NCBI GenBank assembly: GCA_049414405.1
Contig: JBMSAQ010000015.1
Coordinates: forward strand, 90,001-122,000
Direction: 5' to 3'
Source: Candidatus Nanopusillus sp.
GTDB taxonomy: Archaea > Nanobdellota > Nanobdellia > Nanobdellales > Nanobdellaceae
DNA: 32,000 nucleotides
Part shown: one piece after another, positions 1-32,000 of the stretch
Position numbering within the stretch: position 1 is the first letter of the stretch
Layout of the letters: every line of letters begins with the position of its first letter
Program-made: the position numbers and the translations under genes
Notes under the pieces: model-generated
What the model saw: the letters and a program-made list of their open reading frames with translations, nothing else
Told to the model about the DNA's origin: nothing
The model's database searches: none

Positions 1-148
1 CAATAAAACTAGCAACTTCTAATACTAAATGTGGATTGTGTGTACCAAATATTCTTGCAACAATATATGGAAAATATATTCCTATTAATGATACAATTAT
101 TAAAAATATTGATGCTATTATTGCATCTAATAATTCATCTAGATCCAT
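1..148 (-). CDS. Partial CDS (first 49 codons, continues past the window start): membrane/secreted protein with an N-terminal hydrophobic helix; last visible gene of the pilin-like operon
   Basis: Not in the ORF track because it is partial. Minus-strand ATG at 146-148, 1 nt after the stop (150-152) of the 309-aa ORF. Hand translation MDLDELLDAIIASIFLIIVSLIGIYFPYIVARIFGTHNPHLVLEVASFI stays open to the window edge. Confidence 0.45.
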   Translation of the reverse strand, partial: MDLDELLDAIIASIFLIIVSLIGIYFPYIVARIFGTHNPHLVLEVASFI

Positions 149-149
149 A

Positions 150-1079
150 TTATTTTGGAATAGTTGCTCCTATATATATGTTAATATCTGCTGTTTTTTT
201 ATCTTTATTACTATATATATCCATATATATTGCTGTTGGTGGTAAAGAGCCTGCAAAATACAATATTGGGAAATCTATCCCAAATATATTTTCAAAAATA
301 TTACCAAACGTGGCAGCTTTTATAATCTCACCTACAAGATTACTATAAGATATTTGAGAGTTTCTTGGAAATCCTGATAATATCACACATTTTGATGGAT
401 TATATGGTAAATTTTGACTTTCATAATCTATATTTTGGTTTGGAGCACAATATATTTTATCACCTCCGACATTTGGAGACGTAAATTTACATCCATTATT
501 ATTACATGTTATTGTAGTATCATTTACTATAGTAAGAACCATTGAAGATGTTGAAAAGAAAAGATCTGTTATACTTATAAAAATTTGAAATTTATTAGAT
601 AAATCTTTATTGGAAGAGTATGCTAGCAAACCAGCATCAACATTTAATCCTTGTATTTTTATATTTATTTCATCTACATTTAAAGATCTTTGCTTTATTA
701 ATTTACAATATTCTAATGCTGGCGCAAATATGACAGTCTTTCCATTATCTACGGTAGAAACATTCCAATAGGCTATTTTAACAGATAATGCACCTACAAC
801 TTGATTTGGAGGTAAACAACGATATAATTGTAAGTACCACCCATCTTTATTTGTCAATACAAAAACATAATTGTAATCATAATTATTTATAAATACTCTT
901 CCATAATTTTTGTTATTTTTGTCATTTATACTATCAGCAATTGAATTTAAATATCCAACGTATCTTGCCTCATCTCCCATTGCTATTCCAATAAACACCA
1001 TAATAATATAAAATATTAAAACTGCCAGTACAATTAATATTATTATATCAAAAATTATTCTAAGAAAATTATTCTTCAT
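150..1079 (-). CDS. Pilin-headed predicted extracellular protein, 309 aa, function unknown
   Basis: ORF track. N-terminus MKNNFLRIIFDIIILIVLAVLIFYIIMVFIGIAMG is a short polar head plus a long hydrophobic helix. The remainder is Asn/Ser/Thr-rich with N-x-S/T sequons and 7 Cys. The ATG lies 1 nt after the stop of the preceding mini-ORF. No enzymatic motif recognised. Confidence 0.6.
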   Translation of the reverse strand: MKNNFLRIIFDIIILIVLAVLIFYIIMVFIGIAMGDEARYVGYLNSIADSINDKNNKNYGRVFINNYDYNYVFVLTNKDGWYLQLYRCLPPNQVVGALSVKIAYWNVSTVDNGKTVIFAPALEYCKLIKQRSLNVDEINIKIQGLNVDAGLLAYSSNKDLSNKFQIFISITDLFFSTSSMVLTIVNDTTITCNNNGCKFTSPNVGGDKIYCAPNQNIDYESQNLPYNPSKCVILSGFPRNSQISYSNLVGEIIKAATFGNIFENIFGIDFPILYFAGSLPPTAIYMDIYSNKDKKTADINIYIGATIPK

Positions 1080-1080
1080 A

Positions 1081-1242
1081 TTATCCCAATCCTGATCGAT
1101 TTAGTAAATCGTATCCAACGTTAGTCGCATTCACTTGCATAGAGTTATTTACTATATTATAATAAAATAATATTGCTAAAACAATTATTACCAATGCTAT
1201 TATTAAAAATATTAAAAAGTTTATTGAATTATTAGCCTCCAT
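1081..1242 (-). CDS. Mini-pilin-like protein, 53 aa (below the ORF-track cutoff)
   Basis: Hand translation of the minus strand: MEANNSINFLIFLIIALVIIVLAILFYYNIVNNSMQVNATNVGYDLLNRSGLG. ATG at 1240-1242 overlaps the end of the 61-aa ORF by 11 nt; stop at 1081-1083. Same head + helix + sequon-rich tail (NNS, NAT, NRS) as the other small paralogs. Confidence 0.55.
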   Translation of the reverse strand: MEANNSINFLIFLIIALVIIVLAILFYYNIVNNSMQVNATNVGYDLLNRSGLG

Positions 1243-1417
1243 AGTTATTTGTATTTATACTATTTACAATATTTGTGCCATTTGTTTGGGGTATACTATT
1301 GAATAAATTTACTCCACCTTTGAAATAAAAGTACATAAACATTACTAATAATACTAAAGCAACTATAAATAATATTACTGCTATTAAAAAGGTATTTACC
1401 TCTGTTTTTTTATCCAT
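1232..1417 (-). CDS. Mini-pilin-like protein, 61 aa
   Basis: ORF track. MDKKTEVNTFLIAVILFIVALVLLVMFMYFYF is a charged head plus hydrophobic helix, followed by an Asn/Thr-rich tail (NGT sequon). Overlaps both flanking mini-ORFs. Confidence 0.6.
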   Translation of the reverse strand: MDKKTEVNTFLIAVILFIVALVLLVMFMYFYFKGGVNLFNSIPQTNGTNIVNSINTNNYGG

Positions 1418-1556
1418 TTCCTCCTATTAATTGATATTTAGCAAATATATTTATATTTAGCCCTATTTTTGGCCCTATTATAATAAAAACAAATATTAAT
1501 ATTAATACAATAAATACTAATGCCAAAATTATCTTTAAAAGCTCCCCTGTTTCCAT
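1410..1556 (-). CDS. Mini-pilin-like / single-pass membrane peptide, 48 aa (below the ORF-track cutoff)
   Basis: Hand translation: METGELLKIILALVFIVLILIFVFIIIGPKIGLNINIFAKYQLIGGNG. ATG at 1554-1556; stop at 1410-1412 overlaps the ATG (1415-1417) of the next ORF by 8 nt. A TTTATAAAT TATA-like element lies 22-30 nt upstream. Confidence 0.5.
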   Translation of the reverse strand: METGELLKIILALVFIVLILIFVFIIIGPKIGLNINIFAKYQLIGGNG

Positions 1557-1586
1557 TATAAATCTAAAAACTTTGTAATTTATAAA

Positions 1587-2798
1587 CTAACTTTCGCCTG
1601 AAATTGCTGTTAATACAATTACCCTATTTCCTCCTTCATACGTATATTGTATTATCATACCATTTGGTAATCTCATATTACCTGGAATAATCATAACCCG
1701 ATCTGGTGAAGGATTACCTTCAGTTGAACTTAGTTGTTTAACATTATCACCTTGACCTTGACCTTGATATACTCTAAATGAATTTACCAATAGTTTATTA
1801 TATACATTTGATGTTTGTGGATTTGATAACATTATTTTACTATTTACATTACTTAATACCCGACATGGAATATTGTCATTACTATTCTTTATTACATTGT
1901 TTCCATACATAACTTCCAATGGGATATAATCATAATATCTCATCATTCCCAACATACACAAAACGTCATTTAATGTAACATTATATTTACTATTATAATC
2001 AAACAATATTAATGCATATTCATTATGATTTCTTGCTATAACTACGCTCTGTCCCAATGTTTCTCCGTATGTATAAAATAAATATTTTGCAATTAAATAT
2101 GTTGCATATAAGTTTTGGCATTCTTCTTTTGTTGGGTTACTACAATATCCTTGTTTTTCTATATATTCTACATATGTTTGATTTAAATCTTTAAGCATTC
2201 TTCTTATTTCAGAATTATCTATGTTACTTAAATTTAAAGCTACTACACCTTGTGGAACTAAATAATATAAAATAGGTGCTTGAATTGCATATGCTAAATT
2301 ATTTAAGAAATAAGATACCATATTTAAACCAATTGTTCCTGCCAATAAACCTTTACCCATCGGATTTAAAAAGACTTTTTTATATGTACCTCCAACATGC
2401 GATGCAATTGTTTTTATTGGAGCTCCTCCAGTATTAAGATCTCTAAATAACAAAGTTACTAAGCCAACTTTATCCTTGGCATATCCAGCACTTTTTAAAA
2501 TCTTTATGTTCTGATTATAATTTGTTTTTACTCCAGAAACTACACCAGCAGCAGTTGTAGCAGCAACAACTCCTAATAATACATCATTTGCAATTGTTGC
2601 AGCATTGGATACTCCCTGTGCCACCGGATTTATCATAAAACTTGTACTTCCAGCCAAAGCATATCCAAATTTTGCCTCTGGTCTACCTGCATAACTAAGA
2701 CCTTTTAATACATTAAAGAAAACTATTATTACAAATATTAGTATAATAATTATAACAATAAGCTCTATTACATTATCACTTATAGATTTCATAACCAT
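1587..2798 (-). CDS. Pilin-headed protein, 403 aa, function unknown; first gene of the operon
   Basis: ORF track. N-terminus MVMKSISDNVIELIVIIIILIFVIIVFFNVL, with an alternative start at Met3 giving MKSISDN, closely matching MKNSISID of the 62-aa mini-pilin. A Gly/Ala-rich hydrophobic segment follows, then an Asn-rich domain with 4 Cys. Confidence 0.65.
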   Translation of the reverse strand: MVMKSISDNVIELIVIIIILIFVIIVFFNVLKGLSYAGRPEAKFGYALAGSTSFMINPVAQGVSNAATIANDVLLGVVAATTAAGVVSGVKTNYNQNIKILKSAGYAKDKVGLVTLLFRDLNTGGAPIKTIASHVGGTYKKVFLNPMGKGLLAGTIGLNMVSYFLNNLAYAIQAPILYYLVPQGVVALNLSNIDNSEIRRMLKDLNQTYVEYIEKQGYCSNPTKEECQNLYATYLIAKYLFYTYGETLGQSVVIARNHNEYALILFDYNSKYNVTLNDVLCMLGMMRYYDYIPLEVMYGNNVIKNSNDNIPCRVLSNVNSKIMLSNPQTSNVYNKLLVNSFRVYQGQGQGDNVKQLSSTEGNPSPDRVMIIPGNMRLPNGMIIQYTYEGGNRVIVLTAISGES

Positions 2799-2997
2799 TT
2801 ATAAAAATTTTGAACTTTATTAAATTTTTTACGATAAACTTCCAACAAATAAATTCAAAAAGCTAAAATAAACATAATATCTGTTTTTTACATGTATGGA
2901 TTGTGTACAAAGCTTATAAAATTTATATAAAAAGGTTTATTTATTTAATAAGTATGAAAATACTTATGTTTTTAAAATTTTATTAAAAGTATATTAT

Positions 2998-4032
2998 ATG
3001 CAACTACGCCAGCGTTTAGATGATATTTTATTAGATGGGGTGGGGAAAAGTGTATGGGGTGGTCTTAGCAAAATTAAAGAAGGAGTTAGTAGATCTATAA
3101 GATATTTAGATGAAAAATTAAAAGAAATAGGAAATAAAACTTATGAAAAACTTAGGGAAACCAAAAATAAAATATCAGAATATATGCCAATAATAAAAGA
3201 TTCTGCAATAGCATCATTACCATATACTACGAAAGTCCTAATTTTGGCAGGATCATCTATGAAAAATACATCTAGAGGTCTTGCGGGTAGGGCTGTTGGA
3301 TATTTACTAATAGGTGCTGGTGCTGCTACCCTTGGATTATTTGTATTATCCGGAATACACGGATTACCATCTCCAAACAATGAAAACATACAATATGTGG
3401 GATCTCCAGATGGGTATCAAGGATTTGTACCAAAAGGTGTAATAAATTACGAAGGACAGACAAATCCCAGGGGTGACTTAATATTAAATGATGGAAGAGT
3501 ATTAAATAATGCAGTATGGCATGGTAAATACTCAGATACAATAATCGAGAACAACAATCAAATAGTTAAATTGAATAATTATTTTGTTGGAAAGATCAAT
3601 CCAGTAAATAATCAGCCATTTGAATATCTACAAGATGTTTATGTAATTAAAGGTCAAGTACCAATTAAAGAAATAACAATAAATGGACAAATACATTATG
3701 TAATAGATGCTAATAAAATACATGAAGCAAATGTGGCAGGATTTTATACATATAAAGAGTGGGTAGATGACTTTGTAGCAGCAATGAATACACCAGGAAC
3801 AACAGCAGCAAGATTACCAGGAGATTCTCCTGTATTTAAATGGACAAATACAATAGGGATTGTAGCATATCAAACAAAAGTGTATCAACAATATTATCCA
3901 TATTTAAGTGGAGGGGCTGTATTAATACAACCTAATGGAACTATAATTCCATATGGAATATTCGGTCCTATTATAGGGGTTAATTTATCAAACTTTGGTC
4001 TTCCTAAACAATTATATAATCCTTCTAGTTAA
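2998..4032 (+). CDS. Predicted type II membrane protein, 344 aa, function unknown
   Basis: ORF track. About 95 aa of charged, helical N-terminus, one hydrophobic span (AVGYLLIGAGAATLGLFVLSGI), then about 225 aa of Asn/Gly/Tyr-rich C-terminal domain. Divergent from the pilin-like operon and convergent with the 860-aa gene. T5/T6 runs follow the stop. Confidence 0.65.
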   Translation: MQLRQRLDDILLDGVGKSVWGGLSKIKEGVSRSIRYLDEKLKEIGNKTYEKLRETKNKISEYMPIIKDSAIASLPYTTKVLILAGSSMKNTSRGLAGRAVGYLLIGAGAATLGLFVLSGIHGLPSPNNENIQYVGSPDGYQGFVPKGVINYEGQTNPRGDLILNDGRVLNNAVWHGKYSDTIIENNNQIVKLNNYFVGKINPVNNQPFEYLQDVYVIKGQVPIKEITINGQIHYVIDANKIHEANVAGFYTYKEWVDDFVAAMNTPGTTAARLPGDSPVFKWTNTIGIVAYQTKVYQQYYPYLSGGAVLIQPNGTIIPYGIFGPIIGVNLSNFGLPKQLYNPSS

Positions 4033-4046
4033 TTTTTAACAATTTT

Positions 4047-6629
4047 TTAAGATATACTCACAACATATGGCACTCCGTATGTTACTATTATCCAATTCAG
4101 ATATATAAAACCAGGTCCGTTTCCAGAACCTGCTGAAATAAATAGATAAGGAGTTCCAACATATACATTTATATCATCTTGTAAATGGTATATACTAACA
4201 GATTGCAATTGTGAAAGACTATTGTACCTTTCTTTAAATCCAAATGTTCCATATACAAAATTATTGTCTACATCATTAAAAGTAAATTCGAAATATCTAT
4301 TCAAAGCATTTTGACGATTTGCTGGTTGATTAAACGCCGTATTATATGCATTTATGTATGATTGTACAAATATAGGTTTTTTAGTTGTTGCACTTATATT
4401 TCCAGGTGGTGCTGGTGGTATTGCATATGCATTTTTCCCATTCCAACTATATTGTACAGATGCAAGAGAATAATTAAATATATTTCCATTCATTAAGAAA
4501 AATATATTTATCTTGTTATTATCAGTAACATCGGTCTGGAACCAATTATATAACCAAAATACACCATATTGATAATATTGTTGATTATTTTTTTGATTTG
4601 GTGGCATAAATGGGAAATAGTTTTCTCCTTCATATCCACGTATATTTCCTGTATTATCTTCTAAGAAATAATAATTCAGCTTAGGACAACCCAAAGGACA
4701 TGTAAGGCTATATAAAGTACTCCACCCAGTTCCCGAATAATAATAGTTCCAATATTGATTATTTGCATTTGTATTTGGATTTTTTGTATATTTTGTAGTT
4801 AAAAAATACCCTATAGTATTGTTATATTGCAATATTCCAACATAATAACCTGCGGTATTTCCCGGTCTTGCACCCCCGGGTACCCATCCATATTCATACA
4901 TAAACATTGGAAAATTAAGTGGTAAATATGTTTCTCCCCCAACCCTTATTCCTATATCTCTATTTCCAATAGAGATACAGTCTCCCGCTATTGAACATAT
5001 TCTATTATTAAGATTATAATCATTATAATGATTTACAGTATTTATCTTTAAATTATTATTATCTGCAATATATGATAATACTACTGCATGCGAAACCAAA
5101 GGACGTGAAACCAAAGGAACAGAATCGTCGAGAGGAGGATCTAACCAAGGTATTCCAGAAAAGTATGCAAATGTTTGTAATCCCAATCCATTTTGCGATT
5201 TAGATAATCTATAAAATGTATTTTTTAAAATATCAGACGTAATTAATGCATAAGATCCTTGTTTTGTTCCATTAACCATTAATAATCCTTTAAAAGGTCT
5301 ATCGATTACAATACTTATTCTAGCTGTTCCGTTTAAATAAACGTTTACATTATTATATGGAGGTAATATATTATTATGTTGAAGTAATATATTGTTATTT
5401 TGATAACATGCTTTATATTTACTAGTATCACAATTATCTGAGGGTATCATCTCTACCCAATATACATTATTATCTGGATATGGATAAAAATTTACATATA
5501 TTGGAAATACATTTAACCCATTATCATATATAACTGCAGAAGATGGTTTATTTGGACTTAAAGCTTCTGGAGCCCCACCAATTGTTCCATTAAAGTATGG
5601 TAATAAGTTTTCATCACTAAATCCAACAAATAATGATACAATATTACAACCAAAATTATTACTATATAATGAAGGAACATTTAATAAATTAATGAAGAAA
5701 TAATAATTCCTATTATGTTCTCCAGCATACCATGAAGGTAATGCATAATATTTACCTTTATAATTAAGTATAAACACTACATTGCTTCCAACATGTGGGG
5801 ATCTTTTAATATAATTACTTAGTGGAGGACCAATTATAACCAATATATTTTGAAAATCATCCATAACGTATCCGCCATTATTTGATAAAGGTATAGCCAA
5901 ATATGTTCCATTAATAATTTTTACATTATTTATTGTATAATCATAATATTTAGAATTTGGATATTGATTTTTATCTAATAAAGATATTGCTGGAGTTATA
6001 TTTATATATAAAGGTTCATTTAAATAGAAATTTTGTATATTTTGACTATTACTTGATTTACATAATATACAAAAATATACAAAACCACCTGCCTGATATG
6101 TTACACGATTATTTCCTACAACACTACATTCATATCTATTTCCCCGATATGTATATGTAACACTATTTCCTTCAAAGGTATTATTTGATAATCTAATTAC
6201 AGATTCTATATCAACATTATTTAATGATTCTATACTATAAGATCTTGAACTAATATTTGTTATATTTTCAGGATTTATTCTTAATACATTAACATTATTA
6301 TTACCCCCGCTATAAGTATTTGTAATATTATAATATATATTCCAATTATCTTGATCTACAATAAATGAAGGAACATATTGTATACTAAATCCATTTTGAT
6401 AGTATATACTTACCATAATTGTTGAATTTATAGTGTTCTGATTATTTCTATCTTCTTTATTTGGGACATCTTTATCTTGTATTGAAATATAATATTGAGA
6501 TGGAGTATAAATATTGTAATATTTAAATATTGAAGTTAAAATAAATATAACCCCAGCTAGAATTATAATAAATATTGGAAGATAATATCCTATAAAAAGC
6601 ATAAGACTATCAAAAATTTTCCCCCTCAT
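4047..6629 (-). CDS. Large pilin-headed Asn/Tyr-rich surface protein, 860 aa (candidate adhesin or cell-envelope protein)
   Basis: ORF track. N-terminus MRGKIFDSLMLFIGYYLPIFIIILAGVIFIL. I counted at least a dozen N-x-S/T sequons by eye. Cys residues occur in closely spaced pairs (FCILC, CDTSKYKAC, CSIAGDC, CPLGC). The ATG overlaps the stop of the 62-aa mini-pilin in an ATGA junction. Confidence 0.8.
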   Translation of the reverse strand: MRGKIFDSLMLFIGYYLPIFIIILAGVIFILTSIFKYYNIYTPSQYYISIQDKDVPNKEDRNNQNTINSTIMVSIYYQNGFSIQYVPSFIVDQDNWNIYYNITNTYSGGNNNVNVLRINPENITNISSRSYSIESLNNVDIESVIRLSNNTFEGNSVTYTYRGNRYECSVVGNNRVTYQAGGFVYFCILCKSSNSQNIQNFYLNEPLYINITPAISLLDKNQYPNSKYYDYTINNVKIINGTYLAIPLSNNGGYVMDDFQNILVIIGPPLSNYIKRSPHVGSNVVFILNYKGKYYALPSWYAGEHNRNYYFFINLLNVPSLYSNNFGCNIVSLFVGFSDENLLPYFNGTIGGAPEALSPNKPSSAVIYDNGLNVFPIYVNFYPYPDNNVYWVEMIPSDNCDTSKYKACYQNNNILLQHNNILPPYNNVNVYLNGTARISIVIDRPFKGLLMVNGTKQGSYALITSDILKNTFYRLSKSQNGLGLQTFAYFSGIPWLDPPLDDSVPLVSRPLVSHAVVLSYIADNNNLKINTVNHYNDYNLNNRICSIAGDCISIGNRDIGIRVGGETYLPLNFPMFMYEYGWVPGGARPGNTAGYYVGILQYNNTIGYFLTTKYTKNPNTNANNQYWNYYYSGTGWSTLYSLTCPLGCPKLNYYFLEDNTGNIRGYEGENYFPFMPPNQKNNQQYYQYGVFWLYNWFQTDVTDNNKINIFFLMNGNIFNYSLASVQYSWNGKNAYAIPPAPPGNISATTKKPIFVQSYINAYNTAFNQPANRQNALNRYFEFTFNDVDNNFVYGTFGFKERYNSLSQLQSVSIYHLQDDINVYVGTPYLFISAGSGNGPGFIYLNWIIVTYGVPYVVSIS

Positions 6630-6814
6630 CTTATTAGATCTGGAATTGATTGATTTGTAATATTATTAAAACTATTATTGATGAAATTGAATGATTGATT
6701 TGATGCTGTATTTCCACCCAAAAATATTTTATATCCAAACATAACTGCTAAAACCAATATAACCAATGCAATAATTAAAATAATTACCATATCTATTGAT
6801 ATGCTATTTTTCAT
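6626..6814 (-). CDS. Mini-pilin-like protein, 62 aa
   Basis: ORF track. MKNSISIDMVIILIIALVILVLAVMFGY, then tail GGNTASNQSFNFINNSFNNITNQSIPDLIR with 4 sequons. Translationally coupled to the 860-aa gene by a 4-nt overlap. Confidence 0.65.
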   Translation of the reverse strand: MKNSISIDMVIILIIALVILVLAVMFGYKIFLGGNTASNQSFNFINNSFNNITNQSIPDLIR

Positions 6815-6846
6815 ATATATCTAAAAAATCTCATTAATTATAAATT

Positions 6847-7287
6847 TTATTCGAAAACTTTCTTTTTATAATAATACAAAATTATTCCAAGATTAGTAAT
6901 TAATATTCCATCTGCTATAAGACAATATATACATATTGAATTAATTAAAAAGAACATAGTATATAATGAAAATATTACAAATATTATACCAATTGACCTA
7001 TAAAATAAATTATAAATTATTTTCAACATTTTCTTATACAACAACAATATCAAAAATAAATCTACTATAAAATATGCAATAGTATAAACTCCCAAAGATA
7101 TCCCAAATAACTTTGAATATGGACTATTCAATACTTTTTCACAATCAATTAATGTATTATCAACAGAACAAAAATATGGTAATGATTTACTTATCAAAAC
7201 CGTATATTCTAGATATACAAATATAATTATACCTATTATTGAGAATATTGTCAATAAAAATAATCTTTTATCAAATTTTAAGTTCAT
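6847..7287 (-). CDS. Vitamin K epoxide reductase (VKOR) family disulfide oxidoreductase
   Basis: 146 aa with about four hydrophobic spans. Loop cysteine pair and conserved Ser region FCSVDNTLIDCEKVLNSPYSKLFGISLG. A CxxC (CIYC) sits inside the last helix. This is the VKOR/DsbB-like signature layout. Confidence 0.7.
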   Translation of the reverse strand: MNLKFDKRLFLLTIFSIIGIIIFVYLEYTVLISKSLPYFCSVDNTLIDCEKVLNSPYSKLFGISLGVYTIAYFIVDLFLILLLYKKMLKIIYNLFYRSIGIIFVIFSLYTMFFLINSICIYCLIADGILITNLGIILYYYKKKVFE

Positions 7288-7340
7288 AAAATATAAATAA
7301 GTATTATAAATTTATAAATTTTTGAATAAATAAACAAAAA

Positions 7341-7901
7341 ATGGGGAAATATTATCATTTATCATTTGAAAAAGAAGAAATTAGCAAAAAAATAAAATTA
7401 GAAAATGAAGAAGATCCATTATTTATTATTAGTTATAATCCATCAGCATATTCTTTTAGATATACATTTCTATTATATTTACTTTTTTGTATATATGGTA
7501 TTGTATTTTCTATTTCAACATACTATAATCCTAATATAATGTCTTTTATTTTATTATTTTTTATTACTTCAATTTTATTCTATATTGCACTTAAATATTA
7601 TGAAGTGGCAAAGAATCGTTATATAATACTTACAAATAAGAGATTAATATTACTTGAAAATGAAAATATAAGGTCAATAGATAATTCATATATAAATAAT
7701 ATAGAAATATATCAAAGTTTATATGAAAGATCTAAAAAATTATATACGATAAAAATTTATACCAGTACACTTTTATTAAATAAAAATGTGAGTTTAATAA
7801 TTGAATTACCATTACTTAAAAAGGAAGATATGGAAAAAATAAGAGAAATTATCCTAAATAATATACCTAAGAGGCCTGAACAGGCGAAACCTGTTCCTTA
7901 A
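7341..7901 (+). CDS. Membrane protein with a bacterial-type PH (bPH_2/DUF304-like) domain
   Basis: Two hydrophobic helices followed by YIILTNKRLILLENENIRSIDNSYINNIEIYQS, the typical 'vTnkRli' start of bPH domains. The 3' end overlaps the L21e gene by 35 nt. Confidence 0.5.
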   Translation: MGKYYHLSFEKEEISKKIKLENEEDPLFIISYNPSAYSFRYTFLLYLLFCIYGIVFSISTYYNPNIMSFILLFFITSILFYIALKYYEVAKNRYIILTNKRLILLENENIRSIDNSYINNIEIYQSLYERSKKLYTIKIYTSTLLLNKNVSLIIELPLLKKEDMEKIREIILNNIPKRPEQAKPVP

Positions 7902-8190
7902 ATTTTTCTAAATGTGCTGGATGAACAATTATAATTTTCTTTTTTCCTTTATCATTTACTAAAACTTCATAACAACTTCCCCTCTTTCCCAAAATTATTC
8001 CAATCATTCCATGATATTTTGGATGTGGCATTGTTTTATTATATGAAGGATCTATCTTTATTACAACCTTATCGTTTATATTAAATTCTTGTAATATTTT
8101 CCTTATCTTTATTTTACCATGTTCTCTTATATGTAATGATAATTTATCTCTTGATTTCCTTCTCAACCCCTTTCCCTTTCTTGCAGTCAT
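7867..8190 (-). CDS. rpl21e: 50S ribosomal protein L21e
   Basis: MTARKGKGLRRKSRDKLS...PKYHGMIGIILGKRGSCYEVLVNDKGKKKIIIVHPAHL matches the L21e family pattern and length. Confidence 0.9.
   Translation of the reverse strand: MTARKGKGLRRKSRDKLSLHIREHGKIKIRKILQEFNINDKVVIKIDPSYNKTMPHPKYHGMIGIILGKRGSCYEVLVNDKGKKKIIIVHPAHLEKFKEQVSPVQAS
7878..7896. terminator. GC-rich perfect hairpin GAACAGG-CGAAA-CCTGTTC in the convergent overlap of two genes (possible bidirectional terminator or RNA-stability element)
   Basis: 7-bp stem and 5-nt loop read directly from the sequence. It stands out in the AT-rich context and sits inside the last codons of both convergent ORFs. Confidence 0.3.
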
Positions 8191-8242
8191 TAAATTAAAA
8201 GTTCATGATATATTTTTAAATAATATTTAAAAAGATATATAA

Positions 8243-8560
8243 ATGGAAGTACTGAACAAAAAAATTATAACACCAGCAAATGTTAAAAGTATATTATTAA
8301 AAAATAAAGAAAGGAGAAATTTATTATATATAGAAGAAAGAACGTTGAAATTCCTTAACAATACATATAAATTAGATGAAAATGAAGAAAAAGAAATATT
8401 GAAAGTTTTAAAAGATATAAATTTACCTGATGAGGTAAAAATACAAATATTAGAAATGTTGCCAAAAAATGAGGAAGAATTAAGAGTAGTATTATATACA
8501 CATACTTTAAGCAAACAAGATATGGAAAAAATATTAAATTTAATAAAGAAATATGGATAG
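8243..8560 (+). CDS. rpoF: DNA-directed RNA polymerase subunit F (Rpo4)
   Basis: 105 aa, helical and Lys/Glu-rich. Lies in the conserved archaeal L21e-RpoF-DUF655 neighbourhood. Overlaps the next gene by 8 nt. Confidence 0.7.
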   Translation: MEVLNKKIITPANVKSILLKNKERRNLLYIEERTLKFLNNTYKLDENEEKEILKVLKDINLPDEVKIQILEMLPKNEEELRVVLYTHTLSKQDMEKILNLIKKYG

Positions 8561-9092
8561 AAAAGAAGAGTATGCAGTTGTAATATATTATTTACCTGGA
8601 GGTGACCCCACAAAAAATATAAAAGAGCCAGCAGTATATGTAGTTGGAAGAGATTATTTCACATTACTATTATTAACATTAAAACCTGGTGTTACAGTAA
8701 ATTTATTTGAAGAACTATATATTGGAAATAAACAAAGGGATAAAGTAAGATCAGTACTAAGAAAATTATCATTTGATGAATTACCAGAAATTGCAAAAGC
8801 AAATTTAGAAAAAGCAATAAAAGATTTAATAATAAAAAATGAGAAAAAATTCGTAGAATTCTTTAATAAAGCTGGTCCATTAAATATCAGAATTCATTCA
8901 TTAGAATTATTACCAGATATTGGAAAAGTAACTGTACAAAAAATTATAGAAGAAAGGCAGAAGAAACCATTTGAATCATTTAAAGATATTGAAGAAAGAG
9001 TAAAAGGAATTAAAAATATACAAAACATAATTTACGAAAGAATAATCAGAGAGTTATCTGAAAAAGAAAAGACAAAATTATTCACTATCTAG
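8553..9092 (+). CDS. DUF655 (COG1491) predicted RNA-binding protein
   Basis: EEYAVVIYYLPGG...FTLLLLTLKPG...FVEFFNKAGPLNIRIHSLELLPDIGKVTVQKIIEERQKKPFESFKDIEERV matches the DUF655 pattern, including the helix-hairpin-helix region. Confidence 0.8.
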   Translation: MDRKEEYAVVIYYLPGGDPTKNIKEPAVYVVGRDYFTLLLLTLKPGVTVNLFEELYIGNKQRDKVRSVLRKLSFDELPEIAKANLEKAIKDLIIKNEKKFVEFFNKAGPLNIRIHSLELLPDIGKVTVQKIIEERQKKPFESFKDIEERVKGIKNIQNIIYERIIRELSEKEKTKLFTI

Positions 9093-9353
9093 CTTTATAT
9101 TATTTAACTTTGCTTTTATCTTTAAATATTTTTCATACTTTGTTAATTCAATATTACTCTTTTCTTTTATACTGATTAATAATAATTGCTTCATGAATTT
9201 TTTCCATTTTCTTTTATTCATTGTAACATTTCTTAAATGTGATTTCATCAAATGTCTGCTATATTTTTTACTATTTACAAATATATGACCGCATAATGGG
9301 CATTTAAATATTTCTCTTCCATTTCTGTCAATTTCCCTTACAGCATGTAACAT
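9078..9353 (-). CDS. Small C2H2 zinc-finger protein
   Basis: CPLCGHIFVNSKKYSRHLMKSH is a C-x2-C-x12-H-x4-H motif. Basic C-terminal half. Lies 30 nt downstream of fibrillarin on the same strand. Confidence 0.6.
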   Translation of the reverse strand: MLHAVREIDRNGREIFKCPLCGHIFVNSKKYSRHLMKSHLRNVTMNKRKWKKFMKQLLLISIKEKSNIELTKYEKYLKIKAKLNNIKLDSE

Positions 9354-9383
9354 TTTTTATATATTTATGATAACCTTTAAAAA

Positions 9384-10058
9384 TTATTTATTTTGAATTA
9401 AAAAAATCGAATGATCAATATGATATGGCTCTAATCTTACTTCTTTTATTATCTTTAATCCGTAATCTTCTAATTCCTTTCTTACTGCCCTAAATATCTC
9501 TTTTGGATCCTTAGATACATCAATTGATCTAGCTTTTACCGCTAAAAACCCATATCCTTTATTCTTTAAATAGTATTCTATATTTTTAATAAATATTTTT
9601 ACCTGATGTGGTTGAGCAACGTCCTGATATATCAAATCAACCTTTGTAACAATATGCAAATATTCCCATGGTTTATCAGCATCTGCTAATATTCCAATAA
9701 TATTTTTTCTATCATATAGTACCGAAACTAAATCCCTTAATATTCTTGAAGAAACATCTATACCAAATATTAATCCATTTTTATCAACTATATCAGAAAT
9801 ATGAGATGCTGTTGTACCGGAAGCAATACCTAAATATAATATTCTATCACCCCTATCAATTGGTACTTCTCCAATATTTTTCTTAATTGCTGCTGCTAAT
9901 TTAGACCTATTTACAATCCATTCTCTATATTCTTCATTATTATATTTAATCAACTTCTCTTCATATAAACTCTTCCCAGGTACTAAATTTTTTGTATATA
10001 ATCTCCCTTTCTCATCAATAAATATATTTTTATTTTCCTTTAGTGGTTTTAATTTCAT
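9384..10058 (-). CDS. flpA: Fibrillarin (C/D box sRNP 2'-O-methyltransferase)
   Basis: EYREWIVNRSKLAAAI, ILYLGIASGTTASHISDIV, DVAQPHQ and KARSIDVS motifs. 4-nt overlap with nop5. Confidence 0.95.
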   Translation of the reverse strand: MKLKPLKENKNIFIDEKGRLYTKNLVPGKSLYEEKLIKYNNEEYREWIVNRSKLAAAIKKNIGEVPIDRGDRILYLGIASGTTASHISDIVDKNGLIFGIDVSSRILRDLVSVLYDRKNIIGILADADKPWEYLHIVTKVDLIYQDVAQPHQVKIFIKNIEYYLKNKGYGFLAVKARSIDVSKDPKEIFRAVRKELEDYGLKIIKEVRLEPYHIDHSIFLIQNK

Positions 10059-11038
10059 TTTTCAGATAATTCTCTAAATCTTTTATCCAATTCTTCCTTC
10101 AATTTATGATATATTATTTTTCCATTCAGATCTGCTTTCACTGCGATAGATATTTTTGATGCTAATGTTCTAGCCATTGCTCCTCTTCTTTTTGGTGGTA
10201 ATCTTTGCAAATATGGATGATTAAATATTACACCATGCTTTGGGGGTTTTATACCCTTAGATAAATGTAAAAATAATGCCTTTTCTGCACCTAAAACCTG
10301 TATTGTTGATGAGGGTAATAATGATAATTCTTTCAATCCACTGGCTAATAATATTAATCTTGCACCAATTTTTGGAGTAGCAATTTCTGATAAATTTGGA
10401 GCAATTTCTTTCATTAATTTTTCAATATAATTTTCTAAATCTTTTCTTAAATCATACAACTCTTTTATCTTTAATGATATTTCATTCATTATTTCTAAAT
10501 CTTCCTTCTTAAATATTTTTCCACCCATTGTTTTGTTGATATTATATTTTTTCATCAATTCTTCCCTATCAGAATTTACAATTGCTCTTATAAATTTTTC
10601 ATGATCTTCAATTTCTTGTGAAATTTCTGGAAGATATAATCCGTACCATTCTCTAAATCTCTCCATGAATAAATTTAGTGTTTTATTCAAATCGTCAAGA
10701 AAACTTATTGCCTGAATTATTATTTCATCCTTACTTATAGAATCTGATATTTGTTCTTTTAATAAGCCAATAAATAACTTATTATCAATTTTCTCTTCTC
10801 CAATTTTTTCCATTACCTTTCTTATCATACTTATATCTTCTGTATATTTATATCCATCAAATCTTTGTCCAATAAAAATATCATTTTCCTTTATATATTT
10901 CTTTACCTTTTCAGGTAATTTATTTTTATATATTTCTTTTAAATCATCTAAATTCAACTCTACATTAATTTTCTGAAAATTTTCTAAATTATCATCAAAT
11001 ATATATAATCCATTATATCTCAACAAAATATAGCTCAT
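10055..11038 (-). CDS. nop5: Nop5 (Nop56/58) C/D box sRNP protein
   Basis: C-terminal NOP domain GAEKALFLHLSKGIKPPKHGVIFNHPYLQ...RGAMARTLASKISIAVKAD. Directly upstream of fibrillarin. Confidence 0.9.
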   Translation of the reverse strand: MSYILLRYNGLYIFDDNLENFQKINVELNLDDLKEIYKNKLPEKVKKYIKENDIFIGQRFDGYKYTEDISMIRKVMEKIGEEKIDNKLFIGLLKEQISDSISKDEIIIQAISFLDDLNKTLNLFMERFREWYGLYLPEISQEIEDHEKFIRAIVNSDREELMKKYNINKTMGGKIFKKEDLEIMNEISLKIKELYDLRKDLENYIEKLMKEIAPNLSEIATPKIGARLILLASGLKELSLLPSSTIQVLGAEKALFLHLSKGIKPPKHGVIFNHPYLQRLPPKRRGAMARTLASKISIAVKADLNGKIIYHKLKEELDKRFRELSEK

Positions 11039-11349
11039 TTTAATATCTTTAACGATATTCTAAATCCTTTTGATGGAATTTGCATATTTATAAAATAATT
11101 TTTGAAAAATCTTTCATCATTCGCAACATCTAAAAATCTTCTATATATTTTTATTTGATATGTTTCATATATCTTTGTTCCTCTCTTTCCTAATGTTCTC
11201 ATAGTTGGTATTCTAATTACCTTTGTTGGTAAATTAACAGGACCTCTCTTTTCAATACCCAATTGTTCAATTATTTTTAACAATTGATTAGTAAACTGGT
11301 TCATTGTTTTTAAATCTGTTCCCCACATTTTAATCCTTATCATTGACAT
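11035..11349 (-). CDS. rps10: 30S ribosomal protein S10 (uS10)
   Basis: IRIKMWGTDLKTMNQFTNQLL...RGPVNLPTKVIRIPTMR...YQIKIYRRFLDV matches the S10 pattern. 4-nt overlap with nop5. Confidence 0.9.
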   Translation of the reverse strand: MSMIRIKMWGTDLKTMNQFTNQLLKIIEQLGIEKRGPVNLPTKVIRIPTMRTLGKRGTKIYETYQIKIYRRFLDVANDERFFKNYFINMQIPSKGFRISLKILK

Positions 11350-11373
11350 AAATTGATAATATGTATTATATTT

Positions 11374-13254
11374 TTAAATGCTTTCTACAGGTTCAATTCT
11401 TAATATATAAAATATTTTATTCAATACTTCTTTCGTTAAATATACTAGGAATAACCTATGTGGATACTTATCTTTATAATTTAATATTGGGACATTCTGG
11501 TAAAATTCATTAAATGATCTAACCAAATCTATTAAATATCTATACAAATGGTTTAATTCTAATGATTTTTCAATATCATAAATTATATCTTTAAATCTAA
11601 ATAGATTAATAATTAATTTCTCTTCATATTTATTTAATTCATTTATTTCAAATTCTTCAGGTATTTTATCAACTTTATTTAATAATGATCTTATCCTTGC
11701 ATATGTATACAAAAAGTATATTACATTTCCTTCTTCTAAATTTAACATTTTATCGATATCGAATAGTATTGTAGTATTTCTATCATATTTTAACATTTCC
11801 AATGATATAAAACTTTTTACTATCCTTTCAGAAATTTCTTTATCTTTAAATTTATCATATGCAATATTATATAATTTCTCATATAATTCATCAACATTTA
11901 TATACAATCCTTTTCTTCCAGACATTTTTATATCTTCATTTATTCCAAATATTTTTGCAGTATTTCTATGTAATCTAACCAACCCATATCCATAATATAT
12001 ATATTTAGATTCTTTATCAATTTCTTCAATTATCCTTTTCACCATTAATTGATTATGCATTTGTTCCATTCCAATTACATTTATTGAAACTTTACATAGT
12101 TCAATTTCTTTTCCCTCATTATTTACTTCATATATATATTCATCATTCGGTTGTTTTATATATTCTTTAAATTTAATATTTGATCTAATTATACCATGTT
12201 TCCACATTGCATATGCAATATCTTTTGCAATATATGTGGTAGTTCCATCTGATCTTACAAGAACCTTTTCTTTATTTGAATATGCTCTATATATATCTTC
12301 CCATCTTGTTAAATCCAGAGAAATTGTACCATTCTTTTTTATCATTTTATTTTCTTCCAATATTTTTAATGCACTATCAAATAATTTATACCTTAATATG
12401 TCGGATTCTCTAATAATTATATTAAAATGTATATTAAATTTCCACAATGTATTTAATTGTTCATATAAAATTTTTTCCGATATTCTTTTAGATAAATAAT
12501 ATACATCATTATTACCTTCTTCAATCATCTTTATAATATTATATTTGTATTTTTCTAATTCTGGAATTATTTCATATAATTTATTAACTATTACATATAT
12601 AAAATCTCCATAATAGTGATCAAATTTCTCAGGAACTTCATATCCATATAAACTTTTCAATAATCTCATTCTTTCCAAAAATATTTCTCTAATTTTTTCA
12701 TCATATTCTTCTTTATATATATTCTCTTTTATTAAAAAATCTTTTATATTGTTTATTACTTTTTCTAAGTTGAAATCTTTTGGTTCTTCAGGTATCTTCA
12801 AATAACATATTCCTAAAATGTTATCACTAACCTGAACTCCTGTATCATCTATATAATTTATTACGTGTATATCATAATTTAATGTTTTAAACAATCTATA
12901 CAGAGAATCTCCAATTATTGAATTTCTTAAATGGCCTATATGTAATGCTTTATTAGGATTTGCTGATGTATGCTCTAAAAATATTCTAACATTCTTTTTT
13001 TCAAAATCAAACAATTTTCTATAATTTTCTAATAATTTTCCCTTATTCAACTTAATATTTAGATATCCGTTTATAAATTTGTAATCTAAAACAAATTCTC
13101 TTATTTTTTCAATTATTTCATTTACTAATATATTTATGTCTTTTCTTTTTTTCATTTCTTTGAACAATTTAATTGCTATATCATAATCTAAATTCTTTGG
13201 GGGTTCAGAAAATTCTATATCATAATCTTTTAATTTTTCTTTTATTATCCACAT
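11374..13254 (-). CDS. argS: Arginine--tRNA ligase
   Basis: EHTSANPNKALHIGHLRNSIIGDSL (HIGH region, ArgRS-specific context) with class I length and layout. I place the start at MWIIKEK (13254). The 23-codon track extension to 13323 would overlap the divergent mini-pilin gene and its TATA-like elements. Confidence 0.9.
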   Translation of the reverse strand: MWIIKEKLKDYDIEFSEPPKNLDYDIAIKLFKEMKKRKDINILVNEIIEKIREFVLDYKFINGYLNIKLNKGKLLENYRKLFDFEKKNVRIFLEHTSANPNKALHIGHLRNSIIGDSLYRLFKTLNYDIHVINYIDDTGVQVSDNILGICYLKIPEEPKDFNLEKVINNIKDFLIKENIYKEEYDEKIREIFLERMRLLKSLYGYEVPEKFDHYYGDFIYVIVNKLYEIIPELEKYKYNIIKMIEEGNNDVYYLSKRISEKILYEQLNTLWKFNIHFNIIIRESDILRYKLFDSALKILEENKMIKKNGTISLDLTRWEDIYRAYSNKEKVLVRSDGTTTYIAKDIAYAMWKHGIIRSNIKFKEYIKQPNDEYIYEVNNEGKEIELCKVSINVIGMEQMHNQLMVKRIIEEIDKESKYIYYGYGLVRLHRNTAKIFGINEDIKMSGRKGLYINVDELYEKLYNIAYDKFKDKEISERIVKSFISLEMLKYDRNTTILFDIDKMLNLEEGNVIYFLYTYARIRSLLNKVDKIPEEFEINELNKYEEKLIINLFRFKDIIYDIEKSLELNHLYRYLIDLVRSFNEFYQNVPILNYKDKYPHRLFLVYLTKEVLNKIFYILRIEPVESI

Positions 13255-13305
13255 AAAATTGATTTTTATAAAAAGTTTAAAAATATGGCAATTGTATAAA
13301 AATTT

Positions 13306-13512
13306 ATGATAAAGAGAGGTCAATCTCTAACAATTAACACATTAGTTATATTGATATTGGTCCTTGTTGCCTTAATATTCATAATCTTATTTTTTACAGG
13401 TACGTTTTCTAAAGGTACAACTGGAGTAAATAATGTACTAAATCCCGCATTAAATCAAACAAATCAAACAGGCCAACTAATCAACAATTTACCAAATCAG
13501 ATTAATGGTTAA
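13306..13512 (+). CDS. Class III signal peptide (type IV pilin-like) mini-protein, 68 aa
   Basis: MIKRGQSLTINTLVILILVLVALIFIILFF carries the textbook archaeal prepilin motif (K/R)-G followed by Q/S, then a hydrophobic helix. Tail has NQTNQT sequons. TATA-like TTTAAAAATA is centred about 26 nt upstream of the ATG. Confidence 0.7.
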   Translation: MIKRGQSLTINTLVILILVLVALIFIILFFTGTFSKGTTGVNNVLNPALNQTNQTGQLINNLPNQING

Positions 13513-13581
13513 TCTTATATATTTGATAATACAACATAACTTTCTACAAGCCAATCTTCTACATAATAAATCAATTAAAAT

Positions 13582-13764
13582 ATGAAAAGATCTGATGTTA
13601 TTAATTTTATAATCTTCTTAATAATTGGGCTTGTTGTTTTAGTATTGGTTATAATTTTTGTAGTTCCACAAACAACGAAAATAATGTCATCTCAACAAAA
13701 TCTATCAAATGTATCAAACAATGTTCTAAATCAAACATTTAGCAATATATCAAATATCAATTAA
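13582..13764 (+). CDS. Mini-pilin-like protein, 60 aa
   Basis: MKRSDVINFIIFLIIGLVVLVLVIIFVV, then tail QQNLSNVSNNVLNQTFSNISNIN with 4 sequons. Tandem to the 68-aa paralog. Confidence 0.6.
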   Translation: MKRSDVINFIIFLIIGLVVLVLVIIFVVPQTTKIMSSQQNLSNVSNNVLNQTFSNISNIN

Positions 13765-13850
13765 ATAAAAATCTTATGTAGTTTATATTTTTAACTTTAA
13801 ATTCTATTATTTTTCATTTTCGTTATCTTAAAAATATTTAACTTAGGTCT

Positions 13851-13921
13851 TGGGCCCGGGGGGATTCGAACCCCCGCCAATGGGTCTGGAGCCCACCGTC
13901 CTGCCACTAGACTACGGGCCC
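13851..13921 (-). tRNA. tRNA-Trp (anticodon CCA), no intron, CCA end not encoded
   Basis: Hand-folded cloverleaf: acceptor GGGCCCG/CGGGCCC, D arm GTCT-AGTGGCA-GGAC, anticodon arm GTGGG-CTCCAGA-CCCAT, T arm GGGGG-TTCGAAT-CCCCC, discriminator A. GC-rich island in AT-rich DNA. Confidence 0.9.
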
Positions 13922-14226
13922 TAAAACTCTTCTTCAATTTTTAAATATCCTTTCTTTTTTAACCATTCAACTTCAGTATCTGTATATGAATACAATATAT
14001 CTCCTTTTTTATCTGATTGCAACTCCCATGGTTCTACTAATACATATGTACCTTTTTTTAACCATATGTTTCTATTCATTTTTCTATTTTGCGGAACTCT
14101 ACATATTCTTGTTTTTCCATCAAAACATCTTACCCTGGCATGTGCCCAACCAACAACCTCTTCAATTATTCCTATAACTTGTCTACCCTTTGGAATGGGT
14201 ATCCCTTCCTCTTCTAAAAGAGGCAT
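13921..14226 (-). CDS. eif1a: Translation initiation factor 1A (aIF1A)
   Basis: S1-like OB-fold sequence GRQVIGIIEEVVGWAHARVRCFDGKTRICRVPQNRKMNRNIWLKKGTYVLVEPW. The last base of its TAG stop is G1 of tRNA-Trp. Confidence 0.9.
   Translation of the reverse strand: MPLLEEEGIPIPKGRQVIGIIEEVVGWAHARVRCFDGKTRICRVPQNRKMNRNIWLKKGTYVLVEPWELQSDKKGDILYSYTDTEVEWLKKKGYLKIEEEF
13938..13948 (-). promoter_or_regulatory. TATA-like element ATATTTAAAAA inside the aIF1A 3' coding end, 17-27 nt upstream of tRNA-Trp position 1
   Basis: Read on the minus strand. A similar ATATAAAAATT lies 24-34 nt upstream of tRNA-Ile. The spacing here is shorter than the canonical archaeal value of about -26, so this is a weak call. 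Confidence 0.25.
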
Positions 14227-14258
14227 TTAAAAAATTCTATAAATTAAGCATTAATAAT

Positions 14259-14417
14259 TTACCATTCTTCTTCCCATTCTTCTTCCCAGTCTTCTTCCCA
14301 GTCCTCATCAAATTCCTCATAAAATTCTTCTCCCAATTCTTCTTCATCTTCTTCCTCTTCTTCCATTTCTCTCATTCTTAATTCTCTTATCCTATTTTTT
14401 AAGTCTTCCCAATCCAT
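14259..14417 (-). CDS. Unannotated 52-aa hyper-acidic Trp-repeat mini-protein
   Basis: Hand translation: MDWEDLKNRIRELRMREMEEEEEDEEELGEEFYEEFDEDWEEDWEEEWEEEW. TATA-like TTTTATAAAA lies about 24-33 nt upstream of the ATG. Sits between the NMD3-like gene and aIF1A on the same strand. The track instead shows an antisense shadow ORF (14190-14381). Confidence 0.4.
   Translation of the reverse strand: MDWEDLKNRIRELRMREMEEEEEDEEELGEEFYEEFDEDWEEDWEEEWEEEW
14262..14309. repeat. Four tandem 12-nt units (ccattcttcttc x2, ccagtcttcttc, ccagtcctcatc)
   Basis: Read directly. On the minus strand they encode the (D/E)(D/E)(D/E)W repeats at the C-terminus of the acidic mini-ORF. Confidence 0.85.
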
Positions 14418-14453
14418 ACCCTTTTATTATTATCTAAACTTTTATAAAATTTT

Positions 14454-14972
14454 TCATGAATTTTCATCACCCCTTAGCAATATTGTCACAATATATTTTT
14501 TATTTCCCTTATTTTTATCATAGCCAACTAATTTTTTACTTAATTTCACTTTTCCGTATTTTTTTAATATGTTATAATAACTTTTTACCCTATTTTTTCC
14601 CACATATAAATATATATCAATATCTTTTTCGTTTATTTCATCCACTTTTTTTATTATATCTTTATTTTTCTTCGCTATTTTCAATATTTCATCTTCAATA
14701 ATTTTATTATATCCTCTTATTTGCAAAATTAAATTTGCTTTTCTAGTTAAACCCTTACATCTTGGACAAATAGTATATTCACACTCAAAATTATTAATAT
14801 TAAGGTTATTATACCATCTATTACGATATTTCACCCTTCCACAATATTTACATACATATATTTTTTCCTTCTTTTTTTCTTTCTTTTTATTTATTTTTAA
14901 ATAACATTCATAACAAAGTCCGTCATATAATTTTTCAACTTCTCTTCCACAGGAAGGGCAAATTCTTTTCAT
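14454..14972 (-). CDS. NMD3-like zinc-ribbon protein (short form, 172 aa)
   Basis: CPSCGREVEKLYDGLCYECY, CKYCGRVKYRNRW and CPRCKGLTRKANLILQIRG follow the NMD3 N-terminal Cys-cluster pattern, including the 'a.lQ.R' segment. My recollection is that archaeal NMD3 homologs are considerably longer. Confidence 0.55.
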   Translation of the reverse strand: MKRICPSCGREVEKLYDGLCYECYLKINKKKEKKKEKIYVCKYCGRVKYRNRWYNNLNINNFECEYTICPRCKGLTRKANLILQIRGYNKIIEDEILKIAKKNKDIIKKVDEINEKDIDIYLYVGKNRVKSYYNILKKYGKVKLSKKLVGYDKNKGNKKYIVTILLRGDENS

Positions 14973-15256
14973 AAATAAATAACAAAAGTATATGGTATCC
15001 CAGCAATTCTCTTAATATCCTTTTCATCAATTATTTTTTTCTCCTTTAATATATTGATAGATTCTTCTCCAACAGCATATATAAAATATATATCTTCAAA
15101 ATCCTTTTCATCAATCATTTCCTTTTCTTCTCCATTAAAAAATTCATTTAGTTCTAATACAAACTCTCCTTCTTCAAATTTTTTTCCATATAAATTTTTA
15201 TCACATAAGACTAAAACATATCCATGACTATCTCTATATTTTTTTACCAATATCAT
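14969..15256 (-). CDS. DUF424 (COG2412) family protein
   Basis: MILVKKYRDSHGYVLVLCDKNLYGKKFEEGEFVLELNEFFNGEE matches the DUF424 N-terminal pattern. The family is commonly linked to aIF2-beta. Confidence 0.6.
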   Translation of the reverse strand: MILVKKYRDSHGYVLVLCDKNLYGKKFEEGEFVLELNEFFNGEEKEMIDEKDFEDIYFIYAVGEESINILKEKKIIDEKDIKRIAGIPYTFVIYL

Positions 15257-15681
15257 TTTAACCTATATATTACTGGACTTTCTGCACCACAAGCTAAACA
15301 TTTAATAATATATACCCTTTCCCTCTTTTCCAATTTTGTGTCTAACTTTTTACATATTAGACATCTAACAAATATATCTATAAATTTATCTATCTTTGCC
15401 TTTATTTTCTCAAATTCTATCTTTTTCTGCAATATTATTTTCTTATCTTCAACTTTCGATGCAACATTAAATTCCTTTCTTAAAAATTCTGCTAATAAAT
15501 TTATGTCTCTATTTATTATATCACAAATTGTCCCGGCATTTTCTATAGATGTCCATTTTCCAATATGATTTATTTTTGGTAATGGTATATTTATTGATCC
15601 TAGCATAGATCCGTGTAAAACTTTCATACTACTCAATTTTTTATATGCTTCATCTAACATTTCTTCGTATGTTGGTATCAT
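15253..15681 (-). CDS. eif2b: Translation initiation factor 2 subunit beta (aIF2-beta)
   Basis: N-terminal YEEMLDEAYKKL helix, central domain, and C-terminal zinc ribbon CLICKKLDTKLEKRERVYIIKCLACGA. Confidence 0.85.
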   Translation of the reverse strand: MIPTYEEMLDEAYKKLSSMKVLHGSMLGSINIPLPKINHIGKWTSIENAGTICDIINRDINLLAEFLRKEFNVASKVEDKKIILQKKIEFEKIKAKIDKFIDIFVRCLICKKLDTKLEKRERVYIIKCLACGAESPVIYRLK

Positions 15682-16253
15682 ATAACTTTATACTTTTCTG
15701 GTGAAGATTCATAAATTTCTCCAGATGATAACAAATCTTTTATAATATTTAATAATTTTTCTTCATTTATATCAAAGAAATTTTTTATGTCTTTTAAAGA
15801 TACACCATCACCTTTATCATTATCTCTTATAAATCCCAAAATCTGCTTCCTTAATTTTACTTCTTCCGGTAATTCTTCATAGTATATTTTTTCTTCTTTC
15901 TCGTTTTCTTCATCTATTTTATCCTCTTTATTATTTTTCTTTATATTTCTTTTTATTTTTTTAATGAAAAATTTTCTCCATAGGATTTCGTCATCTTCAT
16001 TCAATATGCTCATATATCTTGCGATTACAGAAAAATTATTATTATACTCAGAAACTTTTCCTAGAATTAACAAAGTATCAAATAATTTAATATTATATAC
16101 ATCAAATAGAACAACATCAAAAAATCCAAAAGTATCCAATAATTTTAATCTAATTAATTTCTTTTCTTCCTGAATGTCTATCACTTTTCCAATTAAACAA
16201 ACCTTCTTATCCTTATAATTCTTTAAATCTTTTGAAAATATTGGCAAATACAT
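15678..16253 (-). CDS. OB-fold + C-terminal winged-helix protein, RPA32/Stn1-like (putative ssDNA-binding or replisome partner)
   Basis: The N-terminal pattern VCLIGKVIDIQ...IRLKLLDTFGFFDVVLFD...LLILGKVSEYNNNFSVIARYMSILNEDDEI resembles the RPA32 OB fold. An acidic/basic linker follows. The C-terminal winged helix ends LLSSGEIYESSPEKYKVI. The ATG lies 2 nt after the MCM stop. Confidence 0.5.
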   Translation of the reverse strand: MYLPIFSKDLKNYKDKKVCLIGKVIDIQEEKKLIRLKLLDTFGFFDVVLFDVYNIKLFDTLLILGKVSEYNNNFSVIARYMSILNEDDEILWRKFFIKKIKRNIKKNNKEDKIDEENEKEEKIYYEELPEEVKLRKQILGFIRDNDKGDGVSLKDIKNFFDINEEKLLNIIKDLLSSGEIYESSPEKYKVI

Positions 16254-16255
16254 AT

Positions 16256-18256
16256 TTATACGGCTTTATATTTCTTATCTCCAGATTCATATATATATCC
16301 TTCCTTCAATAATTTTTCAATTGTTTCTTTTACCTTTTCTTCTTCTAGATTATATTTTTTAGATTCATTTAATATTTCATTTAATGGAACACCCTCTGGA
16401 AAATCTTTTTGCAAATCCTTTATTATATCTAATATTTTTGATAGTTTTTGTCTTTGTGTAGAAGAAATTCCAGACATTATTATATCTATATCCAATCTAT
16501 TAGTTTCTGGATTTATTCCAACCTCCTTTAAACTGTATAACAATATTTCTTTTGCAAGATTTACATCATCTTCAGTAACTATTGGAGATAATCTTATCTT
16601 TGCGGAAGCCTCAGCTATTCTTATTATTGACATTAATTGTCTTGTAGTTATTGGTATCGTACCTTCTCCAGAACTAGATCTTAACTTTATATAGAAATCT
16701 TTTACAATATCTAAAGCTGTGTTTGTCCATTGTGGCTCGATTTTCTTTGCATATATTATATATTTTCTTAATAAATCTTTATCCAATGGTGGCTTTCTTT
16801 CTTCTTTTAAACCTTTAAGCAATTCATTAACGATTGTTTCATCTTGTTGGGGGTTTGGTTCATCTATAAGAACAAATATTAAATCAAATCTATTAACTAT
16901 TGTTGGTGGTAAATCTATTTGATCAACTATATTCTTCATTTTATCCCATCTGCCAAACTTTGGATTTGCAGCTGCCAAAATTGATGTTTCTGTTCTAAGT
17001 GTTGCGTGAATATTTGCCTTATCAATTGTTATTGTTTGTTGTTCCATTGCTTCATGTAAAGATTGTAATTCTTCTGTAGATAATTTATCAAGTTCATCAA
17101 TACATACAAGTCCACCAGATGCTAGAACCAATGCTCCAGCTTCTAAAACCCAACCGCCCTTAAATATTTCATCTCTTCTAACAGAAGCAGTTAAACCCAC
17201 TGATGATGATGTTACTCCAACCACATATTTTGATTTTGGAGCAATTTCAGATACATATCTTAATAATTTTGATTTTCCTACACCAGGATCTCCTAAAATT
17301 AATATGTGAATATTTTTTCTTTCATCAACACTTCTCTTTCTTCTTCCACCAGATACTAGTTGTAATGCGATTGCTTTTTTAATTATTTCATACTGTTTTC
17401 CATATAGACTGGGAGCAACAGAATTGGCAATCAAACTTAATATATCCGCAGATTTTGATAATTCTCTTATTTTTCTCTCATCTTCTGCAGATATTGATAT
17501 ATCCTCAACATCTCTATCCACAGGTTCAATATAAATTGCATCTATATATAGGTCTAATATTGCTTTTAAATTTGAACTTTTTAATTCTTTTACAACCCCG
17601 TATACTTTAACTCTTATTCCAGGCAATGTCTTTCTTTCCATTCTTGGTTCACATAGATCTTCCTTTAATATTACAGTAATTTGGGCTGGTTGTTCACCTT
17701 TTTCAATTTGATCTGCAGGCTCTTCAATTAGCAATCTTTGTACATCGATTGTTTCATGATCTATTTCAATAAATTTTCCCTTTGTACCTCCACATACAGG
17801 ACATTTTTTTGGTTTTTCTATTACAAAATTTTTATTTTCAATCCAAAATTCTCCATCACAATTTTCATGTAAATACTTTGTTTTTATAATAAAGGGTCTT
17901 ACTTCGGAAGATATTTTTATTATACCCTCAATTTGTACTAGTTTATCCTTATGTTCAGATCTAATATCTCTTATTCTTATATATCTTAAACTTTCTGGAA
18001 GATTCTTTATTCTTACCTTTACTTTTCTATCCAATCTTTCAGAAAAATATATACTTATTTGTTCTAAAAATTTTTCTGTTTTATTTAATAGAAGATCTAA
18101 TTGTTTATTATTTAAATATGATTTTATTTTTTCATAATCCAATATTACAGATCTTTCTTCTTCTCTAATAAATTTTTCAATTTCTTCTTTTGAAACATCA
18201 AAAATTTGTCCGAGAAATCCAGCACCCAAAATTTCAACTTCCTTTACCTTATCCAT
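16256..18256 (-). CDS. mcm: MCM replicative helicase
   Basis: Zn motif HENCDG...CPVCGG, Walker A GDPGVGKSKLL, Walker B CIDELDK, arginine-finger region NRFDLIF, C-terminal winged helix. Confidence 0.95.
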   Translation of the reverse strand: MDKVKEVEILGAGFLGQIFDVSKEEIEKFIREEERSVILDYEKIKSYLNNKQLDLLLNKTEKFLEQISIYFSERLDRKVKVRIKNLPESLRYIRIRDIRSEHKDKLVQIEGIIKISSEVRPFIIKTKYLHENCDGEFWIENKNFVIEKPKKCPVCGGTKGKFIEIDHETIDVQRLLIEEPADQIEKGEQPAQITVILKEDLCEPRMERKTLPGIRVKVYGVVKELKSSNLKAILDLYIDAIYIEPVDRDVEDISISAEDERKIRELSKSADILSLIANSVAPSLYGKQYEIIKKAIALQLVSGGRRKRSVDERKNIHILILGDPGVGKSKLLRYVSEIAPKSKYVVGVTSSSVGLTASVRRDEIFKGGWVLEAGALVLASGGLVCIDELDKLSTEELQSLHEAMEQQTITIDKANIHATLRTETSILAAANPKFGRWDKMKNIVDQIDLPPTIVNRFDLIFVLIDEPNPQQDETIVNELLKGLKEERKPPLDKDLLRKYIIYAKKIEPQWTNTALDIVKDFYIKLRSSSGEGTIPITTRQLMSIIRIAEASAKIRLSPIVTEDDVNLAKEILLYSLKEVGINPETNRLDIDIIMSGISSTQRQKLSKILDIIKDLQKDFPEGVPLNEILNESKKYNLEEEKVKETIEKLLKEGYIYESGDKKYKAV

Positions 18257-18326
18257 ATATCTTAATATTACAAAAAATACATATAAGGAAAAATATAAAA
18301 ATTAATCAAATGAAAAATATGTATAA

Positions 18327-18416
18327 GGGCCCGTAGCTCAGAGGTGGAGCGCCGGCCTTATAAGGCTACGCTCCTGAGAAAGCCGGAGGTCAGGGGTTCG
18401 AGTCCCCTCGGGCCCA
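18327..18416 (+). tRNA. tRNA-Ile (anticodon UAU) with an 18-nt intron at canonical position 37/38
   Basis: Hand-folded: acceptor GGGCCCG/CGGGCCC, D arm GCTC-AGAGGTG-GAGC, anticodon stem CCGGC/GCCGG, loop CTTATA|intron|A, T arm AGGGG-TTCGAGT-CCCCT, discriminator A. A T5 run follows the 3' end. tRNA call 0.9, isotype call about 0.7. Confidence 0.85.
18363..18380 (+). other. tRNA intron within a canonical bulge-helix-bulge (BHB) motif
   Basis: Central 4-bp helix C57-G78, U58-A77, U59-G76, A60-U75 (last two digits of the coordinates). It is flanked by 3-nt bulges U61-A62-A63 and A79-A80-A81, each cut after its second base. Outer helices are the anticodon stem and G64-G65/C73-C74. Confidence 0.75.
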
Positions 18417-18461
18417 AAAATTTTTATAAAGAATTATCTAAATTAAAATAAAACTAAAAAA

Positions 18462-19793
18462 TTATTTTATTTGTATCTGTTTTTCTTTTACACTTAATAC
18501 CTGCCCAATTCCAATTGTTTTATTCATATCTCTAATTGCAAATCTTCCCAATGATGTGTTTGGGAAATCTTCAAATCTTTCTACTACTAATGGTTTTGTT
18601 GGTACAAACTTTATAATCGCTGCATCTCCTGTCTTTAAGAATTGTGGGTTCTTTTCAACTTCCTGTCCGGTTCTTGGATCTATCTTTGATTGTATTTCTA
18701 CAATTTTACATGCTACTGCTGCAGTATGTATATGTATTACTGGTGTATATCCTACTGCAATTGCGGATGGGTGATGTAATACATAAATTCTTGCCGTAAA
18801 TTCTTCTGCTACCTTTGGTAATGGTTCTCCTAATTTTCCACATACATCCCCTCTTAATATATCACCACTTTCAGGTCCTTTAACATTAAATCCAATATTA
18901 TCTCCTGGTAATGCTTCATCCAATTTTTCATGATGCATTTCTATAGATTTTACTTCACCCACAACACCATTTGGTTTCTTTGATGGTAAAAATATTACCC
19001 TATCACCTGGTTTTAATCTTCCAGATTCTACCTTTCCAGTTGGTACAAGTCCCACACCTTTAATGTTGTATACATCACCAATTGGTATTCTTAATGGTTT
19101 ATCTATCAATCTTGGAGGTTCATCTAAAATATCAAATGCCTCATATATTGTTGGTCCAGTATACCATGGCATTTTCTGTGATCTTTGTATTACATTTTCG
19201 TCTGAAAAGAATGCTGCAATCGGAACAATTGCCTTTATTTGTTTTTCTGTATAACCAATCTGTTTTGCCAATGTTAATACCATGTTCTTTACCTGTTCAT
19301 ATCTCTTCTGATCATAATTTACAGCATCCATTTTTGACACTGCAATAATAATTTGTGGAATTCCCAACGTTCTTAATAGTAATAAATGTTCTCTTCCCTG
19401 TCCTTCTGGACCTAATGATGTTTCTGCTTCACCCGATGCTGCAGAAACTACCAATATTGCTGCATCAGATTGTGCAGTACCGCTAATCATATTCTTTATA
19501 AAGTCTCTATGACCTGGAGCATCTAATATTGTTAACACATATTTCTTTGCAGGTATTTTAATTGCGGCCACATCAATTGTTACTCCTCTTTTTCTTTCTT
19601 CTATTGATTTATCCAATAAGAATGCTAAGTATTCCGATTCTTTTCCAAATTCCTTTGCTATATTCCTTAATTCTTCCAATACTTTTGGATCTATTAAATT
19701 CAAAGATACCATTAGCCTTCCTACTAATGTTGATTTTCCATTGTCTACATGCCCCACTACTACCAAATTAATATGTGGCTTCTCTCTTGCCAT
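18462..19793 (-). CDS. tuf: Translation elongation factor EF-1alpha
   Basis: KPHINLVVVGHVDNGKSTL (G1), DAPGHRDF (G3), SKMD (G4); full-length three-domain layout. Confidence 0.95.
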   Translation of the reverse strand: MAREKPHINLVVVGHVDNGKSTLVGRLMVSLNLIDPKVLEELRNIAKEFGKESEYLAFLLDKSIEERKRGVTIDVAAIKIPAKKYVLTILDAPGHRDFIKNMISGTAQSDAAILVVSAASGEAETSLGPEGQGREHLLLLRTLGIPQIIIAVSKMDAVNYDQKRYEQVKNMVLTLAKQIGYTEKQIKAIVPIAAFFSDENVIQRSQKMPWYTGPTIYEAFDILDEPPRLIDKPLRIPIGDVYNIKGVGLVPTGKVESGRLKPGDRVIFLPSKKPNGVVGEVKSIEMHHEKLDEALPGDNIGFNVKGPESGDILRGDVCGKLGEPLPKVAEEFTARIYVLHHPSAIAVGYTPVIHIHTAAVACKIVEIQSKIDPRTGQEVEKNPQFLKTGDAAIIKFVPTKPLVVERFEDFPNTSLGRFAIRDMNKTIGIGQVLSVKEKQIQIK

Positions 19794-19828
19794 TTAAGAT
19801 TATATTTATAAAAAAATTTATATGTAAT

Positions 19829-20746
19829 TTAGCTAGATACTAAAGGTTGCAATATACTATTAAATAAATTATATGGCAGAGCCCCTGAAAATATAAACAT
19901 TATATATTTATAATCCTCTGTTGTATATACTGAAGGGCTTAATCCATATTGTCTTAATTGATTTAGTACATTATTAACCTGTTGAATTGCTTGGAATGTA
20001 ATTGATGATGTCTTTACAACTACCATAAATGTTGGAGTTCCCCCAATTCCGTATGTGTCCCTATAATATTTTAATTCACTATCTATTTGATTATAGTATT
20101 TTGAACTATTTACACAGGATTCGATTCTATTAACATCCAATCCTAAAGATTGTGCCTTTTTATTAAATTCTCTATATACATCTTGTTGACTTGGTAAAAT
20201 ACTCCAAGACACACCTTGCATTTGATTATGCCAAGCCCAGTTTGCAAGTTTATCCCACGTTTCAAATCCATATAATTTGTATACGCATGTTAAATATTGT
20301 GCTGTTAGATTCGCGTATGGGTGTATCTGATATAGTGGAAAATTGACAAACACCCATGCTATTTTTCCATTATCTATGTAATTTTGTCTAATTTGTGGAA
20401 ATGTTTGTAAGTGAAATAGATTACAATATGGACATTGAAAATCAGAAAATTCATATACAATAACATTTACATTATTTGGATTTCCATATACTGGATCTAT
20501 ATCAGAAATACTTGGCAATGGTGCCTGTGGTAATGTTTGTAAATAAGCTTGTAATTGATTTGAAGGTCCAACAGATGATCCATATATTTTTATATTTGAT
20601 ATTGAATTGGCTATAATGTAAGATCCTATAACTACTGAAATTGCTAACACTATAAATCCAATTATTATTGATTTTTCTACTGTAATATTAAACTTCCGTT
20701 CTTTCTTTTCATTATTTTCTTTATTTTTTTCTTTTTCTATTTCCAT
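19829..20746 (-). CDS. Membrane-anchored DsbA-like thioredoxin-fold oxidoreductase (CPYC)
   Basis: Lys/Glu-rich N-terminus, one TM (IIIGFIVLAISVVIGSYII), then EFSDFQCPYCNLFH and a late GGTPTF (cis-Pro loop-like) motif, typical of DsbA/Thioredoxin_4 proteins. Confidence 0.7.
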   Translation of the reverse strand: MEIEKEKNKENNEKKERKFNITVEKSIIIGFIVLAISVVIGSYIIANSISNIKIYGSSVGPSNQLQAYLQTLPQAPLPSISDIDPVYGNPNNVNVIVYEFSDFQCPYCNLFHLQTFPQIRQNYIDNGKIAWVFVNFPLYQIHPYANLTAQYLTCVYKLYGFETWDKLANWAWHNQMQGVSWSILPSQQDVYREFNKKAQSLGLDVNRIESCVNSSKYYNQIDSELKYYRDTYGIGGTPTFMVVVKTSSITFQAIQQVNNVLNQLRQYGLSPSVYTTEDYKYIMFIFSGALPYNLFNSILQPLVSS

Positions 20747-21001
20747 TTATAATATCTTAATATGAAAGATTTATATTTGTTTAAATTACTTACTTTCAAG
20801 TAAATAAAATACCCCCATTATAAACGGTATTATTGCTAAGATTTTTGAATACGTCAACAAGTAAGTTAAGACTCCCAAAAAAATTATTATTCCAAATATT
20901 ATCACATCTGTTCTATTTATTTTTATCATGAATATTGTTTTATAGAAACATTTTATATACCTTATATTAAATATATAAAATTATGGTAGAATATCGGATC
21001 T

Positions 21002-24000
21002 ATGAACATAAATTGGAATAGAAATATAGAAGAAGAGATAAAAAAATTCTGGAAAGAAAATTATATATATGAAAAATGGATTTTAAAGAGTGAGAAAAAT
21101 AAAAAATACATATTTTTAGAAGGTCCACCATATACAACCGGTTCTCCACATATAGGACATGCATATAATAGAACAATTAAGGATATTGTATTGAGATATT
21201 ACCAAAAGAAAGGATTTAATGTATGGAATCAAGCTGGTTTTGATATGCATGGGTTGCCAATTGAAGTAAAAGTTGAAGAAAAATTAAAGATTAGAGATAA
21301 AAGAGAGATAGAAAAAATTGGTGTTGATAAATTTATTAGAGAGTGTTTTAACTTTGCATACGGATCAATGAAAGAATTTACAAAATTTTACGAAGATATG
21401 GCACATTGGCAAGATATAGATAATCCATATTTACCAATTAAGAATGAGTTTATTGAAAAAGTATGGGAAGCTTTAGCAAAAGGTTATGAAAATAAATTAA
21501 TATATAAAGAAAAGAAGCCCGTTTGGTGGTGTCCTCATTGTCAAACATCATTATCAAAACAAGAAATAGATTTGGGATATGAAGATCCTTTATATAAAAA
21601 AGAGATTTCAAACTCAATCTATGTAAAATTTAAGTCAAAAGATATGGAAAATACATATTATATAATTTGGACAACAACCCCATGGACTTTATTGTACAAT
21701 TTGGGTATTATGGTACATCCAGAATTAAAATATGTAAAAGTAAAAGTTCCAAGGATATGTGTTGAAGAATTTGAAATAGATTATGATAATCATAAAATTA
21801 TAAAAACGAATATTAAGAGAGAAAATGGTTATGAATATTGGATTGTTGCGAAAGATGCATTAGAAAAAATAATGAGTAAATTAAATATTGAATATGAAAT
21901 AGTAGATGAATTTAATGGAAGAGATTTAGAATTTAAAGAATATGAATCCCTGTTCTATGATGAATTAAAAGATTATATAGAAAAGTTTAAATCAGAAAGT
22001 AGTGGGATATTTAGGATTTGGTTATCTAAAGAATATGTAAATACTCAAGAAGGTACTGGTTTGGTCCATTCAGCTCCAGGCTGTGGTTTTGAGGATTATG
22101 AGGTTGCTAAAAAATATAATGTTCCACCATTCAATACAACTGATGAAACAGGAACTATTTTTAATATAAAATATTTTGAAGGATTGGTTGCAAAAAAAGA
22201 TGATTATAAATTTATATTAGAAGTATTAAAGAAGAAAGCTCTGATATACTTTGAATGGTATGAACACGATTATCCAATATGTTGGAGATGTAGAAGTAGA
22301 GTGATTGTTAGATCTCCAGAACAAATATTCATTAATATATCTTTAATAAAACCAAAAGCATTGTTGGATATTGAAAATGTTAATTTTGTACCTGAAGCAG
22401 CAAAAAAGGCATTTATAAATATTGTAAAATCCGCACCAGATTGGGTAATATCTAGACAGAGATATTGGGGAATTCCAATACCGATGTGGGTTGATAAAAA
22501 TGGACATATAAAATTTATTAGAAATGTTGAAGAATTAGAAAAATTAACTGGACATAAATTTAAGGAAATAATAATAGTAATAAAGTTTACAGATTATACT
22601 GAAAAACTATTGTCAAGATATTTTAAAGAAAATAAAATATATTATGAGGATGAAATAAATGATATAAATAAACTCTACGAGATATTCAATAAATATGAAA
22701 ACAAATCTATAGTAATTGTAAATAAATTTAAAGAAGATATATTAAACCAAATAAATGATCTATATTATGTAAGAACACATGGATCAAGAGATTATGAAAT
22801 AATATATTTATATAACTACAATTTACATAGACCATATGTAGATAAATTTACATTCAAATGTGAAATGTGTGGAGAAGAAATGAAAAGAATTCCAGATATA
22901 TTAGATGTATGGGTTGATTCTGGTTCAGCAACAGTTGCAACAGACATATATCCTGTAGATTTCATAACAGAAAATTATGACCAAATTAAAGGATGGTTTT
23001 ACTCTTTAGCAATGATTGGAGAATTATATTATAATGATATACCATATAAAAATGTATATGTTGGTGGATATGTTTTAGATGCATATGGAAGAAAAATGTC
23101 AAAATCCTTAGGAAATGTTGTCTCTCCATATGACATAATCAACAAGTATGGAGCAGACACTATGAGATTATATTTAGGATCTATTGTAGAAGCTTATGAA
23201 GACATAAAATTAAAATGGGAAGATATAAAAGTAAAATATCAGGTATTAAATATATTATTAAACATTTCAACATATTTAGAAGAATATTCTAAATATTACA
23301 ATATAAATCCTGCAAAAATAAATGTAGAAAATTTAAGATGGGAAGATAAATATATGTTACATTTCATAGAAAAAAGAAAAAAAGAAATATACGATGCGTT
23401 AGATAACTATCTAATATGGAAAGCTGGAAGAATATTACAAGATATGATATTAGAATTATCAAGATTTTATATAAAAGCAACAAGAGAAAGAATAAAGAGA
23501 GAACCCGATAAAGTATTATTTGTAATATATAAATCTCTATATAATATAATAAATATAGGATCTGTTATAGTTCCATTTATTTCTGAATATATTTATCAAA
23601 AATTGAGAAATTTATATAAATTAGAAGGCGAATCAATAATTTTAGAAGACTTACCAAAAGTTGAAGAACAATATATGGATAAAAAAATAGAAAAAGAATG
23701 TGAGTTATTTAATATAATTGTTGAAAATGCATTAAAACTAAGAAATATGATAAACATAAATATAAGAAGGCCATTGAAAACATTATATTTATATAAAGAT
23801 GATGGGAGTGTTTTATTTGAAATCTTAAATAATAATGATATTGTAGAATTATTAAAAGATTACCTGAATGTAAAAGAAATAAAGATTGATAATGTAGAAA
23901 AGGATTATGTAACTGCACAAACCGATTATGGAATTATAAAAATAGGGTTTGATACCAAATATTATCCAGAATTGGAAGAAGAATGGTTATATAGGGAAAT

Positions 24001-24229
24001 AAAAAGAAGATTACAAGATATAAGAAAAGAAAACAAATTAAGAAAAGGTCAAAGGGCAAATATAGAAATATACGCTGATGAAAAGCTGTTAAATATAATA
24101 AAAAAATATAAAGATATCTTAGAAAAGGATACGGATACCATAATAATGATAAAGGACTCAAAAGATGATTTAAACAATGTAGAAAGGATATATGAAATGA
24201 GCATATTTTATAGGCTAAATATTTTATAA
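21002..24229 (+). CDS. ileS: Isoleucine--tRNA ligase
   Basis: GPPYTTGSPHIGHAYN (HIGH), WTTTPWTL and GTGLVHSAPGCGFEDY (CP1 editing domain), RQRYWGIPIP, DVWVDSGS, KMSKS (GRKMSKSLGN). Confidence 0.9.
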   Translation: MNINWNRNIEEEIKKFWKENYIYEKWILKSEKNKKYIFLEGPPYTTGSPHIGHAYNRTIKDIVLRYYQKKGFNVWNQAGFDMHGLPIEVKVEEKLKIRDKREIEKIGVDKFIRECFNFAYGSMKEFTKFYEDMAHWQDIDNPYLPIKNEFIEKVWEALAKGYENKLIYKEKKPVWWCPHCQTSLSKQEIDLGYEDPLYKKEISNSIYVKFKSKDMENTYYIIWTTTPWTLLYNLGIMVHPELKYVKVKVPRICVEEFEIDYDNHKIIKTNIKRENGYEYWIVAKDALEKIMSKLNIEYEIVDEFNGRDLEFKEYESLFYDELKDYIEKFKSESSGIFRIWLSKEYVNTQEGTGLVHSAPGCGFEDYEVAKKYNVPPFNTTDETGTIFNIKYFEGLVAKKDDYKFILEVLKKKALIYFEWYEHDYPICWRCRSRVIVRSPEQIFINISLIKPKALLDIENVNFVPEAAKKAFINIVKSAPDWVISRQRYWGIPIPMWVDKNGHIKFIRNVEELEKLTGHKFKEIIIVIKFTDYTEKLLSRYFKENKIYYEDEINDINKLYEIFNKYENKSIVIVNKFKEDILNQINDLYYVRTHGSRDYEIIYLYNYNLHRPYVDKFTFKCEMCGEEMKRIPDILDVWVDSGSATVATDIYPVDFITENYDQIKGWFYSLAMIGELYYNDIPYKNVYVGGYVLDAYGRKMSKSLGNVVSPYDIINKYGADTMRLYLGSIVEAYEDIKLKWEDIKVKYQVLNILLNISTYLEEYSKYYNINPAKINVENLRWEDKYMLHFIEKRKKEIYDALDNYLIWKAGRILQDMILELSRFYIKATRERIKREPDKVLFVIYKSLYNIINIGSVIVPFISEYIYQKLRNLYKLEGESIILEDLPKVEEQYMDKKIEKECELFNIIVENALKLRNMININIRRPLKTLYLYKDDGSVLFEILNNNDIVELLKDYLNVKEIKIDNVEKDYVTAQTDYGIIKIGFDTKYYPELEEEWLYREIKRRLQDIRKENKLRKGQRANIEIYADEKLLNIIKKYKDILEKDTDTIIMIKDSKDDLNNVERIYEMSIFYRLNIL

Positions 24230-24251
24230 GTTTTTATTAAATTTATTAAAA

Positions 24252-24845
24252 ATGGTTACATGGGAGATCTCGAACGCTGTTGTTACAATATATTTTAATG
24301 TAAGGTTACCATTAGATAAAATTGCAAATCTAATTCCTTATGCTCAATATGATCCAGAAACCTTTCCTGGATTAATTATACCATTAAAGGGAAGTGGGGG
24401 TAAAGAAGAAAATATTAAAGCATTAGTATTTAATAGTGGAACGATAAATATATCTGGAATAAAAAAATTGGAAGATATAGAATATGTGGCAAAAAAATTG
24501 AGAGAATTATTTAAACAAATTGATATAGAACTTCCAAAAGATTATAAAATAAAGGTACAAAACATTGTTGTAAATGGAAAATTCGATTATGATAATATAG
24601 ACATAATAAGATTGGCAGATGAAGTACCAGATTCTCAATACAATCCAGAAGCCTTTCCAGCTGTTACTGTTGTATTCGATATATCTGAAAATTATAGAAT
24701 AAAATTTAATGTATTCAAAAATGGAAAATTTGTATGTCCTGGATTAAAAGGAGAATTTAATAGTTTTGATGAAATTAAACGACATGTAGATTATGTATTA
24801 AATTCGTTCCAAGAAAAAGTAATAAAAAAATATGCGAAAAAATAG
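24252..24845 (+). CDS. tbp: TATA-box binding protein (divergent)
   Basis: Two internal repeats: YDPETFPGLIIPLK...ALVFNSGTINISG and YNPEAFPAVTVVF...FNVFKNGKFVCPG. The first repeat carries a short Gly/Glu-rich insertion, and there is no acidic tail. Confidence 0.8.
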   Translation: MVTWEISNAVVTIYFNVRLPLDKIANLIPYAQYDPETFPGLIIPLKGSGGKEENIKALVFNSGTINISGIKKLEDIEYVAKKLRELFKQIDIELPKDYKIKVQNIVVNGKFDYDNIDIIRLADEVPDSQYNPEAFPAVTVVFDISENYRIKFNVFKNGKFVCPGLKGEFNSFDEIKRHVDYVLNSFQEKVIKKYAKK

Positions 24846-24876
24846 CTTATAAATATATTTTATCATACATAAAACT

Positions 24877-25494
24877 ATGACAGAATCATCAGGAACAACA
24901 ATTGTTGCAATAAAATTTAAGGATGGGGTATTAATTGCATCGGATAAACAATCATCGGCAGGAATAATGGTACATCATAAAAAAGTACAAAAATTACATC
25001 AAATTACTGATAATATATTAATGGGGGCTGCTGGTTTGGTTGGTGATATTCAAGCTTTAGTAAAGATATTACAGGCAACCTTAAAATTAAAATATTTGAG
25101 ATCAAAAAACGAACCAACTGCGGAAGAAGCTGCAAATTTTCTAGCAACATTAATGAACTATTATAAATGGTTCCCGTTCTTTTCGGAAGTAATAATTGTT
25201 GGAAAAGATAACGACGATTATCATATATATTTTATAGATGAGGCTGGAGGATTAGAAAAATTTGATAATTTTACATCTACGGGTTCTGGAATGATGTTTG
25301 CTTTGGGTGTATTAGAAGCAGAATATAAAGAGAACATGAGTGAAGAAGAAGCAAAAGAATTAGCAAAAAAAGCAGTATTGTCCGCTATAAAAAGAGATTT
25401 AGGATCTGGACATGGCATTGAAATTTGGACATTAACAAAAGAAGGATTAAAGAAAGAGCTTTATGAGGTAAAAGAAGAATTACAGAAAAAATAA
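24877..25494 (+). CDS. psmB: Proteasome subunit beta
   Basis: Short propeptide, then the G|TTIVAIKFKDGVLIASDKQ active-site Thr context. GSG motif later in the sequence. Confidence 0.9.
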   Translation: MTESSGTTIVAIKFKDGVLIASDKQSSAGIMVHHKKVQKLHQITDNILMGAAGLVGDIQALVKILQATLKLKYLRSKNEPTAEEAANFLATLMNYYKWFPFFSEVIIVGKDNDDYHIYFIDEAGGLEKFDNFTSTGSGMMFALGVLEAEYKENMSEEEAKELAKKAVLSAIKRDLGSGHGIEIWTLTKEGLKKELYEVKEELQKK

Positions 25495-25539
25495 TTTTTT
25501 AAATTTTATAATTAATCATAAAGGGTATTTACGCTATTT

Positions 25540-27393
25540 ATGATGAATATTAAGGAAGAATTATTAAAGGAATTCGCATCAAAGGATATAAATAAGATAA
25601 TATTTGAAGGGCCAAAGATAGTGATATATGTAAACAATATAGATTTATTTATTAGAGGAATTGAAATAGGAAAAAATTTAGCACAAAAATATAAAAAAAG
25701 GATAGAAATAAGGATAAATCCGAAATTATTGGGGGGGGAAGAATATATTAAAGAAAAAGTAAAAGAAATATTAAATGAAATAAAAATAAAGGATATCTAT
25801 CTTGAAAGACATAGATCTACATTATATATTGAAACTTATGAGCCGGAAAAAATTAATTTAAATTTAATCAATAAATTAAGGGAAGAAACTCTATGTAATA
25901 TTATAATACAAAGGGCCCCATTAAAATCTTCAAAAATAATAAATGTTATTAGGGCATATTTACATAAAAATTCTTCATATAAATCTGAATTTTTAAATAA
26001 GGTTGGAGAAAAAATATTGGAAAGAAAACCACAAAGATTAGATCATTATAGAATTGCCTTTTTAGGTGCTGGAAGGGAAGTTGGAAGATCTTCATTTTTA
26101 TTACAAACAAGAGAAAGTAATATTTTATTAGATTGTGGTCTGGGTGCTGGAAATTATTCAGAAGATAGATATCCAATATTAAATATACCAGAATTTGATA
26201 TACAAAATTTAGATGCCGTAATTATTTCACATGCACATTTAGATCACGTTGGATTTATCCCATACTTATTTAGAATTGGGTGGAGAGGACCGGTCTATTT
26301 AACAGAACCAACGAGAGATGTTGCAGCTTTAGTTTTATTAGATTATTTAAAAGTAAGCAATAAACAGAGTAAAAACCCAATATTTACGACAAAAGAAATT
26401 AAACTATTTTTAAAACATTCTATTACATTAAATTATTCTGAAGTAACAGATATAACCAGTGATATAAAGATATCATTCCATAATGCAAATCACATAATTG
26501 GATCTTCAATGGTTCATATAAACATTGAAGGGAAACATAACATACTATATACTGGAGATTATAAATTTAATAAAATGCCTTTATTAGAAAAACCGAACAC
26601 CATATATCAAAGACTAGAAACATTAATAATTGAAAGTACATATGGGGGGTTAAATGATAAACATCCACCAAGAGAAGAAACTGAAGTATTATTTATTCAT
26701 GATATAAAAGAAACAATTGAAAAGGGAGGAAAGGTATTAATACCGGTATTAGCAGTAGGAAGAGGACAAGATGTTTTATTAACATTAATAAATGCAATTG
26801 AAAATAAGGTGTTGTCAGAAGTAAATATATATTTAGAAGGAATTGTTTGGGAAACATCAATGATTCATACAGCATATCCAGAATTTTTAAGTAAAGAAAT
26901 TAAAGAAAAAATAGAATCTGGAAGAAATCCTTTTGAAAGAGAAAATGTAATAAGGGCAAGTAAACATGAAAGAGAACAAATTATAACATCCAATGAACCT
27001 TCAATAATAATTGCAACTTCTGGTATGATGCAGGGAGGTCCTATATTAGATTATTTTAGTTATGCTGCAGAAGATGAAAAAAATTTATTAGCTTTCGTTT
27101 CATATCAGGCACAGGGTACTTTGGGTAGAACAATATTGGATGGTCAAAGAGAGATTGTACTAAATGATAGAAAAATAAATGTAAAAATGAAAGTAAATAG
27201 ATATGAAGGTTTTTCTGGCCATGCAGATCATTTTGAAGCAATATCTTTTATTAAATATTTAAGACCAAAACCAAAACAAGTTATTACAGTACATGGTGAA
27301 ATTCCAAAACCATATGAACTAGCATCAAAGATATATAAAAAATTTAGAATATATTCATATGCCCCAAAAAATGGTGATATAATTAGATTATAA
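25540..27393 (+). CDS. aCPSF1-type beta-CASP ribonuclease (KH + metallo-beta-lactamase + beta-CASP)
   Basis: N-terminal KH-like region, HAHLDHVG motif, beta-CASP segment, C-terminal GFSGHAD and VHGE motifs. Length of 617 aa is typical of archaeal CPSF1. Confidence 0.9.
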   Translation: MMNIKEELLKEFASKDINKIIFEGPKIVIYVNNIDLFIRGIEIGKNLAQKYKKRIEIRINPKLLGGEEYIKEKVKEILNEIKIKDIYLERHRSTLYIETYEPEKINLNLINKLREETLCNIIIQRAPLKSSKIINVIRAYLHKNSSYKSEFLNKVGEKILERKPQRLDHYRIAFLGAGREVGRSSFLLQTRESNILLDCGLGAGNYSEDRYPILNIPEFDIQNLDAVIISHAHLDHVGFIPYLFRIGWRGPVYLTEPTRDVAALVLLDYLKVSNKQSKNPIFTTKEIKLFLKHSITLNYSEVTDITSDIKISFHNANHIIGSSMVHINIEGKHNILYTGDYKFNKMPLLEKPNTIYQRLETLIIESTYGGLNDKHPPREETEVLFIHDIKETIEKGGKVLIPVLAVGRGQDVLLTLINAIENKVLSEVNIYLEGIVWETSMIHTAYPEFLSKEIKEKIESGRNPFERENVIRASKHEREQIITSNEPSIIIATSGMMQGGPILDYFSYAAEDEKNLLAFVSYQAQGTLGRTILDGQREIVLNDRKINVKMKVNRYEGFSGHADHFEAISFIKYLRPKPKQVITVHGEIPKPYELASKIYKKFRIYSYAPKNGDIIRL

Positions 27394-27415
27394 AATTTTT
27401 TTAAAAGAAGAATAA

Positions 27416-28030
27416 ATGATTAAAAAGTACAGATATATTGCTATAGATGGTATTGATGGATCCGGAAAAACAACAATTGCAAACTTATTATACAATGAAT
27501 TATCTAAGAGATATAATAGGGTAATATTAATGAAAGAACCTTATGATGGTGATTTGTCTAAAAAAATAAAAGAAATAATTTCAAAAGAGCATGAAAAAAA
27601 TTTAGATTATGGATATCTATTAGCATTATTATTTACTGTCGATAGGAGTATAAAAAATATTGATTTGAAGAAATATTTAAGTATTGGTTATATTGTTATT
27701 TCTGATAGAAGTATTTATTCCACATTTTCTTATCAAATCTTGTATGAAGGAATGGACATTGAATGGTTAAAATGTATATCAAAATATATAACTAGACCCG
27801 ACATTACCTTTATATTGGATATTGATCCGAAAATTGCAATAGAGAGAATAGCTTCTAGAGGCAAAAGTACTACAATCTATGAAAATGTTGAATTTTTAAA
27901 AAAAGTAAGAGAAAATTTCTTAAAGTTGAAAGAAATACTCTCTGATGACAATATAATTTACATTAATGGAGAAGAAAAACCAGAAAAAATATTGGATAAA
28001 ATATTAAATATAATTGAAAACCATATTTAA
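27416..28030 (+). CDS. tmk: Thymidylate kinase
   Basis: P-loop IAIDGIDGSGKTT, DRSIYSTFSYQ (DR motif), LID region RGKS. Confidence 0.9.
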   Translation: MIKKYRYIAIDGIDGSGKTTIANLLYNELSKRYNRVILMKEPYDGDLSKKIKEIISKEHEKNLDYGYLLALLFTVDRSIKNIDLKKYLSIGYIVISDRSIYSTFSYQILYEGMDIEWLKCISKYITRPDITFILDIDPKIAIERIASRGKSTTIYENVEFLKKVRENFLKLKEILSDDNIIYINGEEKPEKILDKILNIIENHI

Positions 28031-28104
28031 ACATTATCTTATATTTAACCCCATCTAAACTTTACTATTTTTATTTAAATATATTATAAAAGTTTCAAAA
28101 ATCT

Positions 28105-28644
28105 CTAAATTAAAAATCTGAACACTTCAATTATTTTAATATTTGATATTAACGGACTTAATAATTCAGAAAAATTAAGGATAGAACTAAAAAACAAGTA
28201 AAAAATATAAGATAAAATTATAGAAAACAACACATCTGATAACCAGTGCTTTATGGTAATAATTCTTAATATTGGTGTTATCAATACCAAAATATTACCT
28301 GTTATTATAAAGGATAATGTTGCAATTATTGTATGTTCACTTGGAAAAGAGTGATTCTCATGAACCAATATAGCGAATCTTTTATCGAAAAAATAATATG
28401 GCCTTTTTCTACTAAATATTAATTTCAATAAATAAGTTGTTGCTGTAGATATAATAAAAAGAAAAATATAGCTAAAATCAATGAAAAATACAATATATAA
28501 AATAAAATATAAATTTATTAAATATGAAATTGCATCAATTATATAAACAATCACCAATTTATCTTTTAATTTTTTATAAAAATATTCTGATATTTTATAA
28601 TCAATTATAAATATTTTATTAAGCAATATTAAATTATTTTTCAT
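28105..28644 (-). CDS. PAP2-family (type 2 phosphatidic acid / polyprenyl-diphosphate) phosphatase
   Basis: The three PAP2 motifs KLIFSRKRP, SFPSEHT and KHWLSDV, in a multi-TM protein. I prefer the ATG at 28642-28644 (MKNNLILL). The track start at 28659 is a TTG codon. Confidence 0.7.
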   Translation of the reverse strand: MKNNLILLNKIFIIDYKISEYFYKKLKDKLVIVYIIDAISYLINLYFILYIVFFIDFSYIFLFIISTATTYLLKLIFSRKRPYYFFDKRFAILVHENHSFPSEHTIIATLSFIITGNILVLITPILRIITIKHWLSDVLFSIILSYIFYLFFSSILNFSELLSPLISNIKIIEVFRFLI

Positions 28645-28753
28645 AAATCTATTATACAAACCTGTCTTTTATATGACTATAGCTGTATTGTCTAAATATA
28701 AACGTAACCTATCACTCATGATTTATAGTTTATAAGTATTATCTAACCGTGTT

Positions 28754-28851
28754 GAAAACTTATAAATTTCAAAATATTATATGTATAGTCAAAAATTTTA
28801 ATTTCAGAAATTAAGCTTAATAATATATTATTTTAAAATTTATAAGTTTTC
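28754..28851. repeat. 16-nt perfect inverted repeat AAATTTATAAGTTTTC (28755-28770 reverse, 28836-28851 forward) in a 384-bp non-coding spacer
   Basis: Read directly. The core TTTATAAG also occurs at 28729-28736 and as the TATA-like element upstream of vapB. The two copies face away from each other. Confidence 0.7.
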
Positions 28852-29043
28852 ATATAAATTAAACATATAAAGCTTTTTATTTCCAATTTATAAAATTTTG
28901 CTTATAGTAATAAAAAATATATATTAGTAACTACTTGAGAATAGACAATTTCCACCAATGAAATAACTATTCCACAGTCATAATGCAAGTTGATATTAAC
29001 AGATCATAAAATGCTATCCAGAATTTTATGACAATATATAATT

Positions 29044-30309
29044 TTACCTGTTTAATAACCATTTCCACAATGGTATTAATTTTATTTCTTTATTATCTTT
29101 AATTACTTTATCTTCTAAATCCCATGTAATAATTTTTAAATCATTACAATTTAATAAATTAGATGCTTTAATTAAAGATCTAATTTCTCTTTTGTCCATT
29201 TCATCTATATTATTTATATAAGAAACTTGAATCAATTCTTTTATTATATTGTTTTCTTTTATTAGAAAATCTACTTCGTGTTGTTGATAATCTTTAAAAT
29301 AGTATATTTCAATTAATGGATTGTTATTAATTAATCTTAACAAACCCAAATAAACTATATTTTCTATTCTTTTTCCTATATCATATTTACCAAACAAATT
29401 TGCAAAAGATGTGTCACATAAATAAACCTTTCTTGGCCATCTTTTTCTTTCAAAAAATTTGTTAGAATATTTTTCTATAAAGAATATAGACATTGTATTT
29501 TGTATTTTATCTAAATATGAAAATATTGTCTTCTTTGTATTTATATTAAATTGATTTTCTATAAATTTTTTTATTCTATTTATGCTTATTTCATTAGAAA
29601 AATTTTGCATTAAATATTCAAAAATTATTTTTGCAACATTAAAGCTTCTAATTTTCCCTCTTTCTATAAAATCTTTATAAAAGATTGTTTCATAATATTC
29701 TTTAATTATCCTTTCTTTATCTTCTATAAAAATTACTTCCGGATATCCTCCAAAGTTTGTATATTCCCTTAAATATTCTTTTATCTTTTCTATTTCGCTT
29801 ATACTCAATATCTCAGAAACTTTCATCTTTGTTTTTAGAAATTCTCTAAAAGAAAATGGTAATAATATATAATATATTGTCCTACCTCTTAATTCAGTTA
29901 ATAATTCTTTTGGTAATAACCTTGAAGACGAACCTGTTAGATATATGTTATATCCTCTATCAATTAGCGTTCTTACCAATTTATTCCAATTTTCTAAATT
30001 TTGTATTTCATCTAAAAATATTGTATTTATTTTTACATTATATCTAGATTCATATAAAGATATTATATTTAAAATTTCTTCTGCTTTAATATTTGAAAAT
30101 TCTATACTCTCAAAATTAATATATACTGAATTATCTTTATTAGATAAATATTTATTTAATAATAAATATGTTTTTCCAGCTCTTCTAGGGCCAACAATGG
30201 ATATAGCCTTGTTCTCTATATTTTTTATATTTAATTCTCTTTCAATATAATTTATTTTTCTCTCCCTTATTCTTTCAAAATATTCTATTATGATCCTTTC
30301 ATCATACAT
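29044..30309 (-). CDS. AAA+ ATPase with C-terminal DUF4143 (PD-(D/E)xK nuclease-like) domain (COG1373 type)
   Basis: Walker A GPRRAGKTYLL, Walker B IFLDEIQ, the characteristic RKVYLCDTSFANLFG segment, and the nuclease-like HEVDFLIKE...ELIQVSY. Confidence 0.8.
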   Translation of the reverse strand: MYDERIIIEYFERIRERKINYIERELNIKNIENKAISIVGPRRAGKTYLLLNKYLSNKDNSVYINFESIEFSNIKAEEILNIISLYESRYNVKINTIFLDEIQNLENWNKLVRTLIDRGYNIYLTGSSSRLLPKELLTELRGRTIYYILLPFSFREFLKTKMKVSEILSISEIEKIKEYLREYTNFGGYPEVIFIEDKERIIKEYYETIFYKDFIERGKIRSFNVAKIIFEYLMQNFSNEISINRIKKFIENQFNINTKKTIFSYLDKIQNTMSIFFIEKYSNKFFERKRWPRKVYLCDTSFANLFGKYDIGKRIENIVYLGLLRLINNNPLIEIYYFKDYQQHEVDFLIKENNIIKELIQVSYINNIDEMDKREIRSLIKASNLLNCNDLKIITWDLEDKVIKDNKEIKLIPLWKWLLNR

Positions 30310-30320
30310 ATAATTACTAT

Positions 30321-30360
30321 TATACCAAAATTTTATAAAAATGGTATAATAATTATACCA
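30321..30360. promoter_or_regulatory. Three TATACCA/TGGTATA half-sites bracketing a TATA-like box upstream of the ATPase gene
   Basis: TATACCA (30321-27), TTTTATAAAAA (about 30330-40, centred about 26 nt from the ATG at 30309), then the perfect palindrome TGGTATAA-TAA-TTATACCA (30342-60). Confidence 0.35.
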
Positions 30361-30397
30361 GAATAGATTATTAAAAAAGATAGAAAGTAATAAATTT

Positions 30398-30502
30398 TTA
30401 TTTATTTAATAACCATAACCCAACAACATTTGATAAACCAGTATCTATTGAATATACTTTTTTGGTGCTTTTTCTTGTTTCTTCAATGATGGATGATGCA
30501 TC
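30398..30502 (-). pseudogene. Decayed C-terminal fragment of a second AAA/DUF4143 ATPase paralog
   Basis: Open for 34 codons with no start: DASSIIEETRKSTKKVYSIDTGLSNVVGLWLLNK*. KKVYSIDTGLSNVVG aligns with RKVYLCDTSFANLFG of the intact neighbour. Confidence 0.45.
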
Positions 30503-30611
30503 TTAACAAAAAATATTAAGAAAGACTCTGCCATATAATTAAAAAATCTTTCTATTGTTAATTTATTTATTTTTAAAAAAATCTTCTAAAGATGAAAAAG
30601 TGGATTATACA

Positions 30612-31022
30612 TCAAAGTTCTGAAATTTTTATATTATATTTTTTAGCTATTTTTTTCAAATCTTCATCATGGGTAATAAATGAACAGTTTAATCTTTTAA
30701 CAATTGACAGTAAAATAAAATCATTTAAATTACTTTTACTTAATTTTTTATTATTTTCCTTTATCATCTTTAAAGCTTCCTTAACATCTTTAATTTTTAT
30801 GCTTTCTATTTCAAACAATTCTAAGTTATTTATTACCCTATAAATAGTATCAACATCATCCGCATATTCTATTAAAACCCCTAGAAATTCGTAAATGACT
30901 ACTTCTGGTAATATAATATCATAACTCGTTAATATGTCTAGACTTTTTTGATGATCTTCATAATCTTCAAATGTAGCCCTAACTAAAACATTTGTATCAA
31001 CAATTATTCTTTCTTTTTCCAT
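30612..31022 (-). CDS. vapC: PIN-domain toxin VapC
   Basis: IIVDTNVLV N-terminus with acidic residues at the expected PIN positions (PEVVIYEF, NDFILL, THDED). Overlaps vapB by 19 nt. Confidence 0.8.
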   Translation of the reverse strand: MEKERIIVDTNVLVRATFEDYEDHQKSLDILTSYDIILPEVVIYEFLGVLIEYADDVDTIYRVINNLELFEIESIKIKDVKEALKMIKENNKKLSKSNLNDFILLSIVKRLNCSFITHDEDLKKIAKKYNIKISEL

Positions 31023-31267
31023 CTTTTTATTTCTGGGTATTCTTCTTCAATAATATCTTTATCATGTTTTTCTATAACTCTATTTATGTCTTCTTGAGTT
31101 AACTTTCTACCTAATCTTAATTTTACCCATTCTATTGGTTTAATGATTATAGCATTATTTTTTTCATCTTCTTCTACTATTAAATATTGACCCTCCTTTA
31201 TATTCAACTTTTTCCTAACCTTTACTGGTATAGTTATTTGATAATTTCTAGTAACTTTTACTTTCAT
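31004..31267 (-). CDS. vapB: AbrB/SpoVT-family antitoxin VapB
   Basis: MKVKVTRNYQITIPVKVRKKLNIKEGQYLIVEED is a swapped-hairpin AbrB/MazE-like DNA-binding domain, directly upstream of the PIN gene. Confidence 0.8.
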   Translation of the reverse strand: MKVKVTRNYQITIPVKVRKKLNIKEGQYLIVEEDEKNNAIIIKPIEWVKLRLGRKLTQEDINRVIEKHDKDIIEEEYPEIKRWKKKE

Positions 31268-31274
31268 ATTATAT

Positions 31275-31286
31275 TGGTATGTACCA
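31275..31286. promoter_or_regulatory. Palindrome TGGTA-TG-TACCA between a TATA-like box and the vapB ATG (candidate operator)
   Basis: Read directly. On the gene strand the order is AAAATTTATAAG-CAA-TGGTACATACCA-ATATAAT-ATG. Confidence 0.3.
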
Positions 31287-31410
31287 TTGCTTATAAATTT
31301 TATGTCTATACAAAATATTTTCTTTATTTACTTGTTCCAAATTAAATCAATTAGTTGTCTAAAATTTTCTTTTTTAAACGTCGAAAATAAATAATTGACA
31401 AACTAAAAGG

Positions 31411-31812
31411 TTACATTCTGAATTGGCCTCCTTGACCTCCCGGATAATTTGGATATCCTGGATATTGTTGTGGTGGCATACCTGGTCCCATCATTTGTCC
31501 CTTACCATAATTCCTCGCTATTTCATTTAAATCTCTTTGAACTATGTATGGCATAATTATACCTACAAATAAGAATAGTATAAAGTATATTATTGCATTA
31601 TCTTTTTTAGTAACATAAGCCCATCCTTCCGTATATCTATATAGCCAGTATATGTTCACTATTGGTATTAGAGCTAATATATATGATGGTATATTTGCCC
31701 CCAATTCATTCAATTCATTTTTTGTCTTATACTCCCAATACAGAAAATATATCCCAAACGTCACAAAACTCAATATATAAACAAGAAGTATATTCCTTTC
31801 TTTTGGTGGCAT
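31411..31812 (-). CDS. DUF4234-like membrane protein with a Gly/Pro/Gln-rich tail
   Basis: LLVYILSFVTFGIYFLYWEYKTKNELN matches the DUF4234 'T.GIY..yW' signature. About three hydrophobic helices. C-terminus GQMMGPGMPPQQYPGYPNYPGGQGGQFRM. Confidence 0.55.
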   Translation of the reverse strand: MPPKERNILLVYILSFVTFGIYFLYWEYKTKNELNELGANIPSYILALIPIVNIYWLYRYTEGWAYVTKKDNAIIYFILFLFVGIIMPYIVQRDLNEIARNYGKGQMMGPGMPPQQYPGYPNYPGGQGGQFRM

Positions 31813-31853
31813 TTAATTTTAATCTTCGTTATTATTTATAAATCTTTCGCTAA

Positions 31854-32000
31854 TTATCTTTTTGTCTTTTTCTTATTTAAATAATCTTTAATAAAATTAT
31901 ACAATTCTTCTCCAATTTTTCTCTCATTTTCCTTCATAACTTTAGACAAATCTTTTACTATTTCCACATTTTCTTCAATTATTTTTTCCTTTAAAGTTAT
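31854..32000 (-). CDS. Partial CDS (last 48 codons of a gene that starts beyond the window end), function unknown
   Basis: Hand translation is open from the window edge: ITLKEKIIEENVEIVKDLSKVMKENERKIGEELYNFIKDYLNKKKTKR*, stop at 31854-31856. Not in the track because it is partial. Confidence 0.35.
   Translation of the reverse strand: MTLKEKIIEENVEIVKDLSKVMKENERKIGEELYNFIKDYLNKKKTKR

What the first reader, a model, noticed from the sequence alone, without database searches (positions are those of the whole stretch)
1..2798. Six-gene, tightly coupled operon of pilin-headed proteins, two of them invisible to the ORF track
Seen in the sequence: on the minus strand six genes follow each other with spacers of 30, -8, -11, 1 and 1 nt.
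- 2798-1587: 403 aa
- 1556-1410: 48 aa, hand-translated
- 1417-1232: 61 aa
- 1242-1081: 53 aa, hand-translated
- 1079-150: 309 aa
- 148 to the window edge: partial

Every product begins with a 3-7 residue polar or charged head followed directly by an uninterrupted hydrophobic helix of about 20-30 residues. That is the layout of archaeal class III (type IV pilin-like) signal peptides.

Inference: several tiny subunits plus large Cys-containing, Asn-rich ectodomain proteins sharing the same head recalls minor-pilin / tip-adhesin operons of type IV filaments. I recognise no known family for any product. No assembly ATPase, platform protein or prepilin peptidase lies in the window. In a probable host-dependent nanoarchaeote, this is a candidate undescribed surface-filament or cell-cell attachment module.
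Basis: partly seen in the sequence, partly recalled or inferred. Interest (0 to 1): 0.8.

Follow-up and report, generated by a model that had tools for sequence, protein, structure and literature searches.

The report
Pilin-headed surface-protein operon of Nanopusillaceae
A tiny host-dependent hot-spring archaeon carries a conserved operon of nine unknown, fast-evolving surface proteins whose starts resemble those of pilus subunits, making it a good candidate for the unidentified structure these cells use to grip their host.

Summary
All six minus-strand ORFs, their coordinates and their spacers are as stated.

The operon is cut by the window edge. In close relatives it has nine genes: about 403, 48, 61, 53, 309, 369, 282, 162 and 500 aa. 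The three mini-ORFs are kept in every relative examined and are under purifying selection, so they are genes.

The operon occurs only in Nanopusillaceae (Nanopusillus, Nanobsidianus, Nanobdella, YN1), always between the same housekeeping genes. It is not a mobile element. No product matches Pfam, NCBIfam, PHROGs, PDB or BFVD.

Most heads follow M-[K/R](1-3)-[G/A/S/T] and then a 22-30 residue hydrophobic helix. Recognised archaellum FlaF proteins from an unnamed metagenomic lineage that carries a distant gene 1 homolog have the same 3-4 residue leaders. AlphaFold gives the 309-aa protein a pilin-like lollipop shape: a helix at residues 2-52, then a beta domain.

Several points count against the pilin reading:
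- Genes 2 and 6 always have acidic heads.
- Genes 3 and 4 are fused into one two-helix protein in distant lineages.
- No type IV filament machinery is adjacent in any of 17 loci.
- Cleavage of the heads is untested.

Verdict: probably a type-IV-filament-related set of pilin-like proteins plus accessory membrane proteins (confidence about 0.5). The rival is a membrane-anchored envelope complex. It is undescribed and worth follow-up.

The parts
1587..2798 (-). Gene 1, 403 aa (true start probably ATG at 2792, MKS...). Head M-[K/R](1-3)-[G/A/S], one N-terminal TM helix, a highly conserved juxtamembrane motif SY(A/S)GRxxAKFxYAL, long Ala/Gly/Thr-rich helices, and a C-terminal alpha/beta domain with 4 invariant Cys.
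   Evidence: invariant columns; AF2 pLDDT 75.5; helices 3-35, 40-104, 128-178; domain 184-403; heads MKS|IS, MKKG|IS, MKRA|VS, MRKKG|QE.
1410..1556 (-). Gene 2, 48 aa single-pass mini-protein. Its acidic head (METGELLK) has no K/R at position -2, so it is not class III-like.
   Evidence: kept in the 13 Nanopusillaceae loci examined, 42-48 aa; detected in L022 and L023; dN/dS 0.11-0.27 among Nanopusillus/Nanobsidianus genomes. A sub-threshold PF24431 DUF7554 hit, E=0.0014.
1232..1417 (-). Gene 3, 61 aa single-pass mini-protein. Head [K/R][T/S/G]|[Q/E/D] (Nanobdella: HKG|QISTF). The tail has a conserved KGGxNLF motif and an N-x-S/T sequon. It overlaps gene 2 by 8 nt.
   Evidence: (dN/dS 0.26-0.39 among Nanopusillus/Nanobsidianus genomes; 0.49 for YN1 vs KM4331-08).
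1081..1242 (-). Gene 4, 53 aa single-pass mini-protein. It is a paralog of gene 3 and of the upstream 62-aa ORF. It overlaps gene 3 by 11 nt. It is fused to gene 3 in distant lineages.
   Evidence: dN/dS 0.10-0.37; hhalign 96% to the 62-aa ORF, 78% to gene 3.
150..1079 (-). Gene 5, 309 aa. Head M-[K/R]-[S/G/A/T/N], a conserved acidic residue in the helix (IIF[D/E]II), and a pilin-like layout (helix 2-52, then an all-beta domain with 6 invariant Cys). It is the fastest-evolving member.
   Evidence: AF2 pLDDT 88.4, pTM 0.84; dN/dS 0.54-0.68 among Nanopusillus/Nanobsidianus genomes; not detectable in distant lineages.
1..148 (-). Gene 6, first 49 codons of a 369-aa protein. It has an acidic head (MDLDELLD), an N-terminal TM helix and a second hydrophobic region around residues 217-246. 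The C-terminal part has 4 Cys. It is probably an accessory membrane component, not a pilin.
2799..2997 (.). A 199-nt AT-rich intergenic region shared with the divergently transcribed 344-aa gene. Presumed promoter region of the operon.
   Evidence: Inference only; no archaeal promoter model was run.
6626..6814 (-). A 62-aa single-pass ORF, paralog of gene 4. It overlaps the start of the 860-aa gene by 4 nt. This is a second, related small-plus-large pair.
4047..6629 (-). An 860-aa protein with the same head type (MRG|K; MKS|D and MKT|Q in relatives), one N-terminal TM helix, and an Asn/Tyr-rich ectodomain with 10 Cys. Possibly part of the same surface system.
6847..7287 (-). VKOR-family disulfide-forming membrane protein, co-directional and 32 nt upstream of the 62-aa ORF. 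It fits oxidative folding of the Cys-containing ectodomains.
   Evidence: PF07884, 5.6e-18. Conserved position.

Best explanation
The window holds the first six genes of a nine-gene operon specific to Nanopusillaceae. I read it as a set of type-IV-filament-related, pilin-like surface proteins plus accessory membrane proteins.

Proposed mechanism:
1. Genes 1, 5, 7, 9 (large glycosylated, disulfide-stabilised ectodomains), gene 8 and the small genes 3/4 insert into the membrane through their N-terminal hydrophobic helix.
2. A PibD/FlaK-type peptidase removes a minimal 3-5 residue leader, M-[K/R](1-3)-[G/A/S/T], at the cytoplasmic face.
3. One of the lineage's ATPase/TadC pairs, encoded elsewhere, extracts the helices and packs them into a short heteromeric filament, pseudopilus or bindosome-like stalk.
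4. This stalk displays the fast-evolving ectodomains outside the S-layer, where they bind the crenarchaeal host.
5. Genes 2 and 6 (acidic heads; gene 6 with extra hydrophobic helices) are non-pilin membrane partners.

Shown here: gene structure, conservation, selection, lineage restriction, head motif, extracytoplasmic composition, and the lollipop model of gene 5.

Inferred only: cleavage, filament assembly, use of a distant ATPase/TadC pair, and a role in host attachment.
For: - Nine co-directional, overlapping or abutting genes are kept in order in 13 GTDB species and in two more distant metagenomic lineages.
- In six families (genes 1, 3, 5, 7, 9 and the 860-aa protein) the residue between the last K/R and the hydrophobic helix varies but stays small. 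Gene 1 has S/G/A, gene 7 A/S/G, gene 9 T/S/G, gene 3 T/S/G. In the 860-aa protein it is G/S/T. Gene 5 has mostly S/G.
- Gene 7 (MRA|LSLKD) fits the [K/R][G/A][L][S/T] pattern that I recall for PibD substrates. That pattern is from my own knowledge and was not verified in the papers held here.
- PibD can process leaders as short as 3 residues (PMC10117864, citing Ng 2009).
- Recognised PF01917 FlaF proteins from an unnamed metagenomic lineage (GC 37%) that carries a distant gene 1 homolog start MRRA|AFST, MKKS|AFST, MRG|AFST, MRS|AFST. The same head style is therefore used by genuine archaellin-superfamily proteins there.
- The hydrophobic helices are 22-30 residues long, too long for Sec signal peptides.
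- AF2 gene 5: helix 2-52 continuing 20 residues past the membrane segment at pLDDT 83-96, then a beta domain; pTM 0.84.
- Ectodomains: low charge, Asn/Tyr-rich, sequon-rich (2.5-7.5 per 100 residues in genes 4, 7, 8, 9 against 0.3-1.0 in cytoplasmic proteins), and even numbers of invariant Cys. VKOR and a membrane DsbA-like protein lie in the window.
- The large proteins evolve much faster than the neighbouring housekeeping genes (dN/dS 0.19-0.68 against 0.06-0.14). The same was reported for single-N-TM 'hypothetical external' proteins of Nanoarchaeota (PMC6142677).
- Nst1 has five secretion ATPases, and four FlaJ/TadC homologs were found in the Nanoarchaeota SAG population. [quoted passage not shown]
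Against: - No hit to any pilin or archaellin Pfam model, even at E<=10 on the most canonical N-termini. The only hint is TadF at E=0.5.
- No Foldseek match to any solved pilin.
- No ATPase, TadC or peptidase lies within 10 kb in any of 17 loci.
- Genes 2 and 6 never have a basic head.
- The window's own gene 5 has N at position -1 (MKN|N). The position-equivalent proteins in distant lineages start MIRE.. or MTFEELLK...
- Gene 8 has I/N/F at position -1.
- Genes 3 and 4 are fused into one two-helix ORF in three distant lineages. This does not fit two separately processed pilins.
- In gene 1 the helix breaks at residues 36-39, and the model is only of moderate confidence.
- No prepilin peptidase is annotated in the N. 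acidilobi table.
- The operon proteins were not detected in the N. acidilobi proteome, which covered only about one third of proteins.
Confidence: 0.5

Rival explanations
1. A membrane-anchored envelope complex independent of type IV filament machinery. The N-terminal helices are uncleaved signal anchors. The nine proteins form a stable complex in the nanoarchaeal membrane: two larger membrane subunits (genes 1 and 6), a small two-helix unit (genes 3/4), gene 2, and four ectodomain subunits. Examples would be the contact-site or docking structure, or a conduit used to take lipids and metabolites from the host.
For: - Acidic-headed genes 2 and 6, and extra hydrophobic helices in genes 1 and 6.
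- The gene 3-4 fusion gives a hairpin with a strongly basic loop.
- Tight translational coupling suggests fixed stoichiometry.
- No linkage to ATPase or TadC in any locus.
- No pilin homology by sequence or fold.
- The contact-site structures of DPANN archaea are molecularly unidentified (PMC4935971, PMC11329633).
Against: - It does not explain why the residue after K/R is held to G/A/S/T across six families.
- It does not explain why the heads match those of PF01917 FlaF proteins.
- It does not explain why the gene 5 helix runs 20 residues beyond the membrane into the globular domain.
- The lineage has several filament ATPases and few recognised pilin candidates. [quoted passage not shown]
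Confidence: 0.33
2. A conjugation-like or Ced/Ted-like transfer apparatus. The gene 3-4 two-helix unit would be a VirB2-like pilin, and genes 1 and 6 would be VirB6-like membrane components.
For: - In distant lineages gene 3-4 is a 112-118 aa protein with two hydrophobic helices and a basic loop.
- The operon combines several tiny TM proteins with larger membrane proteins.
Against: - No VirB4, HerA or CedB-type ATPase lies in or near the operon in any locus.
- The loop is about 45 residues, far longer than in VirB2-type pilins.
- In most genomes the two helices are separate proteins.
- No Pfam or PDB similarity.
- The locus is strictly chromosomal and vertically inherited.
Confidence: 0.05
3. 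An integrated virus or mobile element, or spurious mini-ORFs.
For: Many small TM proteins without homologs are typical of archaeal viruses. The sub-threshold Pfam hits are mostly to viral membrane proteins.
Against: - The flanks are the same (TYW3, primase, FBPase, ribosomal P protein) in every operon-bearing locus whose contig reaches them, across deeply diverged genomes. The orphan gene 1 homolog in L024 lies in a different context.
- There is no integrase.
- No PHROG hit, no relative in IMG/VR, no BFVD fold match.
- GC content is the same as the surroundings.
- The mini-ORFs are under purifying selection.
Confidence: 0.02

Closest known systems
Archaeal type IV pilin and minor-pilin gene clusters (e.g. 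Methanococcus maripaludis epd genes; T4P loci of Thermoproteales and Desulfurococcales described in PMC4858521)
   Same: - Several co-transcribed proteins with a short basic leader, a small residue at position -1 and a long hydrophobic N-terminal helix.
- A mix of very small and large subunits.
- Beta-rich, N-glycosylated ectodomains with multiple conserved Cys.
- Extremely fast sequence evolution.
   Different: - No ATPase, TadC or peptidase in the locus.
- No match to any of the pilin Pfam models.
- Two members have acidic heads.
- Two small members are fused in some lineages.
- All nine families are restricted to one family of Nanoarchaeota.
[quoted passage not shown]
   Same: Large functional ectodomain proteins carrying minimal class III leaders (down to 3 residues, cut by PibD), together with small pilin-like proteins. 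They are thought to form a surface assembly rather than a long pilus.
   Different: - The bindosome cargo are recognisable ABC-type binding proteins. Here no ectodomain has a known fold.
- The Bas locus includes its own ATPase (BasE) and platform protein (BasF).
Bacterial minor-pilin/pseudopilin tip complexes (GspH-I-J-K; FimU-PilVWX-PilY1-PilE; ComGD-GG)
   Same: An operon of 4-6 heterogeneous pilin-like proteins. Some have non-canonical leaders. Together they prime a filament and carry a large adhesin.
   Different: - No homology.
- The leader logic is archaeal: K/R at position -2 and no conserved Glu5. Gene 7 has Asp at +5 and Glu at +8, and gene 5 has Asp at +8.
- The sizes and folds are unrelated.
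Archaellum accessory proteins FlaF/FlaG (PF01917)
   Same: The head style is identical (M-[K/R](1-2)-[G/A/S], then a hydrophobic helix) in FlaF proteins from an unnamed lineage carrying a distant gene 1 homolog. Both have an N-terminal helix plus a beta-sandwich ectodomain.
   Different: None of the operon proteins scores against PF01917. The operon is not part of the archaellum gene set.

Membership tests
Archaeal class III (prepilin-like) signal peptide proteins | Basic residue at -2 and a small residue (G/A, also S) at -1, directly before the hydrophobic stretch, near the N-terminus | tested here: inconclusive
   - Met in genes 1, 7 and 9 in nearly all orthologs, and in the 860-aa neighbour.
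- Mostly met in genes 3 (T/S/G) and 5 (S/G, but N in this window).
- Partly met in gene 4.
- Not met in gene 8 (I/N/F at -1) or in genes 2 and 6 (acidic heads).
Archaeal class III (prepilin-like) signal peptide proteins | An uninterrupted hydrophobic helix of about 20 or more residues immediately after the cleavage site | tested here: met
   Kyte-Doolittle 19-residue peaks of 2.4-3.9 starting within 3-12 residues of the N-terminus in all nine products.
Archaeal class III (prepilin-like) signal peptide proteins | Cleavage by a PibD/FlaK/EppA peptidase | not testable with these tools
   This needs N-terminal proteomics or an in vitro assay. Literature: PibD accepts 3-residue leaders (PMC10117864).
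Type IV pilin / archaellin superfamily | Sequence match to pilin or archaellin N-terminal models (Pfam Pilin_N, Arch_flagellin, Class_IIIsignal, TadE/F) | tested here: not met
   No such family at E<=1 for full-length proteins. Only TadF at E=0.5 for one N-terminus at E<=10.
Type IV pilin / archaellin superfamily | Lollipop fold: an N-terminal helix of about 50 residues whose C-terminal half packs on a beta-rich globular domain | tested here: inconclusive
   - Gene 5 model: helix 2-52 plus beta domain, pLDDT 88, pTM 0.84.
- Foldseek found no pilin in PDB.
- In the gene 1 model the helix breaks at residue 36.
- Genes 7-9 were not modelled.
Type IV filament system | Genomic linkage of pilin genes with a secretion ATPase, a TadC/FlaJ platform protein or the peptidase | tested here: not met
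   None lies within 10 kb in any of 17 loci from 13 species plus 4 distant contigs, nor in the 32-kb window. Stand-alone pilin loci are, however, common in archaea (PMC4858521).
Type IV filament system | ATPase, platform protein and prepilin peptidase present somewhere in the genome | tested here: inconclusive
   Literature and supplement tables:
- N. acidilobi and Nst1 have FlaI-type ATPases, FlaH, FlaJ, 'type II secretion protein F' and archaellins.
- Nst1 has five secretion ATPases.
- No prepilin peptidase is annotated in the N. acidilobi table.
The whole genomes could not be scanned here.
Sec-type cleavable signal peptides | An h-region of about 7-15 residues followed by a small-x-small cleavage site | tested here: not met
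   The hydrophobic stretches are 22-30 residues long, the length of a transmembrane helix.
Conjugative / Ced-Ted type apparatus | VirB4/HerA-type ATPase and a VirB2-like two-helix pilin in the locus | tested here: not met
   No ATPase in any locus. A two-helix form of gene 3-4 occurs only in three distant lineages, with a loop of about 45 residues.
Provirus / mobile element | Variable insertion site, integrase or viral hallmark genes, relatives in viral collections | tested here: not met
   - Fixed chromosomal context across the family.
- No PHROG hit.
- No IMG/VR relatives.
- No BFVD fold match.

The most novel reading that the evidence does not exclude
The operon, perhaps together with the paralogous 62-aa/860-aa pair and the divergent 344-aa gene, encodes a previously unknown envelope machine that does not depend on type IV filament machinery. 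This would be the nanoarchaeal side of the host contact site. It would be built from nine protein families found nowhere else. Its parts would include a duplicated small TM module (genes 3 and 4) that can exist as an antiparallel two-helix fusion, and a membrane subunit (gene 1) with long Ala/Gly/Thr-rich helices that could insert into or bridge to the host membrane.
Probability: 0.2. Interest if true: 0.85.

Novelty: new variant of a known kind. Interest (0 to 1): 0.62.

Why it matters
Nanoarchaeota of this family have genomes of roughly 0.6-0.8 Mb. They lack lipid, nucleotide and ATP synthesis and live attached to a crenarchaeal host. The proteins that mediate attachment and transfer are 'elusive' (PMC4935971).

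These genomes keep several type IV filament ATPases. [quoted passage not shown]

This operon has nine conserved genes in a heavily reduced genome. Its products have pilin-style heads and fast-evolving, glycosylated, disulfide-bonded ectodomains. That makes it a concrete, testable candidate for the missing subunits and for the determinants of host recognition.

Two cultured systems carry the operon: N. acidilobi with Acidilobus, and Nanobdella aerobiophila with Metallosphaera. Antibodies, cryo-ET and N-terminal proteomics are therefore feasible. All nine families are currently annotated only as hypothetical.

Tried and rejected
- Pfam, NCBIfam and PHROGs scans of all operon proteins and their neighbours, and of divergent orthologs and N-terminal fragments at E<=10. 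Only sub-threshold TM-driven hits appeared. The DUF7554 hit for gene 2 (E=0.0014) is below the gathering score.
- A PDB sequence search with the gene 1 profile found nothing.
- Foldseek of both AF2 models against PDB, and of gene 5 against BFVD, gave only noise, with TM-scores below 0.2.
- All-against-all hhalign among the operon families found only N-terminal helix similarity, apart from gene 4/62-aa ORF (96%) and gene 3/gene 4 (78%). The ectodomains are not paralogous.
- The provirus idea was rejected on synteny, the absence of IMG/VR relatives and the absence of PHROG hits.
- Polytopic-platform idea for genes 1 and 6: the second hydrophobic segments are weak (1.3-1.9), and no T2SSF-like match exists. 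The question is left open.
- I looked for a prepilin peptidase in the N. acidilobi annotation table and found none annotated. This is not proof of absence.
- I tried to reach Nanopusillus archaellins through a FlaF query from a distant lineage. Only five close relatives were returned. They were still useful as a head-motif control.
- Papers on FlaFind and minimal leader length (PMC1797317, PMC2795283) are not held.

Full report
**Observation**

The window is AT-rich (GC about 25%). It encodes archaeal housekeeping genes: MCM, EF-1alpha, fibrillarin, Nop56/58, ArgRS, IleRS, TBP and a proteasome subunit.

On the minus strand at the left edge lie ORFs at 2798-1587 (403 aa), 1556-1410 (48), 1417-1232 (61), 1242-1081 (53), 1079-150 (309) and 148-edge. 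The spacers are 30, -8, -11, 1 and 1 nt, exactly as reported. Each product starts with a short polar head followed by one strong hydrophobic helix.

**Organism and extent of the operon**

The 403-aa protein has 113 homologs. All named ones come from Nanopusillus, Nanobsidianus, 'Nanopusillaceae archaeon' or strain YN1.

A near-identical contig (L003) and JGI contigs carrying an identical 309-aa gene show that the operon continues past the window edge. The further genes are 369, 282, 162 and 500 aa, so there are nine genes.

The same nine genes occur in the same order, between the same neighbours: on the gene 1 side VKOR, a 62-aa ORF, an ORF of about 800-870 aa and a divergent ORF of about 345-410 aa; beyond gene 9 TYW3, a 157-aa ORF, primase, FBPase and ribosomal P protein. 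This holds in N. acidilobi, Nst1 and YN1. In the KM4331-08 MAG the contig starts at gene 1, so only the operon and the genes beyond gene 9 could be seen. Nanobdella aerobiophila MJ1 carries the operon genes, the 62-aa ORF, the ~800-aa ORF and the 157-aa ORF.

A profile of gene 1 searched against 1.84 billion representative proteins found only 29 clusters. Every named one is Nanopusillaceae, and none is from N. equitans.

Two more distant contigs (L022, L023) still carry the operon in the same chromosomal context. There are no relatives in IMG/VR, no PHROG hits and no compositional anomaly. This is a vertically inherited chromosomal operon, not a mobile element.

**The mini-ORFs are genes**

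Genes 2, 3 and 4 are present in all 13 Nanopusillaceae loci examined at matching sizes (42-48, 56-65 and 49-62 aa) and remain detectable in L022 and L023. Among the Nanopusillus and Nanobsidianus genomes their dN/dS is 0.10-0.39. The large operon proteins give 0.19-0.68 and the flanking housekeeping genes 0.06-0.14.

Public gene calls from JGI, Nst1 and YN1 already include them. The N. acidilobi record misses two of them.

Genes 3 and 4 and the upstream 62-aa ORF are paralogs. hhalign gives 96% for gene 4 against the 62-aa ORF, and their HMMs cross-hit.

**No known family**

None of the nine products, nor the 62-, 860-, 344- and 157-aa neighbours, reaches the threshold in Pfam, NCBIfam or PHROGs. 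The gene 1 profile finds nothing in PDB sequences.

AlphaFold2 results:
- **Gene 1:** moderate model (pLDDT 75.5). It has a TM helix at 3-35, long helices at 40-104 and 128-178, and a confident alpha/beta domain at 184-403.
- **Gene 5:** confident model (pLDDT 88.4, pTM 0.84). It has one helix at 2-52 followed by an all-beta domain.

Foldseek against PDB and BFVD returned only noise. The larger fold libraries were not available.

**Are the heads class III signal peptides?**

I aligned the orthologs:

| Gene | N-terminus (| marks the putative cleavage site) |
|---|---|
| 1 | MKS|ISD, MKKG|ISGE, MKKG|VSDS, MKRA|VSDD, MKKA|STGS, MRKKG|QEST, MRKA|EINT, MKRS|INVP, MKG|DISK |
| 7 | MR[A/S]|LSLKD, MKG|LSLKD, MRS|FSLKD, MIRS|LGID |
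| 9 | MKT|SLAP, ..LRS|SLAP, MRKRG|SLAP, MKKS|QIGP, ..KRS|DAIS |
| 3 | KKT|E, KRS|[Q/D/E], HKG|QISTF |
| 5 | M[K/R][S/G]|, plus A, T, V; N in this window |
| 860-aa | MRG|, MKS|, MKT| |

In six families, then, the residue between the last K/R and the helix changes repeatedly but stays small. That is what a prepilin-peptidase site predicts. A plain signal anchor does not predict it.

The leaders are only 3-5 residues long. PibD substrates with 3-residue leaders are known, and PibD cleaves them (PMC10117864). A basic residue at position -2 is the archaeal hallmark (PMC3387779).

As a positive control, a contig carrying a distant gene 1 homolog (L025) also encodes a PF01917 archaellin-family protein, named FlaF by JGI. 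It and its four relatives start MRRA|AFST, MKKS|AFST, MRG|AFST, MRS|AFST and MRS|ISTI.

The gene 5 model fits a pilin lollipop. Its helix runs 20 residues beyond the hydrophobic segment at high confidence.

**Evidence against a uniform pilin operon**

- Genes 2 (METGELLK, MDNTLLG, MNELLE) and 6 (MDLDELLD, MEEELLE) always have acidic heads.
- Gene 8 keeps an invariant QIGFFLS but has I/N/F/S before it.
- The window's own gene 5 has Asn at position -1.
- In the distant lineages the protein at the gene 5 position is unrecognisable and may start MIRE.. or MTFEELLK...
- Genes 3 and 4 form a single 112-118-aa two-helix ORF in L022, L023 and L025. The internal junction keeps the K-R-[A/S] motif, and the loop is strongly basic. 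Only L023 has an in-frame internal ATG. A hairpin is hard to reconcile with two separately processed pilins, and I could not resolve this.
- No pilin Pfam model and no Foldseek hit supports homology.
- None of 17 loci has an ATPase, TadC or peptidase within 10 kb.

**Where the proteins sit**

The products beyond the helices have little charge (K+R 4-8% against 13-17% in cytoplasmic proteins). They are rich in Asn and Tyr. Genes 4, 7, 8 and 9 have 2.5-7.5 N-x-S/T sequons per 100 residues, against 0.3-1.0 in cytoplasmic proteins. They carry even numbers of invariant Cys: 4 in gene 1 and 6 in gene 5.

A VKOR homolog and a membrane-anchored DsbA-like thioredoxin are encoded in the window. N. acidilobi is known to have a glycosylated surface (PMC4935971). 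The proteins are therefore extracytoplasmic, glycosylated and disulfide-bonded.

Their fast evolution matches the 'hypothetical external' class that carries excess non-synonymous SNPs in Nanoarchaeota populations (PMC6142677).

**Literature context**

- Nst1 and N. acidilobi have an archaellum plus further FlaI paralogs. Four FlaJ/TadC homologs were found in the Nanoarchaeota SAG population of PMC6142677 (PMC3655853, PMC6142677).
- The archaeal T4P census lists five secretion ATPases for Nst1. [quoted passage not shown]
- In the N. acidilobi annotation the operon genes (Nps_00225-00255) are 'uncharacterized', have no arCOG and were not detected in the proteome.
- I found no paper describing this operon. 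A 2026 preprint on archaeal type 4 filament systems mentions Nanoarchaeota and Nanobdellati only in passing.

**Conclusion**

The best-supported reading (about 0.5) is a Nanopusillaceae-specific, type-IV-filament-related module. It would consist of pilin-like subunits with minimal class III leaders (genes 1, 5, 7, 9, probably 3/4 and 8) plus non-pilin membrane partners (genes 2 and 6). An ATPase/TadC pair encoded elsewhere would assemble them into a short heteromeric filament or bindosome-like stalk that presents variable glycoprotein domains to the host.

The main rival (about 0.33) is an uncleaved, membrane-anchored envelope complex at the contact site. Ced/T4SS-like and viral readings are unlikely.

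Either way, nine conserved orphan families in a heavily reduced genome, present in two cultured systems, make a worthwhile and testable target.

Noticed in passing
window 7287-4047 (-): VKOR (7287-6847), a 62-aa single-pass ORF (6814-6626) and an 860-aa N-anchored, Cys- and Asn-rich protein (6629-4047) form a second tight co-directional cluster. The 62-aa ORF is a paralog of operon gene 4. The 62/860 pair mirrors the gene 4/gene 5 pair, and the cluster is conserved in relatives.
   Followed up: partly
window 2998-4032 (+): A 344-aa gene is transcribed divergently from the operon. It has a charged cytoplasmic N-domain of about 95 residues, a single TM helix (99-121) and an ectodomain, with no family match. 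A gene of this kind sits at the same place in relatives, but it is very variable (344-413 aa, and duplicated in Nst1).
   Followed up: partly
L022 11326-11682; L023 5544-5888; L025 6598-6936: In three distant lineages operon genes 3 and 4 are a single two-helix ORF of 112-118 aa. Both halves match both HMMs. The junction keeps a K-R-[A/S] motif inside a very basic loop. The topology and processing implications are unresolved.
   Followed up: partly
window 19829-20746 (-): A membrane-anchored DsbA/thioredoxin-like protein with a CPYC motif (Pfam Thioredoxin_4, 6.8e-18). Together with VKOR it suggests an extracytoplasmic disulfide-forming pathway in this nanoarchaeote.
   Followed up: no
window 18327-18416 (+): A 90-nt tRNA (Rfam 64 bits) for which ARAGORN cannot name the anticodon. 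It is probably an intron-containing tRNA.
   Followed up: no
L004/L013 (N. acidilobi CP010514) 11240-11386, 11554-11712 and 5055-7598: The public N. acidilobi gene calls lack the 48-aa and 52-aa operon ORFs. They list only fragments where an intact 847-aa ORF (homolog of the 860-aa gene) can be read. A published table assigns arCOG10265 and arCOG10353 to Nps_00210/00215, which appear to correspond to those fragments (my inference from gene order).
   Followed up: partly
L024 10001-11092: One distant lineage has a gene 1 homolog (363 aa, MKG|DISK) standing alone between NurA and CysRS, without the rest of the operon.
   Followed up: no
L003 7648-8121 (outside the window, after TYW3): A 157-aa N-anchored protein (MDKEKIILN...) is conserved just downstream of the operon in the operon-bearing loci whose contigs reach that far. 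It is much more constrained (dN/dS 0.11-0.16 among Nanopusillus/Nanobsidianus genomes) than the large operon proteins. It may be a further component.
   Followed up: partly
window 29044-31022 (-): An AAA_14/DUF4143 ATPase (421 aa) and a PIN-domain protein (136 aa) lie near the right end of the window. YN1 has two AAA_14/DUF4143 copies near its operon locus.
   Followed up: no

Follow-up and report, generated by a model that had tools for sequence, protein, structure and literature searches.

Very short pilins are known from both archaea and bacteria. In Methanococcus maripaludis, EpdE (MMP1685) is made as 74 aa, of which 62 remain in the mature form, and MMP0528, MMP0903 and MMP1283 mature to 54-63 aa; these short pilins are N-glycosylated or sequon-bearing, and their genes are dispersed in the genome (PMC3875500). 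Bacterial Flp/Tad prepilins may have no more than 44 residues (PMC4471445). DPANN archaea have T4P-like loci (System 1 / subsystem 4A in classifications of archaeal TFF) with arrays mixing proteins of 48-72 aa and of 130-870 aa, all with N-terminal helices. In nanoarchaea, the census of archaeal type IV pili by Makarova et al. found secretion ATPases, cognate pilins not being identified, and reported the A24 prepilin peptidase to be missing in two of these organisms.

The window, i.e. the whole 32-kb stretch of DNA analysed here, comes from a Candidatus Nanopusillus genome (Nanoarchaeota), which is very AT-rich (25% G+C). A sequence-only reading of it had pointed to six very small genes of a common design, and all six were found in the ORF list at exactly the positions given (Table 1). 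Hydrophobic spurious ORFs are frequent in the same list.

Table 1. Features of the window discussed in the text (aa, length of the predicted protein).
Feature	Position	Strand	Evidence
F68, 68-aa short pilin-like protein	13306..13512	+	ORF, external HMM, orthologs, AF2
F60, 60-aa paralog	13582..13764	+	ORF, external HMM, orthologs, dN/dS
F62, 62-aa paralog	6626..6814	-	ORF, external HMM, leave-one-out, orthologs
F53, 53-aa paralog	1081..1242	-	ORF, leave-one-out, external HMM, orthologs
F61, 61-aa paralog	1232..1417	-	ORF, leave-one-out
48-aa single-helix protein	1410..1556	-	ORF, conserved; family membership not demonstrated
403-aa protein, first gene of operon	1587..2798	-	head related to family
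309-aa protein, directly downstream of three small genes	150..1079	-	AF2, orthologs
860-aa N-terminally anchored protein	4047..6629	-	ORF, sequons, overlap with F62
start of 369-aa gene, next in operon	1..148	-	contigs L007 and L009

The common design was also borne out: a short polar head is followed by a hydrophobic helix of 18-29 residues and a tail of 21-34 aa, which in five of the six proteins is rich in Asn, Ser, Thr and Gln. Mature lengths are predicted at about 44-63 aa, and five of the six carry 1-4 conserved sequons. The same reading had taken such products to be shorter than known archaeal pilins. This does not hold, as EpdE, MMP0528, MMP0903 and MMP1283 are equally short (PMC3875500), and the very short N-glycosylated pilin is a design already established in Methanococcus rather than a new kind.

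The summed pairwise score of the six proteins was 965, versus 645 ± 34 in shuffles that kept the composition of head, helix and tail (z = 9.5, 0/300). The signal was located mainly in the helix core; the head together with the first 8 helix residues, which had been aligned as the shared motif, was not significant alone among the six (z = 1.5). Profiles built by leaving one subfamily out recovered all five of F68, F60, F62, F53 and F61, with z values from 2.6 (F61) to 7.3 (F62; 5.8 for F53) and 0/300 decoys in each case. The concern that shuffled controls might align equally well can thus be put aside, neither shuffles nor decoys having reproduced the similarity, and by these two tests the five are true paralogs. 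The 48-aa protein, proposed as a sixth member, was not linked to the others by sequence (leave-one-out z = -0.5, 195/300 decoys scoring as well) and gave no signal either with the external DPANN class III HMM described below; on these two profile tests it was rejected as a sixth member, and the proposed family of six is reduced to the proteins of 53, 60, 61, 62 and 68 aa. The 48-aa gene is nevertheless conserved, with only conservative changes among 16 cluster members; it lies in the same operon as F61 and F53, and its product has the general build of the family but no sequon.

For a comparison beyond the genome, we used an HMM of short, KK[GA]-headed class III proteins from DPANN archaea other than Nanopusillus. 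Among the 175 ORFs of the window, F68, F60, F62, F53 and F61 came out as the top five, with E = 2.6e-18 for F68 (z = 16 versus decoys), 3.2e-9 for F60 (z = 5.7), 1.9e-5 for F62 (z = 4.7) and 1.7e-4 for F53 (equalled by 3/300 decoys only); the value for F61 was not significant (E = 0.054, 23/300 decoys as good). An exhaustive profile search of 1.84 billion representatives gave 46 matches at E <= 1e-3, with heads such as MKKA/QLSINT, KRG/QGLSMNT, KKA/QGLPINF and KKG/QGLPVNT (the slash marks the cleavage point of the class III motif). A second search yielded 74 short proteins of 41-81 aa with KK[GA] heads, from Nanobsidianus, Nanobdella, Woesearchaeota and Pacearchaeota. Homologs, whose existence outside this genome had been named as a check on the family, occur in four or more nanoarchaeal genera and also in further lineages of DPANN, and metagenomic copies number in the hundreds. 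Species distribution was taken from a scan of a genome collection with the F68 subfamily only, and from 20-kb loci for the other subfamilies.

Domain databases were of little help. The Pfam class III family (PF04021, DUF361), suggested earlier for comparison, did not turn up in hmmscan results, either for the six proteins plus three additional F68 orthologs (E <= 1) or for ten remote but canonical relatives (E <= 0.1). When the six, these ten relatives and the large proteins of the operon were scanned against Pfam and NCBIfam, only sub-threshold noise of the transmembrane type was obtained; in PDB sequences, profiles matched nothing but unrelated transmembrane helices, and no solved pilin. The names given by JGI (ComGC, FliL, FlaF/FlaG, PerM, YukC) are inconsistent among near-identical orthologs and cannot be used as annotation.

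F68 and F60 are standalone, highly conserved genes lying between those for ArgRS and eIF-1A. The F68 orthologs Nst1_024 and MJ1_0029 and those of YN1 and N. acidilobi stand in the same synteny. For F68, pN was 0.34 versus a pS of 0.79, and dN/dS was about 0.31 for F60. The AF2 monomer of F68 (MIKRG/QSLTINT...LFFTGTFSKG) consists of a helix from residue 4 to 30 followed by the tail, with no globular domain, and blocks within residues 11-30 average a pLDDT of 90-94. These two proteins are the best candidates for major subunits. The proteome of N. acidilobi contained none of Nps_00145/00150 and Nps_00205-00255; as its coverage is low (ArgRS was missed as well), this result is uninformative. We conclude that five of the six genes form a real, conserved family which, as judged from its sequences, consists of surface proteins that resemble type IV pilins and are very short; the family is under purifying selection and homologous to class III proteins.

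The signal peptide of F68, MIKRG/QSLTINT, is a canonical class III one (pattern M-x-K-K-G/Q-S-L-x-I-N-T), and is the only canonical cleavage site in the window set. The heads of its orthologs read M-[VI]-[KR]-[KR]-G/Q-S-[LI]-x-I-[NDE]-T, with Gly(-1) in 18 of 24 ortholog clusters and a few alleles with R or S. The register in which a Gly/Ala/Ser cleavage position at -1 had earlier been proposed was wrong for several members, Ser having been chosen instead of R3 in F60, N3 in F62 and A3 in F53. In F60 (MKR SDVINF) the -1 position is an Arg here, and Arg or Lys in most Nanopusillus genomes; orthologs with KG heads exist in YN1 (MKKG/DLSISY), Nanobdella (MKG/QNISIE) and Nanopusillus RHS.bin.5 (MKG/SEAIS), and according to the orthologs in other genera the ancestral Gly(-1) aligns with R3. 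By the motif register, -1 is N3 in F62 (MKN SISIDMV; Nanobdella ortholog MRNDLAIST) and A3 in F53 (MEA NNSINF, an acidic head with no basic residue), replaced by S or L in relatives of the latter. F61 (MDKKT/EVNTF) has T at -1, and variants of it (MVKKA/QVNTF) have A(-1) and Q(+1). The head of the 48-aa protein, METG/ELLK, contains TG, is acidic and is not canonical class III. Because Gly(-1) is replaced by R/K in F60, N in F62, T/A in F61 and A/S/L in F53, canonical cleavage is doubtful for most members. The changes from G to R, K, S or N go in the direction expected under AT pressure. The early polar residue, also proposed from sequence, is conserved: I-[N/D/E/S] is kept at +5/+6 in F68, F60, F62 and F53, and F61 has its polar residue at +3.

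These features place the family close to the Epd pilins, with precursors of 67-76 aa, mature forms of 54-63 aa and 1-6 sequons (PMC3875500). Common to both are the short leader with a terminal Gly (followed in F68 by Gln(+1)), a polar or acidic position near +5 and the near absence of a globular domain; in both, too, the genes are scattered away from the ATPase/platform locus, and an operon of several genes encodes larger proteins of pilin-like type (PMC3875500). Compared with the Epd motif QxSxExxxL, F68 has G(-1) and Q(+1), then S at +2 and N/D/E at +6; the remote relatives P0137 and P0153, with Q-L-S-I-N, follow the Epd register with Asn in place of Glu. Differences are that no protein scanned here matches PF04021, that the polar residue of the Nanopusillus proteins is mostly Asn, Asp or Ser instead of Glu and stands at +5 or +6, that the leaders have only 2-5 residues and most paralogs have lost Gly(-1), and that the annotation of N. 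acidilobi lacks an EppA-like peptidase. The likeness to Flp/Tad pilins lies in the mini-pilin design, in which a short tail follows what is essentially a single N-terminal helix. Truncated pilins such as PilA-N of Geobacter are comparable to these. Unlike Flp pilins, the small proteins have no Flp motif (G/xxxxEY) and no above-cut-off match to Pfam Flp_Fap or TadE, and their predicted glycosylation is of the archaeal N-linked style; a sub-threshold match of F60 to Tad (PF13400) had E = 0.009 and 16.8 bits, versus a cut-off of 22.3.

The tail sequons counted by eye were found again, with 4 in F62, 4 in F60, 3 in F53, 2 in F68, 1 in F61 (NGT) and 0 in the 48-aa protein; F53 has a further one in its head. 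The 14 pooled tail sequons compare with 6.7 expected from shuffles keeping the tail composition (P = 0.001), and their density, 8.1 per 100 aa, is about 20 times that of 18 cytoplasmic proteins of the window (0.40). Across genera the N and the S/T of the sequons are fixed while X varies. In 28 distinct orthologs of F62 both positions are invariant or nearly so, all four tail sequons of F60 are retained in orthologs despite changes in X and S/T, and the two of F68 (NQT NQT) are invariant. The conservation of these sites suggests that the tails are N-glycosylated, and the surface of N. acidilobi binds the WGA lectin.

F53, F61 and the 48-aa gene belong to an operon of the order 403-48-61-53-309-369-282-162-500 (lengths in aa), which continues past the window edge and was followed on contigs L007 and L009. 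F53 is its fourth gene, and F61 overlaps both of its neighbours. The proteins encoded beyond the edge (282, 162 and 500 aa) all have an N-terminal helix, and no above-cut-off Pfam match was found for the proteins of this extension; over the 369-, 282-, 162- and 500-aa genes and a separate 157-aa gene, sequon density was 2.6 per 100 aa. The 403-aa protein, for which three TMD are annotated in N. acidilobi, has the head MVMKS/ISDNVIEL, and a partial Nanobdella ortholog has MKKG/VSDSVISL, a canonical class III head with Gly for the Ser of Nanopusillus. It is a candidate minor pilin or accessory membrane protein. The 309-aa protein was modelled by AF2 with 34 orthologs (pLDDT 88, pTM 0.82) as a helix of 51 residues (2-52) followed by a beta-rich domain. 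The model matches no solved pilin fold, Foldseek finding nothing in the PDB at E <= 1e-3; weak matches to GFP barrels, with TM scores of about 0.17, are meaningless. Its orthologs are 53-100% identical among the matches listed (55-88% for the 33 used for the model) and diverge more than the small proteins do. It is a candidate minor pilin or adhesin.

F62 stands in front of another large gene. A 4-nt overlap joins the stop of F62 to the start of the 860-aa gene, and the two genes are translationally coupled. F62 was present on seven metagenome contigs; on one of them, L001, the 860-aa gene does not follow it. The 860-aa protein (MRG/KIFDSL...), with 13 sequons and 14% Asn, is a candidate tip adhesin. 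Neither this protein nor the 403-aa one has a Pfam match.

The window contains no ATPase or platform gene, and none lies closer than 10 kb to the nanoarchaeal members examined (Nanopusillus, Nanobsidianus, Nanobdella, YN1). The link to such genes is provided by a remote member, P0148, whose operon in locus L014 runs from a T2SSE ATPase through a 698-aa polytopic protein to 15 KK[GA]-headed proteins of 48-866 aa; a remote member of the family is thereby linked to T4P machinery. When the L014 ATPase and platform protein were compared by tblastn with 27 fetched loci and the window, matches were obtained in L014-L016 only. Two other relatives, P0194 and P0208, lie in Woesearchaeota arrays where 15/17 and 5/7 genes, respectively, have KK[GA]-type heads. 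L014 belongs to the DPANN T4P-like loci mentioned above, with which the Nanopusillus arrays share the mixing of small and large helix-headed proteins and a homologous N-terminal domain, K-K-[GA]/Q-x-L-[SP]-I-N-T ... F-F-T-G. They differ in that the Nanopusillus arrays do not adjoin an ATPase or platform gene, that their heads are degenerate, and that their large proteins have no detectable similarity to those of L014; by BLASTP, the large Nanopusillus operon proteins resembled neither these nor each other. Genes for T2SS-F and for the ATPase do exist elsewhere in N. acidilobi, whose proteome data include the ATPase.

[quoted passage not shown] Each small protein would insert N-in/C-out by its single hydrophobic helix. 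Where Gly/Ala(-1) survives (F68, some F60 and F61 alleles), the leader of a few residues would be cut off at the cytoplasmic face. By homology, a T2SS-E-type ATPase and a platform of the TadC/FlaJ type, whose genes would lie elsewhere in the genome, would then pull the helix out of the membrane, to be packed into the hydrophobic core of either a short pseudopilus or a thin type IV filament. The tail of 25-35 aa, N-glycosylated at its conserved sequons, would form a glycan coat, as in the design shared with EpdE and the bacterial Flp pilins, and the nine-gene operon and the F62-860 pair would supply minor pilins and adhesins. For the small proteins, cleavage, glycosylation and filament assembly are inferred.

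Alternatively, the proteins could be descendants of pilins that no longer form filaments, i.e. unprocessed single-pass N-in/C-out membrane glycopeptides serving in a glycocalyx, in S-layer anchoring or, alongside the large proteins of the same operons, as small subunits of a larger envelope complex such as the nanoarchaeal attachment organelle. The loss of the cleavage-site Gly in most members, with heads of only 2-5 residues, would fit such a role, as would the distance from T4P machinery and the tight coupling of the small genes to large membrane-anchored proteins, some of which (403, 369 aa) have several hydrophobic segments. An A24 prepilin peptidase is likewise not annotated in N. acidilobi, though its host has one, and no proteins have yet been assigned to the attachment organelle (PMC11420986). 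However, F68 retains the full K-K-G/Q site in nearly all strains and genera, which argues for continued selection for processing; relatives of the family are located in bona fide T4P-type loci; and the N/D/E/S at +5/+6, typical of filament-forming subunits, is conserved. We consider this second explanation rather unlikely. A bolder reading, to which we give little credence, is that Nanopusillus lost its prepilin peptidase and evolved 'pre-trimmed' pilins, with leaders shortened to 2-5 residues and a decayed Gly(-1): the unprocessed subunits would be assembled by the retained ATPase and platform into a glycan-coated filament tipped by the large variable proteins, and this could be the thin intercellular filament of the attachment organelle.

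The small proteins might also be Sec-type secretory precursors, from which signal peptidase I would release glycopeptides of 25-35 aa acting as signals or toxins. N. acidilobi encodes a signal peptidase I, and its F68 ortholog Nps_00150 is marked signal-peptide positive in the authors' table. Against this stand the length of the hydrophobic stretch (18-29 residues, a transmembrane length, when a Sec h-region is far shorter), the helix being the most conserved part of the protein, the absence of an A-x-A-type site after the helix by direct reading, and a head motif homologous to class III and not to class I; such an origin is very improbable. That the genes are merely the spurious hydrophobic Asn-rich ORFs that a 25% G+C genome produces in number is already refuted for five of the six: orthologs from four or more genera keep the same synteny, pN is far lower than pS, metagenomic copies are abundant, the similarity was not matched in shuffle controls, and the family profile picks up none of the window's spurious ORFs.

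Nanoarchaeota live attached to an archaeal host, and the first candidates to consider for its recognition are their surface filaments and adhesins. The family escapes Pfam and NCBIfam, and its members are called 'hypothetical' wherever they are annotated; it offers concrete, conserved candidates for the pilins that eluded earlier surveys of nanoarchaea, F68 and F60 being possible major subunits. That the glycine of the cleavage site has decayed in a lineage without a recognisable prepilin peptidase is an evolutionary oddity that can be tested.

ORF calling recovered the six small genes exactly where the sequence-only reading had placed them (see table). Four of them, encoding the 62-, 48-, 61- and 53-aa proteins, belong to minus-strand operons of this ∼25% G+C stretch. 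The 62-aa gene and the start of the 860-aa gene overlap by 4 nt, and the 48-, 61- and 53-aa genes follow each other with overlapping or touching ends, flanked by the 403-aa and 309-aa genes. Longer contigs revealed that this last operon extends beyond the left edge of the window, in the order 403-48-61-53-309-369-282-162-500 aa. Each of its proteins has an N-terminal hydrophobic helix, most of the downstream ones are sequon-rich (sequon, N-glycosylation site), and none gave a Pfam match above cut-off. The F68 and F60 genes (68- and 60-aa proteins) are standalone, between ArgRS and tRNA-Trp/eIF-1A. Housekeeping genes of the window are of archaeal type (fibrillarin, Nop5, S10, ArgRS, eIF-1A, MCM, EF-1alpha, IleRS), and exact sequence matches place it in Candidatus Nanopusillus (Nanoarchaeota/Nanobdellota), the matching records being hot-spring metagenomes and one NCBI MAG (locus tags ACO2ON_02300-02385).

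Small pilin-like genes, their partners and other features of the window
Feature	Position	Strand	Remark
309-aa protein	150-1079	-	
F53, 53-aa protein	1081-1242	-	
F61, 61-aa protein	1232-1417	-	
48-aa protein	1410-1556	-	
403-aa protein	1587-2798	-	
860-aa protein	4047-6629	-	
F62, 62-aa protein	6626-6814	-	
VKOR homolog	6847-7287	-	immediately upstream of the 62-aa gene
F68, 68-aa protein	13306-13512	+	
F60, 60-aa protein	13582-13764	+	
52-aa hyper-acidic ORF (E/D/W runs)	14259-14417	-	between eIF-1A and NMD3
tRNA, 90 nt	18327-18416	+	Rfam tRNA, 64 bits; ARAGORN gives no anticodon identity
DsbA-like thioredoxin, membrane-anchored	19829-20746	-	

Some neighbouring features were also noted. On contig L001 (JGI 3300001337), the 62-aa gene (L001 10189-10400, window ∼6626) is followed by a 73-aa gene, Pyr_excise and others, and the 860-aa gene is not there; either the strain is rearranged or a break point falls exactly at the F62/860 junction. 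The VKOR homolog and the DsbA-like thioredoxin form an extracytoplasmic disulfide-forming pair, consistent with the presence of Cys in surface proteins that the operon encodes. A 52-aa gene was also called at this place in the gene order of Nanopusillus contigs and of the nanoarchaeal strain YN1 (L001, L011). The tRNA probably contains an intron; intron-bearing tRNAs are common in nanoarchaea.

All six small proteins had been proposed to form a single family. Their summed pairwise local score is 965, compared to 645 ± 34 in shuffles preserving head, helix and tail composition separately (z = 9.5; 0/300), so that AT-biased composition, the alternative raised at the same time, does not explain the similarity. 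Most of the signal comes from the helix core, the tails contributing weakly (z = 3.1) and the heads alone not significantly (z = 1.5). With leave-one-subfamily-out profiles, F68, F60, F62 and F53 were recovered with z = 4.1-7.3, and F61 with z = 2.6, none of 300 decoys being as good in any of the five cases; the 48-aa protein was not recovered (z = -0.5). An external HMM made of 42 non-Nanopusillus members only, scored on all 175 ORFs of the window that reach 30 aa, placed the same five on top: F68 (2.6e-18), F60 (3.2e-9), F62 (1.9e-5), F53 (1.7e-4) and F61 (0.054). Relative to segment-shuffled decoys, the result was clear for F68 (z = 16), F60 (z = 5.7) and F62 (z = 4.7), marginal for F53 (3/300 decoys as good), and not significant for F61 and the 48-aa protein. 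We conclude that the family stands for five of its six proposed members. The 48-aa protein is best described, from these comparisons, as an operon partner that sequence does not tie to the family; its gene is conserved, with changes only of the V/I/L/M and K/R type among 16 cluster members.

The profile of the six matched 217 clusters of 52-101 aa, falling into five orthologous groups, whose named members all belong to Nanopusillus or 'Nanoarchaeota' MAGs. An exhaustive HMMER search, using a 23-sequence family profile against 1.84 billion representatives, yielded 46 matches at E ≤ 1e-3. These included KG-headed 49-69-aa homologs of other nanoarchaea, and Cys-rich proteins of 90-180 aa with the heads MKKA↓QLSINT, KRG↓QGLSMNT, KKA↓QGLPINF and KKG↓QGLPVNT (the arrow marks the cleavage point). 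When the N-termini of these relatives were used as queries, 74 more short proteins (41-81 aa) were found, all annotated 'hypothetical' and none with a pilin-family Pfam domain. Homologs beyond this genome, which the sequence-only reading had suggested seeking by profile, are thereby present in Nanobsidianus (Nst1_024), Nanobdella (MJ1_0029), Woesearchaeota and Pacearchaeota. In Woesearchaeota-type DPANN, many of the short class III proteins have, in place of a sequon-rich tail, a ∼40-aa C-terminal module with 4-6 Cys (e.g. ...CCIKLTNS; P0164, P0173, P0176, P0179, P0185, P0194, P0199, P0206, P0208), a different decoration of the same N-terminal helix. Three 113-124-aa ORFs from other nanoarchaeal metagenomes (P0138, P0141, P0155) contain two in-frame mini-protein modules, the first F61-like, the second KSKRS↓D-headed and F53/F60-like. 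They are either true fusions or overlapping-gene read-through; if the fusions are real, the second module would lie in the opposite topology.

The 68-aa group begins with M-[VI]-[KR]-[KR]-G↓Q-S-[LI]-x-I-[N/D/E]-T, behind which come ∼20 hydrophobic residues and F-F-T-G; for an archaeal class III signal peptide this is a textbook case. For F60, a Ser had been placed at -1, but with the helix core as anchor, the orthologs' Gly lines up with R3 (MKR-SDVIN); these orthologs start with MKKG↓DLSISY (YN1), MKG↓QNISIE (Nanobdella) and MKG↓SEAIS (one Nanopusillus MAG). The 403-aa protein has undergone a Gly-to-Ser change, MKKG↓VSDSVISL in Nanobdella versus MVMKS↓ISDNVIEL in the window. By motif register, F62 has Asn at position -1 and F53 has Ala (its relatives, Ser or Leu); F61 has Thr or Ala there, and a few F68 alleles have Arg or Ser. 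With the register set in this way, the conserved unit is [K/R]-[G ancestral]↓x-x-[S/A]-I-[N/D/E/S], which comes near the QxSxE motif found in DUF361 pilins; in Nanopusillus, the cleavage-site glycine has decayed. Such a decay fits the annotation of N. acidilobi, which lists no A24 prepilin peptidase although the host has one, and the remark of Makarova et al. that two nanoarchaea lack the peptidase.

Recounting gave the same number of sequons per tail as reported initially. Pooled, the tails contain 14 sequons versus 6.7 expected from tail shuffles (P = 0.001), a density of 8.1 per 100 aa versus 0.40 in 18 cytoplasmic window proteins. Their N and S/T positions are fixed among orthologs and the middle residue is variable: F60 retains all four between genera despite changes such as NLS to NLT, NVS to NTS, NQT to NNT and NIS to NIT. 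The small genes are under purifying selection (pN 0.31-0.34, pS 0.62-0.79). Identity is mostly 55-88% for the 309-aa orthologs across Nanopusillus/Nanobsidianus, and mostly ∼90% for small-protein ortholog columns; the large operon partners diversify faster, in agreement with the high density of non-synonymous SNPs reported for nanoarchaeal proteins classed as 'hypothetical external' (PMC6142677). The length of the F68 tail varies greatly among strains and genera, 65-121 aa (window 13306-13581; L025 10001-10366; L011 9711-9995), long alleles having poly-Ser/Thr C-terminal ends (P0048, P0105, P0121, N. acidilobi, YN1). The window allele ends at 68 aa, and the 69-nt spacer behind it may be a decayed remnant.

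AF2 modelled F68 as a confident helix over residues 4-30 (mean pLDDT of 90-94 in the blocks over 11-30), which a loose linker connects to a weak second helix, with no globular domain. The 309-aa protein, downstream of the three small genes, was predicted with confidence (pLDDT 88, pTM 0.82) to start with an N-terminal helix of 51 residues and to continue with a beta-rich domain, an order reminiscent of the usual type IV pilin layout. Foldseek found no significant PDB match for this model, so the likeness is one of architecture only.

A link to type IV pilus machinery was found in a remote member, P0148 (130 aa). It lies in a DPANN operon (L014) whose products include a 757-aa T2SS-E ATPase (PF00437) and a polytopic membrane protein of 698 aa. 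The operon also codes for 15 KK[GA]-headed proteins in a row, which measure 48-866 aa, several of them 48-72 aa. Two further members sit in Woesearchaeota arrays where 15/17 and 5/7 genes have KK[GA]-type heads, adjoined by giant adhesin-like proteins. The Nanopusillus loci have the same layout, translationally coupled arrays in which tiny N-terminal-helix proteins stand beside very large ones; no sequence similarity was found between the large Nanopusillus and L014 proteins. In L014, the small genes behind the platform-like gene start with one (5723-5869) that encodes 48 aa, like window 1410-1556, and both products share the helix start E-x-L-[IL]-K-I, which may be a coincidence. No ATPase/platform gene is present in the window, nor at 10 kb or less from any of the nanoarchaeal members that were examined. 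In the published gene table of N. acidilobi, a T2SS protein F and secretion ATPases appear at other places in the genome, one ATPase being detected by proteomics; none of Nps_00145/00150 or Nps_00205-00255 was detected in that proteome, whose coverage was low, ArgRS being missed too. Lectin staining showed a GlcNAc-bearing surface. Overall, we favour as most likely, with some confidence, that the small proteins build a thin, glycosylated type IV filament or pseudopilus, the large co-operonic proteins acting as minor pilins/adhesins. The main rival explanation, which we regard as rather unlikely, is that the small proteins have become static membrane glycopeptides belonging to an envelope complex.

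The mature products had been thought shorter than known archaeal pilins. In M. maripaludis, the major pilin EpdE/MMP1685 has 74 aa (62 mature) and is N-glycosylated, and the pilin-like MMP0528, MMP0903 and MMP1283 have 54-63 aa when mature; these short pilins have G(-1), Q(+1), E(+5) and 1-6 sequons, and their genes are dispersed, at a distance from both the ATPase/platform locus and the 11-gene operon of larger pilins (PMC3875500). Bacterial prepilins go down to 44 residues (PMC4471445). The claim of unprecedented shortness therefore fails, and the very short N-glycosylated pilin design is already known. What is new is that, in the Pfam comparison proposed from sequence (PF04021, DUF361), the family is captured neither by PF04021 nor by any other Pfam/NCBIfam model, and that its leaders are unusually short and degenerate. 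Also new is that the family offers candidates for the nanoarchaeal pilins left unidentified by the 2016 census.

Follow-up and report, generated by a model that had tools for sequence, protein, structure and literature searches.

A 32,000-nt stretch of a Candidatus Nanopusillus contig (the window) carries a short open reading frame (ORF) that runs directly into a very large one, raising the question of what so small and so large a protein might do together. A sequence-only reading of this DNA had proposed a mini-pilin coupled to a filament-displayed adhesin or an envelope/S-layer-type protein, and a candidate for host contact. We lean, by a modest degree, towards a Nanopusillaceae-specific two-gene operon encoding a cell-surface host-contact complex. 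Part of this locus has been copied repeatedly into host archaea, which marks it as a likely host-contact device of hot-spring nanoarchaeal symbionts.

Both genes lie on the minus strand, the small ORF at positions 6626-6814 (62 aa; annotated as MFZ8800995.1) and the large ORF at 4047-6629 (a predicted 860-aa surface glycoprotein of the arCOG10265 family). As previously read, they meet in a 4-nt ATGA stop/start overlap (6626-6629, minus strand; ...ATA AGA TGA / ATG AGG GGG), a candidate point of translational coupling. The overlap was kept in all seven orthologous loci examined, from Nanopusillus to Nanobdella, and hence does not reflect chance; no Shine-Dalgarno-like purine run was present in the 30 nt 5' of the ATGA start. 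An exact BRE/TATA promoter element, AAAATTTATAATT (6836-6848, minus strand), is located ~27 nt 5' of the small ORF, with its TTTATA hexamer at -30 to -25 from the ATG. It occurs at an identical distance in the seven loci, and also before a paralogue that has no small ORF. Given the usual archaeal distance between TATA box and transcription start, this spacing suggests a leaderless bicistronic mRNA. Large proteins from the seven loci with promoter, ATGA and small ORF span 35-80% identity, and the overlap, the BRE/TATA box and both proteins are common to Nanopusillus, Nanobsidianus, YN1 and Nanobdella (arCOG10265 orthologues Nst1_036, Nps_00210, Nps_01640, YN1_3820 and MJ1_0040). The NCBI annotation of the large gene in this MAG begins at Met10 (851 aa); we consider Met1 the right start, because MRGKIFD and the ATGA overlap are both conserved in homologues. 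These results support both proteins as real, co-expressed and conserved. Counting against the preferred reading, the second N. acidilobi paralogue of the large gene works with no small ORF of its own. Likewise, a distant 730-aa homologue is adjoined by neither the small ORF nor the 344-aa partner described next.

The partner gene (2998-4032, plus strand; arCOG10353; Nst1_037/Nps_00215/Nps_01635) converges on the large gene and is predicted to encode a ~95-aa cytoplasmic N-terminal region, one transmembrane helix and a ~225-aa ectodomain. It is always tail-to-tail with arCOG10265, in both paralogous N. acidilobi loci and in Nanobdella. Nucleotide identity and tblastn mapping delimited a block at 3338-4433 that is shared with host-lineage genomes and comprises partner codons 114-344, a 14-nt spacer and the final ~128 codons of the large gene. 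Across 1104 nt, it is 79.4% identical in nucleotide sequence to low-GC islands in L019/L020/L021. The host copies are contiguous blocks of 1.1-1.23 kb (76-82% nt identity) that include the last ~130-185 codons of the large gene, in islands of GC 0.28-0.42 within contigs of GC 0.53-0.65. These contigs derive from Acidilobus, Thermoproteus and other crenarchaea in at least five assemblies. The partner ectodomain is fused in frame to host-type leaders of at least three kinds, and captured copies have dN/dS values of 0.25-0.6. In some hosts, the stump of the large gene carries a frameshift, so that clear maintenance applies to the partner ectodomain alone. The 3' end of the gene and its neighbor were therefore transferred as DNA into host-lineage genomes, repeatedly. 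Capture by host lineages provides independent support for host contact, and in that respect strengthens the earlier proposal, while the attachment role itself is one that we infer.

Transfer of this kind was glimpsed previously, as two adjacent gene pairs were listed as putative HGT between a Thermocladium sp. bin and clade 2 Nanoarchaeota (Jarett 2018, Table S9). There, a 252-aa host protein aligns at 74.2% with residues 101-351 of one nanoarchaeal protein, and the 173-aa host protein next to it aligns at 83.1% with the C-terminal portion of the neighboring nanoarchaeal protein, i.e., the same two adjacent genes and the same pattern as in the captured block. Whereas those genes were reported only as unannotated hypothetical proteins from one host-symbiont pair, the block is mapped here to a low-GC island with host-type leaders, is also found in Acidilobus and Thermoproteus, and is tied to an arCOG10265/arCOG10353 module.

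The 860-aa protein opens with an amphipathic and hydrophobic helix (residues 1-39, MRGKIFDSLMLFIGYYLPIFIIILAGVIFILTSIFKYY; 6513-6629, minus strand), followed by a low-complexity Asn/Gln-rich linker predicted to be disordered (residues 40-64; 6438-6512, minus strand; pLDDT 23-37; consensus QNQNNQNNQN) and an ectodomain predicted by AF2 and Foldseek to be all-beta (residues 65-860; 4050-6437, minus strand). Residues 1-39 are the best conserved in the protein (mean column identity 0.87-0.92 versus 0.43-0.9 elsewhere), and AF2 predicts a helix at residues 4-39, which argues against a disposable signal peptide. The very high Tyr/Asn content noted earlier holds when compared with housekeeping proteins encoded in this window (4607 residues; Tyr 10.0% versus 5.6%; Asn 14.0% versus 5.7%), and Lys (3.3% versus 11%) and Glu (2.1% versus 9.2%) are scarce, a composition that would suit an acidophile ectodomain. 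The dozen or more N-x-S/T sequons counted previously number 13, which is at chance level (shuffled composition yields 14.3 +/- 3.3), yet their positions are conserved (N149, N240 and N347 in 27/27 homologues, N210 in 26/27, N68 and N433 in 25/27). WGA, a GlcNAc lectin, binds N. acidilobi cells (PMC4935971).

Closely spaced cysteines, also remarked upon before, form four pairs (187/190, 400/408, 545/551 and 644/648) among 10 Cys, with singles at 168 and 328. C168/187/190/328 are invariant, 400/408 are present in 24/27 homologues, and the others vary. The Cys count is even in 23/27 homologues, and the variable Cys, mostly paired 2-10 residues apart, are gained and lost as pairs. A VKOR-family membrane thiol oxidoreductase (6847-7287, minus strand; Pfam PF07884, E=5.6e-18, and NCBIfam) is encoded directly 5' of the small ORF under its own TATA box (7310-7322), and a VKOR-like gene also lies 5' of the small ORF in YN1. 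A DsbA/thioredoxin-like protein, anchored in the membrane and bearing a CPYC motif (19829-20746, minus strand; Pfam Thioredoxin_4 6.8e-18, DSBA 1.8e-8), is likely to work with VKOR in extracytoplasmic disulfide formation. The large protein bears every hallmark of a protein that is extracytoplasmic, N-glycosylated, disulfide-bonded and anchored by its N-terminus.

The AF2 model of the ectodomain (pLDDT 77.9, pTM 0.81) places Ig-like sandwiches ahead of a ConA/LamG/DUF2341-like body, and bears 6-7 conserved sequons, four invariant Cys and variable loops with Cys pairs. Sequence searches of Pfam, NCBIfam and PDB yielded no match, so that, as anticipated, no known family can be assigned. In Foldseek, the best fold matches were proteins of Sulfolobales viruses: a DUF2341 protein of Sulfolobales Beppu rod-shaped virus 1 (A0A3Q8Q3Y8; E=7e-7, prob 1.0) and a LamG protein of a betalipothrixvirus (A7WKX9; E=7e-5, prob 0.77) among viral models. 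L-type lectins recurred among PDB matches, and Gram-positive pilin stalks were present (EbpB, E=3e-5). Lectin and Ig-like folds, which had been suggested for inspection, thus both feature in the model or its matches. The TM-scores of the fold matches are low (0.2-0.45; 0.22-0.28 for the viral proteins), and profile-profile comparison (hhalign) gave no link between the family and LamG/DUF2341 (prob 0.2). Hence, "lectin-like" denotes a fold class rather than a demonstrated activity, and we have moderate confidence that the modeled fold (Ig-like plus ConA/LamG/DUF2341-like) is adhesin-like. Among the DUF2341/Laminin-G proteins of filamentous Sulfolobales viruses, which match the model best in structure, AFV6 ORF1369 carries DUF2341, Laminin_G_3 and L-type lectin domains, and these viruses and the symbionts alike must dock onto crenarchaeal cell envelopes. 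A tblastn comparison of the large protein with viral DUF2341/LamG proteins showed no similarity, and the likeness is probably one of fold class, not of homology that can be demonstrated.

A ConA-like body could instead belong to an extracellular glycan-processing enzyme, with a glucanase-type domain that opens the glycosylated S-layer of the host. Glucanases are members of the ConA-like superfamily, a GH7 cellobiohydrolase is among the weak fold matches, acidic/aromatic residues are invariant (e.g., D369 in YDNG, E579 in EYGW, and D497), and core motifs are conserved beyond expectation for a pure adhesin. However, no catalytic motif was recognized, GH family HMMs had no match, and the top fold matches are lectin, LamG and DUF2341 proteins rather than hydrolases; we regard an enzymatic role as very improbable.

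The 62-aa protein begins with a short polar stretch (MKNSISID); a hydrophobic helix of ~22 residues follows, closing with FGYK, and the tail is rich in Asn and holds four sequons (NQS, NNS, NIT and NQS). It is 55% identical to its 60-aa Nanobdella orthologue (E=3e-14), compared with 35% for the large protein, and is probably a micro-glycoprotein, i.e., a single-pass membrane glycopeptide. The small and large proteins might together build a type IV pilus-like fiber. The former would serve as its major mini-pilin, glycosylated and comparable to Methanococcus EpdE or to Flp, and the latter as pilin-headed tip or minor-pilin adhesin. EpdE of Methanococcus maripaludis is a small, glycosylated major pilin, and its epd locus also encodes minor pilins and a large DUF2341 protein. 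In such a fiber, a prepilin peptidase would trim both proteins, a non-archaellum ATPase/TadC pair encoded elsewhere would extrude them, and further minor pilins would come from a downstream operon of N-terminal-helix proteins (150-2798, minus strand). That operon, whose gene order matches the Nanobdella locus, encodes proteins of 403 aa (1587-2798), 48 aa (1410-1556), 61 aa (1232-1417), 53 aa (1081-1242) and 309 aa (150-1079), all on the minus strand. One more gene is cut by the window edge. Two Nanobdella orthologues of these genes begin with canonical class III motifs (MKKG/VSDSVISL and MAYHKG/QISTFLVA), N-termini across species keep Lys/Arg at -2 and Gly/Ser/Thr at -1, and the mini family (M[KR][NS][SND][IL][SA]I[DS]) aligns in register with KGQISxE. 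As in pilins, conservation peaks in the N-terminal helices, the mini protein is more conserved than its large partner, and small overlapping genes for helix-only proteins are reminiscent of minor-pilin operons.

The FlaFind-type class III motif requires [KR][GA] and then an allowed +1 residue, and neither window protein passes it (KN/S places Asn at -1; RG/K places Lys at +1). The Gly at the motif place is not kept in YN1, Nanobdella or the distant homologue, and one or two matches to a four-residue motif among ~9 N-termini are near chance. No pilin HMM matched at threshold (best Pilin_N, E=0.019, on a neighboring Nanobdella protein), and the 32-kb window is devoid of genes for a type IV pilus ATPase, a platform protein or a peptidase. 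Moreover, the disordered 25-residue linker between helix and body is unlike classical pilins, and the cytoplasmic domain of the partner suggests a membrane-embedded complex. In favor of a pilus, small pilin genes adjoin that for a large DUF2341 protein in archaeal Epd pilus loci (PMC4858521; PMC10133366), and pilins have yet to be assigned to one clade of nanoarchaeal pilus ATPases (PMC4858521). In addition, N. acidilobi encodes a TadC/ATPase pair (Nps_02245/02250) whose ATPase was detected in the proteome, and a rough, unidentified 15-nm appendage occurs on Nanobdella (PMC11104419). The terms "mini-pilin" and "pilin-like head" used in the sequence-only reading therefore retain the neighbor motifs, conserved helices, conserved mini protein and Epd precedent in their favor, but not a class III motif, a pilin HMM match or pilus genes in the window. 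The pilin-like nature of both proteins is suggestive only, and a pilus is a possible but doubtful interpretation.

Closer comparison with known systems is informative. Epd pili likewise combine a tiny subunit of helix and glycosylated tail with a nearby large beta-rich DUF2341/ConA-like protein and several small overlapping genes for N-terminal-helix proteins. A role in adhesion has been proposed (PMC4858521; PMC10133366). In contrast to Epd, both proteins here lack the canonical KG/Q motif and pilin or DUF2341 HMM matches, and genes dedicated to a peptidase, an ATPase or a platform protein are missing from the locus. A further difference is the translational coupling of the small gene to the large one, whose product has its own helix and disordered linker. 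The sugar-binding substrates of the Sulfolobus bindosome, which bear class III signal peptides, are also large ectoproteins in which a pilin-type helix replaces the Sec signal; they assemble close to the envelope and do not form long pili (PMC4858521). However, the canonical PibD sites, solute-binding folds and adjoining Bas assembly genes of that system are all absent from the locus here.

Being large, predicted to be glycosylated, beta-rich and Lys/Arg-poor, the 860-aa protein resembles many archaeal S-layer proteins, and among nanoarchaea the proposed S-layer proteins (NEQ300, MJ1_0160, Nps_00760 and YN1_5000) are likewise large, N-glycosylated, predicted surface proteins with Ig-like/lectin-like folds (10.1101/2023.10.27.564410). 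These belong to other families, without a conserved N-terminal helix, small-ORF partner or host-captured block. The S-layer of these organisms has been assigned to other genes (PMC4935971; 10.1101/2023.10.27.564410; PMC11420986), namely Nps_00760 (= Nst1_169), at another locus, in N. acidilobi (PMC4935971), the NEQ300-like and most highly transcribed MJ1_0160 in Nanobdella, where MJ1_0040 goes unmentioned, and YN1_5000/2560 in YN1. In addition, the anchor is N-terminal rather than C-terminal, and Pfam, NCBIfam, PDB and Foldseek gave no S-layer family or structure match. The S-layer alternative raised earlier is hence not supported, and identity as a canonical S-layer protein of Nanopusillus is largely refuted and seems extremely unlikely. 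Alternatively, the protein and its 344-aa partner may assemble on the membrane's outer side into a repetitive structural lattice, for instance the attachment-organelle cone of Nanobdellota or a layer that anchors or underlies the S-layer. The arCOG10265 family is limited to the lineage in which that organelle was seen, the large protein is predicted to be membrane-anchored N-terminally, the partner has a cytoplasmic domain, and the partner paralogue Nps_01635 ranks ~33rd in one proteome measure. However, nothing links the 860-aa protein to the cone, no such organelle has been reported in Nanopusillus, the S-layer itself is assigned to Nps_00760, MJ1_0160/MJ1_0707 and YN1_5000/2560, and variable disulfide-stapled loops with lineage-specific indels are more typical of a recognition surface, making a purely structural role improbable.

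Under the host-contact reading, the conserved BRE/TATA box would drive a leaderless mRNA whose first cistron yields the 62-aa single-pass glycopeptide, with a hydrophobic helix and a tail bearing 3-4 conserved N-glycosylation sites. Ribosomes ending the small ORF would re-initiate at the ATGA, and the two products would consequently be made in a fixed ratio. The N-terminal helix, uncleaved or only N-terminally trimmed, would hold the 860-aa protein and pack against the helix of the 62-aa protein, while the flexible Asn/Gln linker would bear an N-glycosylated ectodomain of Ig-like stalk domains and a ConA/LamG/DUF2341-like lectin-fold body. Two invariant disulfides would fix this ectodomain and local disulfides would staple its fast-changing loops, with the VKOR and DsbA-like proteins forming both. 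The variable lectin-like face may bind the glycosylated envelope of the crenarchaeal host. Judging from co-location and co-transfer only, the C-terminal ~185 residues may contact the partner ectodomain; repeated capture of exactly this block implies a role for the interface in relations between host and symbiont. Hosts have kept that ectodomain as an intact ORF with a membrane anchor, which may act as receptor mimic or decoy. Orthologues Nps_00205/00210/00215 were undetected in the N. acidilobi proteome, which counts against this reading; it is not decisive, since the protein is Lys/Arg-poor and a predicted glycoprotein (the large protein yields just 17 sequon-free tryptic peptides of 7-30 aa).

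Two repeats fall in variable parts of the large gene. The reported 15-nt tandem duplication encoding PLVSRPLVS (5092-5118, minus strand) was recovered as an exact 12-mer, GAAACCAAAGGA, at 5092-5103 and 5107-5118 with a spacing of 15 (PLVSR-PLVS). It lies in a variable loop of pLDDT <50, is not reported by TRF (score 30), and is missing from the closest, 80%-identical homologue. A larger 21-nt tandem duplication (5346-5403, minus strand; NNILLQH/NNILPPY; TRF score 75, also found by find_repeats), overlooked previously, lies at residues ~409-428 in a region that is shorter in other homologues.

The window has a G+C content of ~25%, and gene order around the locus is that of Nanobdella aerobiophila, with genes for ArgRS, S10, Nop, fibrillarin, Rpb4, L21e and a small bPH-like membrane protein preceding it. 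A 62-aa ORF (6626-6814, minus strand; here, the mini) leads directly into an 860-aa ORF (4047-6629, minus strand; arCOG10265), which faces a convergent gene for a 344-aa membrane protein (2998-4032, plus strand; arCOG10353; here, the partner). The ATGA junction of the first two ORFs, noticed in a sequence-only reading of this DNA, is present in the window, and a small ORF of 60-62 aa ends in this 4-nt overlap in seven orthologous loci (Nanopusillus spp., Nanobsidianus Nst1 and AB-777_F03, N. acidilobi locus 1, YN1 and Nanobdella). An exact promoter element, AAAATTTATAATT, lies upstream of the small ORF (6836-6848), and its TTTATA hexamer occupies -30 to -25 relative to the small-ORF ATG, a position identical in 7/7 loci. 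This single, conserved TATA element stands ahead of the first cistron; no internal promoter was found, nor any purine-rich Shine-Dalgarno run in the last 30 nt before the 860-aa start. The pair thus shows the overlapping stop and start, the lack of an internal promoter or Shine-Dalgarno sequence and the conservation across orthologues that define a bicistronic operon. Because the TATA element lies at the usual archaeal distance from the small-ORF ATG, the mRNA is probably leaderless, and since no Shine-Dalgarno run precedes the second cistron, it would be translated by termination-reinitiation; we infer from sequence that the two ORFs are translationally coupled.

The GenBank copy of the 860-aa gene (ACO2ON_02325) is annotated from Met10, as 851 aa, and thereby loses the ATGA overlap. 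Met1 is the correct start, because residues 1-9 (MRGKIFD onwards) and the overlap are conserved in orthologues. A second arCOG10265/arCOG10353 pair in N. acidilobi (CP010514, 284999-295536; 846 aa and 296 aa; locus L006) is without a small upstream ORF; its TATA element equals that of the seven loci and stands at an equal distance from the large-gene ATG, and the large gene itself is probably leaderless there. Elements of the AAAATTTATAA type are also found 23-35 nt upstream of the VKOR gene (7310-7322, minus) and the FttA gene (25501-25513, plus), which suggests that this genome makes leaderless transcripts as a rule. Beyond the partner gene, a second operon (150-2798, minus) encodes proteins of 403 aa, 48, 61 and 53 aa (overlapping micro-ORFs) and 309 aa, with a further gene (1-148, minus) cut by the window edge. 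Its gene order is that of Nanobdella, where two of the orthologues carry canonical class III motifs (MKKG/VSDS and HKG/QIST). On the other side of the locus, the gene at 7341-7901 (plus) is divergent from VKOR here and conserved beside L21e in both Nanopusillus and Nanobdella; its 186-aa product has two TM segments and matches the bacterial-PH family bPH_2 weakly. A 90-nt tRNA gene at 18327-18416 (plus; Rfam 64 bits), to which ARAGORN assigns no sensible anticodon, probably contains an intron.

As the sequence-only reading had it, the 860-aa protein has no match to a known family in Pfam, NCBIfam or PDB sequences. None of 15 family members matched Pfam at E<=10, and Pfam and NCBIfam runs on the window proteins, these 15 members and the Nanobdella cluster, together with a PDB profile search, were empty or sub-threshold. 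A phmmer search of 1.84 billion representatives returned only Nanopusillaceae fragments and one distant 705/730-aa homologue (P0131/P0144), with a low-complexity match to a Bacteroidetes repeat protein (P0141) discarded as spurious. A profile search added nothing beyond the family, and no N. equitans member was found in the family searches. The N. acidilobi gene table lists the orthologue as Nps_00210 (arCOG10265, orthologue Nst1_036) and a paralogue as Nps_01640; the orthologue was undetected in the N. acidilobi proteome table. Our literature search found no paper on arCOG10265, and the family is unnamed and uncharacterised.

The reading had also named an S-layer protein as an alternative, one that would make the 860-aa protein ordinary envelope. 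We rejected this identity, as the literature candidates are other genes and there is no family match. The predicted S-layer protein of N. acidilobi is Nps_00760, a gene other than Nps_00210 (PMC4935971); those proposed in Nanobdella are MJ1_0160 and MJ1_0707, in an account from which MJ1_0040 is absent (10.1101/2023.10.27.564410), and those in YN1 are YN1_5000 and YN1_2560 (PMC11420986). There was no S-layer match by sequence or by fold, the sole S-layer structure returned from the PDB being the HPI protein of D. radiodurans (8cka, prob 0.01), and we regard an S-layer role as extremely unlikely.

Several family members merit separate mention. The distant 730-aa homologue (24-29% identity, Lys- and Glu-rich) lies on a metagenome contig (L002; ERZ27245618 k141_15072, 7926-10118) between FBPase and MCM, with no adjoining small ORF or partner gene; the called gene begins 25 codons too late, and the contig is probably from another nanoarchaeal lineage. 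Members labelled 'Stygiolobus sp.' in GenBank (P0027, P0036 and P0214; contigs of 30-133 kb) show 55-58% identity to the large nanoarchaeal protein, with P0214 a partner of nanoarchaeal length (350 aa); these look like nanoarchaeal contigs within host-culture assemblies rather than captured islands. In 'Candidatus Nanopusillus massiliensis' (607-kb genome), the family appears as separate fragments P0154 and P0168 (459 aa and 164 aa), which may mean a split or frameshifted gene.

The Asn/Tyr richness claimed for the 860-aa protein is pronounced (Asn 14.0% and Tyr 10.0% versus 5.7% and 5.6% for housekeeping proteins encoded in this window), and Lys and Glu are strongly depleted relative to those proteins, a composition that is as expected for an acid-exposed ectodomain. 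The protein does contain the dozen or more sequons ascribed to it (13), but their number equals the chance expectation for its composition (14.3 +/- 3.3) and was rejected as evidence. Positional conservation alone counts, with six sequon positions kept in 25-27 of the 27 homologues. The closely spaced Cys pairs are likewise real. Among the 10 Cys, C168, C187, C190 and C328 never vary and 24/27 homologues have C400/C408, while the others are variable and are gained or lost as pairs 2-10 residues apart, at sites that differ between lineages; the Cys count is even in 23/27 homologues. The variable pairs fall in the least conserved stretches (residues 381-420, 501-560 and 621-660), which look like stapled variable loops. 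A VKOR gene (Pfam 5.6e-18) lies directly upstream of the small ORF, and a membrane-anchored DsbA-like protein with a CPYC motif and thioredoxin fold is encoded at 19829-20746. Paired Cys residues in a predicted extracytoplasmic domain, in a genome with both VKOR and a DsbA-like oxidase, are what is expected of a substrate of the VKOR/DsbA disulfide pathway, and the Cys pairing, taken with these two genes, gives good, if indirect, support to disulfides outside the cytoplasm, the bonds themselves being predicted. The proposed 15-nt duplication was recovered as an exact 12-mer at 5092-5103 and 5107-5118, in a low-confidence loop. A 21-nt tandem duplication absent from the earlier reading (5346-5403, minus; 2.6 copies, TRF score 75) encodes NNILLQH/NNILPPY and sits where the ectodomain varies most.

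A first AF2 model, built from 27 sequences, was poor (pLDDT 58.7) but still predicted a helix at residues 4-39 and a disordered Asn/Gln linker at 40-64; a second model, restricted to residues 65-860 and built from 72 sequences, reached a pLDDT of 77.9 and a pTM of 0.81. The N-terminal 40 residues are the best conserved part of the protein (column identity 0.87-0.92), which excludes a throw-away signal peptide and indicates specific helix packing. The structural search recommended in the sequence-only reading, for beta-helix, lectin or Ig-like folds, was run on the second model. Against the PDB, weak matches were to the Gram-positive pilin stalks EbpB (E=3.4e-5), SpaA and FctB and, recurrently, to L-type lectins (VIP36, Emp46p and legume lectins; TMt 0.35-0.45). 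The top matches among viral models were to a Sulfolobales Beppu rod-shaped virus 1 protein with DUF2341 (E=7.3e-7, prob 1.0) and to a betalipothrixvirus Laminin-G protein (E=6.9e-5); the related viral protein AFV6 ORF1369 has DUF2341, Laminin_G_3 and L-type lectin domains. No sequence link to the viral DUF2341/LamG proteins was found by tblastn against phage records, the family profile aligned to AFV6 ORF1369 with a probability of only 0.2 (hhalign), and there was no profile match to Laminin_G, DUF2341 or Lectin_L-type. Since the viral proteins lack sequence or profile similarity and the PDB matches are weak, we confine our claim to fold class, namely that the ectodomain is predicted to consist of Ig-like sandwiches and a ConA/LamG-like body. 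That the protein is instead an enzyme appears very unlikely.

The mini had been described as a mini-pilin and the 860-aa protein as bearing a pilin-like head. The conserved N-terminal hydrophobic helix expected of a pilin is found in the 860-aa protein (AF2 helix 4-39), but a canonical motif, a pilin HMM match and nearby machinery are all lacking, and the evidence is suggestive of a pilin-like nature of the two proteins. In a FlaFind-type class III motif, a short charged leader ends in [KR][GA] and is followed by a permitted residue at +1 and then by hydrophobic residues. Instead, the 62-aa protein begins MKN/SISID (Asn/Ser at -1) and the 860-aa protein MRG/KIFD (Lys at +1), and the Gly is not conserved at this site in YN1 (MKSDVLNF), Nanobdella (MKTQFGSILEF) or the distant homologue (MKRSLLSE); canonical motifs were seen only in Nanobdella orthologues of genes next to the pair. 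Pilin and archaellin N-terminal HMMs (Pfam Pilin_N and Class_IIIsignal and their NCBIfam equivalents) matched no window protein at E<=1; a neighbouring 273-aa Nanobdella protein gave a sub-threshold Pilin_N match (E=0.019; 16.3 bits, cut-off 25.2) and none in NCBIfam. Neither the 32-kb window nor the Nanobdella locus encodes a VirB11-type ATPase, a TadC/FlaJ platform protein or a prepilin peptidase.

Nonetheless, a true pilus or filament built from these proteins is possible, if doubtful. All proteins of the downstream operon (403, 48, 61, 53 and 309 aa) have N-terminal helices; Nanobdella orthologues start MKKG/VSDSVISL and MAYHKG/QISTFLVA, and a basic residue at -2 and a small one at -1 persist across species. 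The mini family pattern, M[KR][NS][SND][IL][SA]I[DS], aligns in register with KGQIS, and the mini is better conserved than its large neighbour (55% versus 35% identity across genera). In archaeal Epd pilus loci, genes for small pilins adjoin one for a large DUF2341 protein (PMC4858521; PMC10133366), and Makarova et al. describe a clade of nanoarchaeal pilus ATPases for which no pilins had been identified (PMC4858521); a TadC/ATPase pair is encoded elsewhere in the N. acidilobi genome. Against this stand the points above: neither protein pairs a canonical [KR][GA] site with a permitted residue at +1, the pilin HMMs gave no match, and the neighbourhood encodes no pilus machinery. The family resembles known archaeal pilus-associated adhesin systems but does not show the full set of features by which their members are recognised.

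In Nanobdella, as at both loci of N. acidilobi, the partner gene and an arCOG10265 gene lie tail-to-tail. A homology search with the partner returned 415 proteins, compared with about 65 for the large protein, and many of these are 243-272 aa long, with ectodomains 56-81% identical and differing short leaders. At least three host-type leader families were found: MxLRxLGGAASTNPHN..., MGLAARYAAVGVVAAL... and MKLPGASAHEASEGAALKG..., the last in Acidilobus. The contigs carrying these captured genes are high-GC. On the Acidilobus contig, the flanking aminotransferase and GH57 proteins group with Acidilobus sp. 7A proteins at 90% identity; the gene is also on Thermoproteus sp. MAG contigs (73-110 kb) that come from different assemblies, and on further contigs of 53% GC from three assemblies. 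The captured gene forms a low-GC island (0.28-0.42 versus 0.53-0.76 in the flanks), and convergent to it is a 3' remnant of the arCOG10265 gene (85, 153 or 185 aa), ending ...YLDWIIVTYGVPYV.S.S. Window positions 3338-4433, which span the partner ectodomain codons and the 3' end of the 860-aa gene, are 79.4% identical in nucleotide sequence to one set of islands over 1104 nt. The N. acidilobi paralogue locus is 81.6% identical to the Acidilobus island over 1231 nt, so the island in this host genus is closest to that host's own symbiont. The captured blocks (1.1-1.2 kb, 76-82% nucleotide identity), on contigs of Acidilobus, Thermoproteus and further crenarchaea, are at L018 1650-2820, L019 4925-5894 and 8101-9191, and L022 644-1856, with the two copies on L019 in opposite orientation. 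In Acidilobus and Thermoproteus alike, the captured large-gene piece has its left edge at residue 677/678.

Chimeric assembly was considered and rejected, as the islands are internal with high-GC sequence on both sides, the ORFs are in frame and at least five assemblies show the arrangement, with a single leader type common to at least 34 protein clusters. The captured ectodomain is joined in frame to the host-type leaders, with ORFs that cross the GC boundary, and dN/dS is 0.25-0.6, a host-host pair included. The in-frame ORFs with at least three leaders, the recurrence in at least five assemblies and the dN/dS values together favour at least two to three separate captures with retention.

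Considering this evidence together, a symbiont surface complex for host contact is the best-supported reading. Such a complex would comprise the co-translated micro-glycoprotein, a lectin-fold ectoprotein anchored by its conserved N-terminal helix, and the membrane partner, which probably binds the C-terminal domain of the 860-aa protein; the disulfide-stapled variable loops would form the recognition face. We infer the surface location, glycosylation, protein contacts and glycan binding of this complex. Recurrent host capture of the block is independent evidence that the interface between C-terminal domain and partner matters between symbiont and host. In 2024 cryo-ET papers, the proteins of the nanoarchaeal attachment organelle were stated as unknown. 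It is conceivable, though rather unlikely, that the mini, the 860-aa protein and the partner build this organelle or the rough 15-nm appendage, and that the copies captured by Acidilobus, Thermoproteus and Thermocladium-type hosts are expressed on the host membrane and engage the symbiont C-terminal domain in trans; if so, the host would carry a symbiont-derived receptor or decoy tuning who docks, a handshake arising through symbiont-to-host gene transfer. A structural lattice, for example the cone of the attachment organelle, we consider improbable. For nanoarchaeal host recognition and holding, the surface-complex reading offers named, conserved candidates on the symbiont side (micro-glycoprotein, lectin-fold ectoprotein and partner) and, unusually, on the host side as well, in the captured, intact copies of the partner ectodomain in host lineages.

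The locus also documents repeated symbiont-to-host transfer of one 1.2-kb block at ~80% nucleotide identity, for which no vector match was found in phage records, plasmids or IMG/VR. The prior record of this transfer consists of four unannotated proteins in a supplementary table: Table S9 of Jarett et al. 2018 already lists these two neighbouring pairs of genes, for a Thermocladium bin and clade 2 Nanoarchaeota, as possible transfers. In its scope, the pattern of host capture is new. In N. acidilobi, the partner paralogue Nps_01635 ranked ~33rd in one proteome measure, a signal that might derive partly from peptides shared with a host-encoded copy.
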